Shown here piece by piece: positions 1 to 64,000 of a DNA stretch of 64,000 nucleotides. Source of the stretch: an uncultured Acidobacteriota bacterium. GTDB lineage: Bacteria > Acidobacteriota > Thermoanaerobaculia > UBA5066 > Gp7-AA6. Below the pieces are notes generated by a model. It was not told the origin of the DNA. It did not search any database and saw nothing but the letters and a program-made list of their open reading frames with translations. Positions within the stretch are counted from its first letter, which is position 1. Every line of letters starts with the position of its first letter. A program made the translations under genes and the position numbers. The stretch spans positions 3,930,664-3,994,663 of the forward strand of contig CAWFHK010000001.1 in NCBI GenBank assembly GCA_963815655.1, given 5' to 3'.

Positions 1-2
1 CG

Positions 3-719
3 GTGCTGGCGTTGTTCGAGGGGCGGTTCGATCCGGACAAGCTCGCCCGCGCCGCGGAGGGGCGGGGCGCCGTCCGCAGGTCCACCCCGGCGGGGGAGTA
101 CTACCTGCTGCCGGAGGGGCACCGCCACGGGAGCGGCGACGGGCAGCCGGGAGCGGTCGCGTTTGCCGGCCCGACGCTCGTCATCGCCGGCACGGAGTCG
201 GCGGTCGCGCAGGCGCTCGCGGACCGGCAGGCCGGCGGGACCGGGTTCGCCTCCGGCGCGGGCCTCGGGCAGGAGTTGAAGCGCGTGGACCGCGGGGCCT
301 CCGTCTGGGCGCTCGTGGACGTCACCCGCTACCCGGCGATCGCGAACCGGAGCGCGCACGTCCATGTCTCTGTGGACGCCGACGGCGAGCCGGCCGCGGC
401 CGTCCTGGGCGTGATGAAGTCCGTCTCGCTCGTCGCGTTCCAGGCGAAGGCCAGCGGCGACGCCCTGGAGCTTTCGGCGACGGGCATCACGAGAGACGCG
501 GAGACGCGGCAGCTCCTCGAGGATTCGCTCCGCGGCCTGATGGCCATGTGGCGGCTCGCGGTCCAGGACAAGGCGCCGGAGATGGTCACGATGATCCGCA
601 GGTTCTCGGTGTCGAGCGACGGCGAGGGCGTCTCGGTGCGCGGGACGCTCCCGGCCGCCTTCATCCGCTCGATCGCCGAGAAAGCGGAGAGGAAGAGGTC
701 CGAGACCCACCAGCACTGA
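3..719 (+). CDS. hypothetical protein, 5'-truncated by window edge
   Basis: Continuous ORF from the window start with protein-like composition (mixed charged and hydrophobic residues, not Arg/Pro-biased like the antisense frames). The stop is followed by the RBS and start of the next gene. Confidence 0.5.
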   Translation: MLALFEGRFDPDKLARAAEGRGAVRRSTPAGEYYLLPEGHRHGSGDGQPGAVAFAGPTLVIAGTESAVAQALADRQAGGTGFASGAGLGQELKRVDRGASVWALVDVTRYPAIANRSAHVHVSVDADGEPAAAVLGVMKSVSLVAFQAKASGDALELSATGITRDAETRQLLEDSLRGLMAMWRLAVQDKAPEMVTMIRRFSVSSDGEGVSVRGTLPAAFIRSIAEKAERKRSETHQH

Positions 720-816
720 GCCCTCGCCGTTCCCGTGCCTCCGGGCCCCGGCGCGCACCCCGAGCGCCGGGGCCCTTTTTCCCGCGTCCCTCCCGCCTTT
801 CGCGTTCCCGGTTACT

Positions 817-2910
817 ATGTCCACCCTCATGACGGCGTCTTCCATATCGGGGGTTCCGCTGACCTCCGAGATCAGCGAGCTCCTCGAGCAGAAGAACTTC
901 GACGCGCTCGAGGACGTCTGGACGGGGCGAATGGAGGCGGAGCCGGACGACCTCTCCTTCTTCTTCGCCGTCGCCTCCGCGATGAAGAAGAAGGGGGGCG
1001 GGGCGCAGGCCCTCTCCTGGCTCCGGTTCCTGGCCGATTACGAGGAGGAGCGCGGGGACGGCGACCGCCAGCTCGCCGTGCTCCTGGAGATCGCGCGGAT
1101 GTCCCCGACGGACGCGGAGATCCGCATGGAACTGGAGGCGGCGCTTCGGACCCGGTTCGCCTCGCATCCTTCGCTCGCGGTCGTCTTCGCCCAGTTCCCG
1201 CTGCAGGGTCCCGCGGACCCGATGGAGGCGGCGGGGAAGATCGCGCGCTGGCTCCATTTCTCTCCCGGCGAGATCTACTTCATGCCCGGGCGGGGAGCCG
1301 GGCGGATCGTGGAGCTGAATCCTGTGCTCGACGTGATCCGCGTGGATTTCTCGGACGCGAAGCTCCCGCTGTCGCTCGTCAACGCGGAGAGGAACCTGGC
1401 GCTCCTGCCGCGGGAGCACCTGCTGCGGCAGAAACTGGAGGAGCCCGAGGCCACCCGGGCTCTCGCCGAGCGCGATTCCGCCGAGACGGTGCGCCGGCTT
1501 CTCGAGAGCTTCGGCCGGCCGATGACTCTGATCGAGGTCAAGGAGAACCTGGCGGGCCTGGTGGAGGAGTCCCGCTGGGGGAGCTTCTGGGCGGCCGCGC
1601 GCAAGCACCCGCAGCTCGTCGCCTCCGGCACGGGGAAATCGGCGATGGTCTCCTGGTCCTCGAGCGCCGGCGAGGCGGAGGAATCCGTCCATCGCGAATT
1701 CGAGGAAGCGGCCCCGCAGCAGAAGATCGAGATCGCGCGCAAACAGGCGAGGCGCTCGAAGGACCTCGCGCGCTTCTTCGGCCGGACGCTCGCCGCGGAG
1801 GCGCGCAAGGCCGCGGAGGAGGACCGCCCGGCCCTGGCGTGGGAGCTGTCCCAGGCCGCCGTCAAGCTCCAACCCGGCGAACCGGAGGCCTTCACGGCCG
1901 CGGACCTTCTCTCCGTCCCGGACCTCCCTTCGGTCCTCGGACAGATCCACGATCACGTGGCCCGCGAGAGGGCGCTCGAGGCGGCGCGCGCCAGCCGCGC
2001 CGATTGGGCCGATCTCTTCGCCGACCGGATCTTCAAGGAGGACGACGCGCGGGTCCTGACGGCGCTCTTCGCCGCCCTCGCGGAGTTCCCCGAGCGTTCG
2101 GAGGAGCTTTCGCGGCGCATCCTGCGCTCTCCACGCCAGGCGCCGCGCGCGTTCCTCTGGCTCTGCGACCGGTTTCACGGGGAAGGCAGGCCCGTGCCCG
2201 GTCACCTCTTCTTGTCGATGCTCGACGCCCTGCGGCAGGAGGAGTTCTCGAGCTACCGCGCCCGTCTGAAGGAGATGTTCGACCCGGGCAAGCTCGCGGT
2301 CGCGATCGTCCAGTCCTCGGGCTCGGAGGAGGAGGCACGCGACTACCTCTCGGCGCTGGACCGGGCGGGGGGGCTCGAAGAGCACCGGCGGGCCCTCGTC
2401 AAGGAAGCGCTCCTGATGAAGTTCCCGGCCCTGCGCGGTCCCGCCCGCGAATACATCTATTCGACCTCCGAGGCGATCGAGGCGCGCCGCGCGGAGCTCG
2501 TCCACTTGAGGCAGGTGGACCTGCCGGCCAATGCCGAGGCGATGCGCGTGGCCAAGGACCACGGGGACCTGTCGGAGAACTTCGAGTACCACGCGGCGCG
2601 GCAGAGGCACGAGTACCTTTCCGCGCGGATCGCGTCGCTCTCCGACGAGCTGTCGCGCTCGCGGGCGCTCGATCCCTCCCGCATCGACGCCTCGGAAGTC
2701 CGGGTCGGCACACGGGTGACGCTGCGCGATTCGGTGACGGGGGCCGCGCGCCCGGCGACGGTCCTCGGCCCCTGGGACTCGCGCCCGGAGGAGGCGGTCT
2801 ATTCCTACCAGTCGGAATTCGCGCAGTCGCTCCTGGGCAAACAGCTCGGCGACCGCGTCCTGGTCGGGGAGTCCGAGATGGAAATCGTCGCGATCGAGTC
2901 GTGGAAGTGA
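817..2910 (+). CDS. Large GreA/GreB-family protein (697 aa) with a long N-terminal extension
   Basis: ATG at 817. The C-terminal ~150 aa carry the GreA/GreB hallmark (...KDHGDLSENFEYHAARQRHEYLSARIASL..., then an FKBP-like C-terminus). The N-terminal ~540 aa are helical and acidic with no recognisable domain. Confidence 0.7.
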   Translation: MSTLMTASSISGVPLTSEISELLEQKNFDALEDVWTGRMEAEPDDLSFFFAVASAMKKKGGGAQALSWLRFLADYEEERGDGDRQLAVLLEIARMSPTDAEIRMELEAALRTRFASHPSLAVVFAQFPLQGPADPMEAAGKIARWLHFSPGEIYFMPGRGAGRIVELNPVLDVIRVDFSDAKLPLSLVNAERNLALLPREHLLRQKLEEPEATRALAERDSAETVRRLLESFGRPMTLIEVKENLAGLVEESRWGSFWAAARKHPQLVASGTGKSAMVSWSSSAGEAEESVHREFEEAAPQQKIEIARKQARRSKDLARFFGRTLAAEARKAAEEDRPALAWELSQAAVKLQPGEPEAFTAADLLSVPDLPSVLGQIHDHVARERALEAARASRADWADLFADRIFKEDDARVLTALFAALAEFPERSEELSRRILRSPRQAPRAFLWLCDRFHGEGRPVPGHLFLSMLDALRQEEFSSYRARLKEMFDPGKLAVAIVQSSGSEEEARDYLSALDRAGGLEEHRRALVKEALLMKFPALRGPAREYIYSTSEAIEARRAELVHLRQVDLPANAEAMRVAKDHGDLSENFEYHAARQRHEYLSARIASLSDELSRSRALDPSRIDASEVRVGTRVTLRDSVTGAARPATVLGPWDSRPEEAVYSYQSEFAQSLLGKQLGDRVLVGESEMEIVAIESWK

Positions 2911-2912
2911 AG

Positions 2913-4199
2913 ATGAGTCCAAGGTCCAAGGTCCAAGGTCCAAAGTGGCCCGCTCTTCTCGGGCTCGCCGGGCTGATGCTCTCCTCTGCCGCTTTGCGTG
3001 CCGAAGATCCGTTGCACCTGCCGATCGGTGACCCGGTGCGCAAGGACCGGGACGTCCCGGTGGTCCTGGATGGGATCACGGAGACGGCCGGCGGAACGGT
3101 GCTGACGCCGGCGGAGCTGCCGGCGCGCCTGGCGGGAGTCCGCCTCCTGCTCGTCGGCGAAGAGCACACGGCGATGGAGTCGCACCGGGTCGAGCGGCGC
3201 GTCCTGGAGGAGCTGGCCGGCGCCGGGCGCCGGGTGTCGATCGGTCTCGAGATGTACCCGTACGGCGAGCAGCCGTGGCTCGATCAGTGGGTCGGCGGCA
3301 AGCTCTCGGAGAAGGAGTTCGTCGAGCAGTCCCGCTGGTACAAGAACTGGGGATACAACTGGGGCTACTCCCGCGACATCTTCCTGCTGGCGGGGAAGGC
3401 GCAGATGCCGATGTTCGCGATCAACACCCCGCGCGAGGTCGTCGCCGCCGTCCGGAAGAAGGGTTTCACCGGGCTGACCGAGGAGGAGGCCGCGCACGTC
3501 CCCGCGAAGATCGACACGGAGAACGCCGATCACCTCCGCCTCTTCAAGGCCTCGTTCGGCGACGAGGGCTTCCACACGGGCATGAGCGAGTCCGACTGGA
3601 AGAAGATGTTCGAGGCGCAGTGCACGTGGGACGCGACGATGGCGCAGAACGCGGTCGCGGCCATGAGGAAATCCGAGGCCGACGAGAAGGCGATCCTCGT
3701 CGTTCTCGCCGGCTCGGGACACGTCGAGTACGGCCTCGGCATCGAGCGGCAGGCGGCGCGGCTCTTCCCCGGCAGGATCGCCACGCTCATTGCCGTGGCG
3801 GTCCGCGACGACAAGGAGAAGCCGGTCCGGTCCGTCCGCGCCTCCTTCGCCAACTTCGTCTGGGGCGTCGCGCGGGAAGCCGACCCGGTCTTCCCGGAGC
3901 TCGGCGTCTCGACGCGCCCGGCGCAGGGGGGCAAGGGCGTTTCCGTCATCAACGTGGAGAAGAAGTCCGTCGCCGACAGGGCCGCGATCGCCCTGGGCGA
4001 CGTGATCGTGTCCATGGACGGGACGCCCGTCGAGGACCGCGAGACCCTGAACCGCCTCGTGGCGGAGAAGAAGTGGGGCGACTCGGCTCGCCTGGCTCTC
4101 CGGCGCGGCGGCAGTCCCATCGACGTCACGGTCCTCTTCCGGCGCCAGCCGGTCTCCGACGAGCCCGCGCCGGCCCCCGCTCCGAAGAAGGAGCCGTAG
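2913..4199 (+). CDS. ChaN-like (haem-binding/TIKI-TraB superfamily) secreted protein with C-terminal PDZ domain
   Basis: ATG 2 nt after the GreA-like stop. It has a signal peptide (WPALLGLAGLMLSSAALRA). The ChaN-type core has conserved GEEH, EMYPY and GSGH motifs. The C-terminus shows a PDZ fold (GVSVINVEKKSVADRAAIALGDVIVSMDG). Confidence 0.65.
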   Translation: MSPRSKVQGPKWPALLGLAGLMLSSAALRAEDPLHLPIGDPVRKDRDVPVVLDGITETAGGTVLTPAELPARLAGVRLLLVGEEHTAMESHRVERRVLEELAGAGRRVSIGLEMYPYGEQPWLDQWVGGKLSEKEFVEQSRWYKNWGYNWGYSRDIFLLAGKAQMPMFAINTPREVVAAVRKKGFTGLTEEEAAHVPAKIDTENADHLRLFKASFGDEGFHTGMSESDWKKMFEAQCTWDATMAQNAVAAMRKSEADEKAILVVLAGSGHVEYGLGIERQAARLFPGRIATLIAVAVRDDKEKPVRSVRASFANFVWGVAREADPVFPELGVSTRPAQGGKGVSVINVEKKSVADRAAIALGDVIVSMDGTPVEDRETLNRLVAEKKWGDSARLALRRGGSPIDVTVLFRRQPVSDEPAPAPAPKKEP

Positions 4200-4207
4200 G
4201 GCCTCGC

Positions 4208-4978
4208 TCATCCCGCCGGCGGGTCCGTCCCCTCCCCGGCCTCGCCTTCGAGCGCGCGCGCGATCGCTTCGCGGACGGACTCCGCCAGACGGGGCGCGTC
4301 GGAGGCCGTCAATCCGGCCGTCGGGATCGGCGGGAGGACGGTGAGCGTCGCCGTCGTCGGGGCGAACACGATCGAGTGTTTCGGCAGTCCCGCCGCCGTC
4401 CCCGCCAGCGCGAGCGGCACGACGTCCACTCCCGCCTCGATCGCGAGCCGGAATGCGCCTTCCCGGAATTGCCCCAGGGCGCCGCCGCCGCTGCGCGTTC
4501 CCTCCGGGAAGAAGAACACCGAGACGCGCCGGTCGAGCCAGCGGCGCAACTCCTCCATGGCGCGCCGCGCGCTCTCCTTGTTTCCGCGCATGACCGGGAC
4601 GTCGCCCGCCATGCGCATCTGCCAGCCGAGCAGCGGGATCCGCATGATGGACTGCTTGGACAGCAGCTTCATCTCCCACGGAAGGCGCACGATCAGGAAC
4701 GCGTCCGTGGAGGAGCGGTGGTTGGCGACGAAGACGTACGGGCGGCGCGGATCGGGATGGACGCGGTCCACGATCCGGAACCTCCAGAAGGGGTTCAGGT
4801 CTCCGGCCAGGACCGCCGAATTCCGGAAGAAGCGCCCGAGCCGGTACCGGTCCGGGTCGGACCGGCGCGTGGCGAGGCGGTAGAAGAAGACGAGGGGCGT
4901 CCAGCCGATGACGATGAGAACGTAGCTTCCCCAGATCAGGAGCGAGAGCGGCGCCGCGACCACTTTCCAACGGAGCAT
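4208..4978 (-). CDS. 1-acyl-sn-glycerol-3-phosphate acyltransferase (PlsC/LPLAT family)
   Basis: N-terminal TM segment. The acyltransferase motif I HxxxxD (NHRSSTDAF) and motif III FPEGTRS are both present. Confidence 0.8.
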   Translation of the reverse strand: MLRWKVVAAPLSLLIWGSYVLIVIGWTPLVFFYRLATRRSDPDRYRLGRFFRNSAVLAGDLNPFWRFRIVDRVHPDPRRPYVFVANHRSSTDAFLIVRLPWEMKLLSKQSIMRIPLLGWQMRMAGDVPVMRGNKESARRAMEELRRWLDRRVSVFFFPEGTRSGGGALGQFREGAFRLAIEAGVDVVPLALAGTAAGLPKHSIVFAPTTATLTVLPPIPTAGLTASDAPRLAESVREAIARALEGEAGEGTDPPAG

Positions 4979-5046
4979 CCGGGAATTATCCGGTCCCCCG
5001 GCCCTCTTGTGAGGGACGTCATCGAATTCGACGAAAAGGAGCCGGC

Positions 5047-5547
5047 ATGAGAAGGACCTTCGGCACGGGGATCGCGGCGGCCCTCCTGGCGGTGGCCGCC
5101 GCCGCCCAGACGGCGGAAACCACGCGGGCGGCGGGAGTTCCGCGGCGCGGCGATCACGTCATGGGTTTCGACCACACGAAGACCGCGCACCACTTCCGGC
5201 TGACACGCTCCGGCGGAAGGATCGAAGCCGAGGCGAACGACCCCGCCGACACCTCGAGCCGCGACCAGATCCGGATGCACATGACCCACATCGCGAAGAT
5301 GTTCTCCGAGGGGGACTTCGACGCGCCGATGCTCATCCACGAAAAGGTCCCGCCCGGCGTGCCGGTCATGAAGGAGCTCCGGGCTTCGATTCAGTACCGC
5401 TTCGAGCCGACCGAGCGCGGGGGCCGCATCGTGATCGGAACGAAGGACGCCCGGGCGCTCGCCGCCATTCACGAGTTCCTGCGCTTCCAGATCGACGACC
5501 ACAAGACGGGAGACTCGAAGAAGGTGGTGCCGGATAACTCGAAGTAG
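5047..5547 (+). CDS. secreted hypothetical protein
   Basis: ATG preceded by AAAGGAG, followed by a signal peptide (AAALLAVAAAAQTA). Coding-like composition. Convergent with the gene at 5572. Confidence 0.55.
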   Translation: MRRTFGTGIAAALLAVAAAAQTAETTRAAGVPRRGDHVMGFDHTKTAHHFRLTRSGGRIEAEANDPADTSSRDQIRMHMTHIAKMFSEGDFDAPMLIHEKVPPGVPVMKELRASIQYRFEPTERGGRIVIGTKDARALAAIHEFLRFQIDDHKTGDSKKVVPDNSK

Positions 5548-5571
5548 AGAGCCGGGGCCGGTGCCGGGCAC

Positions 5572-5826
5572 CTAGACCTCCATGTCGTCCACGGAGCACC
5601 AGCGCCAGTCCTCGCCCGGCTCGAAGGAGCGGATGATCGGGTGCTTCGTCTTCCGGAAGTGCTTCGTGGCGTGCCGGTTCGGGGAGTCGTCGCAGCAGCC
5701 GACGTGCCCGCACTCCAGGCAGAGGCGCAGGTGAACCCAGCTCGCTCCGATCTTCAGGCAGTCCTCGCAGCCGTCGGCGCTCGGCGTGACATCGCGAATC
5801 TGATTCAGATGGGTGCACGCCGTCAT
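5572..5826 (-). CDS. UBP-type zinc-finger domain protein
   Basis: 84 aa with the Cys/His spacing of zf-UBP (C..H...C..C...C.C..H..C). Confidence 0.65.
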   Translation of the reverse strand: MTACTHLNQIRDVTPSADGCEDCLKIGASWVHLRLCLECGHVGCCDDSPNRHATKHFRKTKHPIIRSFEPGEDWRWCSVDDMEV

Positions 5827-5930
5827 GACGACCTCCTGTTCTGCCAGATCCGGGCCAATCGGGCGGGCACGATCATCGCAGCGGATCTTCCCGGCCGCGG
5901 CGCCCAGTCCCGCGGCGAAAGGAGAGCCCG

Positions 5931-6080
5931 ATGATCCGCAAGCTCCCCTCCGGTGGGTACCGCCTCTACTCCCGCAAGAAAAACCCGAAGACGGAACGCC
6001 GGAGGAACCTCGGGACGTTCAAGAGCCTGGCGGCCGCGCGGAAGCACGAGCGCGCCGTCCAGTTCTTCAAGCGGAAGTGA
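5931..6080 (+). CDS. small basic protein (49 aa), possible nucleic-acid-binding
   Basis: ATG preceded by AAAGGAGAG at correct spacing. Encodes MIRKLPSGGYRLYSRKKNPKTERRRNLGTFKSLAAARKHERAVQFFKRK. It is absent from the ORF track because it is under 60 aa. Confidence 0.45.
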   Translation: MIRKLPSGGYRLYSRKKNPKTERRRNLGTFKSLAAARKHERAVQFFKRK

Positions 6081-6110
6081 TTTTCTCAATCGCAAATCAC
6101 CAATCACAGA

Positions 6111-6665
6111 TCACAAATCTTCTTTGATCGCCTCGGCGTCCACCGTGATGTCCACGTCGTCGCCGACGACGAATCCGCCGCGGTCGAGGACCCCGTTCCA
6201 GCTGACGCCGAAGTCGTGCCGGTTGATCCGGGTCGTGGCGGCGAACCCGGCGCGCGTCTTCGGTCCCTTGTCCACGTTCCCGTCCCACCATGGCGTCTGC
6301 CACTCCCCGAGGTATTCGACGTCGAGCGTGACCGGCCGGGTGACGCCGCGGATCGTCAGTTCGCCCTTGAGCTTCGCCACGTTCGCGCCGCACAGCTCGA
6401 CGTCGCCGCCCCGGAACGTGATCGTGGGATGGCGCTCGACATCCAGGAAGTCGGCGCTCTTCAGGTGGGCGTCGCGGTCCGGCTCGCCCGTCCAGATCTT
6501 CCGGGCGTCGATCGTGACGTCCACCGAGGTGGCCCGCGGGTCGCCCGGATCGAACTCCATCGTGCCGTGCACGTCCTTGAAGTGCCCCCGGACCCACGTC
6601 ACCATCATGTGCCGTGCCCGGAACTCCGCCGCCGTGTGACCGGGCTCGAAGAACCACCTCGCCAT
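6111..6665 (-). CDS. YceI-family periplasmic protein
   Basis: YceI-like fold motifs (HFKDVHGTM...GELTIRGVTRPV...). Start placed at the internal ATG (MARWFF...). An upstream alternative start at 6737 is possible. Confidence 0.7.
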   Translation of the reverse strand: MARWFFEPGHTAAEFRARHMMVTWVRGHFKDVHGTMEFDPGDPRATSVDVTIDARKIWTGEPDRDAHLKSADFLDVERHPTITFRGGDVELCGANVAKLKGELTIRGVTRPVTLDVEYLGEWQTPWWDGNVDKGPKTRAGFAATTRINRHDFGVSWNGVLDRGGFVVGDDVDITVDAEAIKEDL

Positions 6666-6868
6666 CGTGGGACCCCTTTCACTTGCGATCCGTTCTTGCT
6701 GGGAGTCGTGCGCCCTGGTCGAGGGACTCCACGCCATCGTTTACGCCGCGGATCCCGGATCGGGTTCAGCGGGTGGCTGTCCAACGGGGGCCGGCGGCCT
6801 TGACAGCGTCCTGGCCGCGGCGTACAGAGATGTCCTGCCCGAAGACAGTTGCTCGAAGGGAGGTCGTC

Positions 6869-8020
6869 ATGGAACCTCGGTCTTCCGGATTCGCCTGGCT
6901 CGTGCTGCTCGCGGGTGCCGCGGGCTGCGCCTCCGTTGGACCCCTCGACGTCAAACCGGAGTCCCTGGGCGCCTTCGAATGCGTGGACCGCGGGGCCGTC
7001 GCGTCGCCTCCGCCGCGCTCGGTCCTCGCCATCGGGCGCGCGCGGCGCGAGGAGAAGACGATCGTCCAGCGCGAGGGGAGGCCGCTCCTGACCCTCCGGC
7101 CGTGCGGGGACAGTAAGGTCCCGGTCTCGAAGACTCCGGCGAAGCCGACGGTGGCGAAGGGCAACCCTCTCCTCGGCGCGATCGACCGGCCGGTCTCCGA
7201 CTTCTTCAAAGAGGGGGGGACGGGCGAGGTGGTCCGGAAGAGCCTCCGCCCCTTCCGGAAGGTCTATTACATCCCGCCGGGACCGGACGAGGGCAAGCAC
7301 GAGGCGCCGGCGGATCCGCCCGCCTGCAACGGCATCTTCTACTACGGCGCCTGCTACTACTACGGGCCGGCGAGCTACGCGAGCGCGGCCGACGGTGGCG
7401 GCCTGACCGTGACCATCAAGCGCCCGGCCTTCCACGGCGAGGGGCACAGCCTGGACGAGATCTCCGTGCAGGGGGGAGAGGACAACGGCAACATCATCGA
7501 GCTCGGCTGGAATGTCTCGACCTCGCAATATCCGGACGCCGACCCGCACCTCTTCGTCTATCACTGGATCAACTGGGTCGGCACCTGCTACGACACCTGC
7601 GGCTGGCACCAGTACAGCCCGACCTATTTCCCGGGAATGAACCTGGCAGCGCTCGTCGGCCACGACGTCTACAACGGGTTCGTTCACTTCGGAGGAAACT
7701 GGTGGGCCTGGTTCGACAACCAGTGGCTCGGCTATTTCGCCGACTCGGAATGGAGCGGCAACTACACGAAGAGCGCGATGATCCAGTGGTTCGGCGAGGT
7801 CTCGACGAACAACGGGACCCCGCCGGAGGTCGACATGGGCAATGGGTTCTTCCCGACGAACCTCGCCGCGGCGAGGATGGCGACGCTCTGCGACGTGGAC
7901 GCGGCGGCGTGGGTCTGCTGGTACCGCGATCTCCAGTCGCTCGGTCCGAACTACCCGCCCTATTACGACATCCGCCGCATTGGCTTCGGCGAGACCCGCT
8001 ACGGCGGCCCCGGGCACTGA
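6869..8020 (+). CDS. lipoprotein with neprosin-like (DUF239) domain
   Basis: ATG with GAAGGGAGG RBS and a lipoprotein signal (LVLLAGAAGC). The C-terminal region matches the neprosin pattern IE.GW.V......P.LF.YW......GCY...C.GF.Q (IELGWNVSTSQYPDADPHLFVYHWINWVGTCYDTCGWHQY). Confidence 0.5.
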   Translation: MEPRSSGFAWLVLLAGAAGCASVGPLDVKPESLGAFECVDRGAVASPPPRSVLAIGRARREEKTIVQREGRPLLTLRPCGDSKVPVSKTPAKPTVAKGNPLLGAIDRPVSDFFKEGGTGEVVRKSLRPFRKVYYIPPGPDEGKHEAPADPPACNGIFYYGACYYYGPASYASAADGGGLTVTIKRPAFHGEGHSLDEISVQGGEDNGNIIELGWNVSTSQYPDADPHLFVYHWINWVGTCYDTCGWHQYSPTYFPGMNLAALVGHDVYNGFVHFGGNWWAWFDNQWLGYFADSEWSGNYTKSAMIQWFGEVSTNNGTPPEVDMGNGFFPTNLAAARMATLCDVDAAAWVCWYRDLQSLGPNYPPYYDIRRIGFGETRYGGPGH

Positions 8021-8024
8021 GCGG

Positions 8025-9002
8025 GTGGAGGAGACCGCGCCGCCGGGCCTGACGCTTTCCCGGATCGAAGAGGCGCGGGCGTTCCTGGGCGGCCGTGTCC
8101 GGCGGACGCCTCTGGAGGAATCGCCGGCCCTCTCCGCGCTCCTCGGCGTGCCGGCCTGGCTGAAGCTCGAATCGCTCCAGGTCACCGGCTCCTTCAAGAT
8201 CCGCGGCGCCGCCTTCCGCCTCTCCCTCCTGACGGAGGAGGAGAAGCGGGCGGGGGTCGCCACGTGCTCGGCCGGCAACCACGGGAAAGCCGTGGCGTAC
8301 GCCTCGAGAGCGCTCGGGCTCGTGCCGACGATCACCGTGCCCGCGAGCGTGGACGAGTCGAAGTACCGCGCGATCATGGAGCTCGGGGCCGACGTCATCC
8401 GCTCGGCGTTCCCCGGCTACGACGACACCGAGGAGTGGGCGATGCGGGAGGCGGAACGGTCCGGAAAGGTCTGGATCTCCGCCTTCGAAGACGTGGCGAT
8501 CATGGCGGGCAACGGCGGGACGCTGGCCCTCGAGATCCTCGAGGACCTGCCCGACGCCCGCGGTTTCGTTCTGCCGGTCGGAGGCGGGGGGATGTCCGCC
8601 GGCCTCGCCTTCACCGTCAAGGAGAAGCTCTCCGGCGCGACGATCGTCGGCTGCCAGCACGAGGCCTCGCCGGCGCTGGCGCTCTCGATCGAGCGCGGTC
8701 GCGCCGTCACGCGGCTGCCGGCCGTGGAGACCGCCGCCGGCGGGATCGAGGGAGGCATCGGGAGAAAGACTTTCGAGATCCTGCGGCCGCGCATCGACCG
8801 GGTCGCCCTCGTCTCGGAGCGGGAGATCTTCGAAGGAGTGCGCTGGACGCTCGCGGAGCACCAGCACCTGATCGAGCCCTCCGCGGCGGCCGCCGTCGCC
8901 GCCTGCCTGACCGGGAAGGCGGGTGAGTTCGACGGGCCCGTCGTGGTCGTGATCTCGGGCCGGAACGTCAGCCTGGAGACTCTTCGAAAGATACTTTGCT
9001 AG
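8025..9002 (+). CDS. PLP-dependent threonine/serine dehydratase family (fold-type II PLP enzyme)
   Basis: Contains the PLP-lysine motif SFKIRGA, the glycine loop GGGGM and the downstream SAGNHG. There is no in-frame ATG; GTG at 8025, just after the previous stop, is assumed. Start uncertain. Confidence 0.7.
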   Translation: MEETAPPGLTLSRIEEARAFLGGRVRRTPLEESPALSALLGVPAWLKLESLQVTGSFKIRGAAFRLSLLTEEEKRAGVATCSAGNHGKAVAYASRALGLVPTITVPASVDESKYRAIMELGADVIRSAFPGYDDTEEWAMREAERSGKVWISAFEDVAIMAGNGGTLALEILEDLPDARGFVLPVGGGGMSAGLAFTVKEKLSGATIVGCQHEASPALALSIERGRAVTRLPAVETAAGGIEGGIGRKTFEILRPRIDRVALVSEREIFEGVRWTLAEHQHLIEPSAAAAVAACLTGKAGEFDGPVVVVISGRNVSLETLRKILC

Positions 9003-9400
9003 GTCCTGTCATCCCGAGCCTGGTTCCTGTCATCCCGAGCGAAGCGAGGGATCTGCTCCCGTAATTCTCAGGCTGCGGAGCAGATCCCTCGTCGCGGAGC
9101 CAGTCCCGATCGTCGATGTCGCCTAGTCCACCGTAACGAAAGCAGACTCCTCGCGGAGCCTGTCCCGAGCGGACACGGCTCATCGAAGCGACTGGAGTAG
9201 ATCCCTCGCTGCGCTCGGGATGACAGGAGGGGGCGAGGGGCTCGGGATGACAGGAGGGGGCGAGGGGCTCGGGATGACAGGAGGGGGCGAGGGGCTCGGG
9301 ATGACAGGAAGGGCGAGGGGCTCGGGATGACAGGAGGGGGCGAGGGGCTCGGAATGACATGCGAAGCGGAGGGGCTCCTCGGGATAACAGGCCATCGATT
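9003..9400. repeat. Hairpin-forming dispersed repeat locus 1, including a 27-bp tandem array (9214-9391, ~6.5 copies of CTCGGGATGACAGGAGGGGGCGAGGGG)
   Basis: Imperfect palindromes TGTCATCCCGAGCGAAGCGAGGGATCTGCTCC ... GGAGCAGATCCCTCG. The same motif family recurs at 46.3 kb and 53.2 kb. It generates the spurious ORFs with SCHPEPLAP / VIPSPSPPP repeats. Confidence 0.8.
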
Positions 9401-10131
9401 CAGGCTCCGGCGTTTCCCGAGGCCGTCTTGAAATAGAGGCACTCCGCGCGGACGGGACAGACTTCGCAGCGAGGGTGGTTTGTCTTGCAGAGTTCCTGTC
9501 CATGCCGGCGCAGGAGCCGGTGTGCCTCGATGAGAGCGACGCAGTCCCGCGGGATCTGTCCCGCGGCGGCCTCCTGCGCCGAGCGATAGGACTTCGCGTA
9601 GCTCTTCTCCTGCGCGCCGAACCCCAGACGCAGGAGGGCACGCAGGCCGTTCGAGTCGAGGGCGAGAACGGGGAGGGCGCCCGCGAAGAGGAGGATCTTC
9701 TCGGCCCCGGGGTCGCCGATCGAGGGGAACTTCTTCAAGGCCTTGATCGCGTCTTTGGGAGGAAGGCGCGGAACGCCGGAGAGGTCGCCGCCGAATTCCT
9801 CGAGCGCGATCGCCGCGATCTCCCGGAGCTTCTCGACGGTGCCGCCGGGCAGGATCCCCCGCCCGCCGATTCCGTGGAGCGCCGCCGGCGGCGCCGCGAG
9901 GATCCGCTCGGGCTTCAACCCCGTCAGCTCTCTCAGGAGGCGGAACGCCTCCGTCCTCCGCGCGTCGCTGGCGAGGTAGGCGACGTTCTCGAAGAGGATC
10001 TGTTCCAGAGGGTCCGTCACCCCGGGCGGCGCGGGCTTTCCGTAGAAGGCCTCGAGGTCTCGCAGGATGCCGCCGAGCGACGTCGTGGCGCGCCTCTTCG
10101 CTGCGGTCGGCCTCTTCTTGCGGAGCGCCAC
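9400..10131 (-). CDS. HhH-GPD base-excision DNA glycosylase (endonuclease III-like)
   Basis: Helix-hairpin-helix GPD region (HGIGGRG). C-terminal 4Fe-4S cluster loop (CKTNHPRCEVCPVRAEC). Confidence 0.7.
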   Translation of the reverse strand: MALRKKRPTAAKRRATTSLGGILRDLEAFYGKPAPPGVTDPLEQILFENVAYLASDARRTEAFRLLRELTGLKPERILAAPPAALHGIGGRGILPGGTVEKLREIAAIALEEFGGDLSGVPRLPPKDAIKALKKFPSIGDPGAEKILLFAGALPVLALDSNGLRALLRLGFGAQEKSYAKSYRSAQEAAAGQIPRDCVALIEAHRLLRRHGQELCKTNHPRCEVCPVRAECLYFKTASGNAGA

Positions 10132-10241
10132 GGCGCATCAGACTCTCATGCCGAGGCCGTGGGAGGGTTGGAAAACGTTGTCCGGGGCGCGCCGGCGCGA
10201 AATAATCCTTCCTTCGACGAGAAAAACAAGGAGAGAACGAA

Positions 10242-13200
10242 ATGACAATCAGGCGAGTGTTCCCGGTCATCGGCGCCGTCCTGCTGGCGCTGCAAGGCTC
10301 CTACGGGCTCGCGGCCGCGGCCGCGAAGCCTTCCGCGCCCGCGGCGCCCGCGAAGGAGGAGAGCGAGGGGCCGCTGCAGAATATGAAGTTCCGCAACCTC
10401 GGTCCGGCCGTCGGCGGCGGGCGCGTGACCTCGGTCGCGGGGATCGCCGGCGATCCCAACGTCCTCTACGTCGGCGCGGCCGGCGGAGGCGTGTGGAAGA
10501 GCGTGGACGGCGGGAACAGCTGGAAGGCCATCTTCGAGAAATACCCGTCGTCCATCGGGGCGATCGCGGTCGCGCCTTCGAACCCGAGCCTCCTCTGGGT
10601 CGGCACGGGGGAGTCGAACCCCCGCAACGACATGATGGACGGTTACGGCGTCTACTTCTCGGCGGACGCCGGGAACACCTGGCGCTTCATGGGCCTGGCC
10701 GACGTCGGCCAGATCTCCCGCGTCCTCATCGATCCGTACGACCCGAACACGGTCGTCGTCGCGGCTCTCGGCCACGTCTGGGCTCCCAACGCCGAGCGGG
10801 GCGTCTACCGCACGACCGACGGCGGGCAGAGCTGGAAGAAGGTTCTCTTCGTGGACGACAAGACCGGCGCCTGCGATCTCGTCATGGCGCCCGGCAACCC
10901 GAAGGTCCTCTTCGCCGGGATGTGGCAGGTCCGGCGGTTCCCGTGGGAGCTCGTGGACGGCGGCCCCGGCTCCGGGATCTACCGCTCGACCGACGGCGGC
11001 GCGACCTGGACGAAGCTGACGAAGGACATCCCGGAAGGCCCGCTCGGCCGCATCGCCCTCGCGGTCGCCCCGACCAACTCGAACCGGGTCTACGCCCTGA
11101 TCGAGACGAAGAAAGGGCTCCTCTGGGATTCGAAGGACGGCGGCGACCACTGGGAGAAGCTCTCCGACAGCAAGCTCTTCAACGTGCGCCCGTTCTATTT
11201 TTCGCTCGTGGCCGTGTCGCCGGCCGACGAGAACAAGGTCTATTTCGGCTCCTACAATCTCGTCGAGTCCGACGACGGCGGCAAGACCTTCCGCGTGATC
11301 GACCAGCGCATCCATCCCGACCACCACGCGCTCTGGATCGATCCGAAGGACCCGGACCGGATCCTGCAGGGCAACGACGGCTACGCCCTCCTCTCGACCG
11401 ACGGCGGAAAGTCGTGGCGCGGCTTCGACAACATCCCGATCGAGCAGTTCTACATGGTCTCGACCGACTCGAGCGTCCCCTACCGCGTCTGCGGCGGGCT
11501 CCAGGACAACAACGCCTGGTGCGGGGCCTCCAACTCCCTCTCCCGCGGCGGCATCGGGGCGGCGGACTGGTTCGTCACGGCGGGGGGAGACGGCGAATAC
11601 GTCGTGCCGGCCCCCTCCGATCCGACGATCGTCTATTCCGACTCGCAGAACGGCAACATCAGCCGCCTGGACCTGAAGACGCACCTCTCGAAGAACATCC
11701 GTCCCTACCTCGGCACGGTCTCGGAGATGAGCCCGGCGGAGCTGAAGTACCGGTTCAACTGGACGAGCCCCATCGCCGTGTCGGCCGCGAGCGCCGACGA
11801 GGTGTACATCGGCGGCAATGTGGTCTTCAAGTCCACCGACGGCGGCGCGCACTGGGCCGTCACCAGCCCGGATTTGACGCGCGACGACAAGTCCAAGCAG
11901 GTCGTCTCCGGCGGCCCCATCCACCACGACCTCTCGGGCGCCGAGACCTACGGCACGCTCCTGTCGCTCCAGATCGCGCCGACGGATTCCAACGTGATCT
12001 GGGCGGGCTCCGACGACGGGCAGGTGAGCGTGACGCGCGACGGGGGGAAGAACTGGACGAACGTGACGAAGAAGATCCCGAGCCTGCCGGAGTGGGGGCG
12101 CGTCTACCAGATCGACGTCTCTCCCTTCGACGCCGGGACCGCCACGGTCGTCTCGGACCGCCACATGCTGGACGACCGGCGTCCCTACGCCTACCGGACC
12201 GTCAACTACGGCGAGACGTGGACCTCCATCGCGAAGGGGCTGCCCGGCGACGCCCCGTGCTTCGTCGTGCGGGAAGACCCGAACAGGAAGGGGTTCCTCG
12301 TGGCCGGCACCGGCACCGGGCTCTTCTCCTCCCTGGACGCCGGCGCGACCTGGAAGCCGTTGAAGGCCGATTTTCCGAGCACGCCGGTCTGGGACCTGAA
12401 GTTCGTCAAGGCTTCCCACGACCTCGTCGTCGCGACGCACGGCCGCGGGCTCTTCGTGCTCGACAACATCACGCCGCTCGAGGAGTGGAGCGACGCGATC
12501 GCGGGGAAGGACTTCCATCTCTTCTCCTCGCCGCCGGCGGCGATGCTCCAGGCCTGGAACCGGGGCGGCTTCGCGGCGGGCGGGTTCTGGGCGCCAAACC
12601 CTCCCCACGGGATCACCGTGGATTACTTCGTCAAGACCGAGATCAAGCAGACCGAGGAGCAGAAGAAGGCCCATCGGGACGCGGTCCGGATCGTCGTCAC
12701 TGACGAGAAGGGGGGCGCGGTCGCGACGCAGTGGGGGCCGGCGAAGGAGGGGATCAACCGCCACGTCTGGAACCTGCGGTACGAAGGGCCCAAGAAGGTC
12801 GCCTCCGCCAAGGAGGCGCCCCCCAACGAGTTCTTCGAGCCCAACCGCGGTCCCGACGTGATGCCGGGCTCGTACAGGATCGCCGTGACGGTCAAGGGAG
12901 AGACGCAGACGCAAACGGTGACCGTCCTGCCCGATCCGCGCATACCGGCCGACATGGAAGCCTTCCGCGCGCAGACGCGGGCGGCGCTCGAAGTCCGCAA
13001 CGGCGTGAGCGCCTTGAACGAGATGATCAACCGGATCGACAGCCTGCAGAATCAGATCGCGGCGCTCGAGAAGAACCTCCGCGGCGGCTCCGACGAGGGG
13101 GAAGCGGGCCACGGCTCGCGCCGCTACGAAGGCGTGCTCAAGGCCGCGAAGGATCTCGGCAAGAAGTTGAAGGAGGTGCGGGACGGCGTCTACAACCCGG

Positions 13201-13481
13201 ACATCCAGCGCGACGTCGGCCAGGACTCGATCCATTACCACACGGACTTCCAGGGGCGGCTGCAGCGCCTGAACCAGGCGCTCTCCGGATACAACCGGGC
13301 CCCGGGCGACCTCTTCAAGGAGGAGATGACGGAGAGGCGAAGGAAGCTCGACGACTGCCTCGCGCGGTTCAACGACCTGGCGAAGACGGACGTGGCGGCC
13401 TTCAACAAGACCGCCGCCGAGCAGGGAGTCCCGACGCTCTTCGCCGGCGATCCCATCGAGGTTCAGCCGCCGGGCATCTGA
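10242..13481 (+). CDS. secreted BNR/Asp-box repeat protein, tandem beta-propeller (sortilin/Vps10- or GH74-like), 1079 aa
   Basis: Signal peptide present. About 11 Asp-box motifs (SxDxGxTW: SVDGGNSW, SADAGNTW, TTDGGQSW, STDGGATW, ...). C-terminal coiled-coil-like region. Confidence 0.75.
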   Translation: MTIRRVFPVIGAVLLALQGSYGLAAAAAKPSAPAAPAKEESEGPLQNMKFRNLGPAVGGGRVTSVAGIAGDPNVLYVGAAGGGVWKSVDGGNSWKAIFEKYPSSIGAIAVAPSNPSLLWVGTGESNPRNDMMDGYGVYFSADAGNTWRFMGLADVGQISRVLIDPYDPNTVVVAALGHVWAPNAERGVYRTTDGGQSWKKVLFVDDKTGACDLVMAPGNPKVLFAGMWQVRRFPWELVDGGPGSGIYRSTDGGATWTKLTKDIPEGPLGRIALAVAPTNSNRVYALIETKKGLLWDSKDGGDHWEKLSDSKLFNVRPFYFSLVAVSPADENKVYFGSYNLVESDDGGKTFRVIDQRIHPDHHALWIDPKDPDRILQGNDGYALLSTDGGKSWRGFDNIPIEQFYMVSTDSSVPYRVCGGLQDNNAWCGASNSLSRGGIGAADWFVTAGGDGEYVVPAPSDPTIVYSDSQNGNISRLDLKTHLSKNIRPYLGTVSEMSPAELKYRFNWTSPIAVSAASADEVYIGGNVVFKSTDGGAHWAVTSPDLTRDDKSKQVVSGGPIHHDLSGAETYGTLLSLQIAPTDSNVIWAGSDDGQVSVTRDGGKNWTNVTKKIPSLPEWGRVYQIDVSPFDAGTATVVSDRHMLDDRRPYAYRTVNYGETWTSIAKGLPGDAPCFVVREDPNRKGFLVAGTGTGLFSSLDAGATWKPLKADFPSTPVWDLKFVKASHDLVVATHGRGLFVLDNITPLEEWSDAIAGKDFHLFSSPPAAMLQAWNRGGFAAGGFWAPNPPHGITVDYFVKTEIKQTEEQKKAHRDAVRIVVTDEKGGAVATQWGPAKEGINRHVWNLRYEGPKKVASAKEAPPNEFFEPNRGPDVMPGSYRIAVTVKGETQTQTVTVLPDPRIPADMEAFRAQTRAALEVRNGVSALNEMINRIDSLQNQIAALEKNLRGGSDEGEAGHGSRRYEGVLKAAKDLGKKLKEVRDGVYNPDIQRDVGQDSIHYHTDFQGRLQRLNQALSGYNRAPGDLFKEEMTERRRKLDDCLARFNDLAKTDVAAFNKTAAEQGVPTLFAGDPIEVQPPGI

Positions 13482-13608
13482 AGGGCTCCGCGCTCCGGTG
13501 CGCGGTGCGCGGGGCCGGACGCGGCGGCCCCGGCTTGGATCAGTGGTGCCTCGGCGGGCCTGATCCTTGTGAAGCCTGCCGGGGACTCGCGCCATAATCC
13601 GGGGTCCG

Positions 13609-16600
13609 ATGATCTGCCCCGAGTGCGGGAGTGACACGCCGGCGCCGGGGGGCCATTGCGCGGCCTGCGACGCGCCGGTCCCGCCGGACGTCGCGACCAC
13701 CGTCCGGACGCCGATCCCGAAGGGAGTGCGGGAGCCCGGGGGCACGCGGACCGCCGGCGACTCGGGGACGCGGACGCCCGCGAGGCCGCTCGGCGAGGTG
13801 GGCCGGGTCATCGGGACCTCCGCCGGGATGGACGAGGACGTGACGCTGCGGCAGGAGGCCGGCGCCCGTCCTGCCGCGGGGGGCGGACCGCTCGGCGTGG
13901 GACAGTGGTTCGGCTCCCGTTACCACGTCATCAAGCTCCTCGGCTCGGGCGGGATGGGCGAGGTCTACCAGGCGTGGGACGAGGAGCTGGGCGTCGCGGT
14001 CGCGTTGAAGGTGATCCGGCCGGAGACGATCGCGGACCCGGAGAGGGCCGCCGCGCTCCACCGGCGCTTCAAGCGCGAACTCCTCCTCGCCCGCCAGGTC
14101 ACGCACAAGAACGTCGTCCGCATCCACGACCTCGGCGAGGTCGAGGGGATCAAGTACATCACGATGCCCTACATCGCGGGGGACGACCTCGCGACGGTCC
14201 TGCGGCGCGAGGGGCGGCTTCCCGTGGCGCGCGTGCTCCGGATCGCGCGGCAGGTGGCGGCGGGGCTCGCCGCGGCGCACGAAGCGGGCGTTGTCCACCG
14301 GGACTTGAAGCCGCCCAACGTGATGATCGATCCCGACGACAACGCCGTGATCATGGACTTCGGCATCGCGCGGTCGGTGGACATGGGATCGAGCACCGTC
14401 GCCGGCGTCGTGGTGGGCACTCTCGCGTACATGGCGCCCGAGCAGGCCCGGGGCGAAGAGGTGGACCAGCGGGCCGACATCTATGCCTTCGGCCTCATCC
14501 TGTACGACATGCTGGCCGGACGGCGGCAGATGGCGGGCTCTTCGAGCGCGCTCGCGGAACTGGTGGCGCGGATGCAGCAGGCGCCCCCTCCGATCCGATC
14601 CGTCGACCCCTCGATCCCCGAGCCGGTCGAGCGCATCGTCGCGCGCTGCCTCGAGACGGACCGCGAGAACCGGTATCAGACGATGACCGAGCTGATCGCC
14701 GACCTGGACGCGCTCGACCCGGATGGCCACCGGATCCGCCCGCTTTCGCCCGGAGAAGTCCAGCCGGCGCGCCGGACGGCGGCCGTCGAGAGGGGGAGGG
14801 GGGGGAAGGCCCTCCCGGCGGGGTCGCTGAAGTGGATCGCCGTCGCGATCGCCCTCCTCCTCGCCGCGGGCGCGGCCGTCCTGATCCGCCAACGGCGGGT
14901 GGGCCGTCCGTCCGCGCCGGCGGCCGGAGCGGGCCGGACGATCTCCCTCGCGATCCTGCCCTTCCGCAACGCCACGGGGGACGCCTCCCTCGACTGGCTG
15001 GGGCCGAGCCTCTCCGAGATGCTCGGGACCGACGTGGGGCGGTCGGCGCGACTCCAGACGGTCCCCTCGGAACGGCTCCGCCAGATCCTCCACGACCTGC
15101 GGATCTCGGCGGACTCGACCTTCGATCCGGCCACGCTCCGAAAGCTGGCGGACTTCGGCAACGCCGACACGATCCTGTGGGGGCAGTTCCTGAAGTTCGG
15201 CAACGAGATCCGCATCGACGCCACCCTCCTCGACGTCAAGGGGCAGCGGTCCGTGCCGCTCAAGGCGCAGGCTCCGAGCCAGGGCGCCCTTCTCGCCGCC
15301 GTCGATCAGCTCGCGCAGGCGGTCCGCGAGAACCTCTCCTTCTCCGGGAGCGTGATCGAGGAGCTCAAGGCCTCGGCGTTCAAGCCGTCCACCCGGTCGC
15401 TCGAGGCGCTGCGGTTCTACAACGAGGGGCTGCAGCTCGCGCACCAGGACAAGAACTCCGAGGCGGTCAAGAAGTTCCAGGCGTCGATCCAGGCGGACCC
15501 CGAGTTCGCGCTCGCGTACGCGAAGCTCGCCCAGAGCTACGCGAGCCTGGGGTACGACGCGGAAGCCGAGCAGAACTCGCGCCGGGCGGTGGAGCTGGCC
15601 GAGCGGCTGCCGGCGCAGGAGAAGTACATCATCGCCGCCGGCCACGCGAAGATCGTCAACGACACGGCCAAGGCGATCGAGGCGTACGAGAACCTCGCGA
15701 AGGTGACGCCGGAGGACCCCGAGGTGAACTTCGAGCTGGCGGCCCTCTACGAATCCTCGGGCGCGTTCGATCGGGCGCGGGCCCACTACAAGAAGGTCCT
15801 GGAGCGCGATCCGAAGTCCGTCGCGGCCCTCCTCGCGTCGGGCCGCGTCGAGATCAAGGCGGGCAACCCGCAGGGGTCGCTCGATTTCCTGAACCAGGCC
15901 CTTTCGCTCGCGATCCAGCTCGAGAACGACGAGCAGAAGGCCGACGTGCTCCACGCCATCGGGGTCGCCTACAAGAGGCTGGACAAGCCCAACGACGCGC
16001 TGCGCTCCTACCGGGAGTCGCTCGAGATCAAGCGCCGCCTCGGCAACAAGCGCGGGATCGCCGTGACCCTCGGCGAGATCGCCCAGGTCCAGAAGCGGCT
16101 CGGGAACCCGGAGGCCTCGCTGGCGAGCCTCAAGGAAGCGCTGCAGATCCAGCGCGAGATCGGGGACAAGAAGGGGATCGCCACGACGCTCGTCCCTCTC
16201 GGGAACTTCTACGAGGACCGCGGGAGCTACGACCAGGCGCTGGAGAGCTACAAGGAGTCGCTGCAGATCCAGCGCGAGGTCGGCAACCAGAACGGCGAGG
16301 CGCTCTGCCTGAACAACATCGGCAACGTCTATCTCTTCAAGGCGCAGTACGACGACGCGCAGACGTACTTCGAGCGGGCGCTCCAGATCCGAGAGAAGAT
16401 CAAGAACCCGCGCGACATCGCCGACACGCTGCACAACCTGGCGGAGACCGCGACGAACAGGGGACAGTACGACGAGGCGCTCAAGCACTACCTGCGCGCG
16501 CTCTCGATCCGCCGGGAGACGGGCGACAGGCGCGGCGCCGCCATCGAGTCGCACAACATGGGGACCCTGTTCGAGTACCAGGGACAGTACGGAGCGGCCG

Positions 16601-17316
16601 TCAACGCGAAACAGGAGGCGCTCAAGGCGATGCGGGACCTCAAGGAGCAGGGGTTCTGGCTGGGCGAGATCCTGAGCGGGACCGGGCATGCCCTCGTCCT
16701 GATCGGACGGTCCGACGAGGCCCGGGGGGATCTCGCGGAAGCGGCGAAGGTCGCCGACGGGCTCGGGAACAAGGCCCTGACCGCGCAGATCCTGAACTTC
16801 GAGGGGGACCGGCTCTTCTACCGCGGCGAGGCCGCGGCGGCGCGGCCCGTGTACGAGCAGGCGCTCCAGACCGCTTCGAAGATCGGGGACCGGCGCCTCG
16901 AGCTGCTGTCCCGGGTGAACCTCGCGAAGGCCGCGATCGGGGAGGGGCGGCCCCAGCCCGCGATCGACACGCTGAAGAAGCTGGGCGACGAAGCCGACGC
17001 GCTCGGCCTGAAGTATCTCTCGGTCGACAGCGCCGTCTCCCTCGGGCAGGCGCTCATCGGCGCGAAGCGCGCGCGGGAGGCGCGCCAGGAGCTCGATCGC
17101 GCGCTCGCGAGGAGCGAGAAGTTCGGCCTGCGCGCCCTGACCGCGCGCTGCCATTTCCTGCTCGCCGCCGCGCTGCGGGCCACGGGCAGCGCCGCCGAGG
17201 CCTCCCGGCACCTGGGCGAGGCCCGCCGGGCCGTCGAGGAGATCCGCAAGGAGGCGAAGACCGACGACGTCGTGAAGCGCGCCGACCTCGCCCCGATCCT
17301 CGCGGAGGCCCGCTGA
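13609..17316 (+). CDS. Ser/Thr protein kinase with N-terminal zinc-ribbon, one TM segment and C-terminal TPR repeat array (1235 aa)
   Basis: Zinc ribbon CPECG...CAAC. Hanks-type kinase motifs: GSGGMGEVY, VALK, HRDLKPPN, DFG, APE. TM segment WIAVAIALLLAAGAAVLI. Many TPR-like repeats (LGNKRGIAVTLGEIA..., etc.). Confidence 0.85.
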   Translation: MICPECGSDTPAPGGHCAACDAPVPPDVATTVRTPIPKGVREPGGTRTAGDSGTRTPARPLGEVGRVIGTSAGMDEDVTLRQEAGARPAAGGGPLGVGQWFGSRYHVIKLLGSGGMGEVYQAWDEELGVAVALKVIRPETIADPERAAALHRRFKRELLLARQVTHKNVVRIHDLGEVEGIKYITMPYIAGDDLATVLRREGRLPVARVLRIARQVAAGLAAAHEAGVVHRDLKPPNVMIDPDDNAVIMDFGIARSVDMGSSTVAGVVVGTLAYMAPEQARGEEVDQRADIYAFGLILYDMLAGRRQMAGSSSALAELVARMQQAPPPIRSVDPSIPEPVERIVARCLETDRENRYQTMTELIADLDALDPDGHRIRPLSPGEVQPARRTAAVERGRGGKALPAGSLKWIAVAIALLLAAGAAVLIRQRRVGRPSAPAAGAGRTISLAILPFRNATGDASLDWLGPSLSEMLGTDVGRSARLQTVPSERLRQILHDLRISADSTFDPATLRKLADFGNADTILWGQFLKFGNEIRIDATLLDVKGQRSVPLKAQAPSQGALLAAVDQLAQAVRENLSFSGSVIEELKASAFKPSTRSLEALRFYNEGLQLAHQDKNSEAVKKFQASIQADPEFALAYAKLAQSYASLGYDAEAEQNSRRAVELAERLPAQEKYIIAAGHAKIVNDTAKAIEAYENLAKVTPEDPEVNFELAALYESSGAFDRARAHYKKVLERDPKSVAALLASGRVEIKAGNPQGSLDFLNQALSLAIQLENDEQKADVLHAIGVAYKRLDKPNDALRSYRESLEIKRRLGNKRGIAVTLGEIAQVQKRLGNPEASLASLKEALQIQREIGDKKGIATTLVPLGNFYEDRGSYDQALESYKESLQIQREVGNQNGEALCLNNIGNVYLFKAQYDDAQTYFERALQIREKIKNPRDIADTLHNLAETATNRGQYDEALKHYLRALSIRRETGDRRGAAIESHNMGTLFEYQGQYGAAVNAKQEALKAMRDLKEQGFWLGEILSGTGHALVLIGRSDEARGDLAEAAKVADGLGNKALTAQILNFEGDRLFYRGEAAAARPVYEQALQTASKIGDRRLELLSRVNLAKAAIGEGRPQPAIDTLKKLGDEADALGLKYLSVDSAVSLGQALIGAKRAREARQELDRALARSEKFGLRALTARCHFLLAAALRATGSAAEASRHLGEARRAVEEIRKEAKTDDVVKRADLAPILAEAR

Positions 17317-17317
17317 C

Positions 17318-17475
17318 AGAATCGGGTGATCGGATGATCGGGTGAACGGCGCAGTGGCTTAGGTTTTGCCCCCGTCAATCATCCGATCACCCGATCGCAG
17401 ATCACCCGATCGCAGATCACCCGATCGCAGGTCACCCGATCGCAGATCACCCGATTCCACTTCACCCGATTCCCC
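17318..17475. repeat. ATCACCCGATCGCAG 15-bp tandem array (~6 copies, 17386-17475) preceded by inverted GGGTGATCGG copies (17321-17346)
   Basis: Seen directly. It sits between the convergent kinase gene and the secreted-protein gene and can fold into a long stem. Confidence 0.8.
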
Positions 17476-18597
17476 TCAGGGGACCAGTCCGGTCCAGGTC
17501 CCGAACGACGTGAACGGGCCGTTGCACGAGAAGTCCCGCCCCCTCACGAGGACGTCCTTTGTCTTCTTCGGCCCCGTGCCGGGGGACGTGGCGAGATCGA
17601 GCGTCGCGCCCGGCATGACCAGGGAGAGGGTCGGCGCGCCCGGCTCGTTGACGCGGCTGTTGGCCGCCGCGTCGTTGAACCAGAGCCTGGCCGTGCCGGA
17701 GGTGTGGCTGTTCCCGACGCAGGAAACGCGCGTTGAGACCTCGATGCTCATCGCGTCGCCGGATGTGAACGCGCTCGACGGGAGCGACAGCGGGATCGTC
17801 CGCAGGTTCGCGTTGTTGAACCCGCTGCTGCCGCCGAGAACGCCCAGGAGCGTGCCGGAACTGACGGGAGTCCCGTTCTGCGTGACGATCGCCTTCAGGT
17901 CGAACCGGGTTCCGACGTCGTCGCTGTTCTTCAAACCGAGCCAGACCCGGGCCGCCGTCGAGGTGGGTCCGGTCTGGTCCACCGCTTCGAAGTCGGAGAA
18001 CCCGTCGCCGCTCCCGCTCACGCCGGCGTCGCTGTTGTGGTCCCCGATCGCGAAGACCTGGTCGGTGATGTCCTGCGTGTAGCAGTCGAAGCCCAGCGTG
18101 CAGGTTCCATCCGGCGGGACTCCGTCGAGCGGCGCCCGGTAGAGCCGCACGTTGTGAAGCAGGGCGAGAGTGGGGAAGTCCCAGAAGATGCGCACGGTCA
18201 CGTTGCCCGTGTAGTGGTCCGGCGACGGCGGGCTGGTGACATGGTAATAGCCGCACGTGCCCAGGCTCGTGTCGGAGGTGGCCCCAACGTACCGGATGCA
18301 GTCGACGGGAGCCAGCGGTGGTATGACGCGGGCGTCCAGTTCCGGGTCGGTGATCGGGATGAACTCCACGTTGAGGTCGAAGGGATCGACGACGTTCACG
18401 GTGAACTTGATGAAGTGGTCCCCGAACTGGTACTTGTTCGTCTGGTGGTCGGCATCGAACCGGTTGCAGATTCCGCCGCCGCTTCCGCTCCCTTCCCCGA
18501 TGCACGGGTTCGTCTGGGCCGAGGCCGGGCGGATGGAAGCCAGCGCCACGAGCGCCACGCCGCAGATGACGGTCTTGATCTGTGTCCTTCGTTCCAT
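17476..18597 (-). CDS. secreted hypothetical protein
   Basis: ATG preceded by GGAGGAGAAAT. Signal peptide (VALVALASIRPASAQT). Cys-rich, Gly/Ser/Thr-rich extracellular-like composition. Confidence 0.55.
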   Translation of the reverse strand: MERRTQIKTVICGVALVALASIRPASAQTNPCIGEGSGSGGGICNRFDADHQTNKYQFGDHFIKFTVNVVDPFDLNVEFIPITDPELDARVIPPLAPVDCIRYVGATSDTSLGTCGYYHVTSPPSPDHYTGNVTVRIFWDFPTLALLHNVRLYRAPLDGVPPDGTCTLGFDCYTQDITDQVFAIGDHNSDAGVSGSGDGFSDFEAVDQTGPTSTAARVWLGLKNSDDVGTRFDLKAIVTQNGTPVSSGTLLGVLGGSSGFNNANLRTIPLSLPSSAFTSGDAMSIEVSTRVSCVGNSHTSGTARLWFNDAAANSRVNEPGAPTLSLVMPGATLDLATSPGTGPKKTKDVLVRGRDFSCNGPFTSFGTWTGLVP

Positions 18598-18721
18598 GAT
18601 TTCTCCTCCTTCAGGAAGGCGGGACTTCGCGATTCTTCGATCGCGCGTCTGGATTCTTCATCCGGCCTGATCGGGTGTCAATCCCTTCCAAAGGTCGTAG
18701 TGCCGGATCGGGAAGCCCGGA

Positions 18722-19978
18722 CTACTCGAAGAGCCGGCCCCCCGGCTCGAGCGACTCGAAGTACTCCAGGTAGCGCCGCCTCTGCTCCGGCTCGCCGTAG
18801 AGCCGCTCGGCGGTCTCGCGCGCCTTCCGCGAGGCGGCGGCGTACTTCCCGGGGTCGTCCCAGAGCTCGCAGACCGCCTCGAACCACGGGCGGATCTCCT
18901 CCGCTTCCGGAACCACGAGGCTCTTCTCCGGCAGCCTGTCGGGGACCGGGAGCACGCGCCCGGCTCCGGCGACCGTCTGCGGCAGTCCCCCGCGGTCGCT
19001 CACGAGCGGCGGGATCCCGTTGATCATCGCTTCCGCCGCGACGCGGCCGAAGGGATCGGGAAACAACGAGGGGACGAGCAGGAGCTTCGTCAGCGCGAAG
19101 AAGTCGGCCGGCCGCGGCAGCGGGGGAGCGGCCATGATCTGAGGGTACTTTCCGAAGTCGATGCCGGGAATGGCGTTCAACGCCCCCGCGCTCGAGGCCG
19201 ACTGCACGACGAGGATCGGGATGTCGGGGCGGGTCGAGCCGAGCATGTCGGCGAGCCGCGCGAACACGCCGGCGCCCTTGTGCGGCGAGGGATTGACGTA
19301 TGTGACGAAATTCCGCGACTCTTCCGGCGCAAGCACCTCGGACCAGTCGATCGGCGAGGCGATGCCGACGCTGCGAAGCCCGATCTTCTCGCGGTACAGG
19401 TCGGAGAGGTACCGGCTCGTGGTGAAGACGTGATCCACGTGCTCGAAGAAGCGCCGGTCCTCGTACCCGTGGTTGCGGAGCGTGAAGACCGTCGCGACAC
19501 CGCGGGCCTGCGCGCGCCGCAGGGATTCGGCGACGACCGGATGCGAACCGTAGGTCAGGAGCAGATCGGGCCGGAACTCGCCGAGCTGTTGATCGAGCAG
19601 GAAGAGGAACTGCTCGGATTCGAGGTGGTCGGGATTCCGCCCCTCGTTGTGCCGGGTCAGGAGCATCGTGACCGCCGCGCCCCCGAGCGCGAAGTGGACG
19701 GTCGGCCGGCCGACCATCCTGTTGGCGGGTTTCCGAACCGACCGCACGAACGCGGGCGCCGGCGGCTGGCGCGCCACCTCGACGCCGAGGCCGGCCAGGT
19801 GCTCGTCGAGGTCGGGCGGCCGGGCGTCGAAGCGGGCCGTGGCGAGCACCCGGCAGTCGTGGCCCGCCTCCGCCAGCCACTTCATCAGGATCCGGATGCT
19901 GCGCGCGGCGCCGCTTTCCCTGTCGGTGTACGCGTTGTGAACGGCGAGAAGGATCCGCACGAGCCCACGCGGTACCAC
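18722..19978 (-). CDS. glycosyltransferase family 1 (GT4, GT-B fold)
   Basis: N-terminal ILLAVHNAY...GG and C-terminal E..G.P...SD.GG motifs typical of GT4 retaining glycosyltransferases. Confidence 0.8.
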   Translation of the reverse strand: MVPRGLVRILLAVHNAYTDRESGAARSIRILMKWLAEAGHDCRVLATARFDARPPDLDEHLAGLGVEVARQPPAPAFVRSVRKPANRMVGRPTVHFALGGAAVTMLLTRHNEGRNPDHLESEQFLFLLDQQLGEFRPDLLLTYGSHPVVAESLRRAQARGVATVFTLRNHGYEDRRFFEHVDHVFTTSRYLSDLYREKIGLRSVGIASPIDWSEVLAPEESRNFVTYVNPSPHKGAGVFARLADMLGSTRPDIPILVVQSASSAGALNAIPGIDFGKYPQIMAAPPLPRPADFFALTKLLLVPSLFPDPFGRVAAEAMINGIPPLVSDRGGLPQTVAGAGRVLPVPDRLPEKSLVVPEAEEIRPWFEAVCELWDDPGKYAAASRKARETAERLYGEPEQRRRYLEYFESLEPGGRLFE

Positions 19979-20218
19979 CGACGTGCCCGCCCGTCAAGAG
20001 CGATGCGGGCTCCGAGTCGTCTGCCGGTGGACCGTAACACCCGAATCGCAAGTGGCGCTCTCGAGGCGCGTGTTCCTTTCGAATCCGCCCCGGGGTCGGG
20101 CCGGCCTCCCTCCGTCGCACGCGACGGCCCAGCCGCGAAAGACAGAACCTGGCCGTCGCTTGTCGTTCAGTCGCACTGAAAGCGAGGCGATTGCAGTCGC
20201 GTCCCCGCTCCTTCACTC

Positions 20219-20751
20219 ACGCTCCTCCGGGAGGGGGCCCGTTGAGGTTGCAGAGGTTGATGTTGGGAGTGAAGTGCCCCGGGCCCGTGGACTGGACGAG
20301 GCCGAGGATCTCGACGGTGCAGGCTTCCAGGTGCACGAGGTCGGCGCCCGGGTCGGCCCCCTTGCTGCTGACGCCGCCGTCGTCGTCGATCAGCAGATCG
20401 CAGCAGGCCTTGCGATGTTGTGCCCCGCGTAGCGATCGACGGCAGCGTCCTTGCCGCCGACGGTGATCTGCATGGAGCAGGCGCTCGCGCCCGAGGGTGA
20501 GGCGGGATCGTCGCCCGGGATGTGGCCGTTCGAAGTGATGATCAGATCACCGGCGACCGCGTACGGGCCGCAGAGAGAAACCGTCGTGCTGATGACCGTG
20601 GGTAAGAGGAGGCGGAAGGGCCAGGCTCCGTTTTTCCCCGCAACAGGAAGAATCCCGCCGCCAGCAACGCAATCAACAGCCACGTTTCCCGGTTTCTCTT
20701 CAGTGCCGCGATGTTCACCCTCCTCCGAAGTTCTTGATGAGCGGAGCCCAT
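20219..20751 (-). pseudogene. membrane-anchored small secreted protein disrupted by two frameshifts
   Basis: A true ATG at 20751 gives an N-terminus with a TM anchor ([37 protein letters not shown]...) that stops at ~20542. The protein-like sequence continues in a second frame (...TVISTTVSLCGPYAVAGDLIITSNGHIPGDD...) and then a third (...CCDLLIDDDGGVSSKGADPGADLVHLEACTVEILGLVQSTGPGHF...*). Confidence 0.35.
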
Positions 20752-20884
20752 AACACGCGATGGCCGGCAACGTCAATTGGACATTGGTCCAGACCAGGAA
20801 CCAATCCTCGCATCTCCTTGCGCGGGCCCGGCTTCGCCTCTCTGTTACTGTGTTATAGATGCCACGAAAGAAATCGAAAACATC

Positions 20885-22069
20885 ATGAAGAGAAGAGGCG
20901 GTACTGGAGCGCGGATCGGTGTCTTCGCCGGTGCCCTGGCCTCAGCCGTCCTGGTCCTGGGCGCAACCCGGGGCCCCGCACCGGTGGACGTCTTGACGAT
21001 CGGGACGGTGAACGTCTCGTCCGGCACGGGCCAGGTCAAGGTCCCGTTCTCGATCCAGGACAACACCGGCACCCTGATCGGCCGCGACAAGGGCGCGGGC
21101 CTGCGGATCACGATCTTCGCGGCGCAGGTGGTCTACGGGCCCAACGCCTGCATCGACACGCCGTCTTCGGCGAGCGCGCGCATCGACCTGACCGGCGGCA
21201 TCCTCGCCAGCCAGAGCGCGGACCTTGACAGCCGCGTCAAGGTGGCCAACACGTCGCAGACCTGGTTCTACTCCTCGGCGGAGTCGAACGGGCTCATCCC
21301 CTTCACGGCGGCGGCCAGCCCCGGAGACCTGATGGGACAACTGGTCTTCGACCTGACCGGCTGCCCGGCCGGCCCGATCAGCCTGACCGTCACCGCGTCC
21401 GGCGCGGCGCAAGCCCTGCTCAGCTCCGACAGTGGCATGTCCGAGACTTCCGGCAGCGGTCTCACGGTCGTCAACGGCGCGATCAACATCACTCTCCCCA
21501 CGAGCACGCCGACGAACACTCCGACCAATACGCCGACGAATACGCCCACGAGCACGCCGACGAGGACGCCGACCGGCACGCCGACCAACACGCCGACACT
21601 CACGCAGACGCCGACGAACACACCGACGTTTACGCCGACGAACACGCCCACGATCACGCCGACGGTTACCTTCACGAACACGCCGACGCTCACGCCGACC
21701 GGCACGCAGTCGCCGACCTTCACGCCGACGCTCACGCCGACGAACACGCCGACGAACACGCCGACGGCCACGGTGACGAACACGCCGACGAACACGCCGA
21801 CCGGCACTCCGCCGCCGACGATCACGCCGACGTTCACGGCGACGAACACGCCCACGATCACGGCGACGTTCACGGTGACCAACACCCCGACGAACACGCC
21901 GGTCGCGACGGTGACGCCGACGACGACCCCGATTCCGCCCCCGACCACGACGCCGGTTCCGGGAGCGATTCCGGCAAACATCCCGACGCTGGACGGACGG
22001 TCGCTCGCTTTCCTCGCCGCGCTCCTCGCGGCTGCCGGCCTGCTGCTGTCGAAGCGCCTTTCCGGGTAG
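20885..22069 (+). CDS. IPTL-CTERM sorting-signal protein with extended Thr-Pro (TPTNTP) repeat linker
   Basis: Signal peptide ([27 protein letters not shown]). About 150 aa of TPTNTP-type repeats, encoded by an 18-bp DNA tandem at 21490-21960. The C-terminus is [30 protein letters not shown], i.e. an IPTL motif, a TM helix and a basic tail. Confidence 0.7.
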
Positions 22070-22079
22070 GAGTACGATC

Positions 22080-24104
22080 ATGACAAGTTCCTCGAGTGAA
22101 TGGAGAAAATGCTCAGGGGCTCGTCGGGCGCCGGCGGCCAGGCTCGCCCTGCTCGTCCTGCCCGCGCTTCTCCTGGGGTCTCGTCCGGGATCGGCCGCGA
22201 CCCCCGCCCGGAAAGCACGAGTGGACGCCGTCATTCCGCGAGAGGCCGTCCAGGCCCTGTCGTCGGAGCAGAGGACCACCCCGCTCTCCCTGTCCGTATT
22301 TCGCGGCCTCTCGAAATCGGAGGCCGAGGTCGTCTTCGGGGCTTCACAGGCAGCCGTCTACGCCGAGAAGGGGGGAATCGTCTACGCTCTGACGACCTCC
22401 TCCGCGCCGCGCGCGACCCGGATGTTGCTGGCCCGGCGCCCGTCGCTCACGCCGACGGACCCGTGGGCAAAGGCCCGCTTCCTGAGAACCACAACGGCCG
22501 AGGCGTTCGCGTCCGCCGTCAACTCTCTCCTGCCGGGCCTCACCCGGGGCGCGTACGGAGCGTACCTGACGAAGTTTCCCTACACGCTCGAGCTATCCGC
22601 GGCGGCCGCGGCGTCCCTGCCGAAAGGGCCTGCAGCCCGACCGGCGCGCCCCGCGGCGCCCAGGACCGCCGGGACCGTCCTGTCCGAGACGTTCGAGACC
22701 GACCCGTTCGCGAGCCGGTGGGCCCAGACCAGCCTGGACGGGGACGGGGGCACGATCGAGTGGGGCTGGACGACTTGCGACGCGCATACCGGCTCGCACT
22801 CGATCGACGGCGTTCGGGGCGGCACGACCGGGAGCACGATCGGGTGCGCCTCGGCATACCCCGCGAACCAGTTCAACCTCATCAACTACACCACTTACCT
22901 CGACATGACCGGAGCCTCCACCCAGGCCTGGATGGAAGTCTTCATGAACATGGTCACGGAGAACAACCCCAACAACGACTTCGTGGGGATCCTCTTCCGC
23001 GACCCGCTCCATATCTCCCAACTCCACGGGTTCCGTTACTCCGGGGATCAGGCGGGGGCGTGGTGGCGATTCCTTTTCAACCTGAAGGAGTGGACGCCGC
23101 ACCTCGACCTCACGCTCCACGACGACAATGTCCTCGCCCTCGTGTTCGGGTCCAATGCCACGACCCAGTCCGGGTTCGGGGCCCGCGTCGACGACCTCAC
23201 GATCACGACGGACACGACCCCGGGGATGACCTGCAACGCGGCGGTCGACATCGCGTATGGACAGGTGCCTGTCTCCGTCACGCTGACCGGCAGCACGACC
23301 GGCGGGACGGGGTCGCCGACCTTCATCTGGGACCCACTCGACGGCAGCTCCCAGGTCGCGGGTCAGGTTCTGATGCACACGTACACCGTGCCCGGAGAGT
23401 ACCAGCCCGACATGTTCGCCACCGACACGGTCAGCGGCGTCACGACTCGCTGCACGGCGTCCGTGCACGTCACGGCCGCGCGGAGCGCCATGGGCGTCGA
23501 CCGCCCGAACGACGTCTGCAGCGCCGCCAAGCTCATCCCCACCAGTTCATTCAGCGAAGCCTTCTCGGCGGTCGGCTACACGCAGGACCCCGACGAGCCC
23601 CAGCCCTGCGGGCCGGCGATCGGCGCCACCGCGTGGTACAAGTTCGTCGCTCCTTCCACCGGGACGGCGCTCATCTCGCTCTGCTCATCCAATTACGACA
23701 CCGTCCTCGGCGTGTACACCGGGTCCTGCGGCAGCTTTACGACCCGGGGCTGTAACGACGACGACGCGTCGTGCGGCGGCAACCCCGCCGCCTCGAAGCT
23801 CACGCACGTCCAGATGACGAACGGGACCACGTACTGGATCCAGGTGGGCGCTTCCGGCGGCTATGGCTCACAACCCGGAAATGCCCAGATCGACTTCACG
23901 TTCACGCCGGGAGTCAACGGCGACGCGGACGGGAACGGGATCGTCAACGGGCTCGATGTCGTCTACCTCATCAACTACATCTTCGCGGGAGGCCCCGCCC
24001 CCCTGGGGCCGGTGGACGCGAACGGGGACGGGAACGTCAACGGACTCGACATCGTCTACCTCATCAACTACATCTTCGCGGGAGGACCGGCGCCGGTGCC
24101 CTGA
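22080..24104 (+). CDS. secreted protein with PPC (pre-peptidase C-terminal-like) domain and C-terminal dockerin-type repeat pair
   Basis: Signal peptide. PPC-like segment (AWYKFVAPSTGTALISL...YDTVLGVYTG...TTYWIQVG). Two dockerin-like Ca-binding repeats (DADGNGIVNGLDVVYLINYIF and DANGDGNVNGLDIVYLINYIF). Confidence 0.7.
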   Translation: MTSSSSEWRKCSGARRAPAARLALLVLPALLLGSRPGSAATPARKARVDAVIPREAVQALSSEQRTTPLSLSVFRGLSKSEAEVVFGASQAAVYAEKGGIVYALTTSSAPRATRMLLARRPSLTPTDPWAKARFLRTTTAEAFASAVNSLLPGLTRGAYGAYLTKFPYTLELSAAAAASLPKGPAARPARPAAPRTAGTVLSETFETDPFASRWAQTSLDGDGGTIEWGWTTCDAHTGSHSIDGVRGGTTGSTIGCASAYPANQFNLINYTTYLDMTGASTQAWMEVFMNMVTENNPNNDFVGILFRDPLHISQLHGFRYSGDQAGAWWRFLFNLKEWTPHLDLTLHDDNVLALVFGSNATTQSGFGARVDDLTITTDTTPGMTCNAAVDIAYGQVPVSVTLTGSTTGGTGSPTFIWDPLDGSSQVAGQVLMHTYTVPGEYQPDMFATDTVSGVTTRCTASVHVTAARSAMGVDRPNDVCSAAKLIPTSSFSEAFSAVGYTQDPDEPQPCGPAIGATAWYKFVAPSTGTALISLCSSNYDTVLGVYTGSCGSFTTRGCNDDDASCGGNPAASKLTHVQMTNGTTYWIQVGASGGYGSQPGNAQIDFTFTPGVNGDADGNGIVNGLDVVYLINYIFAGGPAPLGPVDANGDGNVNGLDIVYLINYIFAGGPAPVP

Positions 24105-24130
24105 ATCGCCGGCCACCCCGATCCGGACGA

Positions 24131-24165
24131 GAAGCCCCGGCGCCGCCGGGGCTTCATTGTTGTTG
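24131..24165. terminator. intrinsic terminator hairpin between convergent genes
   Basis: GC palindrome AGCCCCGGCGCCGCCGGGGCT followed by TCATTGTTGTT. It lies between the stops at 24104 (+) and 24175 (-). Confidence 0.5.
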
Positions 24166-24174
24166 AACCGTCTG

Positions 24175-25518
24175 TCATCGGCCGGACACGACGCTCGCGG
24201 AGGCCGGGCCGGGATTTCCTGCGAGCAGGACCCCGGGGAGATCTCCGCGCAGCTCGAGCAGCCGGGCGCGCGCGGCGACGAGGCCCTGGCTCGCCTGGGA
24301 TTCGTCGTCCGCGGCTCTCGCCGCGGCGATCTCGGCGCGGTCGATGGCGTCGGGCTCGCCGCGGCCTTCGTCGGCAAGCGCCTTCTCGACGGCCAGCGCC
24401 TGCGCCGCGACCGCGAGGGCCCGCGTCGCGAGCTGCCTCTGCAACGCCGCCTTCGCCGCCTCGATCTCGGCGCGCCGCACCGCGAGCTCGACGTCGCGCT
24501 CGCGGGCGCGCCGGTCCGCCCGGATCCTGTCGAGGCGGGCCTGCGCCGCGGCCTGTCCCTGCGCGAGGCGTCCGCCGGTCCAGAGCGGCACGGCGACCGA
24601 GACTCCCACCGCCCAGTCGTTCGCCTTGAACTTGACGAAGTACTGGTCGAAATTGTTGAAATTCGCCAGCCGCATGTACTGCCCCTCCGCCTGGACGACC
24701 GGGAGCCAGGCGCGCCTCTGGAGGAAGGCGGCGCGGTCGAGCGCGGCCTCCTGCCGCGAGAGGGCCGCGAGTGCGGGATCCGCGGCGCGCGCGGCGGCGA
24801 GATGGTTGCCGGGCGCGGGCTCGGGGAGGGCCGCGAGCGGGTCCTCGGCGGCGTCGAGAGCCTCGCCGCGCGGCGCGTCCACGAGCCAGGCGAGCTCCAG
24901 CCGGTCGAGCTCCGCCTCGCCTTGGCGGTCGGCCAGCGCCTGCTTGGCGCGCGCGACGTCGAGGCCCGCCTGCGCAGCGTCGAGGCTCGTCCGCCGCCCT
25001 TCGCGGGCGAGCGCGGTGACGCGGCGCAGCATCGCCTCGCGCGCCTCGAGCTCCCTCCGGGCGTTGCCGATCCTCCGGCGATCCTCCCAGTTGCGCGCAT
25101 AGGAGAGGACGAGAGCGCGCGCCGTCGCGGAGCTCGCGAGGGCGGAGGCCCCGGCCAGGCCTTCCGCGCCGGCCTGCGCTTCGAGGGCCTCGGCGCGGCG
25201 GGCGGGGTCGTAGAGAGTCTGGTGGACCTCGAGGCCGAACACGGCGGGGACCCTCCCCGCGACCGCGACGGGAAGGCCGCTCGAGTATCCGGGAGTCGTG
25301 GTCGCGAAGGCCTGGGGATGGAATCCCGCGGCGGCGGCTCCGGCGCGGCCCGCCGACTCCGCGGCCGCGGCCCGCGCCGACGCGGTCTCCGGCGCGTGGG
25401 CCAGGGCCAGCTCCGCGGCGCGGCGGAGCGTCAACGGTGCGGCCGCCGGCGCCTGGCCGGAAACCGGGAGAGCGGGCAGCGCGGCGGCGAAGAGCAGGGC
25501 GAGTCCCGGTCTATTCAT
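24175..25518 (-). CDS. TolC-family outer-membrane efflux protein
   Basis: Signal peptide. Two-repeat alpha-helical/beta-barrel OMF composition with Ala/Arg-rich coiled-coil heptads. Last gene of an MFP-permease-OMF operon. Confidence 0.75.
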   Translation of the reverse strand: MNRPGLALLFAAALPALPVSGQAPAAAPLTLRRAAELALAHAPETASARAAAAESAGRAGAAAAGFHPQAFATTTPGYSSGLPVAVAGRVPAVFGLEVHQTLYDPARRAEALEAQAGAEGLAGASALASSATARALVLSYARNWEDRRRIGNARRELEAREAMLRRVTALAREGRRTSLDAAQAGLDVARAKQALADRQGEAELDRLELAWLVDAPRGEALDAAEDPLAALPEPAPGNHLAAARAADPALAALSRQEAALDRAAFLQRRAWLPVVQAEGQYMRLANFNNFDQYFVKFKANDWAVGVSVAVPLWTGGRLAQGQAAAQARLDRIRADRRARERDVELAVRRAEIEAAKAALQRQLATRALAVAAQALAVEKALADEGRGEPDAIDRAEIAAARAADDESQASQGLVAARARLLELRGDLPGVLLAGNPGPASASVVSGR

Positions 25519-26716
25519 AGCGGAGAGCCTCCGTCGGGTTGAGATGCGCGGCGCGGTAGGCCGGCACGACGCCGAACACGACCGTGACGCCGCAGGAGAA
25601 GAGGAACGCGAGGAGAGCGGAGAGTCCCGAGACCCGGATCAGGAAGGTCTTGACGAAGGGGCGCAGCAGGAGCGGGAGGCCCATGCCCACGACGACGCCG
25701 ATCAGGGCGCCGATCGCGCCGAGCATCAGGGCCTCGAGCAGGAACTGGCGGAGGATGTCGCGCCGCCGGGCTCCGACCGACATGCGGACGCCGATCTCCC
25801 GGGTGCGCTGCTCGACCGAGGCGAGCAGGATGTTCATGATCCCGACGCCGCCGACGACGACCGAGACGGCCGCCGCGGCGATGAACGCGGCGATCAGGCC
25901 GAAGGAGATCGTGCGGGCGACGCGGATGACTGTCGTCATGGTCTTGACCTTGAAGACCGAGCCCTGGTGGTGGCGCTCCTTCAACAGCTCCTCGACCGCC
26001 GCCGCGGCGTTCGGGATCTCGGAGAACTCCCGCACCTCGGCGAACACCGTGTCCACGCGCCGCGTCGGCGTGAAGAACCAGGCGACGGTGACCGGGATGA
26101 AGATCGAATACGGGGTGACTTCTCCCTGGCCCATTGTGTCCACGGGCTTGTCGAACTCGCCGACGACCTGGAAGGTCATCCCGAGAGTGCGGATCGTCTT
26201 GTCCGGGGAGTCGTCGTTTCCGAAGAGGTCGTGGTAGAGCGGCTGGCTGACGACGCACACCTTCGCGCGCTGGGAGACGTCGTCCTCGTCGAGGAACCGG
26301 CCGCGCAGGATCCGCAGATTCTTCCGGACGGAGGCGTAGTTGGGCGTCGTCCCGAGGACGGCGAGGTCCAGGGCCCGGGAGAGGACGGAGACGGTGCCGT
26401 GGAGCTGGACAAGCGGAGTGACGCCGGAGAAGAGATCGGCGCGCGCCTCGACGGCGCGCACGTCCGCGTCGGTGATCCGGTCCTCCGTCGTGCGCGAAAC
26501 GCCGGCCGTGACCGTTCCCTCGTAGCTCGCCCAGATCAGGTGCGACCCGACCCCTTCGATCTGCGACATGACGAAGGTACGACCGGTCAGTCCCAGCGCG
26601 ACGATGATGATGATCGCGGACGTCCCGACGACGAGCCCCGCCAGCGTCAGCGCGGTCTGGACGGGATGCGTCCGGAACCGGTGCATCGCCGTCTCAAACG
26701 TTTCCCGCGTGAACAT
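25511..26716 (-). CDS. ABC transporter permease, FtsX/MacB-type (no fused ATPase domain)
   Basis: N-terminal TM, a large periplasmic domain, then 3 C-terminal TM helices of the FtsX fold (...GIMNILLASVEQRTREIGVRMSVGA...). Overlaps tolC by 8 bp. Confidence 0.8.
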   Translation of the reverse strand: MFTRETFETAMHRFRTHPVQTALTLAGLVVGTSAIIIIVALGLTGRTFVMSQIEGVGSHLIWASYEGTVTAGVSRTTEDRITDADVRAVEARADLFSGVTPLVQLHGTVSVLSRALDLAVLGTTPNYASVRKNLRILRGRFLDEDDVSQRAKVCVVSQPLYHDLFGNDDSPDKTIRTLGMTFQVVGEFDKPVDTMGQGEVTPYSIFIPVTVAWFFTPTRRVDTVFAEVREFSEIPNAAAAVEELLKERHHQGSVFKVKTMTTVIRVARTISFGLIAAFIAAAAVSVVVGGVGIMNILLASVEQRTREIGVRMSVGARRRDILRQFLLEALMLGAIGALIGVVVGMGLPLLLRPFVKTFLIRVSGLSALLAFLFSCGVTVVFGVVPAYRAAHLNPTEALRYE

Positions 26717-27913
26717 CTACGAACGGCGATCCGGGGACGTTACGCGAAGACCGTCCGACAGCGGAACTGTTCCGGGCAAGATGACAACGTCGTTGTCCCG
26801 CAAGCCGTTCGTGATCTCGACGTCGTTGACGCCGATGAGGCCGATCGTGACGTCGCGCCGGCGCGCGCGGCCGTCCTCGAGCCGATAGACGAAGCGGCGG
26901 TCTCCGTCGCGGAAGAGGGCCGCGCGGGGAACGGCCAGGGCGCCGTGCTTCTCTCCCGTCACGATCTGCACGTTGACGGAGGCGTTGGGGGGAAGGGACA
27001 GGGTCTTGTCGGAGATCTCTCCCAGCACCTCGCCCACCTCGCGGCCGGCGGCTTGCCGGACGCCGGGCGACACGGCGAGGACCTTCCCCTCCCAGCGCCG
27101 GTCGGGCAGGCCGTCGAACAGGACGATGAGCCGCTGGCCCACCGCGACGCGCGGGAGGTCCGGCTGGTCCACGCGCGCCCGCACGCGCAGGTGCTCGGGG
27201 TCGGCCACGCCCGCGACCACCTGCCCGGCCGAAACGGTCTCTCCCGCCTTCCGCGGCAGGCCGTAGACGGTCCCCTCGAACGGGGCGGCGACGGTGAGGG
27301 CGGCCACGCGGCGCTCGAGCTCCCGCGCGGAGGTTTCGGCGAGCTCGAGACGGGACGGACCGGCGCCCGACCCGGCCAGCGATTCGAAGCGAGCCTGCGC
27401 CACGCGGAGGCGCTCGACTCCCTGGCGGTAGGCGAGCTCGTCCGTCTCGTAGGTCGCTCGGGGGATGGCCGACTGGCTCAGGAGCCGGGCGTCCGCCTCG
27501 AAGGTCTCCCTCGCGCGGGCCGTCTCCCGCTTCTGCTGCTCGAGATCTCCCTCCGCGCGGATCCTCTCCTCGGAGAGCTGGGCGGCCGTCGAGCGCGCCT
27601 GCAGAGCGGACTGGGTCAGCTCCGGGCTCTGGAGGACGACGAGCGGCGCCCCCTTCGCGACGCGATCCCCCTCGCGCGCGGGGATGGACGCGACCGTCGC
27701 CGCCTCGGGTGCCCGCAGCTCTCCGCCCGCCGGCGGCTCCAGGCTGCCGTCGGAGAGGATCGGAACGACGAGGTCCCTGCGCGCGACGCGCGCGGTCTGG
27801 ACCGGCACGCCGCTCGGGCCCCGGAAAGCGACGGCCGCGAGGATCACGACGAGCAGGACGGCCATGCCGGCCGCCCAGCGCCAGGGGATCCGGAAGCCGG
27901 GGTCTTCCTTCAA
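26717..27913 (-). CDS. efflux periplasmic adaptor (HlyD/MacA-family membrane fusion protein)
   Basis: N-terminal TM segment, coiled-coil hairpin and beta-barrel/lipoyl-like segments. The start may be TTG at 27913 or the internal ATG at 27865. Confidence 0.75.
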   Translation of the reverse strand: MKEDPGFRIPWRWAAGMAVLLVVILAAVAFRGPSGVPVQTARVARRDLVVPILSDGSLEPPAGGELRAPEAATVASIPAREGDRVAKGAPLVVLQSPELTQSALQARSTAAQLSEERIRAEGDLEQQKRETARARETFEADARLLSQSAIPRATYETDELAYRQGVERLRVAQARFESLAGSGAGPSRLELAETSARELERRVAALTVAAPFEGTVYGLPRKAGETVSAGQVVAGVADPEHLRVRARVDQPDLPRVAVGQRLIVLFDGLPDRRWEGKVLAVSPGVRQAAGREVGEVLGEISDKTLSLPPNASVNVQIVTGEKHGALAVPRAALFRDGDRRFVYRLEDGRARRRDVTIGLIGVNDVEITNGLRDNDVVILPGTVPLSDGLRVTSPDRRS

Positions 27914-27925
27914 GGCTCGCTTCGC

Positions 27926-27975
27926 TCGCCCGGGACTCGGGACTCGAGACTCGGGACTCGGAATTCGGGATTCGA
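27926..27975. repeat. GGGACTCG octamer tandem array (~5 copies) just upstream of the efflux operon start
   Basis: CCCGGGACTCGGGACTCGAGACTCGGGACTCGGAATTCGGGATTCG. The same octamer array recurs at 40.25-40.37 kb. Confidence 0.8.
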
Positions 27976-27980
27976 TGCGC

Positions 27981-29372
27981 TCATTCGTTCTCGGAACGCC
28001 GGAGAGGCCGGGTTTCCTCCTCGACGTCGGCGCCGTCTTCGTAGTAGTCGAGCCCGGAGTGATCGAGGACCTCTTCGCCCACGAGAATCCGCAGCGTGTT
28101 GGTCAGCTTCAGGTGCTGGATGAAGAGGTCGTGCTCCGGCTTCAGGTCCGGGCGGGACATGGGCGACTTGAAGTAGAAGGAGAGCCACTCCTGGATGCCG
28201 GAGAGCCCGGCGCGCTGCGCGAGATCGAGGAAGAGGATCAGGTCGAGAACGATCGGCGCGGCCAGGATCGAGTCGCGGCAGAGGAAGTCGATCTTGATCT
28301 GCATCGGCTGCCCCAGCCATCCGAAGATGTCGACGTTGTCCCACCCCTCCTTCGCGTCTCCGCGCGGCGGGTAGTACTCGATGCGGATCTTGTGGAAGTA
28401 GTCGCCGTACAGCTCGGCGTACAGGTCCGGCTGCAGGATGGCGTCGAGGACGGCGACCTTGGACAGCTCCTTGGTCCGGAAGGAGCCGGGGTCGTCCAGC
28501 ACCTCGCCGTCGCGGTTGCCGAGAATGTTGGTGGAGAACCACCCCTTCAGGCCCAGCATCCGCGCCTTCAACCCGGGCGCGAGGATCGTCTTCATGAGCG
28601 TCTGTCCGGTCTTGAAGTCCTTGCCCGCCACCGGGAGGCCCATGGCCTTCGAGAGCTCGACGAGTGCGGGGATGTCCACGGTCAGGTTCGGAGCGCCGTT
28701 GGCGAAGGGGACGCCCGCCTTGAGGGCCGCGTAGGCATAGATCATCGACGGGGAGATGTCGGCGGCGTTGCTCCGCAGACCCTTCTCGAACGCGGCGAGG
28801 GTCTCGTGGGTGGCGCTCGCTTCGAAATACGCCTCGGTCGAGCCGCACCAGACCATGACGGCGCGGTCGACGCCGCGCGTCCTGCGGAAGCTCTCGATGT
28901 CCGCGACGAGCGCTTCGGCGAGCTCCATTCTTGTCGCCGCCTGCTTCGACTGCTTCGCCTCGAGGCGCACGACGTACCGCTGGTCGAAGACGCCGGGCCA
29001 TGGAACGAGGCTCTCCAGCTCCTCGCGCACGGGGGCGAGGGTCGCCGGCGGCAGCACGCCGGCCGCGGCGGCCGCCTGCCAGGCGTTGTCGGGGAAGATG
29101 TCCCAGGCGCCGAAGACGAGGTCCTGGAGCCGCGCGAGCGGGACGAGCTCCTGGATCGGCACGAACCTCGGGTGAGTCCGCTTTCCCAGGCGGAGCTTCT
29201 GCATCTGGGTCAGCGAGCCGATGGGGCGGGCGAGCCCCTTGTTGATCAGGTGGACCCCGGCGACGAGCGTCGTCGAGATCGCTCCGAGGCCCGGCAGGAG
29301 GACGCCGAGCTTCCCGCGGGCGGGCGCGATCTCGCGGGCAAGCTCCGGGTAGAACGAGGTGCGGTCGCTCAC
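27981..29372 (-). CDS. myo-inositol-1-phosphate synthase (MIPS)
   Basis: N-terminal Rossmann NAD motif (LGVLLPGLGAISTTLVAGV). Conserved MIPS blocks (...NGAPNL..., ...LCRDSILAAPIVLDLI..., ...SKVAVLD...). GTG start with GGAG 9 nt upstream, overlapping the upstream stop as GTGA. Confidence 0.8.
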   Translation of the reverse strand: MSDRTSFYPELAREIAPARGKLGVLLPGLGAISTTLVAGVHLINKGLARPIGSLTQMQKLRLGKRTHPRFVPIQELVPLARLQDLVFGAWDIFPDNAWQAAAAAGVLPPATLAPVREELESLVPWPGVFDQRYVVRLEAKQSKQAATRMELAEALVADIESFRRTRGVDRAVMVWCGSTEAYFEASATHETLAAFEKGLRSNAADISPSMIYAYAALKAGVPFANGAPNLTVDIPALVELSKAMGLPVAGKDFKTGQTLMKTILAPGLKARMLGLKGWFSTNILGNRDGEVLDDPGSFRTKELSKVAVLDAILQPDLYAELYGDYFHKIRIEYYPPRGDAKEGWDNVDIFGWLGQPMQIKIDFLCRDSILAAPIVLDLILFLDLAQRAGLSGIQEWLSFYFKSPMSRPDLKPEHDLFIQHLKLTNTLRILVGEEVLDHSGLDYYEDGADVEEETRPLRRSENE

Positions 29373-30496
29373 GCGGGACTCCGAAGGACGTTTCCGCGCC
29401 CCGCGCGCGCCAGCGCCAGGAGCGAAAGGAAGAAGAGAGGAGCCCCGACCGCGGCGAGAATCAGGAACCAGCGGACGAGGCCAAGGGCCGCGAGGATGAC
29501 GACGAGGTAGATGAAGTCCCGGCGCGCGAGGGCGTCGGCCACGCGCGAATAGCGCGACGGCACGCGGGCGACCGAGGTGAAGAGCGGGCCTTCCCGTGTC
29601 CTGGCCGGCGCCATCGTCTGAGAATAGACGAATCCGGCCGAAGCCACGGTCCCCAGGATCGCGCCGGCGCCGAGCGCGAGCGGCCACGCGGAGCCCGAGC
29701 CCCGGCTCCATCCGATGGCGATCGCGCCGAACACGGCGGAATGGACGACGTTATCTCCCCAGAAATCGAGCGTGCCGCCCAGGCGCGATTCCTGGAACTT
29801 CAGGCGCGCCAGCTCGCCGTCGCAGCCGTCGACGATCGAATGCGCGAGGAAGAGGAGCGCGCCCGCGACATCGAGCGCCGGACGGGCCGGGAGGAAGAGA
29901 ACAGCTCCCACGAGGCCCAGGCCCACGCTCGCGAGCGTCATCGCGTTGGGAGTGACCCGCGTCGAGGCGAGGCGGCGGGAGATGGCGAGCGAGATCTTCC
30001 GGTCCACGTGGCGCGCCATGAAGCCGTCTTGCTGCTTGACGAGAGTCGCGAGCAGCCACATCTGCGCCTTCGGGAGGTCGGCCGGGCTCGAGACGGCGAA
30101 GCGCGATCCTTCCCCGGGAGGCTCCGGGAAGGGCGCGAAGGGGCGCGAGCGCAGGACCCCGGCGAGATGGTCCGACGGGCCGAGGTCTCCGAGGACGGCG
30201 TCCGGGTCCGCGGTCTCGAGCGCGGCCGCGCACACCCCGTCGGAATAGAGCCGCCCGGGTTCGAGCGGCATCTCTCGAAGCGAGCGCAGCCAGGGCACGG
30301 TCGGGATGACGGACCCCGGGAGCAGGACGACCCGCCCGGGGGAGAGCGAACCGGGCGCCCGCGCCTCGGCCGCGGGAAGAATCCGGCCGAAGCCGGCGCG
30401 CTCGGCGGCCTTCACGATTCTCGTCGTCAACGGCAGGCCCAGGACGATGGTCTCGCGCGGGACCGGCCCGGCCAGGATCACGAGGGTCGCGCTCAC
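29369..30496 (-). CDS. CDP-alcohol phosphatidyltransferase with ~150-aa N-terminal cytoplasmic extension
   Basis: CDP-OH-PT signature D-G-x2-A-R-x8-G-x3-D-x3-D (DGCDGELARLKFQESRLGGTLDFWGDNVVH). 5-6 TM helices. The N-terminal domain has a weak nucleotidyltransferase-like Gly-rich start (LVILAGPVP). Confidence 0.7.
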   Translation of the reverse strand: MSATLVILAGPVPRETIVLGLPLTTRIVKAAERAGFGRILPAAEARAPGSLSPGRVVLLPGSVIPTVPWLRSLREMPLEPGRLYSDGVCAAALETADPDAVLGDLGPSDHLAGVLRSRPFAPFPEPPGEGSRFAVSSPADLPKAQMWLLATLVKQQDGFMARHVDRKISLAISRRLASTRVTPNAMTLASVGLGLVGAVLFLPARPALDVAGALLFLAHSIVDGCDGELARLKFQESRLGGTLDFWGDNVVHSAVFGAIAIGWSRGSGSAWPLALGAGAILGTVASAGFVYSQTMAPARTREGPLFTSVARVPSRYSRVADALARRDFIYLVVILAALGLVRWFLILAAVGAPLFFLSLLALARAGRGNVLRSPA

Positions 30497-30500
30497 ATTG

Positions 30501-31541
30501 TCACCCGGACGTCATCTTAACGGGGGACCTGGCCGGAAGCGGGACGGGCTCGCCGCCGCGCCGGCTCGATTCGTAGGCGGCGGCCACCAGGCCCGCGCAC
30601 AGGCCCGCCACGGCGAGGTTCCCGCCGCGGGACGCGCGGTCGGTAATCGCCTCGGCGAACTCGGCGGCGACCCCGGCGAACCAGTCCGGGTGTTGCGAAC
30701 CGTGCGAAAGCGGCTCGGGGAACCCCCATTGCGCCGTCCCGGGTCCGCCGCCGGATCCGGTCAACTCGAGGAGCCTCCCGTCCAGGGAGAGCGCGCCCCG
30801 GCTCCCTTCGATCCAGGCCCGGTTCGTCCGCTCCGCGCCGGCCCACGTCAGGAAGACCTCCGCTTTCGCGCCGTCGTAGTCGAGGAAGACCCGGGCCGTG
30901 TCTTCGAACCCGCCGCCTCGTCTGTCCTCCAGATGCGCGGCGACATGGCGGGGAGGCTGCGGGAGCCAGTCGGCGAGAACGGAAAGCGCGTGCCAGCCGT
31001 GGTCCACGAGGATCCCTCCGCCCGAGACGGCGGGGTCCACGCGCCAGTTGCTCGCCATGCTTGACGCCGCGGGCTCGCGCCGCACGGTCTCCCAGAGAAA
31101 CCGGCGGACCTCCCCGATGGCTCCCTCCGCGGCGAGCTCGCGGGCCTTCGCGAAGATCGGCGCGTGCCGCCAGTTGAGGACCGTGAAGAGGACCCGGTCG
31201 GCACGCCCGGAGGCCTCGACGAGGGGCGGCAGCTCCTCCGGCCGGATGACGAGCGGCTTCTCGCACAGGACGTGCCGCCCGGAGAGGAGCGCCCGCCTCG
31301 CCAGGTCCGCGTGCGCGGCCGGCGGAGCGCAGATGTCCACGAAGTCGAGCTCCTCGCGAGCGAGCAGCTCTTCCGCGGAAGCGTGCCACCGGATTCCCGC
31401 CGCGCGGGACTCGAGCTCCCGCCGGCCGGTCTCGCTCGGATCGCTGGCGGCGACGAGGGAAACGTCTTCGCGCTCCAGCCACGCCGGCAGGTGGCCGCGC
31501 AGGGCCACGTTGCCGACTCCGATGATCGCCCCTCGAAGCAT
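30501..31541 (-). CDS. Gfo/Idh/MocA-family NAD(P)-dependent oxidoreductase (inositol/sugar dehydrogenase-like)
   Basis: N-terminal Rossmann motif IIGVGNVA...H and the EKP catalytic motif (VLCEKPL). Confidence 0.8.
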   Translation of the reverse strand: MLRGAIIGVGNVALRGHLPAWLEREDVSLVAASDPSETGRRELESRAAGIRWHASAEELLAREELDFVDICAPPAAHADLARRALLSGRHVLCEKPLVIRPEELPPLVEASGRADRVLFTVLNWRHAPIFAKARELAAEGAIGEVRRFLWETVRREPAASSMASNWRVDPAVSGGGILVDHGWHALSVLADWLPQPPRHVAAHLEDRRGGGFEDTARVFLDYDGAKAEVFLTWAGAERTNRAWIEGSRGALSLDGRLLELTGSGGGPGTAQWGFPEPLSHGSQHPDWFAGVAAEFAEAITDRASRGGNLAVAGLCAGLVAAAYESSRRGGEPVPLPARSPVKMTSG

Positions 31542-31555
31542 CGTCCTCCGGGCGG

Positions 31556-32821
31556 CTAGCCGGGTCTCTGTTCACGGAAGACGACACCCATGGCTTCGTC
31601 AAGGATGCCGAGGCCTTCGAGCGCCGTGTCCTCGTCGATCGTCAGCGGGGGGTTGATCCGGATGTTGTGCGAATAGCACATGGAGAGGAGTCCCCGGCGG
31701 ACGCATTCCTGAAACAAGGCCCGCGTCGTCTCCTTCTCGAGCGGCTCCTTCGTCGCGCGGTCCCTGACCAGCTCGACGCCGAGGAGCAGGCCCTTGCCCC
31801 GGACATCCCCGATGAAGGGGTGCTTCTCCTTCATCGCGAGGAGCCGGGCGAGCATCGCGCCCCCGACCCGCTCGGAATTCTCGACGAGGTTCTCGCGCGT
31901 GATGATCTCCAGCGCGGCGAGCCCGGCGGCCGCGGCGAGCGGGTTGCCGCCGTACGAGGAGGAGCTGCCGCTCGGTTTCGAGAACGGGGGGTGCGCGGTG
32001 AGCGCTTCGGTCGAGACGACGCCGGAGAGCGGGAACCCGCCGCCGACGCCCTTGCCGACCGTCATGACGTCGGGCACCACGCCGTCGTGGTCCACGCCCC
32101 ACATCTTTCCCGTCCGCCCGAAGCCCGTGATCATCTCGTCGGCGATGAAGAGGGCGCCGTGCTCGCGGGCGATGGACTGGATGGCGGGGAGAAAGCCCGG
32201 AGGCGGAATGACGTTGCCGGCGGTGCCCTGCATCGGCTCGACGATCACAGCCGCGACCGCGCCTCCCGTCTGGTTTCGGATCACCTCGCGCGTCTTCTCG
32301 GCGCAGGCGATGCCGCAGGCGGGATAGGTCAGGGAGAGCGGGCAGCGATAGCAGTAGGCGTAGGGCGCCGAGTAGCAGCCCGGGGCGAAGGGCCCGAGGC
32401 CTTCCTTGAAGCCGCCCCAGAGGAGCGGCAGAACGCCCCCCGTCTTGCCGTGGAAGGCGCCCGTGTAGCCGACGAACTCGTGTTTCTTCGTCGCGGACTT
32501 GGCCAGCCGGAACGCCGCCTCGACCGCCTCGGCGCCGCCGGAGAAGAGCTGGATGCGCGTCAGGCCCGGCGGCGCCACGCTCGCGAGGAGCTCCAGGAAC
32601 TTCGCCCGGACCTCCGTCGTGAAGCTTCCGAAGGTCACGCGTTCGAGCTGCTCCTTCAGGCGGGCGACGTAGTGCGGGTGGCAGTGCCCCACGCTCCCCA
32701 CCGCGACGCCGGCGATGAAGTCGATGTAGGCCCTGCCGTCTTCGTCGTAGAGACGGCTGCCGCTTCCGCGGGCGATGGCGAGTCCCGAAGAGAGCGCGAA
32801 GGATTGGAGTCCCGGCGCCAT
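31556..32821 (-). CDS. class-III (AT-III) PLP aminotransferase, HpnO/ornithine-GABA aminotransferase-like
   Basis: Class III aminotransferase blocks (DGRAYIDFIAG..., ...LFIADEMITGFGRTGKMWG..., ...TVGKGVGGGFP...). ATG at 32821. Confidence 0.8.
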   Translation of the reverse strand: MAPGLQSFALSSGLAIARGSGSRLYDEDGRAYIDFIAGVAVGSVGHCHPHYVARLKEQLERVTFGSFTTEVRAKFLELLASVAPPGLTRIQLFSGGAEAVEAAFRLAKSATKKHEFVGYTGAFHGKTGGVLPLLWGGFKEGLGPFAPGCYSAPYAYCYRCPLSLTYPACGIACAEKTREVIRNQTGGAVAAVIVEPMQGTAGNVIPPPGFLPAIQSIAREHGALFIADEMITGFGRTGKMWGVDHDGVVPDVMTVGKGVGGGFPLSGVVSTEALTAHPPFSKPSGSSSSYGGNPLAAAAGLAALEIITRENLVENSERVGGAMLARLLAMKEKHPFIGDVRGKGLLLGVELVRDRATKEPLEKETTRALFQECVRRGLLSMCYSHNIRINPPLTIDEDTALEGLGILDEAMGVVFREQRPG

Positions 32822-32886
32822 GTGACGCTGCTCGTCGGCGAAGACTCTCCGGGAGCGCGGGCCGGGGCCTCCCTCCCGATGTTTGC

Positions 32887-33759
32887 TCAGGGTCGGGCCT
32901 CGACCGGACCGGCCTCCCTCTGCAGGCAGGCCGCGAGGCGCACGGCGATGCGCTCGGACGCGATCCGGCGGTAGAGGGCGAAGCTCGGCCAGGCGTTGAT
33001 GTCGATGACCACGAGGCGGCCGTCGGCGGCCGCGATGGCGTCTCCGCCGTAGACCTCGAGGCCGAGCGAGCCGGCGGCGCGGGCGGCGGTCGCCGCGAGA
33101 GCGTCCGTGTCGAAGGGATGCCGCGACAGTTCCTGGTCCCGATGGTAGAACCACTGGAACCAGGCCTCGCCCTCCGGCTCCGGGGGCGCGACGCCGTAGA
33201 ACTTGATCAGGTCTCCGGGCACGTGCTCCTGGATGACCGCCGTCTCGATGCCGCGCTCCGCCATTCGCGCGAGCACGGCGGCCGCCGGCTCCGAGCCCGC
33301 GGCGAACGACACGTCGTCCTCCCGCGTCCTGTGATGGTCGCCGCGCTTGACCCAGACCGGCGCCGCGCGCGAAGGGAGCGCGTCCGCCGGCAGGGGCTCG
33401 CCCGTCGCCACGAGGACGCTGCGGGGGAACGGGATTCCGTCTCTCGCGAGGAGCGCGATCATCCGGTGGCGGCGGGTGTTGAGGATCGCCGACACGCGGT
33501 TGACGATGCGCGCGCCGTTCTGCTCCCACCGCCCGAGCAACTCGAGGATCGGGGGAAGCTCGCACATGACGAAGGCCAGGGAAGGCGCCTGCGCCGACGC
33601 GGCCGCCTCGTCCGGCGTCAGGAGGGTCACGGGCTGTCCCAGCGATTCCAGGCGCCGGGCCGTCGCGCGGAGGATCTCGGCGTCGTCCACCTCCCGGCCG
33701 GGGGAATGCATGAGCTCGCGGTAGATCCCCCAGCAGGACCGCCCCGCCGGCGCGTTCAT
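32887..33759 (-). CDS. ATP-grasp family ligase
   Basis: ATP-grasp C-terminal motifs (...VIQEHVPGDLIKFYGV..., ...VVIDINAWPSF...). The ATG overlaps the upstream stop (ATGA). Confidence 0.6.
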   Translation of the reverse strand: MNAPAGRSCWGIYRELMHSPGREVDDAEILRATARRLESLGQPVTLLTPDEAAASAQAPSLAFVMCELPPILELLGRWEQNGARIVNRVSAILNTRRHRMIALLARDGIPFPRSVLVATGEPLPADALPSRAAPVWVKRGDHHRTREDDVSFAAGSEPAAAVLARMAERGIETAVIQEHVPGDLIKFYGVAPPEPEGEAWFQWFYHRDQELSRHPFDTDALAATAARAAGSLGLEVYGGDAIAAADGRLVVIDINAWPSFALYRRIASERIAVRLAACLQREAGPVEARP

Positions 33760-34484
33760 GGTTTCCCTGCCGTCACGGGCGCGCCGGGCTCGCGGGCCGC
33801 GAGCTCCTCGGCGAGGGCCAGGTCCTCGGGGCGGTCCACGTCCACGACGGCGGGGATGGAGAAGGCGAGGAGGGTCTCTCCGCTCCGCGCGAGCCAGGAG
33901 AGGAACTCCCGCAGCCGTCCGATGTTCTCGGGAGGGCGGAGCTTCCGGACCCGCTCGGGGAAGGCGTACATTCCTGCCGTCACGACGTCTCCTTTCTCTC
34001 CTCCAAGAGCCGTGATCCGCCCCGCCGGGTCGACGGACGCGCGCAGCGGCTTTTCGTCCGCGACGAACGGAGTCACCGCGAGCATCGCCGCCTCCGGCGC
34101 CTCCGCGGCCGCTCGCGCGAAGCGCAGGAAGTCTTCCCGCGGGCACCAGGCGTCCACCGTCGAGAAGAGCGCCGGACCCGGCGGCAGGCGCGCCGCGACC
34201 CGCCGGAAGCTCTCGTAGGAGGAGGCCGTCGTCTTCAGGATGACCTCCGTCTCGAGGGAAGGGAACCGGCCGCGGATCCAGTCGGCGCAGTCCTGCTCGC
34301 TCTCGTTGAAGATGACCGTGACGCGGTCGACGCCGGCCGCCGCGAAGTTGGCGAGGACGTGCGCGACGAGCGGGACGCCGGCGACCCGCACGAGGGGCTT
34401 GGCGGCCCCCCCTCCTCCCGCGCGCAGCCGGCTGCCCTCGCCGGCCGCGAGGAGGCCGCCGACGCGGATCGGCCCGGGCGTCAC
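33756..34484 (-). CDS. nucleotidyltransferase (NTP_transferase fold; sugar/alcohol-phosphate cytidylyl- or guanylyl-transferase-like)
   Basis: N-terminal GGLLAAGEGSRL...KPL signature. GTG start overlapping the upstream stop (GTGA). Confidence 0.65.
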   Translation of the reverse strand: MTPGPIRVGGLLAAGEGSRLRAGGGGAAKPLVRVAGVPLVAHVLANFAAAGVDRVTVIFNESEQDCADWIRGRFPSLETEVILKTTASSYESFRRVAARLPPGPALFSTVDAWCPREDFLRFARAAAEAPEAAMLAVTPFVADEKPLRASVDPAGRITALGGEKGDVVTAGMYAFPERVRKLRPPENIGRLREFLSWLARSGETLLAFSIPAVVDVDRPEDLALAEELAAREPGAPVTAGKP

Positions 34485-35218
34485 GGCAGGATCTCCTCGA
34501 TCTCCGCGAGCCGCCGGATCATCGGATCGCCCGGACAGCACGGCCGGGCGCCTCCGTCGGCCTCGCGGGCGGCGAGCCAGACATGCCGCATGCCGGCCTC
34601 GCGGGCGCCCGCCATATCGCGCGGGGCGGAGTCGCCCACGAAGACCGTCTCGCCGGCATGCGCTCGAAGCGGCGTCAGGGCGGCCTCGAAGATGCGGCGG
34701 TCGGGCTTCGTGTATCCGACCACGGCCGAATCGACGGCGACGGAGAGCGACGGCGCGAGACCGGTCTCGGCGCAGACCGCGGCGAGATTTCCGTAGAAGT
34801 TGGAGACGATCCCGATGCGGTACCGGCGGGCGAGCCGCTCGAGCAGCCGCGCGCTTTCGGCGAGCCGCTCGCTCGCCTGCGCGTGGAACCGCGCCGCCAG
34901 CCTCGCTGCGACGGATTCGTCCGCGAGGCCGAGCGTTCCGGCGAGCCCGGCGGCCAGCCTCTCGACGGTCTCGCGCAGCCCGAGCGTCGCGGGAAGCCTC
35001 CCGACGAGCGCGTCGTTGGCGGTGTAGAAGGCCGGGTCGAATCTCTCCCGCGGGACCTCGATCCCTTCCTCCCGGCAGTGGCGGAAGAAACGCTCCTTCC
35101 AGGGGATGCCCTCGGCGTCGAGCGTGCCCCCGAAGTCGAAGAGGAGGAAGAGGACCGGATCGTTGCGGACCGGGTCCGGCGCCGAGTGCCGGGGGCCGGG
35201 AGGCGCAAGCGGATTCAT
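34481..35218 (-). CDS. HAD-superfamily hydrolase (phosphatase)
   Basis: Motif I DFGGTLD (DxD), motif II SN, and the motif III/IV K...GD (TVFVGDSAPRD). Confidence 0.7.
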   Translation of the reverse strand: MNPLAPPGPRHSAPDPVRNDPVLFLLFDFGGTLDAEGIPWKERFFRHCREEGIEVPRERFDPAFYTANDALVGRLPATLGLRETVERLAAGLAGTLGLADESVAARLAARFHAQASERLAESARLLERLARRYRIGIVSNFYGNLAAVCAETGLAPSLSVAVDSAVVGYTKPDRRIFEAALTPLRAHAGETVFVGDSAPRDMAGAREAGMRHVWLAAREADGGARPCCPGDPMIRRLAEIEEILP

Positions 35219-36228
35219 CGCAGCTCCTCGGCCCCGGTCGGCAGCTCGACGGCCGACGCCCGCTTCCCGCGGGCCGGGCGCGCGATCAGGTAGAGAGCCC
35301 CGGGCACGAGCCAGACGAACTCCCGGGCGCGCCGCGCGAGCGCGTACGCCGCGCCCTGCGCCGCCGCGAGCCCGAGCAGGACGAAGATCCCGACCCGGAC
35401 CCCTTCGGCGCTGCCGGCCCTCGCCGGGACCCAGAGGAACATGTTGTTGAGCGCCATGGCCATCGCTTCGACGGCGAACGCGGTCGGCCACCCGGCGCCG
35501 GGCGCCACGAGGCGCAGGATGAGATACGTCTCGACCAGTCCCCCGCACCAGCCGAGAAAGCTCAGGCCGACGGCCGCCCCGAACCGTCCGCGCCGCCTCG
35601 CGTAGAAGCCGCGGATGTCGGCATCCACGCGCTGAGCGGCTTCCTGGTACCGGCCGACCCGCGCGGCGAGGAACCTCCAGCGCGCGAGCCACCGCAGGAT
35701 CGGGGCGTAGGTCCCCCGGAAGAGCGACCACGTCAGCAGGACAAAGAGCGCGCCCAGCACGGCGACCCCGCCGAGGGCCCCCCAGCGCGCCCCCGCGGGC
35801 AGAGGAAAGCGGACCAGGCAGACCGTCACTCCGCCGACGATGAAGACCCACTGGGCCAGCATGTCGGCGTGCTTGTGGATCGTGAGCGAGGCGAGCGCGC
35901 GGCCCGGCGGCAGCGTCCCGGTGAGCAGCCGGGCCTTGAGCGGCTCGCCCGCGACGCCTCCGGGCGCGACGTAGTTGACCGTGTACCCCGCGAGGTAGAC
36001 GCCCATCAGGCGCGGCAGCGCGGAGAGAGGCAGGAGCGGATCGATCACGAGCCACCAGCCGAGCAGGAACGCGGCCTCCGCGAAGAAGTAGATCGCGACG
36101 AGCAGGACGAACCAGGCGCCGATCGCCTCCAGGTTCGAGGCGATCGCGGGCCAGCCGACCCGCCAGAAGAGCCAGGCGACGAGCGCCAGGCCCGCCAGCA
36201 GGAGCGCGCCCCGCGTGCTCCGGTTCAT
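35215..36228 (-). CDS. UPF0104 / lysyl-phosphatidylglycerol-synthase-TM-like 'flippase-like' membrane protein (HpnL-like)
   Basis: About 8 TM helices, all hydrophobic, and an Arg/Lys-rich N-terminus. This family is known as a hopanoid-cluster-associated membrane protein. Overlaps the HAD gene (ATGA). Confidence 0.6.
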   Translation of the reverse strand: MNRSTRGALLLAGLALVAWLFWRVGWPAIASNLEAIGAWFVLLVAIYFFAEAAFLLGWWLVIDPLLPLSALPRLMGVYLAGYTVNYVAPGGVAGEPLKARLLTGTLPPGRALASLTIHKHADMLAQWVFIVGGVTVCLVRFPLPAGARWGALGGVAVLGALFVLLTWSLFRGTYAPILRWLARWRFLAARVGRYQEAAQRVDADIRGFYARRRGRFGAAVGLSFLGWCGGLVETYLILRLVAPGAGWPTAFAVEAMAMALNNMFLWVPARAGSAEGVRVGIFVLLGLAAAQGAAYALARRAREFVWLVPGALYLIARPARGKRASAVELPTGAEELR

Positions 36229-36247
36229 GGAAGGGGCTCCGCGCGCC

Positions 36248-37225
36248 TCACGCCGTCGGGAGAAGCGCCTTCAGTTCGACCGGGAGGGGAAAGTTCACGT
36301 CCTCCTGCACCGTTTCGAACTCCTCGACGGACTCGACGCCCAGACTTTCGCGCGCGTAGTCCACGACTTCGCGCACGAGGATCTCCGGCGCGGACGCGCT
36401 CGCGGTCAGGCCGAGGACCCGGACGCCCGAGAGCCATTCCGGCCGGATGTCCATCGCCCGCTCGATCAGGTACGACGGGACGTTGTGCGCGCGGCCGACC
36501 TCGCAGAGGCGAAGGGAGTTGGAGCTGTTGGGCGCGCCGAGCACCAGGAGGGCGTCCACGTGCGGCGCCATCGCGCGCACCGCGTCCTGCCGGTTCTGGG
36601 TGGCGTAGCAGATGTCCCCCTTGGGCGGGCTGACCATGTCGGGGAAGCGGCGCTTCAGGACCTCGACGATCTCGCGCGTGTCGTCGAGCGAGAGTGTCGT
36701 CTGGGTCAGGTACGCCACCCTGCCGGGATCGGGGACCTCCACCGTCTCGGCCTCTTCCCGGTTCCCGACCAGGCGGATCGCCCCGGGCGCCTCTCCGAGC
36801 GTGCCGATCGTCTCGTCGTGGTCGTGATGCCCGATCAGGAGAATCGTGTAGTTCTTCTTCGCGTAGTGGATCGCCTCGAGGTGGACCTTCGTGACGAGCG
36901 GGCAGGTCGCGTCAATTGTCTTCAGCTGCTTGCGGCGGGCGTCGGCCCGCACCGTCGGCGAGATGCCGTGGGCCGAATAGATGAGCCACGACCCGTCGGG
37001 GACCTCGTTGACCTCCTCGACGAAGACAGCCCCCTTCTCCCGCAGCTCGTCCACGACGTAGCGGTTGTGGATGATCTCCTTTCGCACGTAGACCGGGCCG
37101 TCGCAGACCTGCAGCGCCCGGTCCACGACGTCGATCGCGCGCACGACGCCGGCGCAGAAGCCGCGCAGCCCCGCCACGAGGAGCTTCTCGACGCGCGCCG
37201 CGCCGGGATCCGTCGCTACGACCAT
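36248..37225 (-). CDS. ispH: 4-hydroxy-3-methylbut-2-enyl diphosphate reductase
   Basis: Conserved IspH/LytB blocks (GFCAGV, ...ATCPLVTKVH..., ...HNVPSYLIE...). Confidence 0.9.
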   Translation of the reverse strand: MVVATDPGAARVEKLLVAGLRGFCAGVVRAIDVVDRALQVCDGPVYVRKEIIHNRYVVDELREKGAVFVEEVNEVPDGSWLIYSAHGISPTVRADARRKQLKTIDATCPLVTKVHLEAIHYAKKNYTILLIGHHDHDETIGTLGEAPGAIRLVGNREEAETVEVPDPGRVAYLTQTTLSLDDTREIVEVLKRRFPDMVSPPKGDICYATQNRQDAVRAMAPHVDALLVLGAPNSSNSLRLCEVGRAHNVPSYLIERAMDIRPEWLSGVRVLGLTASASAPEILVREVVDYARESLGVESVEEFETVQEDVNFPLPVELKALLPTA

Positions 37226-39165
37226 GTCACCGTCTCCACGGCCTTCTCCTCGTCACGCGGCGAGGCGGTCTTCTCTCCGGGCGCCGCGGCGCGCGCGAGC
37301 TCCGGGTAGAGCGTCAGGACCGTCTCCACGACGCCCGCCGCGTCGAGCTTCAGGTTCGCGCGCTGGAGCGCCTGCGGACTGTGCTCCACGAACTGGTCCG
37401 GGATCGCGTGGATCTTCAGCTTCCCGGCCGGAAGGCCGGCCGCGTGGAAGGCCTCGAGGACGCCGCTTCCGAAGCCGCCCGTCGCCAGGTGTTCCTCGAG
37501 CGTCAGGACGCGCGGCGCCATGAGCGCGATCCGGGAGAGAAGGTCCCCGTCCAGCGGCTTGGCGAACCGCGCGTCGGCCACGCCGCAATCGATTCCTCGC
37601 TCCTTCAGCGCGTCGGCGGCGGCGAGGGCCACCGCGACCATCGAGCCGTAGGCGAGCAGGCAGAGGTCCTTCCCTTCGCGGAGGATCTCGCCGCGGCCGA
37701 TCGGGATCTTCTTCAGCTCCGGGTCGAGCTCGACGCCCACGCCGAGCCCGCGCGGGTAACGGATCGTGAAGGGCCCGCCCGATTCGATCGCGGTGAAGAG
37801 CAGGTGCTGCAGCTCGTTCTCGTCCCTGGGCGCCGCGACGACCATGTTCGGAAGGGAGCGGGTGTAGGTGATGTCGAAGATCCCGTGGTGGGTCTTCCCG
37901 TCGTCGCCGACGAGGCCAGCCCGGTCCGCGCAGATCGTCACCGGGAGGTTCTGCAGGCAGACGTCGTGGATCAGCTGGTCGAACGCGCGCTGCAGGAACG
38001 TGGAGTAGATCGCGACGACCGGCTTCCAGCCCGCCTTGGCCATGCCGGCCGCCATGATGACGGCGTGCTCCTCGGCGATGCCGACGTCGTAGACCCGTCC
38101 GGGGAAGCGCTTCTGGACCTCGATCAGGGCCGTCCCTTCGAGCATCGCGGCGCTGATCGCGACGATCTTCTCGTCTTTCTCCATGAGCCGCGAGAGCGTC
38201 TTCGCGAAGACCTGCGAGTAGGTGTAGCGCGCGCCCGGCCCGACGCTCGCCGACGGCGTGCCCGGCTGATGGAACTTGGAAGGGTTGTCCTCGGCGAGCT
38301 TGTAGCCCCGCCCCTTGTGGGTCAGGACGTGAACGACGACCGGCGTGCCTTCCCGCGAGATGTCCTTGACGCTCTTCAAGGACTCGGCGAGCTCCTCGAG
38401 GTTGTGGCCGTCGACCGGGCCGATGTACTGGAGGCCCATCTCCTCCCAGATCAGGTTGGGGAAGAAGAGCCCCTCCACCGAAGTCTTGACCTTGCGGGCG
38501 ATCTTCCACGCCTCTTCCCCGAGCGGCAGCCTGGAGAGGAGCTTCTGGCCCGCTTCCGTCAGCTTCTGGTACTTGGGGTGGAGCATGAACCGGTTGCGCC
38601 AGTGCGCGAGCCAGCCGATGTTCTCGGAGATCGACCAGCCGTTGTCGTTGAAGATGACGACGAGCCTCTTCGGCTTCAGGTGGACGATGTTGTTCAGGGC
38701 CTCGTAGCTCGGCCCCGAGGTCAGGGCGCCGTCCCCCACGACGGCGACGACGTAGGGCTCGCCCGGAGCGTTCTGAAGCGCGACCGCCATCCCGAGCGCG
38801 TAGGAGAGACCCGTCCCCGCGTGTCCGGCCGCGAGCATGTCGTGTGGGCTCTCCGCCGGCTCCGCGAAGCCGGACAGCCCGCCGGGCGTGCGGATCGTCG
38901 CAAACCGGTCCCTCCGGCCCGTGACGAGCTTGTGGGTGTAGCACTGGTTCGACGTGTCCCAGACGATCCGGTCCCTGGGGCTGTCGAAGGCGCGGTGGAG
39001 GGCCAGGGTCAGCTCCACGACGCCGAGATTGGAGGCCAGGTGCCCGCCGGTCCGGGTGATCGTCTCCACGATCATGCCGCGGCATTCCTCCGCCACCTCG
39101 CCCAGCTCCTTGATGCTCAAGGCCTTCAGGTCCTGAGGGCCCTCGATCCCTTTCAGTCGCGACAT
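37216..39165 (-). CDS. dxs: 1-deoxy-D-xylulose-5-phosphate synthase
   Basis: TPP-binding GDG(A)LT...NDN motif, the transketolase-like pyrimidine domain and the C-terminal domain. 649 aa. Confidence 0.9.
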   Translation of the reverse strand: MSRLKGIEGPQDLKALSIKELGEVAEECRGMIVETITRTGGHLASNLGVVELTLALHRAFDSPRDRIVWDTSNQCYTHKLVTGRRDRFATIRTPGGLSGFAEPAESPHDMLAAGHAGTGLSYALGMAVALQNAPGEPYVVAVVGDGALTSGPSYEALNNIVHLKPKRLVVIFNDNGWSISENIGWLAHWRNRFMLHPKYQKLTEAGQKLLSRLPLGEEAWKIARKVKTSVEGLFFPNLIWEEMGLQYIGPVDGHNLEELAESLKSVKDISREGTPVVVHVLTHKGRGYKLAEDNPSKFHQPGTPSASVGPGARYTYSQVFAKTLSRLMEKDEKIVAISAAMLEGTALIEVQKRFPGRVYDVGIAEEHAVIMAAGMAKAGWKPVVAIYSTFLQRAFDQLIHDVCLQNLPVTICADRAGLVGDDGKTHHGIFDITYTRSLPNMVVAAPRDENELQHLLFTAIESGGPFTIRYPRGLGVGVELDPELKKIPIGRGEILREGKDLCLLAYGSMVAVALAAADALKERGIDCGVADARFAKPLDGDLLSRIALMAPRVLTLEEHLATGGFGSGVLEAFHAAGLPAGKLKIHAIPDQFVEHSPQALQRANLKLDAAGVVETVLTLYPELARAAAPGEKTASPRDEEKAVETVTWS

Positions 39166-39383
39166 GGATCTCCTTGCCGTTGCCCGTCCTGGCGCGGGGC
39201 GCGTTCGACGTCCGTACCGTGTCCCGCTCTCGAGCCGATGTGCCTCAAGTTATCGCGCTCCCCTGAATATACCAGCTTGATAGCATTCGGGTTTCAGCCC
39301 GCGAGGAGTCTTGCAATTCCATGGCCGGAGAGGCGATAGTCCCCGGCGCGGGGGAATCGGCGGAGAGGAGGTCCCACAGGGAC

Positions 39384-40295
39384 ATGGAAGCCTTGCGGAT
39401 CGGATCGGACGAACACGCCCGTCTCTTCTGCGGGACGTTCCTGGAGACTCACCGCCCCTTCCGGGCCCGGGACATCGTCTGGCCCGAGCTGGACGAGGAG
39501 AACCTGGCCAGGTTGAAGGGCCTCCCCGTCTGGGACGAGGCGGCGAGGACGGAAGCCGCCACCGCAGTCAAGGTGCAGACCCTCGGGGAAGCCGAGACCG
39601 ACCCGCTCCTGAAGGAAGCCATCGCCCTGCAGGGCTACGAGGAGGGGCGCCACGCGGAGATCATCTCCCTCCTGACGAAGACCTACGGGATCGCCACCGC
39701 TCCCTTCGGAGAGCCGGAGAGGCCGAAGAACCCGACGTGGACCTTCCTGCGCACCGGCTACGGCGAGTGCCTCGATTCCTTCTTCGCCTTCGGCCTCTTC
39801 GACATCGGGCGCAGGAGCGAGTTCTTCCACGCGGACCTGATCGCGCTCTTCGACCAGATCATGCAGGAGGAGGCGAGGCACATCCTCTTCATCGTGAACT
39901 GGGCGGCGTACCTGCGCGCCCGCAGGCCCCTTCCGCTCAAGCCGGTGTTCGACGCGCGGCGGGCCTGGAACATCGCCGCGCAGGCCTTCGACCGCGTGAG
40001 CGGCGCGATGCGAATGGCCGGCGGCGGAAACGGCGGCGGCGGAGAAAACGGTGAAGAGAAGGCGAAGGGGACGCAGAGGGGGTTCACGCTGAAGAGCCAC
40101 TCGGCCTTCGGCGATTTCAAGCTGCGCTCGTTCCTGGAGCTCTGCCTGGCCGAGAACGTGCGGCGCCTCTCGCCCTACGACCCGCGCCTGTTGAGACCCA
40201 CGCTGGTACCGGGGACCGTGCGGCTCCTGGTGAAGCTGCTCCCCCGGGCGAAGCCGGGACGCGGGACTCGGGACGCGAGACTCGAACCGAAGTGA
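39384..40295 (+). CDS. ferritin-like di-iron carboxylate protein
   Basis: ATG with GGAGAGGAGG RBS. Two ExxH motifs (EEGRH, EEARH) in helical context. Gly-rich C-terminal tail. Confidence 0.55.
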   Translation: MEALRIGSDEHARLFCGTFLETHRPFRARDIVWPELDEENLARLKGLPVWDEAARTEAATAVKVQTLGEAETDPLLKEAIALQGYEEGRHAEIISLLTKTYGIATAPFGEPERPKNPTWTFLRTGYGECLDSFFAFGLFDIGRRSEFFHADLIALFDQIMQEEARHILFIVNWAAYLRARRPLPLKPVFDARRAWNIAAQAFDRVSGAMRMAGGGNGGGGENGEEKAKGTQRGFTLKSHSAFGDFKLRSFLELCLAENVRRLSPYDPRLLRPTLVPGTVRLLVKLLPRAKPGRGTRDARLEPK

Positions 40296-40365
40296 TGGTC
40301 CTTCGCTCCAAGAACCCAACCAGGTTTCCCCCTCCGAACCCCGAGTCCCGAGTCCCGAGTCCCGA
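40250..40365. repeat. inverted GGGACTCG / CGAGTCCC octamer arrays spanning the ferritin-like stop and abutting the next start codon
   Basis: CGGGACGCGGGACTCGGGACGCGAGACTCG (40250-40280) and CCGAGTCCCGAGTCCCGAGTCCCGAC (40340-40365) are reverse complements of each other. The second ends 3 nt before the ATG at 40369. Confidence 0.75.
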
Positions 40366-40368
40366 CTG

Positions 40369-41541
40369 ATGGGAAGCGACCTCGTCAGCGCCTGCGTCTT
40401 CTGCGCGGGGATCCTGCTCGGCATGGAGCTGACGCCGCCGCCCGGATACCACGCGGAGGTCGGGTTCTCCTACGCGACGGCGGCGCGCCGGTACGTCATC
40501 GGCCCGGGAAGCGACGACACGTCCGACGTCACGCCCAAGTTCGCGCTCGTGGGGCTGGGCTGGTCGCGGGACGCCGCCGCCGGGCTCGGGGCCGGCACGC
40601 CCGCAGCGGAGTGGAGGGTGCGCGTCGCCCTCGCGCCTTCGCACGACGAGCAGGAGCAGACGCCGTTCGCGGCGACCAACACGACGGCCACCGGCACCGG
40701 CCGTTACGAGAACTTCGCGCTCCTCGCGCGCTACCCGCTCTCGCCGCGCGACTCGCTCGAGGCCGCGTGGAACCGCCGGACGCACAAGGCGACCGACGAG
40801 CTGGACATCGCCCACGAGCGCTTCTTCCTCTCGGAACAGCGCGTCCTCTCGGCCGAGCGCGTGGACGTCGCGGTCGGCTGGAGGCGCCGATGGAAAGGAA
40901 TCGAGGCAGCCCTGTCGGCGCGGTACGCGCGCCCGAGCGGGAGCCAGACGACGTCGGCCACGGACCGGATCTCGGAGGGCCCGATCTACGGAGGAGCGCT
41001 CGAGGCGCGCGCCCGCCGGGGACGGTGGACGCTCTCGGTCCTGGCCGAGCGGGCGAGCGGATCGATCGGCGTGCACGAGCAGAGCCAGCCGGATTTCGCG
41101 CACCGCGATTTCGACGGCACCGCCACCCTCGAGGCGTACCGGATCGGAGCGGGTTACGCGTCGGGCAGCACCGAAGCGTTCCTCCAGGCCACCTACGACC
41201 GCTCGCGCCTCCCCTTCGTGGCGTTCGCGGTCCTGGGCACCGAGGTCTCGGCCCTGGAGGCGGGCTACCACCCCGAGTCCCGCGCGAACCTGGTCTTCTG
41301 GGACCTCACCGTCCGGCACGCGTTCGTGCCGGGGTTCCGGGTGAAGGTCCTCCTGCGCTCTTCGAGCGGCGACGAGACGCTGACGCTGACCGACCCGGCC
41401 GGGGTCCTGCCGGCGCGCCGCCTCGACATCCGCCGCTCCGGAGTCTTCGGCGCCGGCCTCTCCCGCGTCCTCGGCGGCCCGGAGGTGAGCCTGGGCGTCG
41501 GCGCCGAGATCGCCCTCCCTTTCGCAGACCGGGGGCCGTAA
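40369..41541 (+). CDS. hypothetical secreted / outer-membrane-like protein
   Basis: Signal peptide (ACVFCAGILLGMELT). Alternating beta-strand-like pattern with aromatic C-terminal region (IALPFADRGP). Confidence 0.5.
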   Translation: MGSDLVSACVFCAGILLGMELTPPPGYHAEVGFSYATAARRYVIGPGSDDTSDVTPKFALVGLGWSRDAAAGLGAGTPAAEWRVRVALAPSHDEQEQTPFAATNTTATGTGRYENFALLARYPLSPRDSLEAAWNRRTHKATDELDIAHERFFLSEQRVLSAERVDVAVGWRRRWKGIEAALSARYARPSGSQTTSATDRISEGPIYGGALEARARRGRWTLSVLAERASGSIGVHEQSQPDFAHRDFDGTATLEAYRIGAGYASGSTEAFLQATYDRSRLPFVAFAVLGTEVSALEAGYHPESRANLVFWDLTVRHAFVPGFRVKVLLRSSSGDETLTLTDPAGVLPARRLDIRRSGVFGAGLSRVLGGPEVSLGVGAEIALPFADRGP

Positions 41542-41648
41542 GACGTGAGACGTAAGAACGTGAGGCGTGGCGCGGGAAGGGCATTTGGAGCTTCGTTTTG
41601 CGTTTCACGCTTAACGTCTTACGGCTCTGGTGTTAACTTGGTCCAAAG

Positions 41649-43250
41649 ATGAAGTCGCGCCGGCGGATCCTCTGCGTCTTCCCGCGCTACGCGCGGTCGT
41701 TCGGGACGCTGCACCACGCCTACCCGCTCATGCCGCGGGTGCGCGCCTTCATGCCGCCGCAGGGGCTCCTCCTGATCGCGGCGTCGCTGCCGTCGACTTG
41801 GGAGGTCCGGTTCGTGGACGAGAACATGTCGCCGGCGGGACCGGAGGACTTCGCCTGGGCGGACGCGGTCTTCGTGACCGGGATGCACGTGCAGCGCGAC
41901 TGCATCAACGACGTCAACGAGCGGGCGCACGTCGCGGGCAAGGTCACGGCGCTCGGAGGGCCCTCGGTCTCCGCCTCCCCCGAGTGGTATCCGAATTTCG
42001 ACATCCTCCACGTCGGGGAGATGGGCGACGCGACGCGGGCGCTCTATGCCCATCTGGACGAGACCGTCGAGCGGCCGCGAGAACAGCTCCGTTTCACGAC
42101 GGCGGACCGGACGCCGCTGACGGACTTTCCCACCCCCGCCTACCACCTGATCGACATCAAGCACTACTTCCTGGCGAGCGTGCAGTTCTCGAGCGGCTGC
42201 CCCTACCGCTGCGAGTTCTGCGACATCCCGGAGCTTTACGGCCGGAACCCGAGGCTGAAGACGCCCGAGCAGGTCTGCCGCGAGCTCGACGCGATCGTGG
42301 CGGCCGGGCCGCCCGGCGCGATCTACTTCGTGGACGACAACTTCATCGGCAACCAGAAGGCCGCGCTCGACCTGCTGCCGCACCTGGTCGCCTGGCAGCG
42401 CCGCACCGGCTACCGCGTGCGCTTCGCCTGCGAGGCGACGCTGAACATCGCGCAGAACCGAAAGGTCCTGGAGCTCATGAAGGAGGCGTTCTTTCACACC
42501 GTCTTCATCGGCATCGAGACGCCCGACCCGGAGGCGCTGCACGGCATGGTCAAGGACCAGAACCTGCGCCTGCCGATCCTCGAAGCGGTCGCGATCCTGA
42601 ACTCCTACGGCATGGAGGTCGTCTCCGGGATCATCATGGGGCTCGACCAGGACACAGAGCGGACGGCGGACGACATCCTGGCCTTCATCGAGGCGTCGAA
42701 GATCCCGATGCTCACGATCAACCTTCTCTACGCGCTTCCCAGGACGCCGCTCTGGCGCCGCCTGGAGAAGGAGGGGCGCATCCTCTCCGACGGGACCGGC
42801 GGCGAGGAATCGAACGTCCAGTTCCTTCTCCCGCGCGAAGTCGTGCGCGGCAACTGGTTGAAGTGCGTGACGGAATCCTACGAGCCGGAACCCCTTTACC
42901 GGCGCTACCAGCACCAGATCGAGCACACCTACCCGAACCGCTTCGACCCCGGGGCCCTGCGGAGAGTCGAGCGGAGCGACATCGCCAATGGCTTCCGGAT
43001 CCTCGGCCGGATCCTCTGGCGCGTGGGCCTCCGCTCCGACTACCGGAAGGTCTTCTGGCGCATGGCCCGCCCGGCCTTGAAGCGCGGCGATATCGAATCG
43101 GTCATCCATGTCGGCCTGGTGGGCCACCACCTGATCCGGTTCGCCCGTGACTGCGAGGCCGGCGTCGGCGAGTATTCCTTCTACTCCGAGAAGGGCGCCG
43201 CCCGCCCCGGCGCGGCGGCCTCCGCCCGCCCCGCCCGCGCGACCGGCTGA
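41649..43250 (+). CDS. B12-binding radical SAM protein with DUF4070-type C-terminus (candidate hopanoid C-methylase, HpnP/HpnR-like)
   Basis: N-terminal cobalamin-binding region. Radical SAM CxxxCxxC (CPYRCEFC). 533 aa. Divergent from, and adjacent to, the hopanoid cluster. Confidence 0.75.
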   Translation: MKSRRRILCVFPRYARSFGTLHHAYPLMPRVRAFMPPQGLLLIAASLPSTWEVRFVDENMSPAGPEDFAWADAVFVTGMHVQRDCINDVNERAHVAGKVTALGGPSVSASPEWYPNFDILHVGEMGDATRALYAHLDETVERPREQLRFTTADRTPLTDFPTPAYHLIDIKHYFLASVQFSSGCPYRCEFCDIPELYGRNPRLKTPEQVCRELDAIVAAGPPGAIYFVDDNFIGNQKAALDLLPHLVAWQRRTGYRVRFACEATLNIAQNRKVLELMKEAFFHTVFIGIETPDPEALHGMVKDQNLRLPILEAVAILNSYGMEVVSGIIMGLDQDTERTADDILAFIEASKIPMLTINLLYALPRTPLWRRLEKEGRILSDGTGGEESNVQFLLPREVVRGNWLKCVTESYEPEPLYRRYQHQIEHTYPNRFDPGALRRVERSDIANGFRILGRILWRVGLRSDYRKVFWRMARPALKRGDIESVIHVGLVGHHLIRFARDCEAGVGEYSFYSEKGAARPGAAASARPARATG

Positions 43251-43298
43251 GTCTTCCCGGAACGCGGCAGGGCGAGAAACGGGTTACCGGAGGCTAGA

Positions 43299-43604
43299 TC
43301 AGCTCCACTTCTTGCCGAGCGCTTCGAGCCCCGCGCTCTTCAGATCCTCCGGGCTCATGACCGGGTGAAACTCGACGTCGGCGTCGAACTGGAGGAACCA
43401 GGGCTCGGCGATCGCCGGGATCCCCGAGACGTCCTTCAGGTTGACGATCAGGATCGCGGTTCGCCGGCCGTGCATCTCGGTGAAGTAAGCCGACTCGGGC
43501 TTCGTATCTTCCAGGATGCGGTTCATCGTCTGGCCGACCGTCCCCTTGCGGACGGCCTCGTTGAACTTTTCGTGAGGGATCGAGACTTTGAGGAGAATTC
43601 GCAT
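43299..43604 (-). CDS. small conserved hypothetical protein (101 aa)
   Basis: Compact ORF with protein-like composition immediately downstream of the squalene-synthase-like gene. Confidence 0.45.
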   Translation of the reverse strand: MRILLKVSIPHEKFNEAVRKGTVGQTMNRILEDTKPESAYFTEMHGRRTAILIVNLKDVSGIPAIAEPWFLQFDADVEFHPVMSPEDLKSAGLEALGKKWS

Positions 43605-43704
43605 TTCCGCTCCTTATCTTGCTGGAACTCCGATCCTACTCGTTCTCGCCCGGAATGGCAGCTCCCGGGGAAGCGGACGCCGAAGGAAGGCCGGAACCGG
43701 GTGG

Positions 43705-44610
43705 TCAGGGCCGGATCGCGACCGCCGGATCGCCGCGGTCGAGCGCCCGGTCGAGACGCCGGCGGATGGCGAAGAGCTCGAGGCGCGAGACCTTGGAGCC
43801 GGGGCCGCGCTCCTCGACCTTCCGGAGCGTCGCCCAGGCGAGCTCGACGGGGAGGGCGCAGAACTCGACGAGACCGCGCGGGGCGGCGGCGCGCTGCAGG
43901 GCGAGCGTGTACTCGCCGGCGACATGGAGGTCCCGGCGGGCCTTGGCGAAGACGTCCGCGCGGGGGACGCTCCCGGGCAGGAAGCCGCGCCCCTCCGATG
44001 CGTCCACCGAGGCGTCCTTGAGGATGTTGACGAGCTGCAGGGCCTCGCCGAAGGTCGCCGCGCGCGCGCGCAGGTAGGGCGCGACCGGAGCCAGGATGTC
44101 CCGCTTCAGGAGGAACAGATCCGAGAGCATCTCGCCCACGATCCCGGCGACGGCGTAGCAATAGGCGCGCAGCTCTTCGAGGTCTTTCAACGCGAGGACC
44201 CCGGCGTCGGACCGGGCCACGAAGCCGGCCATTCCCGCGGCCGAGCGGGAGACGTGGCCGCGGACGGAGGCGATCGCTTCAGGGTCGAGCGCGAAGAAAG
44301 CCTCGAGAACGAACGGAGTCTCGGCGATCAGCTCGCGGTAGCCGGCGTGGGGCGAGACGCCGGCCCCGGTCCATTTCCCGGCGAGCCGGCGCGCCTCCCC
44401 GAAAGAGAAGTCGCGCAGCAGGTCCTGGAACTCCGCGAGGGCCTCGATCCGCCGCTCGGGCGGCCAGTGGGCGGCGTCCTCGAAGGTGTCGGCGATGCGG
44501 AAGAGAAGGTAGGCGATCATGACCTGCCGCCTCGTCGGCTCGGGGAGCACCGGGATCGAGATCGCGAAGGTGCGGCTCGTCTTCTCCAGCAGCTCTTCGA
44601 GCGTCGTCAT
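43705..44610 (-). CDS. squalene/phytoene synthase family protein (HpnC/HpnD/Sqs-like)
   Basis: Trans-isoprenyl diphosphate synthase head-to-head fold. Asp-rich motif region (YCYAVAGIVGEM) and N-terminal LEKTSRTFAISI. Confidence 0.8.
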   Translation of the reverse strand: MTTLEELLEKTSRTFAISIPVLPEPTRRQVMIAYLLFRIADTFEDAAHWPPERRIEALAEFQDLLRDFSFGEARRLAGKWTGAGVSPHAGYRELIAETPFVLEAFFALDPEAIASVRGHVSRSAAGMAGFVARSDAGVLALKDLEELRAYCYAVAGIVGEMLSDLFLLKRDILAPVAPYLRARAATFGEALQLVNILKDASVDASEGRGFLPGSVPRADVFAKARRDLHVAGEYTLALQRAAAPRGLVEFCALPVELAWATLRKVEERGPGSKVSRLELFAIRRRLDRALDRGDPAVAIRP

Positions 44611-45350
44611 TCGAATCCGTCCTCGAGGAGGCGCCCGAGAAAGAGCGCGAGGCCCTCGCTGCAGTCGAGCACCCGGCGGCGCATCCGGAGGAGGGCGGGG
44701 ATCGTGCGGGGGCGCCGGAGGGCCCTCGCGGCCACCGCGCCCCGGCGGATCCCGCCGTCCTCCCCGACGCTCGCGGCGATCGACTCGGGCAGGGACTCCT
44801 CGGCCCGGTCGCTGATGGAGCGGACGACGAGGTAGGGGATCGAGGCCCGCGCCGCGACCCGCGCCCAGGCCGAGGATTCCATGTCGGCGGCCGCCGGGCC
44901 GCCGGAATCGGCCAGCGCCGCGAGAACCTCCTTCTCCCGCGCCGTGACGGCCGGCCGCTCGACCGTCAGGAGCGTGCCGGCGCGCGCGCCCGCCGCGAGC
45001 GCGCGGGCGAGCAGGCCCTCATCGGGAGCCGCGGCTTCCCTGGAGGAGTCGCGGACATGGCGGGAGGCGAGCAGGTCTCCGATTTCGAGCTCCGCCGAAA
45101 GCGCGGCGGCCACGCCCGCCCCGAGGAGCGCCGCGGGGCGGAGGGCCCCGCAGAGCCGGGCCGACTCGCGCTCGGCATTCCTCGGGCCGGTTCCGGTCGC
45201 CGCGATGGCGACCCGCGCCGCTCCGATCCGCGCGGTGACGTACCCCGCGCCGTCGAAGCGAGCGTCCTCCGCGTGGCGGACGATGGCGTCGAGCTCCTCC
45301 TTCATGGCCGTCACGATGACGATCCTGCGGCCGTTCCTATCCGCGGACAT
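44607..45350 (-). CDS. hpnG: hopanoid-associated phosphorylase/nucleosidase (PNP_UDP_1 fold, HpnG-like)
   Basis: MTA/SAH-nucleosidase-like fold (IVIVTAMKEEL...). Sits between the squalene-synthase-like gene and hpnA. Start at the internal ATG 45350; an alternative start is at 45374. Confidence 0.65.
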   Translation of the reverse strand: MSADRNGRRIVIVTAMKEELDAIVRHAEDARFDGAGYVTARIGAARVAIAATGTGPRNAERESARLCGALRPAALLGAGVAAALSAELEIGDLLASRHVRDSSREAAAPDEGLLARALAAGARAGTLLTVERPAVTAREKEVLAALADSGGPAAADMESSAWARVAARASIPYLVVRSISDRAEESLPESIAASVGEDGGIRRGAVAARALRRPRTIPALLRMRRRVLDCSEGLALFLGRLLEDGFE

Positions 45351-46323
45351 AGCCGTTTTCGCGGAACCAGGCAACCGCGCGGGCGAGGGCCTCCTCGACC
45401 GGCGTCTGCGGTAGCCCCAGCTCCCGCACCGCCTTGCCCGGGTCGAAATACATCCGGTGGCGGGACATCCGAGCGCCCTCGAGCGGCACCCGGGGCGGCT
45501 GCCCGGTCACTCTCGAGGCGAGCGTGCTCACCGCGGCGGCGGCAAGCGGGACCCAGTGCGGCAGGCGGACTCTCGGCGAGGGGATGCCCGTCAGCTTCGA
45601 GAGCGCGTCGAAGATCTCCTTGAGAGTCATGTCGCGGTTTCCGAGGATGTATTTCTCTCCGATCCGTCCCTTCTCCGCGGCGAGGACGTGCCCCTCCGCG
45701 ACGTCCCGCACGTCCACGAGATTCAATCCCGTCTCAACGTAGGCTGGCATCCGGCGGTTCAGGAAGTCCACGATCATCTGCCCGGTGGGCGTCGGCTTGA
45801 TGTCCCTCTCGCCGACCGGCGTCGAGGGATTGACGATGACGACCGGAAGGCCCCTGGCCGCGAACTCCTTCGCGACGCCCTCGGCCTCGTGCTTGCTCTT
45901 CTTGTAATGGCCGATCAGGGTGCGGGGCTCGACCGGAGTCTCTTCGTTTCCGGGCCGGCCGTCGCGCGTCAGGCCCAGGGCGCCGACGCTGCTCGTGTAG
46001 ACGACCTTCTCGGCTCCGATTTCCGCTGCGGCCGCGAGGACGTTGCGGGTCCCCTCGACGTTGGCGGCATAGATCTCGCGGGGGCGCCGCGCCGAGAGCC
46101 GGTAATCCGCGGCGCAGTGATAGACTCGCTGCGCGCCGGCCATCGCCCGCACCAGCGACTCCGGGTCCGTCACGTCGCCCGCCACCACCTCGACCGGCAG
46201 CTCCTCGAGGTTGCTCAGCCGGCTGGAGGATCGGACGAGGCAGCGAACGGTCCGTCCGCGCTTGACGAGCGCCCGCACGACGTGCGCGCCCACGAACCCG
46301 GTGCCGCCGGTGACGAAGTCCAC
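45337..46323 (-). CDS. hpnA: hopanoid-associated NAD-dependent sugar epimerase/dehydratase (HpnA-like)
   Basis: N-terminal GGTGFVG Rossmann motif and YxxxK (YKKSK). 328 aa. Position in the hpn cluster. Confidence 0.75.
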   Translation of the reverse strand: MDFVTGGTGFVGAHVVRALVKRGRTVRCLVRSSSRLSNLEELPVEVVAGDVTDPESLVRAMAGAQRVYHCAADYRLSARRPREIYAANVEGTRNVLAAAAEIGAEKVVYTSSVGALGLTRDGRPGNEETPVEPRTLIGHYKKSKHEAEGVAKEFAARGLPVVIVNPSTPVGERDIKPTPTGQMIVDFLNRRMPAYVETGLNLVDVRDVAEGHVLAAEKGRIGEKYILGNRDMTLKEIFDALSKLTGIPSPRVRLPHWVPLAAAAVSTLASRVTGQPPRVPLEGARMSRHRMYFDPGKAVRELGLPQTPVEEALARAVAWFRENGYVRG

Positions 46324-46329
46324 CTATCC

Positions 46330-46535
46330 CCCCTGTCATTCCGAGGAGCCCCTCCGCTCGTTCTGTCACTCCGAGCGAAGCGAGGAGTCTGCCCTGGTCG
46401 TTTTTGACCGGCTCGGATCAAGATCGGGACAGGCTCCGCGACGAGGAATCTACCTCCGTTGGGCCGCGCCGGAGCAGATCCCTCGCTGCGCTCGGGATGA
46501 CAAAGCGGGGCGGGAGGCTCGGAATGACAGGAACG
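46330..46535. repeat. Hairpin-forming dispersed repeat locus 2
   Basis: TGTCATTCCGAGGAGCC...TGTCACTCCGAGCGAAGCGAGGAGTCTGCC...GGAGCAGATCCCTCGCTGCGCTCGGGATGACA. Same family as 9.0-9.4 kb and 53.2 kb. Lies between hpnA and hpnH. Confidence 0.8.
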
Positions 46536-46544
46536 GTCGGAGAC

Positions 46545-47546
46545 CTACCCGGTGAGGTTCCAGGCGAGGAGGCGAAACATGTCGCCGGGGTGCTTCGGGA
46601 GCTCCTTGACGACGGAAGCCTCGAACCCGGAGTGCATCGCGCAGTTGGCGCAGAGGGGGTCCTCGCGCGACTCCCAGTAGTCCCAGTCGGTGCCGCCCCA
46701 GAACTCGTCCCACGAGTGCGTGTACGTTTTTCCGATCAGGTAGCAAGGGCCCTTCCAGCCGTTGGGCGTGAAGGTGACGGTGCTCCAGGGGGAGCACTTG
46801 TACTCGCGCAGCCCCGCCGCGAACTCGAGGAACATCGGCGTCGAGGTCAACTTGTACTTCTTGGAGATCTCCAGCACCCGCCGGAACTTCTTCTGGATCT
46901 CCGATTTCGTCAGGAACATGTCGCGCTCGACCGACTCGTAGTGATAGCCGGGCGAGACGAGGAGCCCCTCGACCCCCAGGCCCGTCAGGAGCTCGCAGAC
47001 CTGCTCGACCTCCGAGACGTCGGTTTCCTTGAAGATCGTCATGTTGGCCATGACGTGATGGCGCAAGCGAACGCCCTCGCGGATCATCTCGACGGCCGTG
47101 TCGAAGACGCCGTCGCGGGCGCAGACCTTGTCGTGGGTTTCCCGCATGCCGTCCAGGTGGACGTTGATCATCAGGCGGCGGTCGGGAGGGATGACGCCGT
47201 ACACCTTCTGGTCGAGGAGAAGCCCGTTGGTGCAGAGGTAGATGTGGCGCTTCCTGCGGATGATCTCGGAGACGAGCGCGGGCAGTTCCGGGTAGATCGT
47301 CGGCTCGCCGCCGCAGATCGAGACGATCGGAGCCTTCGAGGTCTCGACCGCCTCGAGGCACTTCTCGATCGGGAGGCGGTCCTGGAGCTTCCCCGTGTGC
47401 CGCTCGATCGCGCACCCCAGGCAGGCGAGGTTGCAGGTGTAGAGGGGCTCGAGCATCAGGACGAACGGGTAGCGCTTGTTGCCCGCGAGGGCGTTGACGA
47501 TCTGGTGCCGGACCGTGCCGGTCGTGATGTGCAGCGGGAACCTCAT
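46545..47546 (-). CDS. hpnH: adenosylhopane-forming radical SAM enzyme
   Basis: Radical SAM CxxxCxxC (CNLACLGC). Strong HpnH-like conserved blocks. The ATG overlaps the shc stop (ATGA). Confidence 0.85.
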   Translation of the reverse strand: MRFPLHITTGTVRHQIVNALAGNKRYPFVLMLEPLYTCNLACLGCAIERHTGKLQDRLPIEKCLEAVETSKAPIVSICGGEPTIYPELPALVSEIIRRKRHIYLCTNGLLLDQKVYGVIPPDRRLMINVHLDGMRETHDKVCARDGVFDTAVEMIREGVRLRHHVMANMTIFKETDVSEVEQVCELLTGLGVEGLLVSPGYHYESVERDMFLTKSEIQKKFRRVLEISKKYKLTSTPMFLEFAAGLREYKCSPWSTVTFTPNGWKGPCYLIGKTYTHSWDEFWGGTDWDYWESREDPLCANCAMHSGFEASVVKELPKHPGDMFRLLAWNLTG

Positions 47547-49548
47547 CGGCTCGATTCTCCTTCGCTCGTCCTCGTGTCGGCCGTGGCTTCCAGGGCCTTC
47601 CGATCGGCGGCCTCGAGTCCGGGGCCGGAAGACCCGGCCTCCCGTCCATAGACCGCGAGGGCCCAGAGCGGGAAGTACGTCGCGTAGAGATGGTAGCGCA
47701 GGTAGAAGACCCGCGGGAACCCCGTCCCGGTCCAGTATTCGTCCTTCCAGGAGCCGTCGTACTGCTGGTTTCCCAGCAGGTAGTCGAGGCCGCGGCGAAC
47801 GCTGTTGGAAGTCCAGTCGCCCAACGCGAAGAGTCCAAGCAACGCCCATGCCGTCTGGGAGGGGGTGCTCGGCCCGGTGCCTTTGCGCCCCGGCTCGTCG
47901 TAGGAGCGCGGGAGCTCTCCCCATCCGCCGTCCTCGTTCTGGTGGCGGCGCAGCCAGCTCCCCCCCGCTGATACCGTTCCTGGGAGAGGTCCTCGCCGGC
48001 GCTCGCGAGTCCCCTCAGGGCGAGCCACGTCCCGTAGATGAAGTTGCACCCCCACCGCCCATACCAGGTTCCTTCGGTGTCCTGCCTGCGGTTCAGATAC
48101 GCGACGGCGCGCCGGACCGCCTTGACGCCGCGCCCGACGCCGATCCGGTCGAGCGCCTCGAGCGTGCGCCCGGTGATGTCCTCGCAGCTCGGGTCGATCA
48201 TGGCGTTGTGGTCCGCGAACGGGATGAACGTCAGCACCTCGTTGTCGCAGTCGCGGTCGAAGGCGGGCCAGCCGCCGTCGCCGTTCTGCATCGCGAGCTG
48301 CCAGGTCACGCCGCGCTCGATCGCCCCCTGCCGGCGCCGCTCGTCGCGCTCGTCGGGAAAACGCACGGCGGCCAGAGACGTCAGCACTTCCGCCGTGTCG
48401 TCGGTATCGGGATAGAACTCGTTCTCGTACTCGAAGTACCAGCCGCCGGGGGGCGTCTTCGGGATCCGCCGCTGCCAGTCCCCGGGCACGCGGACTTCGC
48501 GGTCGAGCAGCCAGCCCGCCGCGCGCAGCAGGCACGGATCGTCTTCCGGGACGCCCGCCTCCCGCAGCGCGACCACCGCGAGCGCCGTGTCCCAGACCGG
48601 GGGGAAGCAGGGCTGCAGGCGAATCGTCTCTTCCTCCTCGATCTCCAGCTTCTGCAGCTCTTCGACCTGGCTCTTCACCGTCGGGTGATCGGCCGCGTAG
48701 CCGCGGCAGCGCAGCGCGAGGATCGTGTTGACGATCGGAGGGAAGATCGCTCCGAGCCCGTCGCTCCTCTCGAGACGCTCGAGGACCCACGCCTCGGCCC
48801 GTGCCAGCGCCCGCCTGCGCAGGGGAGTCCAGCGCCGGGACTCCAGCTCGTGGAGGAACCGGTCCACCCCGCCGAAGAAGGCTCCCCAGAACCGCGCGCG
48901 CAGGCTCCGCGCCCGCCGCTTCGGCTGCGCCGCGCCCTCCGGCGTCCGGAGCTCGGTGAGAGACGCGCTCTCCGGGACGGGACAGCTCGGGCGATATGCC
49001 GAGATGATCGAGAGGGGCACCACGATCGCGCGGGACCAGGAGGACATCCGATAGATCGAGAACGGCATCCAGTCCGGCAGCAGGACGAGCTCCGCCGGGA
49101 CGGTCGGGCATCTCTCCCAATCGTATTGTCCGAAGATCGAGAGATAAATCTTCGTGAAGGAGTTGCACGCGTCCAGCCCGCCATGCTCGCGGATGACGCG
49201 CCGCGCCTTCGCCATGTGCGGGGCTTCGGGGTCGTCGCCGACGAGCTTCAAGGCGAAGTAGGCCTTCGTCGAGGCGCTCACCTCCGCCGGGCCTCCCGGG
49301 TAGACCGCCCAGCCCCCCGACGGGAGCTGCTGGCGCCGCAGGTACTCGGCCGCCTTCCGGATCCGGTCCTCCCCGGTGCGCCCGAGGAAATGCATCGTCA
49401 GCATGTACTCGGACTCGAGGATCGTGTCCCCCTCGAGCTCGCCGCACCAGTGGCCGTCCTCGCGCTGGATGGAGAGGAGGTACCGGCGGGCCGCCGCCGC
49501 GGCGTCGTCCACCCCGAGTGCGGGTTCCACGTCTTTCTCGACCGACAT
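47543..49548 (-). CDS. shc: squalene-hopene cyclase, reading frame interrupted at a G7/C7 homopolymer (47960-47966)
   Basis: The N-terminal ~530 aa (frame A) carry the QW motifs and DxDDTA (DTDDTAEV). The C-terminal ~140 aa (GGWGE...TGTGFPRVFYLRYHLY...) lie in a second frame. One extra G in the run would restore ...SQERYQRGGSWLRRHQNEDGGWGE.... Confidence 0.8.
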
Positions 49549-49714
49549 GATTCGCTTGCCGGGGCCGTTGCCTGTCACCGACGGCCCCACTGCTTCCCTC
49601 CGTTTTGCCGGGAGTGTAATCCCTCCGACCCGGACACCCGCAAACCGATTTCGGGAGTATACGGTCCCGGACCGGGAGGCGATTCAAGGAGAGCCGATCG
49701 CGGATAATGCCGTC

Positions 49715-52700
49715 GTGACGAGCGCGGCGGAAGAGGCGGCGGCGAGGGAGCGGTCCGAGGCCCTGTCCGAGATCCTCGCCGAGCGGATCCTCGTGCTGGA
49801 CGGCGCCACGGGGACCTGGCTCCAGGAGGAGAACCTGACGGCGGCGGACTTCGGCGGCGAGGCGTACGAGGGGTGCAACGAGCACCTGGTGCTGACCCGG
49901 CCCGACGTCGTCCTGCGGATGCACGGGAGCTACCTCGAGGCCGGGGCCGACATGGTCGAGACCGACACCTTCGGAGGGACGCCTCTCGTCCTGGCCGAGT
50001 ACGGCCTGGCGGAAAAAGCCTTCGAGATCAACGCGCGGGCGGCGCGCCTGGCCCGCCAGGCCGCGGCGAAGTTTTCCACGCCCGAGCGCCCGCGGTTCGT
50101 CGCGGGCTCGATGGGGCCGACGACGCGGTCGGTGACCGTCACGGGGGGCGTCACGTTCGACGAGCTCACCGGGCATTACAGGACGCAGGCGGCGGGGCTC
50201 CTCGCGGGAGGCGCGGACGTGCTGCTGCTCGAGACGACGCAGGATACGCGCAACCTGAAGGCCGGCCTGATCGGAGTCCAGGAGGCGTTCGGCGAGGCCG
50301 GCTGGAGCGTCCCGGTCATGGCCTCGGTGACGATCGAGCCGATGGGGACGATGCTCGCCGGGCAGGCGATCGACGCCCTCTACGCCTCGATCATGCACGC
50401 TCCGCTCCTCAGCGTGGGGTTGAACTGCGCAACGGGGCCGGAGTTCATGGCGGACCACCTCCGCACGCTCTCGGGGCTCGCGAAGACGCTCGTCTCGTGC
50501 TATCCCAACGCCGGACTGCCCGACCCCGACGGCCGTTACCCGGAGACGCCGGAGCGGATCGCGGCGCATCTCACGCGCTTCATGGAGGAGGGGCTCGTCA
50601 ACATCGTCGGCGGCTGCTGCGGGACGACCCCGGCCCACATCCGCGCGCTCGCGGCGGCGGCGCGGGGGAAGAGGCCGCGCCGCGTGCCGATCCACAACAA
50701 GTCGCTCGTCTCGGGCGTCGAGATGCTCGAGATCAACGAGGACAACCGGCCGGTGCTCGTCGGGGAGCGCACGAACGTGCTCGGCAGCCGCAAGTTCAAG
50801 CGGCTCGTCGCGGAGGGGAAGTTCGAGGCGGCCGCGGAGATCGCCCGGGCGCAGGTCAAGGGGGGCGGCCAGGTCATCGATGTCTGCCTCCAGGACCCGG
50901 ACCGCGACGAGGCCGCGGACGCGGACGCGTTCCTCGAGCGCGCCACGAAGATGGTCAAGGTGCCGCTGATGCTCGACTCGACGGACTGGCGCGTCATGGA
51001 GCTCGGCCTGAAGTGGAGCCAGGGGAAATCGATCCTGAACTCCATCAACCTCGAGGACGGGGAGGAGCGGTTCCAGGCGGTCGTCCCGCTCGCGCAGAAG
51101 TACGGCGCGGCCCTGATCGTCGGCACGATCGACGAGGACCCGGAGACCGGGATGGGCGTCACGCGCGAGCGGAAGCTTGCGATCGCCCGCAGGTCCTACA
51201 CGCTCCTGACCGAGAAGTACGGCGTGGCGCCGGAGGACATCATCTTCGACCCTCTCGTCTTCCCGTGCGGGACGGGAGACGAGAAGTACGTCGGGAGCGC
51301 CGTCGAGACGATCGAGGGGATCCGGGCGATCAAGGCGGCGTTCCCCGAATCGCGCACGATCCTCGGGATCTCCAACGTCAGCTTCGGGCTGCCGGAGTCG
51401 GGGCGCGAGGTCCTGAACTCCGTCTTCCTCTATCACTGCGTGAAGGCGGGGCTCGATCTCGCGATCGTCAACTCCGAGAAAGTGATGCGGTATCCATCGA
51501 TCCCCGAGGAGGAGCGGCGGCTGGCCGAGGACCTGCTCTCCAACCGCGGCGAGGACCCGGTCGGGGCCTTCGCGACCCACTTCAAGGCGAAGGGCGCGGC
51601 GCCGAAGAAGCCGGCGGAGCGCGCCGGCACGCCGCTCGAGCGCCTGCCGCGCTACATCCTGGAAGGTTCAAAGGAGGGTCTGCTCGACGACCTCGAGGCC
51701 GTGCGCGGAGGCGGCATGGCCCCGCTCGACATCATCAACGGCCCGCTCATGGATGGGATGCGGGAGGTCGGCCGCCTCTTCAACGCGAACGAGCTGATCG
51801 TGGCGGAAGTGCTGCAATCGGCGGAGGCCATGAAGGCGGCCGTCAGCCACCTCGAGAAGTTCATGGAGAAGAAGAGCGACTCGCGCAAGGGGAAGGTCCT
51901 CCTCGCGACCGTCAAGGGAGACGTTCACGACATCGGGAAGAACCTGGTCGAGATCATCCTCTCCAACAACGGCTACGAGGTCGTCAACCTCGGCATCAAG
52001 GTCCCGCCCGAGCGCCTGATCGAGGCGTACCGGGAGCACCGTCCGGACTTGATCGGCCTCTCCGGCCTTCTGGTCAAGAGCGCGCAGCAGATGGTCGCGA
52101 CGGCGCGGGACATGGCCGCGAGCGGCGTCGAGGCGCCGATGCTCGTGGGCGGCGCCGCGCTCTCGCAGAAGTTTACGGACCTGAAGATCGCTCCGGCCTA
52201 CGGCGGCCTCGCCGTCTACGCCCAGGACGCGATGCGCGGCCTCGCGCTCGCCGACCGGATCCTCTCGGGGAGAGAGGCGCGGACAGCGCTCGCCGCGGAA
52301 GCGGAGGAGCGGCGGCGCTCCTCGGTGGCCGCCGCCGTGGCGGAGACCGAGAACCCGCTCGCCGCGCCGGAGGTGCGCAGCGACAGCGTCCCGCTCGTCG
52401 CGCCGGTGGCCGCGCCGGATCTCGTCGAGCACGTTCTGCCCGACCTCGATCCCGAGGAGATCTGGCAGTACGTCAATCCCCACATGCTCTACGCAAAGCA
52501 CCTGGGCCTGCGGGGGAGCTACCGGAAACTGAAGGAAGCGGGGGACCCGAAGCTCGCGGAGCTGGAGGCGGTCGTCGAGCGCGTCCGGAGCGCCGGATGG
52601 ATCCGCCCGCGCGCCCTGTACCGCTACTTCGAGGCGTACTCGGAAGGCAACGGGCTTCACCTCGTCTGCGGAGAGAGGCCGGTCGCGCGCTTCGTCTTCC

Positions 52701-53179
52701 CGCGGCAGGCGATGGGGGAGCGGCTGTGCCTGGCCGACTTCGTCGCTCCGCCCTCGGGCGCCGGGAAGCCGGATTCGATCGCTCTCCTCATCACGACCGC
52801 CGGCGAGGGGGTCCGCGAGCGCGCCGAGGACCTGAAGGCCCGCGGCGAGTACCTCCTCTGCCACTGCCTGCAGGCGCTCGCCGTCGAGACCGCCGAGGCG
52901 GCCGCCGAGTGGGTCCACCGCGTCATCCGCGAGGGCTGGGGCTTCCCCGATCCTCCCGGCACGACGATGACCGACCGCTTCCAGGCCCGCTACCGCGGCA
53001 AACGCTACAGCCCCGGCTACCCCGCCTGCCCCGACCTCGCCGACCAGGCGACGATCTTCGGGCTCCTGCCCGGCGGCAAGATCGGCGTGGAGCTGACCGA
53101 GGGCTTCATGATGGACCCCGAGGCCTCCGTCTCCGCCCTCGTCGTCCACCACCCCCACGCTCGCTACTACGCCGTCTGA
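49715..53179 (+). CDS. metH: cobalamin-dependent methionine synthase
   Basis: Hcy-binding, pterin-binding, B12 cap and binding (DVHDIGKN), and AdoMet-reactivation domains all recognisable. The start is assigned to GTG at 49715 with a weak RBS and is uncertain. Confidence 0.85.
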
Positions 53180-53204
53180 GCATTCCCTCGTTGCGCGGAG
53201 AGAG

Positions 53205-53440
53205 GCCCTTCTCATTCTGAGGAGCGATTCCATTCCCCTGTCATTCTGAGGAGCCTCCTCGGCTTCGCATGTTCATTCCGAGCCCCTCGCCCTTCGCTGT
53301 CATCCCGAGCGGAGCGAGGGATCTGCTCTGCCCGATTCGAGTCGCCGCATCCGAGCTCGGGACAGGCTCCGCGAGGAATCTGCCCTCGTTACCGTGAACC
53401 CGCGACATCAATCATCGGGACAAGCTCCGACGAAGAACCG
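53205..53440. repeat. Hairpin-forming dispersed repeat locus 3
   Basis: TGTCATTCTGAGGAGCC...TGTCATCCCGAGCGGAGCGAGGGATCTGCTC...GGGACAGGCTCCGCGAGGAATCTGCC. Same family as loci 1 and 2. Downstream of metH. Confidence 0.8.
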
Positions 53441-53467
53441 GCCCCGCCTGCCGAGTCGCCGGCAGCC

Positions 53468-54889
53468 TCAGTGGAGGTGGGCGGTCGGGTCGCCGGGGGG
53501 CAGGGCTTCAAAAGCGGGGTGCTCCGGATTTCCGCGGGTCAGGATCATCGCGTAGAGGAAGGGGCCGAAGCTCGTCCCCTTCCGGCCGTTGACGGCCACG
53601 ATCGGCGTTCCGTCGGAGTCGAACAGGGCGGCCGTGGTGATGTCGTCCTCGAGCTTCAAGCTCGTCGCCGCGGAATCCATGCAGGCGGAGAGAGCCGGGC
53701 GGGGCAGGAAGGGCGCCGCGATCTGGAACATCTTCTCGCGGTTGAGGGTCTCCTGCGCGGCGAAGAGCGCCGCGGCAAACTGCGGCTCCTTGCCGGTCGG
53801 TTCCATGCAGATCCTCGCCTGCGCCGCGGCGCACCGCACGTCGTCCCCTTTTCTCTGCCCCACGAAGGGGTTGCAGCGCCCGTCGAGCGGGAACTGCCGC
53901 GCGTCCACGCTGAAGCTGCCGGGCGGCGAGCTTTCGCGCAGCGTCCGCAGGGTCTCCTGGAGCGCGGCGCAGTGCTCGCAGAGGATGTCGGTGAACTCGG
54001 TGATCCGCACGGTCGCCAGGTCCGATCCGGCCAGGGCGCGCGGCGGCGGCAGCCGCTGCGGCGGCGCCGCGCGGTAGATGGCCAGCGAGTCGGCGAGGGT
54101 CTGCTTGAGGGGAGGCTCGAGCGAGGCGATCATGTCCGCGAGGACCTTGTCGGTCTGGGCGTTGCCCGTGCCGGCGGCCGGCGGCGAGGCGCCCCCGGAC
54201 CGGGCCGCCTCCGACACGGCCTTCCTGCCCGCCTCGCCGCTCGATTTCGGCGTGCGCAGCCCCGGATAGAGGAGGAGGACGAAGGCTCCGAGGGAGACTC
54301 CGGCCGCGAGCAGGAACCCGCGCCGAGCCTGCGGGAATCCCGCGGGGCGCCACTGCAGGAGAGTGATGAACCCGTAGGCCGCCACGATCACGTACGTCAC
54401 AGCGCACCCGAGGCAGAAGGCGCCGGCGATCGCGCTTGCGGCGAGCATCAGCGCCACGGCCAGGATCCCGGCGAGGCCGACGAACCGGGTCGCGGCCGGG
54501 AGCGGCGCCAGCGTCTTCCCTTCCGCGCGGCGCACCAGCGCGGCGAGCGGCAGGAGAAACGCCGCCGCGCTCCAGGCGAGACCCCAGCCTGCGATCGGAA
54601 CGCCGGTCAGCCTGTGGACCGTCGAGGCGAGCGCCCCGGTCCAGACTGCCTCGCAATCGAGGTTGCCGCCGAAGCCGCAGAAAGAGCTGCCTCCCGATCG
54701 CACGAGCACGAGTTCCGCCCACAGAAAAAGCGACCAGAGCCCCGACAGCCCGCCGAGCACGCACAGCTTCGCCAGGCTGCGCGGTGTCACGACCGCCGCG
54801 GAGTCCGCCGGCACGACCGGGCGCTCCTTCGGCTCCGACCCTTCCTCTCTGCGCCGATCTTTCCGGGCCATCTCCCGGGATTCTGACAT
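53468..54889 (-). CDS. VKOR (vitamin K epoxide reductase)-like membrane domain fused to periplasmic DsbA/thioredoxin-like domain
   Basis: 5 TM helices with a loop CxxC (CGFGGNLDC) and a TM CxxC (CLGC). C-terminal thioredoxin-fold CxxC (ILCEHC). Confidence 0.7.
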   Translation of the reverse strand: MSESREMARKDRRREEGSEPKERPVVPADSAAVVTPRSLAKLCVLGGLSGLWSLFLWAELVLVRSGGSSFCGFGGNLDCEAVWTGALASTVHRLTGVPIAGWGLAWSAAAFLLPLAALVRRAEGKTLAPLPAATRFVGLAGILAVALMLAASAIAGAFCLGCAVTYVIVAAYGFITLLQWRPAGFPQARRGFLLAAGVSLGAFVLLLYPGLRTPKSSGEAGRKAVSEAARSGGASPPAAGTGNAQTDKVLADMIASLEPPLKQTLADSLAIYRAAPPQRLPPPRALAGSDLATVRITEFTDILCEHCAALQETLRTLRESSPPGSFSVDARQFPLDGRCNPFVGQRKGDDVRCAAAQARICMEPTGKEPQFAAALFAAQETLNREKMFQIAAPFLPRPALSACMDSAATSLKLEDDITTAALFDSDGTPIVAVNGRKGTSFGPFLYAMILTRGNPEHPAFEALPPGDPTAHLH

Positions 54890-54959
54890 GGCGGCGTCGG
54901 AGGCCGCCGGACTGCAACTTTCCGGCGGCCTGACGTTTTCTAGTGGGCGACGCTCTTTA

Positions 54960-54999
54960 TTCTGTTGACGATTATTCTAAGAATAGTTAAGTTATTTGA
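54960..54999 (+). promoter_or_regulatory. AT-rich divergent promoter region with 13-bp perfect palindrome TATTCTAAGAATA (54973-54985) and TTGACG -35-like hexamer
   Basis: The only strongly AT-rich stretch in the window. It lies immediately upstream of the Lrp/AsnC regulator gene. Confidence 0.5.
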
Positions 55000-55488
55000 A
55001 TGATCAACGGTACAGATAGAAAAATACTAGAGATTCTTCAGAAGAACGCTCGAACCTCAAATGCCGAGATCGCCCGAACCGTGGGCATGGTGCCCTCGGC
55101 GGTTTTCGAGAGGATCCGCAAGCTCGAAGAGAGGGGGACGGTTCGGGGCTATCACGCCGGGGTCGACCCGAAGGCGGTCGAGCTCGGACAGCTCGCGTTC
55201 ATGTTCATCCGCTCGAACGACCGTCCGGGAGCGGCGGGCACGGCGGCTCAGCTCTCAGAGATCCCGGAGATCCTCGAATTGCACCACGTCGCGGGGGAGG
55301 ACTGCTTCCTGGCGAAGGTCCGCGTGCGCGACGCCGAGGCTCTCGGCCGGCTCCTGCGCGAGCGGCTGAGCCGGATCGAGACGATCACTTCGACCCGGAC
55401 GACGATGGTCCTCGAAACCGTCAAGGAGACCGTCGAGCTTCCGCTCGAGGCGGCGGAGTCGGAAGGCGAGGAAGCGGCCAGTGCGTGA
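55000..55488 (+). CDS. Lrp/AsnC-family transcriptional regulator
   Basis: N-terminal HTH (DRKILEILQKNARTSNAEIARTVGMVPSAVFERIRKLEE) and C-terminal RAM domain. Confidence 0.85.
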   Translation: MINGTDRKILEILQKNARTSNAEIARTVGMVPSAVFERIRKLEERGTVRGYHAGVDPKAVELGQLAFMFIRSNDRPGAAGTAAQLSEIPEILELHHVAGEDCFLAKVRVRDAEALGRLLRERLSRIETITSTRTTMVLETVKETVELPLEAAESEGEEAASA

Positions 55489-56428
55489 CGTCGAGGCCGG
55501 GATCGCGCCCCGCCAGGCGAAGCTCGTCGCGGCGTTCGCGGCGGTGTACGTCCTTTGGGGCTCGACGTATCTCGCGATCCGGTTCGGCGTCGAGACGATC
55601 CCGCCGTTCCTGATGGCGGGAACGCGGCATCTGAGCGCCGGGCTGCTCCTCTTCCTCTGGACGCGGCTGCGCGGCGAGCCGCGCCCGGATCGGCGCCACT
55701 GGGCAACGGCGTTCTTCCTCGGCGGATTGATGCTCCTGGGGGGCAACGGTCTCGTGACCTGGGCCGAGCGGCGGGTGCCTTCCGGGCTCGCCGCGCTCAT
55801 CGTGGCATCGGTGCCGCTCTGGATGGCTCTGCTCGACGGCATCCACCGGCGCGCTCGCCCGCGGGCGCACGTGGTTGCCGGGCTGCTCATCGGCCTGGCG
55901 GGAATCCTGCTGCTCGTCGCGCCGGGGCGCTTCGCGGGCAACGGGCGGGTGGACCCGCTCGGCGCCGGCGCGCTCCTGCTGGCGGCTCTCTGCTGGACGG
56001 CCGGCTCTCTCTTCTCCCGCCATGCGCGGCTGCCCGAATCGGTGCTGACCGCGACGGCGATGCAGATGATCGGCGGAGGAGTCCTCCTCTGGCTCGTCGG
56101 GCTTGGCATCGGCGAAGGGTCGCGGCTCGACCTCGCCGCCGTGTCGCCGCGCTCGATCCTCTCGCTCGGATATCTCATCGTCTTCGGATCGCTCCTCGGC
56201 TTCTCCGCCTATGTCTGGCTCCTTCGGGCGACGACGCCCGCGCGGGTCTCGACCTACGCCTACGTCAACCCCGTGGTGGCGGTCTTTCTGGGATGGGCGT
56301 TTGCCGGCGAGGCGGTGACGCTCCGCGTCGCGCTGGCGGCCATCGCGATCGTCGCTTCCGTGGCGCTTATCATCCGCTACGGCGGCGCGCGGGCGAAGCC
56401 GGAGAACCGAAAGGAGGCTGCGGCATGA
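55481..56428 (+). CDS. EamA/DMT-family transporter
   Basis: 10 TM helices with two EamA repeats. Alternative (GTG) start overlapping the Lrp gene end. Confidence 0.8.
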   Translation: MRDVEAGIAPRQAKLVAAFAAVYVLWGSTYLAIRFGVETIPPFLMAGTRHLSAGLLLFLWTRLRGEPRPDRRHWATAFFLGGLMLLGGNGLVTWAERRVPSGLAALIVASVPLWMALLDGIHRRARPRAHVVAGLLIGLAGILLLVAPGRFAGNGRVDPLGAGALLLAALCWTAGSLFSRHARLPESVLTATAMQMIGGGVLLWLVGLGIGEGSRLDLAAVSPRSILSLGYLIVFGSLLGFSAYVWLLRATTPARVSTYAYVNPVVAVFLGWAFAGEAVTLRVALAAIAIVASVALIIRYGGARAKPENRKEAAA

Positions 56429-56937
56429 CGAAGCGAAGAGTGGCACGGAAGGTCGGCGGGATCGCCGTACTCCTCCACGCCCTGGACGAGGCCTACGACA
56501 ATCAGGCGTGGCACGGGACGGCGCTCAAGGGATCGCACCGCGGCGTGACGGCGCGGCAGGCTTCGTGGCGGCCGTCGCCGGGGCGCCACAACATCCGGGA
56601 GCTGGTCGTGCACGCGGCGTACTGGAAGAACCTGGCGCGCCGGCGGCTGACGGGGGAAAAGAACAGGTCCTTCCCGATCGAAGGGAGCAACTGGTTCGTG
56701 CGGTCGGGCGCGGACGAGAAGGCGTGGCGCTCCGAGCGCGACCTCCTCGAGATCGAGCACCGGGCATTGCGCGCCGCCGTCGCGAAGCTGCGCTCGGCGA
56801 GCCTGGCGCGACCGCTCCCGGGGACCCGCGGGCGGACCGCGCTGCGGGAGGTCGCCGGGGCCGCGTTGCACGACGTCTACCATACGGGGCAGATCCAGCT
56901 CATCAAGGCCCTGCTCAGGCAGCGGCGCGTCCCCTGA
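56425..56937 (+). CDS. DinB-family (DinB/YfiT-like four-helix bundle) protein
   Basis: ATG with AAGGAGG RBS. His-containing metal-site motifs of the DinB fold (HAAYW, HDVYHTGQ). Confidence 0.65.
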   Translation: MTKRRVARKVGGIAVLLHALDEAYDNQAWHGTALKGSHRGVTARQASWRPSPGRHNIRELVVHAAYWKNLARRRLTGEKNRSFPIEGSNWFVRSGADEKAWRSERDLLEIEHRALRAAVAKLRSASLARPLPGTRGRTALREVAGAALHDVYHTGQIQLIKALLRQRRVP

Positions 56938-56951
56938 AAACAGGAGGGATC

Positions 56952-57482
56952 ATGGACCCGCGATACCCGATCGGGCCGTTCGTCAGGGAGAAGGAGCCCC
57001 TGAGCGCGGAGCAGCGCCGCCGCTTCCTCGCCGAGATCGCCGCCGCGCCCGGGAAGCTCCGCGAGGCGGTCGCCGGCCTGACGGCGGCGCAGCTCGACAC
57101 GCCCTACCGCCCGGAAGGCTGGACCGTGCGCCAGGTGGCGCATCACATTCCCGACAGCCACGTCAACGCGTACGTTCGATTCAAGCTCGCCCTGACGGAA
57201 GAAGAGCCGGAGCTGAAGGCGTACGAGGAATCGGAGTGGGCGAAGCTGCCCGACACGGCGGAGACGCCGGTCGAGGTGTCCGTGGCGCTGCTCGATGCCC
57301 TCCACCGCCGGTGGGTCGCGCTGCTCGGCGCGCTCGGCGAGAAGGACTTCCTCCGGACGGCGCGTCACCCGTCCTGGGGCATCGTCACGTTGGACTTCCT
57401 TCTCGCGCAGTACGCGTGGCACGGCCGGCATCATGTCGCGCACATCACCTCGCTACGGGAGAGGGAAGGCTGGACGGCTTGA
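56952..57482 (+). CDS. DinB_2/YfiT-like metal-dependent hydrolase/transferase
   Basis: ATG with AGGAGGG RBS. HxxxH / H..HH motifs (HHIPDSH, WHGRHHVAH). Confidence 0.65.
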   Translation: MDPRYPIGPFVREKEPLSAEQRRRFLAEIAAAPGKLREAVAGLTAAQLDTPYRPEGWTVRQVAHHIPDSHVNAYVRFKLALTEEEPELKAYEESEWAKLPDTAETPVEVSVALLDALHRRWVALLGALGEKDFLRTARHPSWGIVTLDFLLAQYAWHGRHHVAHITSLREREGWTA

Positions 57483-58183
57483 GCCCGCGCCGCCTCATCG
57501 ATCTCTCGTATCCGATCGAGCCCGGGATGACGACCTACCCGGGACTCCCCGCTCCGGTGGTCTCGGAATTTCTCTCGCGCGAGGCCTCGCGCGGGAAGTA
57601 CGCGCCCGGAACGGCCTTCTCGATCGCGCGGATCGAGATGGTGGCGAACACCGGGACATACGTGGACGCGCCGTTCCACCGGTTCGCCGAAGGCCTCGAC
57701 GTGGGAAGCCTGCCGCTCGAGCGCCTGGCGGACCTGGACGGCGTCGTCGTCGATCTGCTCCCTCTCCCGGCGGGAGAGGGCGGGGGTGAGGGGCGGCGCC
57801 GCGCGTTCGACGCCGGGCTCCTGGCGGGACGGGACCTGGAAGGCAAGGCGGTCCTGCTGCGCTCCGGTTGGGACGTTCACTGGCGGACGCCGGCGTACTC
57901 CCGGGGCCACCCGTACGTCACCCGCCGGGCCGCCGAGGCCCTCGCGGCGGCGCGGCCGGCCCTGGTCGGGATCGACTCGCTGAACATCGACGACACGGAG
58001 GACGGGACGCGGCCGGCGCACACTCTCCTCCTCGAGGCCGGCATCCCGATCGCCGAGCATCTCTGCAACCTCGCGGACCTGCCGCTCGAAGGATTCCGTT
58101 TTCACTGCGCTCCGGCGCCGTTTCACGGCGTCGGCAGCTTCCCCGTCCGCGCCTATGCGGTGGTCGAATCGGGCGCCCGATGA
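57479..58183 (+). CDS. cyclase-family protein (kynurenine formamidase-like)
   Basis: Metal-binding HxGTHxDAPxH-like motif (NTGTYVDAPFH). TTG start overlapping the previous stop (TTGA); an ATG further in is also possible. Confidence 0.65.
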   Translation: MSPRRLIDLSYPIEPGMTTYPGLPAPVVSEFLSREASRGKYAPGTAFSIARIEMVANTGTYVDAPFHRFAEGLDVGSLPLERLADLDGVVVDLLPLPAGEGGGEGRRRAFDAGLLAGRDLEGKAVLLRSGWDVHWRTPAYSRGHPYVTRRAAEALAAARPALVGIDSLNIDDTEDGTRPAHTLLLEAGIPIAEHLCNLADLPLEGFRFHCAPAPFHGVGSFPVRAYAVVESGAR

Positions 58184-58617
58184 CCTCGATGAGGCTCCTC
58201 GTCCTCTCCGTCGTGGTCATCGTCGCGTCCAACGTGCTCTACCACGTCTCGCAGAAGTCCATCCCGGCCGGCGTGCACCCCCTGCTCTCGGTCGCCGTGA
58301 CCTACGCGGTGGCCCTCCTGGTCACGCTCGCCCTGTGGCCACTTTCTCCCGGCGGGGCTCCGAAGCTCTCGGGGCTCGCGCAGCTGAACTGGGCCACGCT
58401 CGGCGTCGCGGTCTCGGCCGTCGGGATCGAGATCGGGTTTCTCCTCGCCTACCGCGCCGGCTGGAACATCAACATCGGCTCGATGATCGTCAGCGTCGCC
58501 GTCGCGCTGCTGCTCATCCCGACGGGAGCGCTCCTCTTCCACGAGCGGCTGTCGGCGGCGAACGTCGCCGGGATCGTGCTGTGCCTGGCGGGGCTCGTGC
58601 TCGTGATGCTGCGCTGA
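58180..58617 (+). CDS. small 4-TM membrane protein (DMT/EamA-like half-transporter)
   Basis: 145 aa with four hydrophobic helices. The ATG overlaps the cyclase stop (ATGA). Confidence 0.55.
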   Translation: MTSMRLLVLSVVVIVASNVLYHVSQKSIPAGVHPLLSVAVTYAVALLVTLALWPLSPGGAPKLSGLAQLNWATLGVAVSAVGIEIGFLLAYRAGWNINIGSMIVSVAVALLLIPTGALLFHERLSAANVAGIVLCLAGLVLVMLR

Positions 58618-58684
58618 CGAGCCGCCGGCGATCAGGCGGCGGCGATCCGGGTCGAACGGGAAGAAGCGAGAGCCGGGAGCTCTC

Positions 58685-59188
58685 TCAGAGGCACTTGAAG
58701 ACGCGCCCGGCGACTCCGAGAGTCAGCTCGAACGGGCCGAAGGATTGCCCGGTGTCCGTCTCCGTCACGGTGAAGCTCATCGTCTTTCCCGACACCGTGC
58801 CCGTGTAGCGCGCGGGATGCGTGACGGGGTCCCCTTCGTGGACCGGCCCGGGGGTCTCGGGGATGTGGGTGCCCACGAGATCGAATTTCCCGTTCGCGTC
58901 CGTGACGAACGGCTGATCGATCGTCCCGTGCGCGCAGGAGTAGGAGAGGATGGCGCTCGCGGCGCCGACCGTGATCGTCAGGTTCTGGCCTCCCCACGTC
59001 CCGATCATGCCGTCGACGGAGACCTCCCGCGCCGGAAGAGAACGGGGAGCCGGCCGGCCGGCGGAAGAAACCGCCTGCGGCGAGGCGGAGCCGCTCTCCA
59101 TCGAAACCGGCTGCGTGGGGGAGGAGTCGCTGCAGGCGAGGGGAAGCGCCAGGACCGTGAGCAGAGCGAAGAACCTGCGAAAACCCAT
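58685..59188 (-). CDS. hypothetical lipoprotein
   Basis: Lipobox (LALPLAC). Ser-rich linker. Start at the internal ATG 59188. Confidence 0.5.
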   Translation of the reverse strand: MGFRRFFALLTVLALPLACSDSSPTQPVSMESGSASPQAVSSAGRPAPRSLPAREVSVDGMIGTWGGQNLTITVGAASAILSYSCAHGTIDQPFVTDANGKFDLVGTHIPETPGPVHEGDPVTHPARYTGTVSGKTMSFTVTETDTGQSFGPFELTLGVAGRVFKCL

Positions 59189-59332
59189 AACACGCTCCGA
59201 GAATCGGAATCCTAACACACGGGGAACGGCCCCCGTCAACGCGCAATCCGCATACAATCGCCTCGGTCTTCAACGGCCCGGGGCGAGGTCAACCATTCGC
59301 TGAACATTCCTATTCCCGCAACTGCAAACCGG

Positions 59333-60601
59333 ATGCCCAGAGCCATCCTCGCCTCGATTGCCGCTCTCCTCCTCGCGGTGGCCGCCCGCGTCCGGCTCCC
59401 GGAGGAGCCCGGGGGCCTTCCGGCGGCGCCCGACATCGCGCTCGTCCCGCTCGCATCCGGGATCGGGCCGATCACGGCGATCGCGAACGCGGGGGACGCG
59501 CGCCTTTTCCTGACCGTGCAGACGGGGGAAGTGCTGATCTTCAGCGGCGGGCAGGTCCAGCCGGCGGCGTTTCTCGACCTGTCGCCGCTCGTCTCCTGCT
59601 GCGGCGAGCGCGGCCTCCTCGGCCTCGCGTTCCATCCGCATTACGCCGCAAATCGCTTCCTCTTCGTCGACTACACCGACGCCGCCGGCAATACGGTCAT
59701 CGCGCGCTATCAGGCCTTCGCGGGAAACGCCGACCAGGCCGATCCGGCGAGCGGCGTCGTCCTCCTGACGATCCCGCAGCCCTTCAGCAACCACAACGGA
59801 GGCCAGCTCCAGTTCGGGCCGGACGGCGACCTCTACATCGGCACCGGGGACGGCGGCTCGGCCAACGACCCGATGTGCAACGGCCAGCGGCAGGACACGC
59901 TGCTCGGCAAGCTCCTGAGGATCGACGTGGACCAGAACGCGGGAACGGCTCCCTTCTTCGGCATTCCGCCCTCCAACCCGTTCGCGGCGGCCGGTCCTCC
60001 CGCCGACAGGATCTGGGCCCTGGGACTGCGCAACCCCTGGCGTTTCTCCTTCGACCGCGCGACCGGAGACCTCTTCGTCGCCGATGTCGGGCAAAGCGCC
60101 CGCGAGGAGATTGACTTTCAGCCGCGCGCGAGCGCCGGAGGCGAGAACTACGGCTGGAAGATCATGGAAGGAACGCTCTGCGGGGCGGGCGGCAGCTCCG
60201 GATGCCCCGCCGGTCTCCCCGCGTGCCACTCCCCGACCTTCAAGGCGCCTCTCTACGAGTACGGCCACGAAGGGAGCGGCGGCTGCACCGGCACGGTCAT
60301 CGGAGGGTACGTCTATCGCGGCGCGGCCTATCCGGCGCTCGACGGCGTTTACTTCTACGGCGACTACTGTTTCGGCCGGCTCTTCGGGAACGGCCAGGTG
60401 CTGACACCCGCCGCGCCGCAGTTGACGACCTTCGGCGAGGATGCCGCGGGAGAGATCTACCTCGGCACGGAAGACGGGAGGCTCTCCCGGATCGCGTCCG
60501 CAGTCGTCGCGACGCCGACCCCGATTCCTCCGCGCCTGTCGCCCGACCGGTCTCTTCCCCCGAGGCCGCCGCCCCGCGTCCTCACGCGCCCGCCGGATTG
60601 A
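59333..60601 (+). CDS. PQQ-dependent soluble sugar (glucose/sorbosone) dehydrogenase, beta-propeller
   Basis: Signal peptide. Conserved sGDH-family blocks (...GLAFHP..., ...NHNGGQLQFGPDG.LYIGTGDGG..., ...RNPWRFSFD...GDLFVADVGQ...). Confidence 0.75.
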   Translation: MPRAILASIAALLLAVAARVRLPEEPGGLPAAPDIALVPLASGIGPITAIANAGDARLFLTVQTGEVLIFSGGQVQPAAFLDLSPLVSCCGERGLLGLAFHPHYAANRFLFVDYTDAAGNTVIARYQAFAGNADQADPASGVVLLTIPQPFSNHNGGQLQFGPDGDLYIGTGDGGSANDPMCNGQRQDTLLGKLLRIDVDQNAGTAPFFGIPPSNPFAAAGPPADRIWALGLRNPWRFSFDRATGDLFVADVGQSAREEIDFQPRASAGGENYGWKIMEGTLCGAGGSSGCPAGLPACHSPTFKAPLYEYGHEGSGGCTGTVIGGYVYRGAAYPALDGVYFYGDYCFGRLFGNGQVLTPAAPQLTTFGEDAAGEIYLGTEDGRLSRIASAVVATPTPIPPRLSPDRSLPPRPPPRVLTRPPD

Positions 60602-60610
60602 TGTCCCGGC

Positions 60611-62293
60611 TCATTGCTGCGCCGCCCGCCGTCCCCAGGAGAGAAACGCGGCGGCGGAGAGCGCGGCGAGGAGCACCCCGTACGCCGCGGCGGCGCCGGT
60701 GTCCTGCATCCGCAGCGAGGAGAGGATCTCGATGGAAATCGGCCGCGTGTCGAAGGTGTAGAGGACGATCGAGACGACGAAATCGCCGAGAGACGTCAGG
60801 AACGCGAGAGACGCCCCGGCGAGAAGGGCCGGCGCGAGGAGCGGAACCGTGATCCGGGCCAGGCGCCTCCAGGGCGGGGCGCCGAGGGAGGCGCCTGCCT
60901 CATCCAGGGACCGGTCGAGCTGCCGCAGGCCGGCGAAGGCCGCCCGCCCGGTCAGCGGCAGGTTCCTCACGAGATAGCCGAGAGGCAGGATCGCCGCCGT
61001 GCCGACGAGCACGAAGCGCCCCGCCCAGGGAGCGTGCCGGGAGAAGGTCGCCGCCAGGGCCACGGCGAAGACGGTCCCCGGAAGCGCCCACGGCACCGAG
61101 ACGAGCGACTCGAGCGCTCCGCGCCAGCGCGTCCGCCTGGCGACGGCGAGCCACGCCGCGAAAAACCCGAGGAGAAGCGCGCCCGCGGTCGAGACGACGG
61201 CCATCCAGAGGGAGTTCACGATCGGCCGCAGGCGTTCCGTCTGCGAGAAGACCGAGGCCCAGTTGGAGAAGTTCAGGACGGGCGGCCACGGCTCGATCGT
61301 CCACGTCCCGGGGGGCACGAACGAGACGAGGAGAAGCGTGGCGTGCGGAAGCAGGAGGAAGAGGGCCAGCAGCCACGCCAGCACGGCCACGAGCGCCCCG
61401 CGCCGCAGCCGGCGCCGCGAAGGCGGCGTGCCGCGGATCGCACCGGCCACCTCCCGGCGTTTCTCCGCCCGCTGCAGGAAAAAGAGTCCGAGCAGGGCGA
61501 CAGCCGCGAGCGTCGTCGTCTCGACCATCGCCATCTCGTTGTCGCCGTTCAATCGCGAGAAAACGATCTGCGTCGTCATGACGCGGAACGTCCCGCCGAA
61601 GAGATACGGCGCCGAGAAGGACGAGAGCGACGTCATGAAGGTCAGGAGCGCTCCGCCGGCGAGCGCGGGCGCCAGAAGCGGCAGCGTCACCCGGGCCAGG
61701 ATGCGCCCGGGCCCCGCTCCCAGGGCCGCGGCCGCCTCCAGGTACGCGGCATCCAGACGAGCCAGCCCGGCCCGCGTGAAGAGATAGAAATAGACGTACA
61801 TCGAATAGGCGTGGACGAGCAGGACGGCTCCGGGGCCGGAGAGACGCCAGGGCGGCTCTCTGGATCCCGTCACGGCCTGGACGGCCCGCGCGAAAAACCC
61901 GCTCTCTCCGTAGAGGAAGAGAAACGCGACGACGCCGACGAGCGGAGGCAGGACGACCGGCAGCGCGATCAGCGTCCCGAGCGCGCGCCGCCCCGGGAAG
62001 TCCGCCCGCTCGAAGAGGAACGCCAGCGGAATGCCGATCGCCGCCGAGAGCGCGACCGTCGCGAGCGAGATCCAGAGAGTCGCCCAGAGCGCCTGCCACT
62101 CGTCGGGCCGGCGAAAGAACTCGGCGAAGTAGCGCAGGCTCCACCCCGGCGCCGCGAGCGCCTCCCGAAACGTCAGCAGGAGCGGATAGCAGACGAGCCA
62201 CGCCAGGAGCAGCGTCAGGATCGCGGCCGGTATTCTTCCCTCTCCCGGCGGGAGAGGGGCAGGGTGAGGGGCGCCCCTGCGCCGTCCGATCAA
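60611..62293 (-). CDS. ABC transporter permease, duplicated-domain iron(III)/thiamine type (FbpB/ThiP-like)
   Basis: 12 TM helices with two BPD-transporter EAA-like loops. Start tentatively TTG overlapping the ATPase stop (TTGA). Confidence 0.7.
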   Translation of the reverse strand: MIGRRRGAPHPAPLPPGEGRIPAAILTLLLAWLVCYPLLLTFREALAAPGWSLRYFAEFFRRPDEWQALWATLWISLATVALSAAIGIPLAFLFERADFPGRRALGTLIALPVVLPPLVGVVAFLFLYGESGFFARAVQAVTGSREPPWRLSGPGAVLLVHAYSMYVYFYLFTRAGLARLDAAYLEAAAALGAGPGRILARVTLPLLAPALAGGALLTFMTSLSSFSAPYLFGGTFRVMTTQIVFSRLNGDNEMAMVETTTLAAVALLGLFFLQRAEKRREVAGAIRGTPPSRRRLRRGALVAVLAWLLALFLLLPHATLLLVSFVPPGTWTIEPWPPVLNFSNWASVFSQTERLRPIVNSLWMAVVSTAGALLLGFFAAWLAVARRTRWRGALESLVSVPWALPGTVFAVALAATFSRHAPWAGRFVLVGTAAILPLGYLVRNLPLTGRAAFAGLRQLDRSLDEAGASLGAPPWRRLARITVPLLAPALLAGASLAFLTSLGDFVVSIVLYTFDTRPISIEILSSLRMQDTGAAAAYGVLLAALSAAAFLSWGRRAAQQ

Positions 62294-63381
62294 CTTCTTT
62301 CCCTCGAAAAAACTCGGGCCGGCTGCCCCGCCGGGTCCGGCGCCACGAACACCTTCTCCCCGGGACGCGATGCCTCCGGCGCCGCCAGCACCTCGACGCT
62401 CTCTCCGGCGTCGAGCGCTACGTCGAAGGACGCCGTGCGGCCCGCGTACCGGCGCCCTGTCACCTCCCCGGCGAGTGCGTCCGGCCCCGGAGCGCCGACG
62501 ATCCTCAGTCCTTCCGGCCGGACCACGAGATCCACCGCCGCGCCGTCCGGCAGGCCCTCGCCCCCGGCGGCGCGCCACACCGGCCCCGCCGCCAGCCGGA
62601 CACTTCCCGCCGCCCAGGTGCCGGCGAGAACGCTCGAGCGCCCGATGAATGTCGCGACGAATCGGCTCGCGGGCTCCTCGTAGAGCGCCTCCGGCGGGCC
62701 GACCTGCTCGAGCCTCCCCGAGTTGATGACCGCCACCCGGTCGCCGAGGTCGAAGGCTTCCTCCTGCTCGTGCGTGACGAAGAGCGTCGTGATCCCGACG
62801 CGCCGGATGATGCGCTTCAGCTCTCGCCGCGTCCGCTCGCGCAGGGTCGGATCGAGGTTGGAGAGCGGCTCGTCGAGCAGAAGGACGCGCGGCTGCGGCG
62901 CGAGCGCGCGCGCCACCGCGACGCGCTGCTGCTGGCCGCCGGAGATCTCACCGATGCGCCGCCGCTCGAACCCGGCCAGCTCCACGGCGGCGAGCGCCTC
63001 GGCGACGCGGCGCTCGACGTCCGCCCGCGGCATCCGCCGCGCCTCCAGGCCGAAGGCGACGTTCTCTCCGACGCTCATGTGCGGAAAGAGCGCGTAGTGC
63101 TGAAAGACCATCCCGAACCGCCGCTTCTCCGGGGGGAGCCGCGTCACGTCCTCGTCCTCGACGCGCACGCTGCCGGAGTCGGGAGTCTCGAACCCCGCGA
63201 CGAGTCTCAACACTGTCGTTTTGCCGCTCCCGGACGGCCCGAGCAGCGCCACGATCTCGCTGCGGCCGACCGCAAGGGAGAAATCGGCCGTCACGTGCAG
63301 TTGGCCGAAATGCTTGTCGAGCCGATCGAGAACCAGAAATTGCGAATTGTGAGTTGTGAGTTGTGAATGGGGCGGAATCAT
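62290..63381 (-). CDS. ABC transporter ATP-binding protein (Fe3+/polyamine importer type, FbpC/PotA-like)
   Basis: Walker A GPSGSGKTT, signature LSGGQQQRVAVARAL, Walker B LLLDEP, and a C-terminal TOBE-like domain. Confidence 0.85.
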   Translation of the reverse strand: MIPPHSQLTTHNSQFLVLDRLDKHFGQLHVTADFSLAVGRSEIVALLGPSGSGKTTVLRLVAGFETPDSGSVRVEDEDVTRLPPEKRRFGMVFQHYALFPHMSVGENVAFGLEARRMPRADVERRVAEALAAVELAGFERRRIGEISGGQQQRVAVARALAPQPRVLLLDEPLSNLDPTLRERTRRELKRIIRRVGITTLFVTHEQEEAFDLGDRVAVINSGRLEQVGPPEALYEEPASRFVATFIGRSSVLAGTWAAGSVRLAAGPVWRAAGGEGLPDGAAVDLVVRPEGLRIVGAPGPDALAGEVTGRRYAGRTASFDVALDAGESVEVLAAPEASRPGEKVFVAPDPAGQPARVFSRERS

Positions 63382-63482
63382 CGGGTCTCTTGCCTATCTC
63401 AAGTTCATCAGTCCGGAGCCGCGAGTTGGAGAGCGGCGGGCTGGCTTTTTCGCTTGTTCACAATTCACAATTCGCAATTCAC
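63331..63482. repeat. inverted repeat pair AATTGCGAATTGTG ... CACAATTCGCAATT with flanking CACAACT/CACAATT heptad tandems, bracketing the importer-operon start
   Basis: 14-bp perfect inverted repeats at 63331-63344 and 63460-63473, about 115 bp apart. Each is embedded in 3-4 heptad tandem copies. Confidence 0.7.
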
Positions 63483-64000
63483 GATTTCCCTTTTCCTCTC
63501 ACTTCCCGGTCCCACTTCGCCATCCAGGCCTGGCTTTCCCGCTCGAGCAGGTCCCAGTCCATCTTCGCCGGAGTCATCTTCTTTTCGACGTCGCGCGCCC
63601 AGTCGGGAAGGTCTCCGGCGGGGAGGTCCGTGCGCGCGGGAAGACGGTAGGCGTTCCGCGCGGCCAGCAGCTGCGCCTCGGGGCTCCCGATCCAATCGAT
63701 GAGATCCCGCGCCTCCTTCGGGTGCTTCGCGCCGGCGACGAGCCCGACGGCGTCGTCGATGACCGGCGTGCCGCTCGCGGGGAAGACATACGCGAGGTCC
63801 TTGCTGCGCCGCATCTCCAGGAGAACGTCGGGCAGGTCCCAGACCGTCACGAGTCCCTCGCGCCGCGAGATCTTCTCGACGAGAACCGAGGCGTTCATGA
63901 CGTATTCCTTCGTCTGGGCGTCCAGGCGCAGGAGCCACTGGAACCCCCGGTCGGTTGAGCCCGTCTCCGCGAGCGACCGCTCGAGCACCATCCCGAAGAT
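63479..64000 (-). CDS. extracellular solute-binding protein of iron(III)-type ABC importer, C-terminal part (continues beyond window)
   Basis: Periplasmic-binding-protein-like composition. First gene of the SBP-ATPase-permease operon. Confidence 0.65.
   Translation of the reverse strand: MFGMVLERSLAETGSTDRGFQWLLRLDAQTKEYVMNASVLVEKISRREGLVTVWDLPDVLLEMRRSKDLAYVFPASGTPVIDDAVGLVAGAKHPKEARDLIDWIGSPEAQLLAARNAYRLPARTDLPAGDLPDWARDVEKKMTPAKMDWDLLERESQAWMAKWDREVRGKGKS

Follow-up and report, generated by a model that had tools for sequence, protein, structure and literature searches.

The three repeat clusters of the window (the whole 64-kb stretch of DNA analysed here) are genuine and consist of copies of a short hairpin-forming DNA repeat that is related to the NTS/dRS3 repeats of Neisseria. 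In other genomes, such repeats lie around the gene of a small GIY-YIG nuclease with single-strand specificity (Ssn), which in Neisseria cleaves them. By analogy with the published systems compared below, the clusters probably represent a tagged hairpin repeat in DNA that belongs to the CGTC/TGTC-tagged REP class (NTS/dRS3, SRM), with an Ssn nuclease encoded elsewhere in the genome. This kind of repeat has recently been explained already, and no new kind of element is involved. An earlier note on the same DNA had read the clusters as a REP/MITE-type mobile or regulatory element. The REP part of that reading stands—the clusters are composed of tagged palindromes that lie between genes, mostly as inverted dimers, and that differ in presence between orthologous sites—while the MITE and regulatory parts find no support here.

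Repeat units occupy three intergenic spacers of the window

The window contains five full 32-nt units (consensus CTGTCATCCCGAGCGAAGCGAGGGATCTGCTC), ~14 head-only units (with a 27-nt tandem array counted in) and four or five 'tail' modules, all of them within three intergenic spacers. The 28-nt pattern given in the earlier note, allowing up to 2 mismatches, occurs at five sites (9028+, 9198-, 46364+, 46475- and 53298+), against 0 expected from 100 dinucleotide shuffles; this bears out the claim of near-identical palindromes at three intergenic sites. A covariance model built from 117 foreign copies recovers exactly the same five window sites (E 3e-12 to 7e-11) and, beyond these, no site in the window at E<0.1. 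The 14-nt head CTGTCATCCCGAGC, with up to 2 mismatches, is found in 14 copies inside the three loci and two outside.

Locus 1 (9003–9399) lies between convergent ORFs ending at 9002 (+) and 9400 (-). Locus 2 (46324–46544) lies between the hpnH stop and the hpnA start, both genes being on the - strand, while locus 3 (53180–53467) lies between the convergent metH (+) and an ORF ending at 53468 (-). Each locus is at the 3' end of a gene, and locus 2 is between hpnA and hpnH, as had been described. The individual features are as follows (position, strand, description).

9006–9019, +, head-only unit CTGTCATCCCGAGC; tag and 5' arm, without the 3' arm
9027–9058, +, full unit CTGTCATCCCGAGCGAAGCGAGGGATCTGCTC; covariance model 50.4 bits, hairpin fold
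9078–9112, -, tail module variant 'B', carrying ..GCGACGAGGGATCTGCTC, the 3' half of a unit; inverted repeat, fold
9142–9170, -, tail module 'B' GCTCGGGACAGGCTCCGCGAGGAGTCTGC; 1 mismatch to the locus 3 copy, inverted repeat
9195–9226, -, full unit; inverted partner of 9027–9058, 128 nt off; 51.2 bits
9213–9390, -, tandem head-only array, period 27 nt; head CTGTCATCCCGAGC plus spacer CCCTCGCCCCCTC
46333–46346, +, head-only unit CTGTCATTCCGAGG; 5' half of a split unit of the GAGGAGC..GCGACGA flavour, from alignment with the orthologous spacer
46363–46394, +, full unit with a doubly compensated stem (ACTCC/GGAGT for ATCCC/GGGAT); 47.2 bits
46422–46455, +, tail module 'B' ..GGGACAGGCTCC GCGACGAGGAATCTACC; 3' half of the split unit headed at 46333
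46472–46503, -, full unit; 51.5 bits; same place in the orthologous L241 spacer
46517–46530, -, head-only unit; absent from the orthologous L241 spacer, the window having a 29-nt insertion there
53209–53283, +, three head-only units in direct order (TTCTCATTCTGAGG, CTGTCATTCTGAGG, TTCATTCCGAGC); a pyrimidine-rich spacer after each
53297–53328, +, full unit CTGTCATCCCGAGCGGAGCGAGGGATCTGCTC; 52.3 bits
53355–53383, +, tail module 'B' GCTCGGGACAGGCTCCGCGAGGAATCTGC; GGAAT complementary to ATTCC of the head at 53271
53414–53445, +, degenerate tail module ATCGGGACAAGCTCCGACGAAGAACCGGCC; read by eye

In locus 1, Tandem Repeats Finder reports a period of 27 nt, 5.5 copies and 95% identity at 9213–9359. 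Degenerate copies run on to ~9390, making the '~6.5 tandem copies' counted previously a fair figure. The array heads lie at 9240, 9267, 9294, 9320, 9347 and 9377, that at 9213 being the head of the full unit, and the 5' part of the tail module at 9078–9112 pairs with the tail of the full unit at 9027–9058. In locus 2, the full unit at 46363–46394 sits within an ~85-nt insertion relative to the orthologous element in L241.

The spurious ORFs quoted in the earlier note do exist (8968–9360 and 9180–9641, both on the - strand), and a Pfam scan of four spurious ORFs gave no match. Rfam yields 0 matches in the window under its gathering thresholds; relaxing E to 10 gives only chance-level matches in locus 1. 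A full-text literature search with motif strings returned only unrelated primer matches, and the window HpnA has no exact match on record.

Covariation supports a hairpin with an unpaired 5' tag

The core hairpin reads TGTC-AT-YCY-GA-GC-GNA-GC-GA-RGR-AT-C. In single-stranded DNA, a unit is predicted to fold into a 5-bp stem (AT-YCY with RGR-AT), above which a tandem G.A/A.G mismatch leads into a 2-bp GC stem capped by a GNA triloop; this would leave TGTC unpaired 5' of the stem, and C (then T) unpaired 3' of it. Of the 9 stem positions, 2 are G.A. The 3-nt loop is GNA, with 4-nt variants such as GAGA and GTAT; its N is C in 110, A in 107, G in 52 and T in 42 of the sampled copies.

Paired cells make up 98.9% among 117 distinct copies and 99.5% among 150, with compensatory changes at 4 of the 7 pairs and 5 of the 7 pairs, respectively. 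The observed covariation score was reached by 0 of 500 shuffles. The inner G-C pair is replaced by A-T in six copies, and one doubly compensated copy lies inside the window itself, at 46363. The first two stem pairs are nearly invariant (A-U in 150/150 copies, U-A in 149/150). Folded singly as RNA or DNA with nearest-neighbour energies, units do no better than shuffled sequence (z -0.5 to +0.4), so covariation is what supports the hairpin, and it alone. Folding of whole loci recovers the long stem-loops proposed earlier for loci 1 and 2 (z -5.0 and -6.3) but not for locus 3, a half-element (z +0.2); the proposed head-tail pairing was not recovered by folding. We rejected a hammerhead-like interpretation of CUGA..GAA, since its U has a covarying partner and Rfam gives no match.

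The sequences flanking the hairpin are also conserved. In core-anchored copies from Ssn-anchored loci, which were not chosen by motif, the 5' flank is T G T C A T in 60–64 of 65 copies per position, and the 3' flank is A T C in 59–64 of 65, followed by T in 44 of 65. The tag is TGTC, with CGTC in a minority of copies. Within the window, four of the five units carry TGTCAT and the 46363 unit carries TGTCAC, both of which fit HGTCWY. At the 3' end the units read ATCTGC or ATCTAC, and the compensated copy at 46363 reads GTCTGC.

At its centre, the unit reads exactly GCGNAGC, N being free. Hirao and colleagues reportedly characterized d(GCGNAGC) minihairpins in biophysical work on oligonucleotides; theirs is an oligonucleotide observation rather than one on a genomic element, and may be relevant here.

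The unit resembles CGTC/TGTC-tagged repeats

We place the unit in the CGTC-tagged REP / NTS-SRM class because of its TGTC tag, its AT-first stem and its 3' C. NTS/SRM hairpin repeats and the Ssn GIY-YIG single-strand nucleases were described by Chenal et al. (Nat Commun 2025; PMC11893778). In that system, the 3 nt 5' of the palindrome are critical for cleavage, and the 3' C for binding (PMC11893778). Changing the palindrome sequence while keeping its structure abolished the activity of Neisseria SsnA (PMC11893778), and therefore each variant needs its own enzyme specificity. The window units share with NTS/SRM repeats (i) an oriented, unpaired 5' tag, HGTCWY (TGTCAT in the window unit), (ii) a hairpin that opens with A-T and T-A pairs and is followed by an unpaired C and then Y (RNCYNB), and (iii) the occurrence of oriented units in clusters, tens to hundreds per genome. 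In the family at large, units also flank a ~94–100 aa single-domain GIY-YIG gene, often on both sides, as do NTS/SRM repeats.

The window variant also differs from these repeats. Its stem is an imperfect palindrome, in which a tandem G.A mismatch precedes the 2-bp GC stem and the GNA triloop; and, whereas SRM hosts are mainly Pseudomonadati, this variant is found mainly in Acidobacteriota, Chloroflexota, Nitrospirota, Gemmatimonadota, CPR lineages and Bacillota, and in viral contigs. The published SRM search pattern, HGTCWYN(0-2)YYVSBRHN(0-5)WNVSBRGN(0-2)RNCYNB (PMC11893778), matches 0 of the 5 units and nothing else in the window, while the NTS control matches. The pattern fails because of the internal G.A mismatches, not the flanks.

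A broader class was defined by Di Nocera et al. (2013), who described families CGTC-1 to CGTC-4, including Neisseria dRS3 and Rickettsia RPE-4 and RPE-6 (PMC3733652). These have a CGTC or TGTC tag (CCTC too), an 8–9 bp stem starting with AT and a short 3' tail, and mostly form head-to-head dimers with 20–100 nt spacers that have complementary ends (PMC3733652). Intragenic copies occur, no transposase is linked, and Acidobacteria are not among the five phyla reported (PMC3733652). The present repeat agrees in its tag, first two A-T stem pairs, 9 stem positions and short tail, in the dominance of head-to-head dimers with 20–100 nt spacers and complementary ends, in lacking a linked transposase, and in having in-frame intragenic copies (VIP..GI-type there; VILSEAKNL / VIPSEARDL here). 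It differs in its loop of 3 nt (4 in variants) rather than 4–5 nt, in its two G.A stem positions, and in a CTS rather than CCA tail.

The REP/REPIN-RAYT systems and BIMEs of E. coli and Pseudomonas are likewise short extragenic palindromes with an unpaired 5' tag, arranged as inverted doublets and mosaic clusters. They are recognised in the form of single-stranded DNA hairpins by a dedicated small nuclease-type protein whose gene is flanked by the units, as would also be the case here. However, they combine a GTAG tag with an HUH-Y1 transposase, where we find TGTC and a GIY-YIG nuclease, and REPINs are lineage-specific in sequence, whereas the 25-mer studied here is nearly the same across phyla. 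Neisseria intergenic mosaic elements (NIMEs) are similar in that tagged inverted repeats alternate with other blocks in intergenic DNA, their counterpart here being the head arrays and A/B mosaics; block sequences and sizes differ. In the literature, we found no described counterpart of the 27-nt head-only array.

In other genomes, the repeat is tightly linked to Ssn-like genes

In other genomes, the repeat is tightly linked physically to Ssn-like genes. In two motif-anchored loci (L146 and L223), a single-domain GIY-YIG gene of 93–98 aa abuts the units. Conversely, among 80 metagenome loci fetched by the GIY-YIG protein alone, 25 carry the exact unit type, the remaining 55 Ssn-like loci having other hairpin flavours. 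Units are 33x denser near the gene than further out (55 in 43.6 kb at up to 300 nt from the gene vs 6 in 155 kb). Some GTC-WY-hairpin-C unit lies at up to 300 nt from the gene in 72 of the 80 loci, as judged by a generic hairpin detector with 5 stem pairs (6 perfect pairs proved too strict), and on both sides of it in 52.

The exact unit type flanks the gene on both sides in four loci (L146, L270, L282 and L289); in L289, a locus of 66% GC, it is the window's own ATCCC/GGGAT type that lies on either side. The Ssn-like proteins match PF01541 only. Over their full length and with at most 1 gap, those of L289 and L146 are 41% and 40% identical, respectively, to a 94-aa gonococcal GIY-YIG ORF, which itself sits among 13 NTS copies in 1.7 kb. 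A Thermoanaerobaculia MAG also encodes an Ssn-like protein (P0212), with related units on its flanks.

The 64-kb window itself contains no GIY-YIG ORF. All-against-all ORF clustering of the first 240 loci returned only phage structural genes as recurrent, and no enzyme candidate. Pfam analysis of 149 ORFs flanking units found no transposase and no recurrent transposase family, under a 110-aa length cut-off that hid the ~95-aa Ssn genes. Class 3 TnpA-Y1 was rejected as a partner because its hairpin, CnGAGCCGCGACCGTNAGGGAGCG, differs in sequence.

The repeat is widespread and is remodelled over time

The 25-mer is matched exactly in viral contigs and in MAGs and genomes whose labels span well over a dozen bacterial phyla. 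The main host groups are Acidobacteriota, Chloroflexota, Nitrospirota, Gemmatimonadota, CPR lineages and Bacillota (loci L001–L240 were fetched by the motif itself), and the 25-mer is near-invariant in genomes of 29% to 70% GC. Copies elsewhere are mostly head-outward inverted dimers (23 of 33 adjacent pairs), some copies lie in frame within genes and encode VILSEAKNL or VIPSEARDL peptides, and in many genomes every head-only unit is 5' of a full unit. Plasmid and cultured-phage collections searched with the unit by BLAST returned weak or partial matches only. At the window's density of 5 units per 64 kb, a genome of 4–6 Mb would carry some 300–500 of them.

The window is Thermoanaerobaculia-like (HpnH 92% identical), and the unit is present in other Thermoanaerobaculia MAGs (L148, L163 and L183). 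The orthologous hpnH-hpnA spacers of relatives differ from one another: that of L243 is empty (~15 nt), that of L241 holds a simple dimer, and that of L244 a degenerate remnant. The element has therefore been gained, lost and remodelled at this one orthologous site, and clusters of this kind are gained and remodelled over time. Since the L243 spacer lacks the element, the operon does not need it, and the 'regulatory' part of the earlier reading finds no support here. Units pile up in non-essential spacers, mainly at gene 3' ends, where they form inverted dimers, split units and tandem arrays of heads.

Several footprints suggest self-propagation. These include a 29-nt head-only insertion ~8 nt 5' of a unit, and an ~85-nt insertion that carries a whole unit and lies in the loop of another, at an orthologous site. 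The constant position of head-only units 5' of a full unit, and the near-invariance across 29–70% GC, are further footprints of this type.

Alternative explanations

The units could act at the RNA level, their transcript-end stem-loops protecting 3' ends or working as terminators or attenuators, as has been proposed for classical REPs; the units would then be retained for that function. All three window loci do lie at gene 3' ends, convergent spacers outnumber divergent ones across loci (47 vs 22; the gene calls behind the context statistics are crude), and loci 1 and 2 form very stable long RNA hairpins (z -5.0 and -6.3). GNA/GNRA loops and tandem G.A pairs are also stable in RNA. Stability, however, leaves the strongly conserved unpaired TGTC and 3' C unexplained; the units show no preferred orientation with respect to co-directional genes (74 sense, 79 antisense); and the hairpins are followed by TGCTCC, TACTCC or TGCCCT rather than by the T-run of an intrinsic terminator. 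In addition, the orthologous L243 operon spacer lacks the element, and units cluster around one nuclease gene, Neisseria SsnA being inactive on RNA (PMC11893778). We thus regard an RNA-level element as unlikely, although an RNA effect may arise as a by-product of the units.

Copying of a REP/REPIN family by a RAYT (HUH-Y1) or class 3 TnpA-Y1, as in Pseudomonas, E. coli and Solibacter, fits with the resemblance of the inverted dimers to REPINs, and Y1 enzymes flanked by hairpins built to the same plan (stem, tandem GA, 2 bp, GNNA loop) do exist in Acidobacteria, Solibacter having ~600 such copies (PMC6006769). Yet the tag is TGTC and not GTAG, neither Y1_Tnp nor any other transposase family recurs in the 149 flanking ORFs, and the gene actually abutting the units encodes a GIY-YIG nuclease; copying by a Y1 enzyme is thus very unlikely. 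It seems extremely improbable that the repeat is a classical MITE, derived by deletion from a DDE-transposon with terminal inverted repeats and mobilized in trans by the transposase of that element. The dimers do have terminal inverted repeats of at least 25 nt and a variable centre, but 22 dimers display no visible target-site duplication, no transposase gene or IS was found with these ends, and single units, head-only arrays and split units are common. Moreover, the compensatory changes (L025, L197 and L200) preserve the hairpin within each arm, not arm-to-arm pairing.

Proposed mechanism and significance

For a tagged DNA hairpin repeat with an Ssn partner, the published enzymes suggest the following mechanism. 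A small single-domain GIY-YIG nuclease (Ssn), its gene lying elsewhere in the genome, would bind the hairpin only as single-stranded DNA, and only on the strand reading GTCAT.., and would nick a few nucleotides 5' of it. Candidate Ssn targets, as single-stranded DNA, are the unit sequences CTGTCATCCCGAGCGNAGCGAGGGATCTGC and 5'-CCTTCGCTGTCATCCCGAGCGGAGCGAGGGATCTGCTCTG-3'. In Neisseria, NTS-SsnA restricts or modulates incoming single-stranded DNA during transformation (PMC11893778). For the present genome, we infer the Ssn gene, its cutting of this variant, its role in the cell and the way in which copies are made. We also entertain, as a tentative and rather doubtful idea, that the Ssn gene and its hairpins form a self-propagating module in which a GIY-YIG nuclease takes the place of a transposase; new copies would arise next to or inside existing hairpins, and horizontal transfer, in part by phages, would have carried the 25-mer into most bacterial phyla.

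The neighbouring hopanoid and methionine-synthase genes do not need the window elements. For annotation, the repeat spawns many spurious 'hypothetical proteins' (VIPSEARDL, SFRAQRGI and ..SLRSG* peptides), and ORFs overlapping units should be masked. For Ssn-based single-strand DNA tools, the variant is a new, well-defined candidate recognition site. More broadly, a repeat strewn across acidobacterial, chloroflexal, CPR and many other genomes gains a concrete partner, a candidate Ssn-type single-strand DNA nuclease. The published SRM pattern misses this very widespread variant with its G.A mismatches and GNA loop, and the reach of the Ssn-repeat system has therefore probably been underestimated.

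The repeat unit and its sites in the window

The hairpin repeat is no chance resemblance: a 28-nt motif pattern matches the window five times with ≤2 mismatches (9028+, 9198-, 46364+, 46475- and 53298+), while none is expected in shuffled sequence. A covariance model trained solely on copies from other genomes returns the same five sites at 47-52 bits, and no others at E<0.1. The copies form three clusters, all of them intergenic by ORF boundaries and one of them between hpnH and hpnA, as the earlier note had proposed. Sites and building blocks are as follows.

Locus 1, 9003-9399: flanked by converging ORFs whose ends are at 9002 (+) and 9400 (-)
Locus 2, 46324-46544: flanked by two - strand genes, hpnH with its stop at 46545 and hpnA with its start at 46323
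Locus 3, 53180-53467: flanked by metH (end at 53179) and an ORF converging on it (end at 53468)
Full unit: 32 nt, CTGTCATCCCGAGCGAAGCGAGGGATCTGCTC
Head-only unit: tag and 5' arm, then a pyrimidine-rich spacer such as CCCTCGCCCCCTC
Tail module 'B': GCTCGGGACAGGCTCC-GCGAGGAATCTGC, ending in the unit's 3' arm

The 14-nt head, CTGTCATCCCGAGC, occurs 14 times across the three loci, and head-only units invariably lie 5' of a full unit in the same orientation. The tandem expansion reported for locus 1 is present as an array of 27-nt period (5.5 copies, 95% identity), with degenerate copies continuing to ~9390. Long stem-loops, which the earlier note expected of the elements, are borne out by folding at loci 1 (z = -5.0) and 2 (z = -6.3), but not at locus 3, which is a half-element.

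The window holds further repeats. Tandem arrays of heptamers, (GGGACTC)n and (GTCCAAG)n, lie in intergenic DNA at 27915-27974, at 40255-40284 with 40333-40365, and at 2917-2943; the (GTCCAAG)n array is an inverted pair around ~50 nt, and a remnant of the unit core, GGCTCGCTTCGCTCGCC, precedes a (GGGACTC)n array. Comparable arrays adjoin units in three loci from elsewhere (L007, L037, L053) and follow hpnH in the related locus L242. A second dispersed palindrome unrelated to the unit, TCCCTCTCCCGGCGGGAGAGGG..GTGAGGGGCG (family D15), has two copies that are 87% identical (57759-57804 and 62237-62282). A 15-nt tandem repeat, GATCACCCGATCGCA, spans 17385-17470 (5.7 copies), and a 12-nt/102-nt repeat, probably coding, covers ~420 nt (21500-21923). 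Tblastn with the L242 protein places a switch from frame -2 to frame -1 in squalene-hopene cyclase at 47956-47965, the result of a frameshift or of a sequencing error; in relative L241, too, this gene is split.

Conservation of the hairpin and spread of the family

The unit core reads TGTC / AT-YCY / GA / GC / GNA / GC / GA / RGR-AT / C. In the folded form a 5-bp outer stem is followed by a tandem G.A mismatch, two more base pairs and, at the tip, a GNA triloop. The core's centre, GCGNAGC, is the sequence of known, very stable DNA minihairpins. Two compensated pairs are found inside the window itself, where the 46363 copy has ACTCC/GGAGT in place of ATCCC/GGGAT. Among the matches listed from outside, the Watson-Crick stem is complete in 297 of 311 copies, though the search left the Y and R positions free; these stems belong mainly to four complementary types, with several rarer types besides, and all four bases are found at the loop N. 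Formal counts give 98.9% paired cells in 117 distinct copies and 99.5% in 150, with two-sided changes in four and then five of the seven pairs, a covariation score that none of 500 shuffles reached. The inner G-C pair is A-T in six copies. By nearest-neighbour energy the unit does not stand out.

The outside search was a scan for the 25-mer GTCATYCYGAGCGNAGCGARGRATC in viral contigs and species-representative genomes, such that loci L001-L240 were chosen through the motif itself. By record title, and with a phylum list possibly inflated by MAG binning errors, the genome matches listed include Acidobacteriota (many, including Thermoanaerobaculia), Chloroflexota, Nitrospirota, Gemmatimonadota, Planctomycetota, Verrucomicrobiota, Bacteroidota, Bacillota, several Proteobacteria classes, Omnitrophota, Fibrobacter, candidate phyla radiation (CPR) lineages and one Nanoarchaeota MAG. 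The GC content of the listed loci ranges from 29% to 70%. Many of the IMG/VR contigs, which are predicted viruses, carry capsid, portal and terminase-like gene clusters; the motif is absent from the cultured-phage collection searched, where BLAST matches were at best weak or partial.

Neighbouring copies form head-outward inverted dimers in 23 of 33 cases, separated by 11-90 nt of sequence with mutually complementary ends. Where the arms are unequal, the changes preserve each arm's own hairpin, not pairing between arms, and no target-site duplication is visible in the dimers examined. Many unrelated loci have head-only units 5' of a full unit, as well as tandem full units. By crude gene calls, on which all context counts rest, 92 of 370 copies lie inside long ORFs. 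Among units within genes, one in a Fibrobacter MAG (L213, 7195-7219) is read in frame as part of a signal peptide of lipoprotein type (MKNSFPSVILSVAKNLAMLSIAAVMFVAC). Three phage contigs related to one another (L011, L035, L077) have units at a conserved place on the antisense strand of a long portal-like ORF. Other hairpin flavours have the same GTCAT..ATC frame (e.g., GTCATTGCGAGGAACGAAGCAATC, GTCATGCTGAAC..TTCAGCATC, GTCATTCCGAACTTGTTTCGGAATC, GTCATTTCGACCGAAGGGAGAAATC). They occur in Mucilaginibacter (L170, ~7265-7350), the Nanoarchaeota MAG locus L191 and many of L246-L325, and a single locus can hold several.

Turnover at the hpnH-hpnA spacer

The orthologous spacer was compared in four relatives.

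L241 (HpnH 92% identical): simple dimer
L242 (HpnH 92%): unrelated sequence
L243 (HpnH 85%): ~15 nt, without the element
L244 (HpnH 83%): degenerate remnant

No unit copy occurs anywhere in L243 or L244 (13 kb each). The window and L241 align as the same element, to which the window adds (i) a 29-nt head-only unit ~8 nt 5' of the left unit, and (ii) ~85 nt that include one complete unit and stand where the right-hand unit would have its 3-nt loop. This alignment indicates that the 'B' modules and some heads are, as judged from sequence, the two halves of split units. At loci 2 and 3 the stem halves of split units agree (ATTCC with GGAAT); the pairing of head and 'B' stems does not emerge from energy-based folding.

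Association with Ssn-like genes

Two motif-anchored genome loci, L146 and L223, carry a small GIY-YIG ORF directly beside units; in L146, units lie on both sides and the last codons of the ORF run into one. Both proteins are 93-98 aa long, with PF01541 as sole domain. In the reverse test, 80 metagenome loci were fetched with these two proteins alone. The exact unit type described here is present in 25 of the 80, and the others have different hairpin flavours in the same GTCAT..ATC frame. There are 55 units at ≤300 nt from the gene (43.6 kb in total) versus six in the other 155 kb, a 33-fold enrichment. With a generic detector, a GTC-WY-hairpin-C unit lies ≤300 nt from the gene in 72/80 loci, and on both sides in 52/80. 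At one protein-fetched locus, L289 (66% GC), the GIY-YIG gene is flanked on either side by units of the ATCCC/GGGAT type that the window itself has.

A 94-aa gonococcal GIY-YIG ORF, found amid 13 copies of the Neisseria hairpin NTS in 1.7 kb (L332, NZ_CP119140.1, 1881572-1883250), shares 41% identity with the L289 protein and 40% with the L146 protein, with no more than one gap in either alignment. That record, a complete N. gonorrhoeae chromosome, is entered in PLSDB as a plasmid, and its PLSDB gene table lacks the ORF.

No GIY-YIG ORF lies within the 64-kb window. The window HpnH is 92% identical to Thermoanaerobaculia MAG proteins. One MAG of this class has a gene for an Ssn-like protein (P0212), with related units on its flanks and an IS110-family transposase next to it. 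In Thermoanaerobaculia MAG contig DATKFO010000109.1 (L326, 1179-3291), an IS110-family transposase (PF01548 and PF02371) sits between a head-only unit and the units around the Ssn-like gene, an arrangement that recalls IS110-type elements targeting REP and dRS3 hairpins. The 149 unit-flanking ORFs scanned include no recurring transposase family.

Class assignment and proposed role

Rfam and Pfam give no assignment for the window repeat. The 'CGTC-tagged' REPs of Di Nocera et al. 2013 (PMC3733652), whose members include Neisseria dRS3 and Rickettsia RPE-4 and RPE-6, have a CGTC or TGTC tag, 8-9 bp stems beginning with A-T pairs, a short tail, predominantly head-to-head dimers with structured spacers of 20-100 nt, in-frame intragenic copies and no transposase linkage. 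The Neisseria version, NTS (CGTCATTCCCGCGMAVGCGGGAATCYRG), and the SRM hairpins akin to it lie on the flanks of the gene for SsnA, a 94-aa single-domain GIY-YIG protein that binds the hairpin as single-stranded DNA only, on the tagged strand only, and cuts a few nucleotides 5'; cleavage needs three nucleotides 5' of the palindrome, and binding a C immediately 3' (Chenal et al. 2025, PMC11893778). The flanks of our unit are exactly those on which SsnA cleavage and binding depend: in core-anchored copies from loci not selected by motif, T G T C A T precedes the core in 60-64 of 65, and A T C follows it in 59-64 of 65. The published SRM pattern matches none of the five window units because of their G.A mismatches.

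The present analysis shows the hairpin, its tag and its distribution, that it is associated with genes of Ssn type, and that it turns over at an orthologous spacer. If Neisseria is a guide, an Ssn whose gene lies elsewhere in the genome would bind the folded top strand when single-stranded (e.g., during replication, repair or DNA uptake) and nick just 5' of TGTC, and could in this way act on the traffic of single-stranded DNA or on recombination. Such a cut site would agree with where the head-only unit was inserted, but not with the insertion into a loop. Units may also have RNA-level side effects, such as 3'-end hairpins; such effects do not account for the conservation of unpaired bases, the lack of orientation bias (74 versus 79, by crude gene calls) or the link to a nuclease gene.

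The family is real and well defined. It is ordinary in kind: REP-like, as the REP side of the earlier note's reading had it, with CGTC-tagged class features. The family now has a precise place as a G.A/GNA-loop member of the CGTC-tagged/Ssn-related hairpin class, a variant that is very widespread, yet overlooked by the published search pattern.

Follow-up and report, generated by a model that had tools for sequence, protein, structure and literature searches.

Heptanucleotide repeat arrays inside short bridging open reading frames at two gene junctions of an uncultured acidobacterium

The window analysed here, a 64,000-nucleotide stretch of DNA from an uncultured Acidobacteriota bacterium, carries related tandem repeat arrays at two gene junctions. 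Locus 1 lies between an inositol-3-phosphate synthase gene and a macA-like gene that is the first of an MFP–FtsX permease–OMF operon, and locus 2 lies between a ferritin-like-domain gene and a gene encoding 390 aa. The features are as follows, with ORF standing for open reading frame.

26717–27913, minus strand: membrane-fusion-protein (HlyD/MacA-like) gene with a TTG start, recognised from its ORF and Pfam families
27910–27984, minus strand: bridging ORF 1, 24 codons, MSASNPEFRVPSLESRVPGERSEP and a stop, enclosing the whole locus 1 array
27931–27974, minus strand: heptamer array, single, without an inverted partner
27981–29372, minus strand: inositol-3-phosphate synthase gene (PF07994/PF01658; orthologs of 462–463 aa, synteny conserved)
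39384–40295, plus strand: ferritin-like-domain gene, the upstream cistron of locus 2, its start taken from the 303-aa ortholog P0001
40255–40284, plus strand: left G-rich arm, GGGACGC, GGGACTC, GGGACGC, GAGACTC
40256–40356, plus strand: predicted RNA hairpin of the two arms, the 55 nt between them forming a loop or branch
40292–40369, plus strand: bridging ORF 2, (V)MVLRSKNPTRFPPPNPESRVPSPD and a stop, enclosing the right arm
40340–40365, plus strand: right C-rich arm, 3.7 copies of CCCGAGT
40369–41541, plus strand: downstream 390-aa gene, annotated at first pass as secreted/OM (orthologs of 386–388 aa)

The TTG start of the macA-like gene is backed by homologs of 394–400 aa at 98–100% coverage, and the 5' end of the synthase gene, of which only the 3' end is relevant here, was taken from 463-aa orthologs. 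Neither the 390-aa product nor its orthologs matched a Pfam family. Both the macA-like TTG and the ATG at 40369 lack an upstream Shine-Dalgarno (SD) sequence. A scan for consensus promoters and terminators returned none at the arrays of either locus and, judging from this and from the spacing of the genes, the co-directional neighbours at each junction are probably co-transcribed.

All three arrays were assigned a period of 7 by TRF, with the heptamer GGGACTC as the unit and with 6.3 copies at 27931–27974 (86% matches), 3.9 at 40255–40281 and 3.7 at 40340–40365 (100%). The first-pass annotation had placed arrays at both loci, where they do stand far above chance (11 matches in the window to a two-unit probe with at most two mismatches against 1.26 expected; 0 of 100 shuffles reached 11), but had described an octamer, the eighth base of which, 'G', already opens the next unit. 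Locus 1, where about five copies had been counted upstream of the macA-like operon, holds about four good and two degenerate ones between the synthase stop (27981–27983) and the TTG start at 27913, with both genes on the minus strand. They read GGGACTC, GGGACTC, GAGACTC, GGGACTC, GGAATTC, GGGATTC on the plus strand and GAATCCC, GAATTCC, GAGTCCC, GAGTCTC, GAGTCCC, GAGTCCC on the sense (minus) strand. The arrays had further been said to stand right before start codons, which is so at locus 2, where 3 nt separate the right array from the ATG, but not at locus 1, where 17 nt intervene before the TTG. The inverted pair reported at locus 2 is as described, its left array occupying the last ferritin-like codons, and the C-rich strand is indeed the mRNA strand at both loci. 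This left arm encodes a non-conserved C-terminal tail of the ferritin-like protein, whose homologs stop at varying points inside or past arrays of their own.

Heptanucleotide repeats are the most over-represented long simple sequence repeat (SSR) class in many bacteria, reported in cyanobacteria long ago and later characterised in Xanthomonas, Nostoc and Beggiatoaceae; the literature gives the class no established function, a G-quadruplex being the leading idea for the G-rich ones. The arrays described here are local members of this widespread intergenic class. In high-GC lineages (GGGACTC)3 was found at at least 120 loci, and relatives conserve both loci, the opposite of what the first pass had named as refuting its repeat-element reading. 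In 715 kb of related DNA, a sample biased toward the focal junctions, 59 intergenic or gene-edge arrays have period 7 and at most 7 have any other period, and in 905 kb of cross-phylum loci, leaving aside the searched motif, period 7 accounts for 74 arrays, period 6 for 46 and periods 8 and 9 for 15 apiece. Among the matches listed across phyla, copy number peaks at four units, the value for 76 of 181 arrays overall and for 47 of 72 in pairs; the G-rich arm comes first in 37 of 38 close pairs, as at locus 2, arms are 3–15 nt away from stops, and none of the pairs separates divergent genes. Convergent genes do have pairs between them, with an example in the window at 17321–17470, and in other phyla the C-rich arm mostly lies 5–71 nt from starts, leaving room for an SD sequence. 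No Rfam 15 family reached its gathering threshold anywhere in the window, a literature search with the literal repeat sequence gave no match, and one joining SSRs to translational coupling gave nothing relevant.

The closest known repeats are the GGGAATC arrays of Xanthomonas and the GGGGAYT arrays of Nostoc (Rehm et al. 2015, PLoS One, PMC4692102), which share a 7-nt unit with a G3 tract, a strong preference for four units, a non-coding bias and convergent G-rich-first pairs. Their G-rich strand likewise lies within 50 bp of gene ends, being the sense strand downstream of stops and the antisense strand ahead of starts, and they are rare between divergent genes and kept in position between related genomes while varying in length and sequence. 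The host differs in being a Thermoanaerobaculia-like acidobacterium, in which many unit families co-exist in place of one dominant family, units without G-tracts occur at orthologous sites here, and arrays abutting SD-less starts inside bridging ORFs were not reported in Xanthomonas. GGGACTC itself has C instead of A at position 5 and lies outside the published GGGNATC consensus. The degenerate locus 1 copies GGAATTC and GGGATTC are the only ones near that consensus, and GGGACTC fits the looser G3N4 pattern. Cyanobacterial STRR and the Nostoc recF/recO heptamers resemble the present arrays in having several heptamer families per genome, 3–8 contiguous copies within about 30–100 nt of starts (some overlapping them), non-canonical or distant SD sequences and a suspected role in translation, but their units are AT-rich, the host is low-GC and no bridging ORF has been described (bioRxiv 10.1101/2022.06.06.494920). 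Heptamer effects on reporters in Nostoc were modest (same source), and inverted pairs are few there (PMC4692102). In marine Beggiatoaceae, two to six copies of TAACTGA stand a few nucleotides before the starts of genes of all functional classes, replacing the ribosome-binding site, with a proposed role in translation initiation (MacGregor 2015, PMC4679880); in contrast to the start-upstream arrays here, which are stop-free, this single unit contains two stop codons, inverted pairs are almost absent and the host is a gammaproteobacterium.

What had been missed at first pass is that the arrays lie inside short ORFs linking the neighbouring genes. At both loci the C-rich array is free of stops in all three frames and sits within an ORF of about 24 codons, although the open frame is uninformative by itself because pyrimidine-rich arrays are inherently stop-free. 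Bridging ORF 1 opens with an ATG that overlaps the upstream TGA (ATGA) and closes with a TGA that overlaps the macA-like TTG (TTGA); the GTG/ATG of bridging ORF 2 overlaps the ferritin-like TGA (GTGATG), and its own TGA overlaps the downstream ATG (TGATG). Stop/start overlaps of the ATGA and TGATG kind are the classical signature of termination–reinitiation coupling, but we know of no classical case with an intervening relay ORF that carries a repeat array.

The reading frame is kept across relatives. Orthologs of locus 1 retain the arrangement with gaps that measure 67, 55 and 16 nt, each equal to 1 mod 3, and the array-less L207 still has a 7-codon GTGA...ATGA mini-ORF. In the GGGACTC family of locus 2 the gaps are 73, 103, 43 and 61 nt, again all 1 mod 3 despite the 7-nt unit. 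All 15 distinct array-bearing orthologs of the locus 2 junction place a stop between −2 and −6 relative to the downstream start, together with an in-frame upstream start, in forms including TGATG, TAATG, TAGATG and TGACATG, and all lack an SD sequence; array-less distant orthologs carry GGAGGAGA or AAAGGAGA before the start and have no such stop. ATG, GTG and TTG codons of the locus 2 junctions fall in the frame of that stop in 17 of 21 cases (p = 1e-5) and ATG alone in 8 of 11 (p = 0.009), values that overstate independence because the orthologs are phylogenetically related. A third junction, from an aminotransferase to a GFO oxidoreductase gene in L124, has a GTGA...ATGCTGA ORF running through (CGCCTCA)4, and where an LPG-synthase gene is followed by a HAD gene the arrays come after a start of the ATGA-overlap kind, their frame continuing into the conserved LLFDFGG motif. 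Junction B, from the 390-aa gene to a radical-SAM gene, served as a negative control; its start-codon frames (12:11:8) show no bias, and a conserved GATAAT-like box comes after its hairpin pair. Bridging ORFs are therefore rejected as a universal property of these arrays, given junction B and the greater distance of the arms from starts in other phyla.

The two arms of locus 2 are predicted to form a hairpin with a minimum free energy of −57.9 kcal/mol (z = −2.5; 1 of 200 shuffles as stable). Pairing of left with right arm is predicted in 14 of 14 two-armed orthologs (z from −1.0 to −7.5), and the consensus units of the arms are Watson-Crick complementary at 5–7 of 7 positions across at least 8 unit families. 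This agrees with the first-pass suggestion of a repeat-based RNA-structure element in mRNA leaders as far as locus 2 is concerned, but does not extend to locus 1, where the array is single and the surrounding RNA is less structured than its shuffles (z = +1.4). A uniform role as an unstructured landing pad is rejected for the complementary reason that paired arrays are among the most structured segments and only the single array is unstructured. Past the hairpin the sequence reads GACUGAUGGG, without a U-tract, and an intrinsic terminator is ruled out. The nearest precedent is (ATCTTTC)n at Haemophilus influenzae hmw1A, where the transcribed heptamer SSR pairs with a purine-rich complementary arm in a long leader hairpin that controls the downstream gene (NAR 2025, PMC12721329). 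In silico the locus 2 SSR likewise pairs with a complementary arm in a long predicted hairpin, but the hmw1A tract has at least 11 repeats, is hypervariable and serves a phase-variable surface adhesin, its right arm is not a tandem array, and RNase III cleavage was demonstrated there (PMC12721329), as against a stable copy number and a predicted hairpin here.

Architecture is conserved in relatives while the repeat sequence turns over. As in the repeats of Rehm et al., the same junctions are occupied in relatives at both loci, with length and sequence varying. Both the sister strain L205 and L206 (89% aa ortholog) keep the locus 1 array, as (GAGTCCC)4–5. Orthologous locus 2 junctions keep a period-7 inverted pair built from varying units (GGGACTC, GGGAAAC, GGTAGAC, GCGTAAG and others), the arms staying complementary and the copy number still peaking at 4–5. 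This turnover of the unit, the bridging ORFs and the locus 2 hairpin are what is new here.

We posit that the junctions act as translated relays, coupling the neighbouring genes at both loci by two-step termination–reinitiation, the most likely reading, which the overlaps and conserved frames make, on balance, somewhat probable. Ribosomes ending the upstream gene would begin again at the overlapping start of the bridging ORF, pass through the array and end at the stop that overlaps the next gene's start codon, from which they would initiate once more; at locus 2 the hairpin would bury the downstream start until a ribosome on the upstream gene or on the bridging ORF opened it. The arrays probably grow and homogenise through replication slippage, and the arms would co-evolve such that complementarity is kept. 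Translation and coupling are what we infer from this anatomy, and the arrays may be adaptive or merely accommodated. Several observations stand against the relay, namely that the pairs at junction B and between convergent genes are untranslated hairpins, that some bridging ORFs of the GGGACTC family have a GTG start only, and that L127, L136 and L184 have 3-nt gaps or overlaps at the junction instead. The ORF features could thus be a later accommodation of a junk insertion into an already coupled junction.

That last thought leads to the strongest rival, in which the arrays are neutral or selfish slippage products that do nothing useful, and the frames and overlaps reflect purifying selection on an older coupling. 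The close or overlapping genes of L127, L136 and L184 and the mini-ORF that L207 has without an array speak for this, as do the 46 distinct units counted among 61 arrays and the lack of sequence conservation at orthologous sites. So do the variety of contexts in which arrays occur (3' hairpins, N-terminal extensions, bridging ORFs) and the absence of one window array from a 97% identical sister strain, and the dominance of period 7 among all tandem arrays in these genomes fits the polymerase-slippage bias suggested by Mrazek 2007, as cited by Rehm et al. (PMC4692102). Harder to reconcile with neutrality are the retention of arrays at a given junction across some 25% protein divergence, a sharp mode at 4–5 units where a decaying length distribution would be looked for, the survival of arm complementarity through unit turnover, and a strict purine-first order that extends from the matches listed to all pairs in relatives. 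Unit families are moreover shared by non-orthologous junctions in 60 pairs against 29 ± 5 for composition-matched random heptamers; only this pairwise excess was used, single-linkage clustering having chained most units into one cluster. We regard neutral slippage as possible but less than probable.

An intercistronic processing or stability hairpin, REP-like or an RNase III site with a near-perfect stem of about 25–28 bp, would apply to the pairs only and is unlikely as the whole account, though it is compatible with the relay. RNase III cutting, or a block to exonucleases or Rho, would set differing stabilities of the cistrons. The long near-perfect predicted stems, the arms beginning 3–15 nt past stop codons and the pairs between convergent genes all suit such a role, and the G-rich-first order would mean that a C-rich Rho-loading tract is never exposed; a 5'-UTR heptamer-SSR hairpin of H. 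influenzae is an RNase III substrate controlling expression (PMC12721329). This reading leaves the single unstructured array of locus 1 and the conservation of frame unexplained, and the missing U-tract takes intrinsic termination out of its reach.

A G-quadruplex or i-motif on DNA or RNA that modulates transcription or translation, put forward in the first-pass annotation and by Rehm et al., appears very unlikely to us. Four copies of GGGACTC do fit the pattern G3N4G3N4G3N4G3, four units are the mode, and GGGAATC-type oligonucleotides fold into G-quadruplexes in vitro, with a C-strand i-motif at pH 6.5 (PMC4692102). Yet orthologous junctions carry units without G-tracts (GTAAAAC, GGTAGAC, GCGTAAG) in unchanged architecture, and the 4–5 mode is as strong for units without a G3/C3 tract (36 of 43). 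The left arm of locus 2 has three GGG tracts in the window and four in L121, the locus 1 mRNA carries the C-rich strand only, and RNA i-motifs are unstable (PMC4692102). Where two arms are present, duplex formation with the complementary arm is a strong competitor.

Marginally less probable still is a binding array for a sequence-specific trans factor, a protein iteron (as also suggested at first pass) or an sRNA, that would define a regulon. In its favour GGGACTC stands at two unrelated junctions of the window, such sharing of one unit is also seen in L124 (CGCCTCA) and in L140, and units recur across junctions above expectation; one family dominates each genome in Xanthomonas (PMC4692102) and Beggiatoaceae (PMC4679880), and a yet-unidentified binding partner has been speculated for Nostoc (bioRxiv 10.1101/2022.06.06.494920). 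Against it, orthologous junctions swap the unit and keep the architecture, and many unit families co-exist per genome here. Because the unit turns over while the architecture is kept, neither G-quadruplex, i-motif nor iteron can be a general explanation.

The least probable of these rivals, and a highly improbable one, is a phase-variable contingency switch, in which each 7-nt unit added or removed would put the bridging ORF into another frame and so switch translation of the downstream gene on or off within populations. Seven is not a multiple of three, copy number varies among species-level relatives (3.7 to 12.6 units), and heptamer SSRs drive hmw1A switching (PMC12721329). However, all three focal arrays have the same copy number in the sister strain about 3% diverged, despite point substitutions inside them, which makes rapid phase variation unlikely; the first-pass expectation of expansion and contraction thus holds between species and not on the short scale. 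Near-identical metagenome contigs (L130/L135, L123/L139, L140/L141) likewise have arrays of equal length, all observed length variants keep the frame, and the genes involved have housekeeping or biosynthetic roles; Rehm et al. too argued against switching (PMC4692102).

A MITE or other mobile element is rejected because the inter-arm spacers (45–210 nt) are not conserved, being unrelated between loci except in orthologs, and no target-site duplication is evident. REPs, with which the pairs share hairpin formation by an intergenic repeat directly after operon stop codons, each consist of one imperfect palindrome with a conserved GTAG head and are moved by RAYT transposases; REP/BIME is rejected, the arms here being tandem heptamers without that head and with units that differ between loci.

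Returning to the relay, a broader form of it can be offered only tentatively, and we think it rather doubtful as a whole: start-proximal heptamer arrays in general may be translated relay tracts, with paired arrays acting as ribosome-opened coupling hairpins, and with complementarity, orientation and length under selection while the unit drifts. A relay tract would be a stop-free, G-poor stretch of about four units (28 nt, roughly one ribosome footprint) that carries ribosomes from the upstream stop to an SD-less start. With the purine-rich arm first, the C-rich strand would always be either translated or paired and so kept from exposure, for example to Rho, and the unit sequence would drift by concerted evolution under selected complementarity, orientation and four-unit length.

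For gene calling in high-GC MAGs, the arrays cause artefacts in the form of spurious N- and C-terminal extensions and missed mini-ORFs. The window and its relatives amount to a natural comparative experiment in which architecture can be separated from sequence, and which speaks against G-quadruplexes and iterons in this lineage. Coupling of adjacent genes through a relay ORF is a concrete and cheaply testable hypothesis and, if general, the relay would supply a mechanism for the heptamers found in place of ribosome-binding sites, namely STRR in cyanobacteria, TAACTGA in Beggiatoaceae and GGGAATC in Xanthomonas.

The repeat arrays that the first-pass annotation reported at two gene junctions are present and non-random, as evidenced by a two-unit probe giving 11 matches in the window at up to two mismatches versus 1.26 expected (0 of 100 shuffles at 11), and by Tandem Repeats Finder, which reports period 7 for all three arrays.

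Arrays (Tandem Repeats Finder) and gene boundaries at the two loci
27931-27974, minus-strand transcript: locus 1 array, period 7, 6.3 copies
27981-27983, minus-strand transcript: inositol-3-phosphate synthase stop, upstream edge of locus 1
27913, minus-strand transcript: TTG start of the macA-like MFP gene, downstream edge of locus 1
40255-40281: locus 2 G-rich array, period 7, 3.9 copies
40340-40365: locus 2 reverse-complement array, period 7, 3.7 copies, 100% matches

The repeated unit is thus a heptamer, GGGACTC, and not an octamer as initially annotated, the extra base belonging to the following unit as its first G. At locus 1 the downstream MFP gene is the first of an MFP-FtsX permease-outer-membrane-factor operon. 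At locus 2 the final codons of a ferritin-like CDS consist of the G-rich array, and the reverse-complement array stops 3 nt 5' of ATG 40369, which starts a gene whose 390-aa product has no Pfam family. The C-rich strand is indeed the mRNA strand ahead of both downstream starts. The window (69.6% G+C) contains further short-period intergenic arrays of unrelated units, several of them inverted-paired: GTCCAAG, AATCACA, CGTRAGA, TTGTGAG with TTCACAA, and an 8-mer with a 15-mer.

A scan for (GGGACTC)3 using one genome per species returned at least 120 loci, with the matches listed including Xanthomonadales/Lysobacterales, Rhodanobacter, Microbulbifer, Vicinamibacterales, other Acidobacteriota, Gemmatimonadota and Planctomycetota. 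Among these listed matches, (GGGACTC)n-spacer-(GAGTCCC)n is the arrangement of 37 of 38 close pairs, usually as 4 + 4 units separated by a non-conserved spacer of 45-210 nt; four is the modal copy number (76/181 arrays, 47/72 paired arrays), the distance between arm and stop codon is 3-15 nt, and gene neighbours of pairs are co-directional or convergent, with 0 divergent. Rehm et al. (2015, PMC4692102) described such properties for the repeats GGGAATC (Xanthomonas) and GGGGAYT (Nostoc), reporting a preference for four units, 70-75 convergent pairs in each genome, a strand rule close to starts and stops, and positions 83% conserved across two species; these repeats form G-quadruplexes in vitro, with no function assigned. 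Elsewhere, TAACTGA repeats stand in for ribosome-binding sites in Beggiatoaceae (PMC4679880) and heptamers adjoin the recF and recO starts of Nostoc (bioRxiv 10.1101/2022.06.06.494920). GGGACTC differs from the published consensus by one base, and the window arrays are a member of this known heptamer-SSR class in a phylum new for it.

Homologs of the ferritin-like and MFP proteins identify the host as a Thermoanaerobaculia-like acidobacterium, and a sister strain is represented by a 750-kb ENA contig. We compared 4 + 80 loci with the ferritin-like ortholog and 7 with that of the MFP. Between the ferritin-like and 390-aa genes, 15 distinct orthologs (74-99% protein identity) have period-7 arrays, in all except one as inverted pairs, yet their units differ.

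Units at the junction (5' arm / 3' arm)
GGGACKC / GAGTCCC
GGGAAAC or GTAAAAC / GTTTTCC
GGTAGAC or GGTAGGC / GTCTCCC or GCCTCCC
GCGTAAG / CTCACGC
CGGAAAA / CACGTTT

Orientation is invariant, with a purine-rich 5' arm and a pyrimidine-rich 3' arm, and in every unit family the arm consensus units retain Watson-Crick complementarity at 5-7 of 7 positions; where a mismatch recurs, it comes from a left-arm T or A, giving TAG or TAA. RNAfold pairs the arms in 14/14 two-armed variants (z -1.0 to -7.5), with a predicted hairpin of -57.9 kcal/mol (z -2.5) at locus 2 in the window, while the locus 1 tract is predicted to be unstructured (z +1.4). Across 715 kb of the lineage, a sample biased to the focal junctions, 59 intergenic arrays have period 7 against at most 7 of any other period. 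The peak at 4-5 copies also appears in units lacking a G3/C3 tract (36/43), so neither the architecture nor the preference for four depends on G-tracts. This argues against G-quadruplexes or i-motifs as a general explanation here, and the differing units at orthologous junctions likewise argue against a sequence-specific iteron; of the regulatory element first proposed, what stands is a leader RNA element, with a predicted hairpin at one of the two loci. Units from separate junctions resemble one another more than random heptamers of matched composition do (60 similar pairs vs 29 +/- 5) and an identical unit recurs at two unrelated junctions within the window, within L124 and within L140 (both orthologous loci), which indicates some intragenomic spread or sequence preference.

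Rapid expansion and contraction of the arrays finds no support here. Copy number is equal in the window and the sister strain (~97% nucleotide identity across about 30 kb) for 3/3 focal arrays despite substitutions inside them, and is concordant in near-identical metagenome contigs; species-level relatives differ, with 3.7 to 12.6 units in the right arm. Judged from these sequences, the dynamics are those of slow turnover and not of a contingency locus.

At the locus 2 junction, array-bearing orthologs lack a Shine-Dalgarno sequence before the downstream start and carry instead a stop overlapping or abutting it (TGATG, TAATG, TAGATG, TGACATG, TGACGTG, TAAGGTG), whereas the more distant orthologs, which have no array, show GGAGGAGA or AAAGGAGA without such a stop, or else a 3-nt gap or overlap. 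Every array-bearing ortholog has a start codon in frame with the junction stop, either a hairpin-loop ATG or one that overlaps the upstream stop as ATGA or GTGA, resulting in ORFs of 15-25 codons that cross the pyrimidine-rich arm and bridge the two genes. The stop's frame holds 17/21 junction ATG, GTG and TTG codons (p = 1e-5) and 8/11 ATG codons alone (p = 0.009), and gaps in the GGGACTC family (73, 103, 43 and 61 nt) all equal 1 mod 3 despite the 7-nt unit. Locus 1 gaps (67, 55 and 16 nt) are also each 1 mod 3; its ortholog L206 (89% identical) has a 20-codon version across (GAGTCCC)4-5, and the array-less L207 a 7-codon GTGA...ATGA version.

Bridging ORFs in the window
40292-40369: locus 2, (V)MVLRSKNPTRFPPPNPESRVPSPD then stop, overlapping the TGA of the upstream gene (GTGATG) and the ATG of the downstream one (TGATG)
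27984-27910, minus-strand transcript: locus 1, MSASNPEFRVPSLESRVPGERSEP then stop, overlapping the upstream stop as ATGA and the MFP start as TTGA

Similar anatomy occurs at an aminotransferase to GFO oxidoreductase junction in L124 (GTGA...ATGCTGA across (CGCCTCA)4). Between the LPG-synthase and HAD genes an ATGA-overlap start precedes arrays of differing units, which form an in-frame, non-conserved N-terminal extension ending at the conserved LLFDFGG motif. The 390-aa-gene to radical SAM junction, a negative control, has no frame bias (12:11:8); there a hairpin pair precedes a conserved GATAAT-like box, 10-15 nt 5' of the radical-SAM start, that may be the -10 element of a near-leaderless mRNA. 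Bridging ORFs of this kind are not described in the literature retrieved.

Two further window arrays are in-frame N-terminal extensions. Within the inverted pair 63337-63366 and 63457-63486 (TTGTGAG-type/TTCACAA, genes on the minus strand), the minus-strand frame from loop ATG 63381 is open through the pyrimidine-rich arm to an ABC-ATPase N-terminus (MIPPHSQLTTHNSQFLVLDRLDKHFG...), and this array is therefore probably translated as such an extension. GTCCAAG x3.9 (2917-2943) begins 4 nt past ATG 2913, itself 2 nt past the stop at 2908-2910, and accounts for residues 2-11 of a protein with a signal peptide (MSPRSKVQGPKWPALLGLAGLMLSSAALRA); it resembles GACCAAG x6.6 at a different junction in L131 and the GAC(C/T)AAT repeats adjoining Nostoc recO (bioRxiv 10.1101/2022.06.06.494920).

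Other repeats vary in setting. CGTRAGA x4.6 (41537-41569, partial inverted copy 41603-41625) overlaps the 390-aa gene at its stop codon; in the sister strain (L121 12140-12175) the left array gives way to unrelated sequence of about 35 nt and the protein C-terminus differs, and orthologs of this junction carry GACTGAG/CTCAGTC, CTGTCGA or GTTCTAA pairs. AATCACA x4.6 (6088-6119) starts 8 nt past the stop at 6078-6080 between convergent genes, and its family (AATCACC/ATTCACA) recurs in the 63457 array and at the LPG-synthase to HAD junction of L122 and L208. Also between convergent genes, 5 nt past a stop, an inverted pair of periods 8 and 15 (17321-17349, ATCGGGTG x3.6; 17385-17470, GATCACCCGATCGCA x5.7, including the reverse complement CACCCGAT) indicates that the phenomenon is not strictly confined to period 7. 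A 27-nt tandem repeat, GCTCGGGATGACAGGAGGGGGCGAGGG x5.5, lies at 9213-9377; in three metagenome orthologs (L125 3553-3702, L128, L129) a related long palindromic element, CCCTGTCATCCCGAGGAGCGAAGCG...CGCTTCGCTCAGGATGACAGGG, stands between the ferritin-like and 390-aa genes instead of the heptamer pair, which suggests that this junction is a general landing site for hairpin-forming repeats. The 12-nt/102-nt array ACGAACACGCCG x33 (21500-21955), inside minus-strand gene 21268-21981, is presumably a Thr/Pro-type low-complexity protein repeat. Finally, heptamer arrays sit at several operon junctions of what appears to be a membrane-lipid island (~29400-48200, via sister-strain loci L121 and L205), with genes for inositol phospholipids (inositol-3-P synthase, CDP-alcohol phosphatidyltransferase), isoprenoids (DXS, IspH/LytB) and hopanoids (squalene/phytoene synthase, squalene-hopene cyclase, DUF3463 radical SAM).

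We lean, with modest confidence, towards reading the arrays as a translated relay, in which ribosomes finishing the upstream gene would re-initiate on the bridging ORF, traverse the stop-free array and, having terminated on the downstream start, initiate once more at that codon, with the locus 2 hairpin hiding this start until translation opens it. This reading draws on the anatomy, the stop/start overlaps, the frame kept across length variants and the missing Shine-Dalgarno sequence, together with arm complementarity through unit turnover and the predicted folding. Compatible with such a relay would be a putative RNase III or stability role for paired arrays. The nearest experimentally characterised analogue is the (ATCTTTC)n leader hairpin of H. 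influenzae hmw1A, whose processing by RNase III controls expression (PMC12721329). Pure accommodation of junk, with slippage-driven insertions that selection merely keeps translatable, is a less likely alternative. If the arrays are adaptive, they may tune coupling or shield the C-rich tract from Rho or RNases. What these arrays add to the known class is comparative evidence for a sequence-independent architecture and, as a hypothesis, bridging ORFs that would carry translation from one gene to the next.

Follow-up and report, generated by a model that had tools for sequence, protein, structure and literature searches.

A dxs-ispH operon with a putative CDP-activated (amino)inositol-phosphate module in the neighbourhood of acidobacterial hopanoid genes

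A ten-gene run in the analysed DNA (the window, a stretch of 64,000 nucleotides from an uncultured acidobacterium) raises the question of what product arises where isoprenoid-precursor genes stand in line with genes for inositol phosphate synthesis and CDP-alcohol transfer, and which molecule accepts it. By their families, the genes look like two for isoprenoid precursors followed by eight (the module) for a CDP-activated (amino)inositol-phosphate head group. We suggest, with a probability of about 0.4, that positions 27981-36228 encode a Kennedy-type pathway that would attach a phospho-(amino)cyclitol either to an extended hopanoid, on its polyol side chain, or to a closely coupled isoprenoid lipid.

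Positions 27981-39165 are filled by ten co-directional ORFs, all on the minus strand, and the profile-HMM assignments agree for every one of them with the family named in the sequence-only reading. Four junctions are 4-bp ATGA/GTGA overlaps, dxs and ispH overlap by 10 bp, and the remaining gaps measure 19, 14, 4 and 65 bp; the tight spacing claimed earlier is therefore present, except that the 65-bp gap between the ATP-grasp and aminotransferase genes breaks the proposed limit of 20 bp. The first gene, dxs (1-deoxy-D-xylulose-5-phosphate synthase, 37216..39165; TIGR00204 710 bits, above cut-off), encodes the DXP_synthase_N, Transket_pyr and Transketolase_C domains, and its stop lies in the overlap with ispH (HMBPP reductase, 36248..37225; TIGR00216 312 bits, above cut-off; PF02401). 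The next gene (35215..36228; PF03706 106 bits) encodes a flippase-like polytopic LPG_synthase_TM protein with several hydrophobic segments. It belongs to the expected family and can be called HpnL-like, but its 108 bits against TIGR03476 (cut-off 196) rule out a bona fide HpnL. LPG_synthase_TM relatives (HpnL) are enriched near shc (bioRxiv 2025.07.29.667474).

The run of minus-strand genes does not stop at 27981; three further genes continue it downstream to 24175. These encode a MacA/HlyD-type periplasmic adaptor (26717..27913; TIGR01730 133 bits, above cut-off), which is kept after MIPS in Thermoanaerobaculia loci, a MacB-type permease (25511..26716; MacB_PCD and FtsX domains, PF12704 and PF02687) that has no ATPase domain and aligns to MacB residues 256-646, and a TolC-like outer-membrane factor (24175..25518; PF02321; TIGR01844 56.7 bits, below the cut-off of 225.15). 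A scan for terminator-like sites revealed a GC-rich hairpin of 11 pairs between convergent genes at 24131..24155; the minus strand from 39165 to 24175 otherwise shows a single such site, a weak stem of 5 pairs within the LPG_synthase_TM gene. The operon probably runs on through this trio and ends at the hairpin.

The central genes supply candidates for both modification and activation of a cyclitol. The HAD-IA phosphatase gene (34481..35218; PF00702, PF13419, PF13242) has a 4-bp overlap with each neighbour. It is followed by a MobA/IspD-like nucleotidyltransferase gene (33756..34484; NTP_transf_3, PF12804 49.6 bits; PF00483) whose product matches IspD and the IPCT part of NF041135 weakly and is a putative cytidylyltransferase acting on an (amino)cyclitol phosphate. 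The ATP-grasp enzyme (32887..33759) belongs to an unmodelled family with a fold nearest to the RimK/LysX ligases; it is probably a carboxylate-amine ligase, a kinase being a conceivable alternative. The class-III (omega) aminotransferase (31556..32821; Aminotran_3, PF00202 328 bits) has GabT and dialkylglycine decarboxylase as its best PDB matches, and its identity among full-module loci is 64-86% (54% for L081). The Gfo/Idh/MocA dehydrogenase (30501..31541; PF01408, PF22725, PF02894) is of the sugar/cyclitol ring-hydroxyl type, with scyllo- and myo-inositol dehydrogenases, DgpA and WbpB among its PDB relatives; its structural relatives oxidise the ring hydroxyls of sugars and cyclitols. Across the loci the dehydrogenase and the aminotransferase are either jointly present or jointly absent, which fits a step that replaces a cyclitol hydroxyl by an amine. 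Against such a step, the typical substrates of class-III aminotransferases are terminal amines or aldehydes, and PF01408 dehydrogenases are normally partnered by DegT-type enzymes.

The last two genes of the module encode the CDP-alcohol phosphotransferase (29369..30496; PF01066) and a myo-inositol-1-phosphate (inositol-3-phosphate) synthase, MIPS, of the Bacteroides type (27981..29372; PF07994 316 bits, PF01658), and they are neighbours even in the stripped-down alphaproteobacterial loci L026 and L072. The best PDB match of MIPS is 7NWR (E 4e-157), which is BT_1526, the Bacteroides MIPS proven to supply inositol lipids. The transferase has the AF2299/DIPPS architecture, with an intact DX2DGX2AR..G..D..D motif and a degenerate N-terminal cytidylyltransferase-like domain without the GxGxR nucleotide-binding signature; it scores 88.7 bits against the DIPPS part of NF041135, with an equivalog cut-off of 580 bits. 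When its family profile was compared with the PDB, AF2299 (4e-34) and IPCT/DIPPS (6e-22) came far above the PIP/PI synthases (PIPS matched more weakly, and the score with the PIPSynth model was 47 bits, its cut-off being 170), which points to a soluble CDP-alcohol donor. The combination of MIPS, nucleotidyltransferase, CDP-alcohol transferase and phosphatase is borne out as a CDP-inositol-type set, with a transferase that is AF2299/DIPPS-like and not PIP-synthase-like.

This operon is not a chance juxtaposition, since dozens of genomes, drawn from several phyla, share the gene order. We compared 64 long loci, each of at least 12 kb; at least six of the eight module genes are present in 49 of them, and most have the order of the window. 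The core order (LPG_synthase_TM, HAD, NTP-transferase, ATP-grasp, aminotransferase, GFO, CDP-alcohol transferase, MIPS) is kept in Thermoanaerobaculia, Methylomirabilota and Nitrospirota and is rearranged in Chloroflexota, in one alphaproteobacterial locus and in some Methylomirabilota/Rokubacteria loci. The transferase family itself, for which more than 2000 homologues were scored, occurs in at least 541 GTDB species.

In 32 of the 64 loci, hopanoid or MEP genes are located no more than 10 kb from the module; such linkage is seen in at least three phyla, with differing arrangements. Among Acidobacteriota, dxs-ispH is fused to the module in 25 of 33 loci, and a full hpn cluster stands beside it in the window and in L054, L062, L069, L071 and L088; within the hpn clusters of L054, L062, L069 and L071 there is a second set comprising LPG_synthase_TM, HAD, ATP-grasp and CDP-alcohol transferase genes. 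In Methylomirabilales, shc precedes the module on the same strand, at a distance of about 0.4 kb in L008 and 1.3 kb in L010. Both shc and hpnH are found within 6 kb in L014, L018 and L027, and in the Nitrospirae MAG L086 the module is followed by ispG and hpnH. These data establish the families of the module genes, their conservation and their genomic linkage.

In the window, contrary to the earlier proposal, the hopanoid genes are near the module but not directly adjacent to it: they lie 4.5-10 kb upstream, separated from it by a small ORF and an operon of three plus-strand genes. The first gene of this operon (39384..40295), divergent from dxs, encodes a ferritin-like dimetal protein with two ExxH motifs, for which Pfam and NCBIfam gave no match; its homologues are named "ferritin-like domain-containing" by NCBI, and Foldseek matched it weakly to RNR-R2 and R2lox. 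It stands beside dxs in 23 of the 33 Acidobacteriota loci and is co-directional with the second transferase set in L062, L069 and L071. Next come a protein with an N-terminal hydrophobic segment and no family match (40369..41541), conserved in L054, L060, L088 and L089, and a B12-binding radical SAM protein with DUF4070 (41649..43250; PF13282, PF04055, PF02310), whose scores rule out HpnP, HpnR and HpnJ (HpnR 54 bits, cut-off 650). The hopanoid genes themselves are on the minus strand and encode a squalene/phytoene synthase family protein (43705..44610; PF00494 126 bits), an HpnG-like nucleoside phosphorylase (44607..45374; PF01048; TIGR03468 109 bits, under the cut-off of 187), HpnA (45337..46323; TIGR03466 479 bits, above cut-off), HpnH, the adenosylhopane synthase (46545..47546, the start at 47546 being set by translation; TIGR03470 352 bits, above cut-off), and squalene-hopene cyclase (shc, 47543..49548). 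The latter contains a 1-nt frameshift near 47958-47965: in a three-frame translation its QW and DxDDTA-type motifs are divided between two frames, and alignment with the 90%-identical L054 gene places a 1-nt gap next to a G7 run.

How the module may work can be outlined from these families; what we infer in this outline is the sequence of the steps, which amine and acyl groups are involved, and the acceptor. MIPS would convert glucose-6-phosphate to inositol phosphate, and the dehydrogenase with the aminotransferase would exchange one ring hydroxyl for an amine, giving an inosamine; the phosphatase may act before this amination or on a final phosphodiester-phosphate intermediate. The nucleotidyltransferase would turn the cyclitol phosphate into a CDP-alcohol, and the AF2299/DIPPS-like enzyme, working at the cytoplasmic face of the membrane, would pass the phospho-(amino)cyclitol on from it to an alcohol. 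Most likely, the RimK/LysX-like ATP-grasp enzyme would amidate the new amine with a carboxylate, for example an amino acid. The LPG_synthase_TM protein would translocate the lipid product, which in Thermoanaerobaculia may be carried to the outer membrane by the MacA/MacB-permease/TolC-like trio. Co-transcription of the module with dxs-ispH and its repeated position beside shc/hpn genes suggest a hopanoid or isoprenoid-lipid acceptor, and the transfer onto a hopanoid that the sequence-only reading proposed is likewise something we only infer. We know of no phospho-cyclitol hopanoid on record, and our literature searches brought none to light. The transferase itself counts against a lipid acceptor, hopanoid included: its membrane part of about 215 aa, without a C-terminal extension, is consistent with six TM helices, a layout linked to soluble acceptors in PMC4634129, where the lipid-acceptor enzymes carry 3-4 extra helices.

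The same chemistry could instead serve a glycerolipid or sphingolipid acceptor (diacylglycerol or ceramide), yielding a product of the phosphatidyl-inositol or -inosamine type, with the dxs, ispH and hpn linkage reflecting only co-regulated envelope remodelling. We consider this somewhat unlikely. It draws on the match of a five-family core to the putative CDP-inositol route of Bacteroides vulgatus (PMC9246714), a route itself unconfirmed, on the closeness of MIPS to BT_1526, and on the many loci distant from hopanoid genes: most Rokubacteria loci, where the annotated flanks are housekeeping genes, and both Chloroflexota loci lack a hopanoid or MEP gene within 10 kb, and the alphaproteobacterial loci have none in that range except ispH at L083. 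It also counts against the hopanoid reading that MIPS is adjacent in 0 of 11 Rokubacteria loci. However, the hopanoid/MEP adjacency in three or more phyla, including the second transferase set inside the hpn cluster, speaks for a hopanoid connection. Outside Acidobacteriota, shc or hpnH occurs within 10 kb in only 6 of 31 loci, yet a random 20-kb window of a 4-5 Mb genome would contain shc in about 0.4% of cases, a comparison to be read with the loci not being phylogenetically independent. The six-TM architecture, moreover, argues equally against diacylglycerol.

That architecture is better suited to a soluble product, such as a di-inositol-phosphate-like or glycero-phospho-inosamine solute or an N-acyl-inosamine with a redox or osmoprotective role, in which case the HAD enzyme would remove a terminal phosphate, as in the IPCT/DIPPS and AF2299 systems. 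AF2299 and AfDIPPS, the nearest solved relatives, share the six helices and the N-terminal cytidylyltransferase-like domain, use soluble donors and acceptors and process no lipid; AF2299 and DIPPS products are soluble phosphodiesters. Soluble amides are also made by RimK- and glutathione-synthetase-like ATP-grasp enzymes. We nevertheless regard a soluble product as quite improbable, given that 51 of the 64 loci have the flippase-like LPG_synthase_TM gene together with the module, that the contexts are those of lipid (hopanoid/MEP) genes, and that genes for outer-membrane lipid transport or efflux stand next to the module (MacAB-TolC-like in Thermoanaerobaculia; MlaC, Omp85 and DUF3187 in Nitrospirae). 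The module occurs in metagenome bins labelled Acidobacteriota, Methylomirabilota and Nitrospirota, some from groundwater samples by name, and we know of no DIP-type solutes outside hyperthermophiles. A secondary-metabolite aminocyclitol pathway without a membrane role, which would share MIPS, phosphatase, PF01408 dehydrogenase and aminotransferase with the proposed hygromycin A branch (PMC10949010), is very improbable for a module that has no glycosyltransferase, PKS/NRPS or resistance gene, counts a CDP-alcohol transferase embedded in the membrane and a flippase-like protein among its core members, and is very widespread with an order largely kept across phyla, unlike typical specialised-metabolite clusters.

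Our literature searches found neither a paper describing the ten-gene operon nor an hpn cluster with MIPS and a CDP-alcohol transferase, in line with the earlier claim of novelty. The core idea is nevertheless not wholly undescribed, because the nearest described system, the Bacteroides vulgatus-type CDP-inositol lipid cluster, whose function is unconfirmed, is closely analogous; in its proposed route, too, the formation of CDP-inositol precedes the transfer (Heaver et al. 2022, PMC9246714). Both comprise MIPS, an NTP-transferase, a CDP-alcohol phosphatidyltransferase, a HAD protein and an LPG-synthase-like gene, which accompanies Bacteroides inositol-lipid clusters (PMC9246714), the proteins other than MIPS being likened by family only. 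The Bacteroides cluster, hosted by gut Bacteroidetes, has no dxs, ispH or hpn linkage; the dehydrogenase, the class-III aminotransferase, the ATP-grasp enzyme and the hopanoid linkage are additions of the module.

Judged by sequence and architecture, the transferase is best matched by Archaeoglobus fulgidus AF2299 and the IPCT/DIPPS pathway of di-myo-inositol-phosphate synthesis. They share with it the full CDP-AP motif, and this pathway likewise combines MIPS, a cytidylyltransferase and a phosphatase. The module differs in its separate nucleotidyltransferase gene, in the N-domain without GxGxR, in its extra dehydrogenase, aminotransferase, ATP-grasp and flippase-like genes, and in belonging to phyla not known as hyperthermophiles. 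The hygromycin A branch, with which we group the inosamine branch of streptomycin, leads from glucose-6-phosphate to an inosamine by the same four classes (Hyg18 MIPS, Hyg25 phosphatase, Hyg17 dehydrogenase, Hyg8 aminotransferase); this route to neo-inosamine-2 is proposed, with Hyg17 verified in vitro (PMC10949010). In contrast, the module's amine-forming enzyme is of class III, its product seems to be activated with CDP and passed on by a membrane enzyme, and antibiotic-type tailoring or resistance genes are absent.

MprF, the lysyl-phosphatidylglycerol synthase/flippase, has the LPG_synthase_TM flippase-type domain in common with the module and is conceptually similar, as it attaches a group carrying an amine to a lipid head group before translocating the lipid; the module has no tRNA-dependent synthase domain, and any acylation would come from the ATP-grasp enzyme. 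With hopanoid tailoring genes the module shares its setting beside shc, hpnH, hpnG and hpnA, its aminotransferase paralleling HpnO of amino-BHP synthesis and its LPG_synthase_TM protein paralleling HpnL. The cyclitol ether of hopanoids derives from N-acetylglucosamine via HpnI/K/J, which are absent here, and the linkage would instead be a phosphodiester from CDP-activated inositol. If the hopanoid reading is true, the pathway would end in a polar and possibly aminated hopanoid that bears a cyclitol.

Ten minus-strand genes occupy positions 27981–39165 of the window in the order dxs, ispH, a flippase-like gene of the LPG_synthase_TM family (35215–36228), an HAD-IA hydrolase (34481–35218), a MobA/IspD-like nucleotidyltransferase, an ATP-grasp protein, a class-III aminotransferase, a Gfo/Idh/MocA dehydrogenase (30501–31541), a CDP-alcohol phosphotransferase (29369–30496), and, at the end, the myo-inositol-phosphate synthase MIPS (27981–29372). 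We refer to the eight genes that follow dxs and ispH (27981–36228) as the module. Since the G+C content of the window is about 70%, the gene models were picked by reading frame, start-codon context, and homology. The sequence-only reading described the genes as joined by overlaps or gaps below 20 bp, and this is correct for the 4-bp ATGA/GTGA overlaps at four junctions, the 10-bp overlap of dxs and ispH, and the gaps of 19, 14, and 4 bp, while one gap of 65 bp exceeds that limit.

The same-strand run extends past MIPS into a MacA-type adaptor, a MacB-type permease lacking the ATPase domain, and a TolC-like protein (24175–27913, minus strand), which are spaced by 67, 0, and −8 bp, and the first convincing terminator-like hairpin is located at 24131–24155, between convergent genes. 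Many Thermoanaerobaculia loci retain this trio immediately downstream of MIPS. An ABC ATPase gene was not found near the trio, and its identification as a DevBCA-type glycolipid exporter was rejected; because the DevB score of 36.6 bits falls short of the model's cut-off (129), we call these genes MacAB-TolC-like only. Tandem arrays of the heptamer (GAGTCCC)n are present at 27932–27966 (minus), 40256–40283 (minus), and 40336–40363 (plus), with 11 matches observed versus 2.9 expected. Two of the arrays lie in transcript orientation within intra-operon spacers (between MIPS and the adaptor gene, and between a ferritin-like gene and its next neighbour), and an inverted copy falls within the 3′ end of the ferritin-like gene. 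The spacer arrays are kept in two close relatives (loci L001 and L006 of the homologous set fetched for comparison) and could be candidate RNA structures or protein-binding sites.

Pfam and NCBIfam agree with the family assignments proposed earlier from sequence, and the ATP-grasp fold was recognised by structure prediction. The dxs and ispH products exceed the NCBIfam equivalog cut-offs. The flippase-like protein, which had been termed HpnL-like, cannot be named HpnL: it scores 108.5 bits with TIGR03476 (cut-off 195.65) and belongs to the broader LPG_synthase_TM family (106 bits, cut-off 33.4). For the nucleotidyltransferase, the comparison with PDB returned weak, generic matches to sugar-phosphate nucleotidyltransferases, and IPCT was not among them. 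The ATP-grasp protein has no Pfam match and only sub-threshold RimK matches in NCBIfam; its identity is fixed by the predicted fold, which carries the Mg/ATP-binding motifs. The aminotransferase is a typical class-III enzyme, and the dehydrogenase is similar to enzymes oxidising hydroxyl groups on the rings of sugars and cyclitols.

The CDP-alcohol phosphotransferase possesses about 150 additional N-terminal residues in front of a polytopic membrane domain (PF01066, 39 bits, cut-off 22) with the complete catalytic motif DX2DGX2AR(X8)G(X3)D(X3)D; residues D223, D226, G227, A230, R231, G240, D244, and D248 do not vary among 16 homologues. When the family profile was compared with PDB, the best match was AF2299 (4e-34, including a weak match to its N-terminal domain), followed by AfIPCT/DIPPS (6e-22), with PIP and PI synthases far lower, and NCBIfam concurs with this ranking. 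The N-terminal domain lacks the GxGxR signature, which fits the existence of a separate nucleotidyltransferase gene. The NF045883 model for PIP synthases gave 46.8 bits against a cut-off of 170, and ordinary phosphatidylinositol synthesis of the PIP-synthase type was rejected on the model scores.

To describe how widely this arrangement occurs, more than 2000 homologues of the transferase family were scored, and loci from at least 541 GTDB species were confirmed. The window proteins were compared by tblastn with 85–89 fetched loci, 64 of which are 12 kb or longer; six or more of the eight module genes were detected in 49 of these 64, mostly in the order of the window. The hosts are labelled as Acidobacteriota (Thermoanaerobaculia), Methylomirabilota (Rokubacteria and Methylomirabilales, including a MAG of “Ca. 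Methylomirabilis oxygeniifera”), and Nitrospirota, with rearranged gene orders in Chloroflexota and in one Alphaproteobacteria locus. All relatives are metagenome-assembled genomes, and some taxonomic labels, such as “Patescibacteria” and “Nitrosotalea”, are doubtful. The same order is seen on public contigs in independent gene calls with Pfam labels, and the closest locus (ENA ERZ25039463 contig_47257) has 90–99% amino-acid identity. The dehydrogenase and the aminotransferase are either both present or both missing, the adjacency of the transferase and MIPS survives in reduced alphaproteobacterial loci, and the ATP-grasp, HAD, flippase-like, and transferase genes also form a four-gene set in eight loci. 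Because gene order is kept across phyla, a chance juxtaposition, for which the sequence-only reading had proposed a neighbourhood check, is ruled out.

The module was earlier placed next to a hopanoid cluster, and this is right as to proximity (4.5–10 kb); since a plus-strand operon intervenes, the two are not contiguous. Beyond this operon the minus strand carries a squalene-synthase-family gene, an hpnG-like gene, hpnA, hpnH, and shc. The scores of HpnH and HpnA exceed the respective cut-offs, that of the HpnG-like protein stays below its own, and shc is recognisable and frameshifted. The hpnH gene (46545–47546) overlaps by 4 bp with the stop of shc (47543–49548); a 459-aa “HpnH” ORF with a start at 47924 is spurious. 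Comparison with the 90%-identical gene of an acidobacterial locus (L054) indicated that the shc frame is broken near 47958–47965, where one base is missing beside a G7 run; because of this context, the frameshift most likely represents an assembly error rather than a pseudogene. Divergently from shc, the plus strand carries metH for the cobalamin-dependent methionine synthase (49376–53179; TIGR02082, 1190 bits), which is close to a B12-dependent radical SAM gene, and a 101-aa minus-strand ORF (43299–43604), rich in G+C at third codon positions and without a family match, separates that radical SAM gene from the squalene synthase gene.

The intervening operon (39384–43250, plus strand) is located upstream of dxs in divergent orientation and is conserved in three of the fetched loci (L054, L088, and L089). 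Its first product is a ferritin-like dimetal protein that has two ExxH motifs and weakly resembles RNR-R2/R2lox in structure; the others are a protein without a family match and a B12/radical-SAM/DUF4070 protein, which on the scores is not HpnP, HpnR, or HpnJ. The three products may be unrecognised hopanoid-modifying enzymes. In L054, this operon reads on into a second flippase–HAD–ATP-grasp–transferase set.

Linkage to MEP and hopanoid genes recurs in other genomes, where flanks were annotated by tblastn with the window proteins and a crude ORF caller. The dxs–ispH pair is fused to the module in 25 of 33 long Acidobacteriota loci, and L088, whose transferase is only about 54% identical, retains the module, the divergent operon, and the hpn cluster. 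In half of the eight loci with the four-gene set (L054, L062, L069, and L071), the full module is present on the same contig, and the second set lies within the hpn cluster, oriented convergently to the squalene synthase gene. Two pairs of ATP-grasp and transferase genes occur in the Acidobacteriota MAGs represented by L053/L062, L061/L069, L054, and L071; the HAD gene is single-copy in L053/L062, both it and the flippase-like gene are single-copy in L061/L069, and L054 has a second flippase-like gene. The second of these pairs sits within the hpn cluster, which suggests that there are two related head groups or acceptors.

Elsewhere, a co-directional shc is positioned upstream of the module, at about 0.4 kb in L008 and about 1.3 kb in L010, and both shc and hpnH are found within 3–6 kb in L014, L018, and L027. 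A Nitrospirae MAG has ispG and then hpnH after the module, and MlaC, Omp85, and DUF3187 genes before it. Such linkage is seen in 6 of 31 non-acidobacterial loci, which are not independent of one another; for a random 20-kb window, the expectation is about 0.4%. Most Rokubacteria loci have flanks made up of housekeeping genes and a gene for a CopD-domain membrane protein, with no hopanoid genes in the annotated flanks; the hopanoid link is recurrent, but not universal. Immediately 3′ of the transferase, the Rokubacteria-type loci (L028, L029, L037, L038, L050, L055, L058, L065, L070, L073, L076, L084, and L085) carry an ORF of 514–524 aa, which contains a CopD domain in both copies scanned (L038 and L085), and MIPS is not adjacent in these loci.

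We infer that the module encodes a Kennedy-type pathway leading to an (amino)cyclitol-phosphate head group, with the following order of reactions. MIPS would form inositol phosphate, the dehydrogenase and aminotransferase would install an amine, the nucleotidyltransferase would produce the CDP-alcohol, and the AF2299/DIPPS-like transferase would create the phosphodiester. The HAD hydrolase may remove a phosphate, either freeing inositol for oxidation or completing the product in the manner of the DIPP and PIP pathways, the ATP-grasp enzyme would most likely amidate the amine, and the flippase-like protein may translocate the lipid; in Thermoanaerobaculia, the MacAB-TolC-like trio possibly exports the product.

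Genomic linkage points to a hopanoid or a closely coupled isoprenoid lipid as the acceptor, to which we assign a probability of about 0.4. A glycerolipid or sphingolipid acceptor appears rather unlikely; here the closest structural relative of the 463-aa MIPS is 7NWR (E 4e-157), that is BT_1526, the MIPS supplying inositol lipids in Bacteroides, and on the other side stands the recurrent proximity of hopanoid genes. A soluble phosphodiester is improbable. AF2299 and DIPPS combine a cytidylyltransferase-like N-domain with six TM helices and hydrophilic donor pockets and do not process lipids, extra helices being found in lipid-acceptor enzymes (PMC4634129); the TM part of our transferase (about 215 aa, without a C-terminal extension) fits the six-TM layout. 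On the DIP-specific model NF041135 (cut-off 580), the transferase reached 88.7 bits and the nucleotidyltransferase 22.9 bits, both far below equivalog level. A specialised metabolite as the end product we regard as highly improbable.

With a hopanoid acceptor, the product may tentatively be drawn as a CDP-activated N-acylated inosamine phosphate attached to the extended-hopanoid side chain. In one mechanistically attractive variant, the pathway could start from ribosylhopane phosphate, the product of the HpnG phosphorylase: the nucleotidyltransferase would cytidylylate it, the six-TM transferase would join this CDP-hopanoid donor to (amino)inositol phosphate, and the HAD hydrolase would strip the terminal phosphate, according to a PIP-synthase-like logic with the hopanoid as donor.

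Hopanoids are major lipids of bacterial membranes and give rise to the most abundant molecular fossils, and the enzymes diversifying their polar end are only partly known. The conserved module occurs in at least 541 species, and, since it joins inositol/aminocyclitol chemistry to hopanoid/MEP genes, it would define a new head-group pathway. If the hopanoid reading is true, phospho-aminocyclitol bacteriohopanepolyols would represent a new lipid class with biomarker implications, which would escape the standard acetylation-based BHP analyses and would occur widely among Acidobacteriota, Methylomirabilota, and Nitrospirota of soil and groundwater. New biomarker lipids would be predicted for Methylomirabilota (including the nitrite-dependent methane oxidisers), Nitrospirota, and soil Acidobacteriota. 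The LPG_synthase_TM proteins and an unmodelled ATP-grasp family would also gain a concrete, testable function from the proposal. Should a glycerolipid be the acceptor, the unconfirmed CDP-inositol (Kennedy-like) route would be widened far outside Bacteroidetes, with an aminated variant added.

The earlier suggestion that an hpn cluster with MIPS and a CDP-alcohol transferase had not been described agrees with the accessible literature, where none was found. When hopanoid or bacteriohopanepolyol was paired with inositol, CDP-alcohol, inosamine, aminocyclitol, or phosphoinositol, nothing relevant emerged from sources that include few subscription journals, and neither the module nor phospho-cyclitol hopanoids were found in the literature on CDP-inositol since 2019 or on aminopentanetetrol and aminoinositol lipids. 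A 2025–26 preprint on shc microsynteny leaves the HpnL function open and does not contain the term “CDP” (bioRxiv 2025.07.29.667474). No description was found of a dehydrogenase, aminotransferase, and ATP-grasp protein added to the core, or of its MEP/hopanoid coupling across phyla.

Parts of the module are recognisable in known systems. The DIP pathway (IPCT/DIPPS) shares MIPS and a phosphatase with it, while the equivalog scores are not reached and AF2299 outranks DIPPS. In the proposed aminocyclitol branch of hygromycin A synthesis, MIPS, a phosphatase, a PF01408 dehydrogenase, and an aminotransferase lead to an inosamine, with Hyg17 confirmed in vitro (PMC10949010); all four enzyme classes are co-encoded in the module, the likeness being one of shared classes with a predicted substrate only. 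Compared by families and description, the closest described system is the Bacteroides vulgatus-type cluster of MIPS, NTP transferase, CDP-alcohol transferase, and HAD hydrolase with an LPG-synthase-like gene nearby, for which synthesis of inositol lipids via CDP-inositol was proposed and is functionally unproven (Heaver et al. 2022, PMC9246714). This five-family core is common to that cluster and the module, being contiguous in the window, and the chemistry is of a known kind, that of CDP-alcohol head-group pathways.
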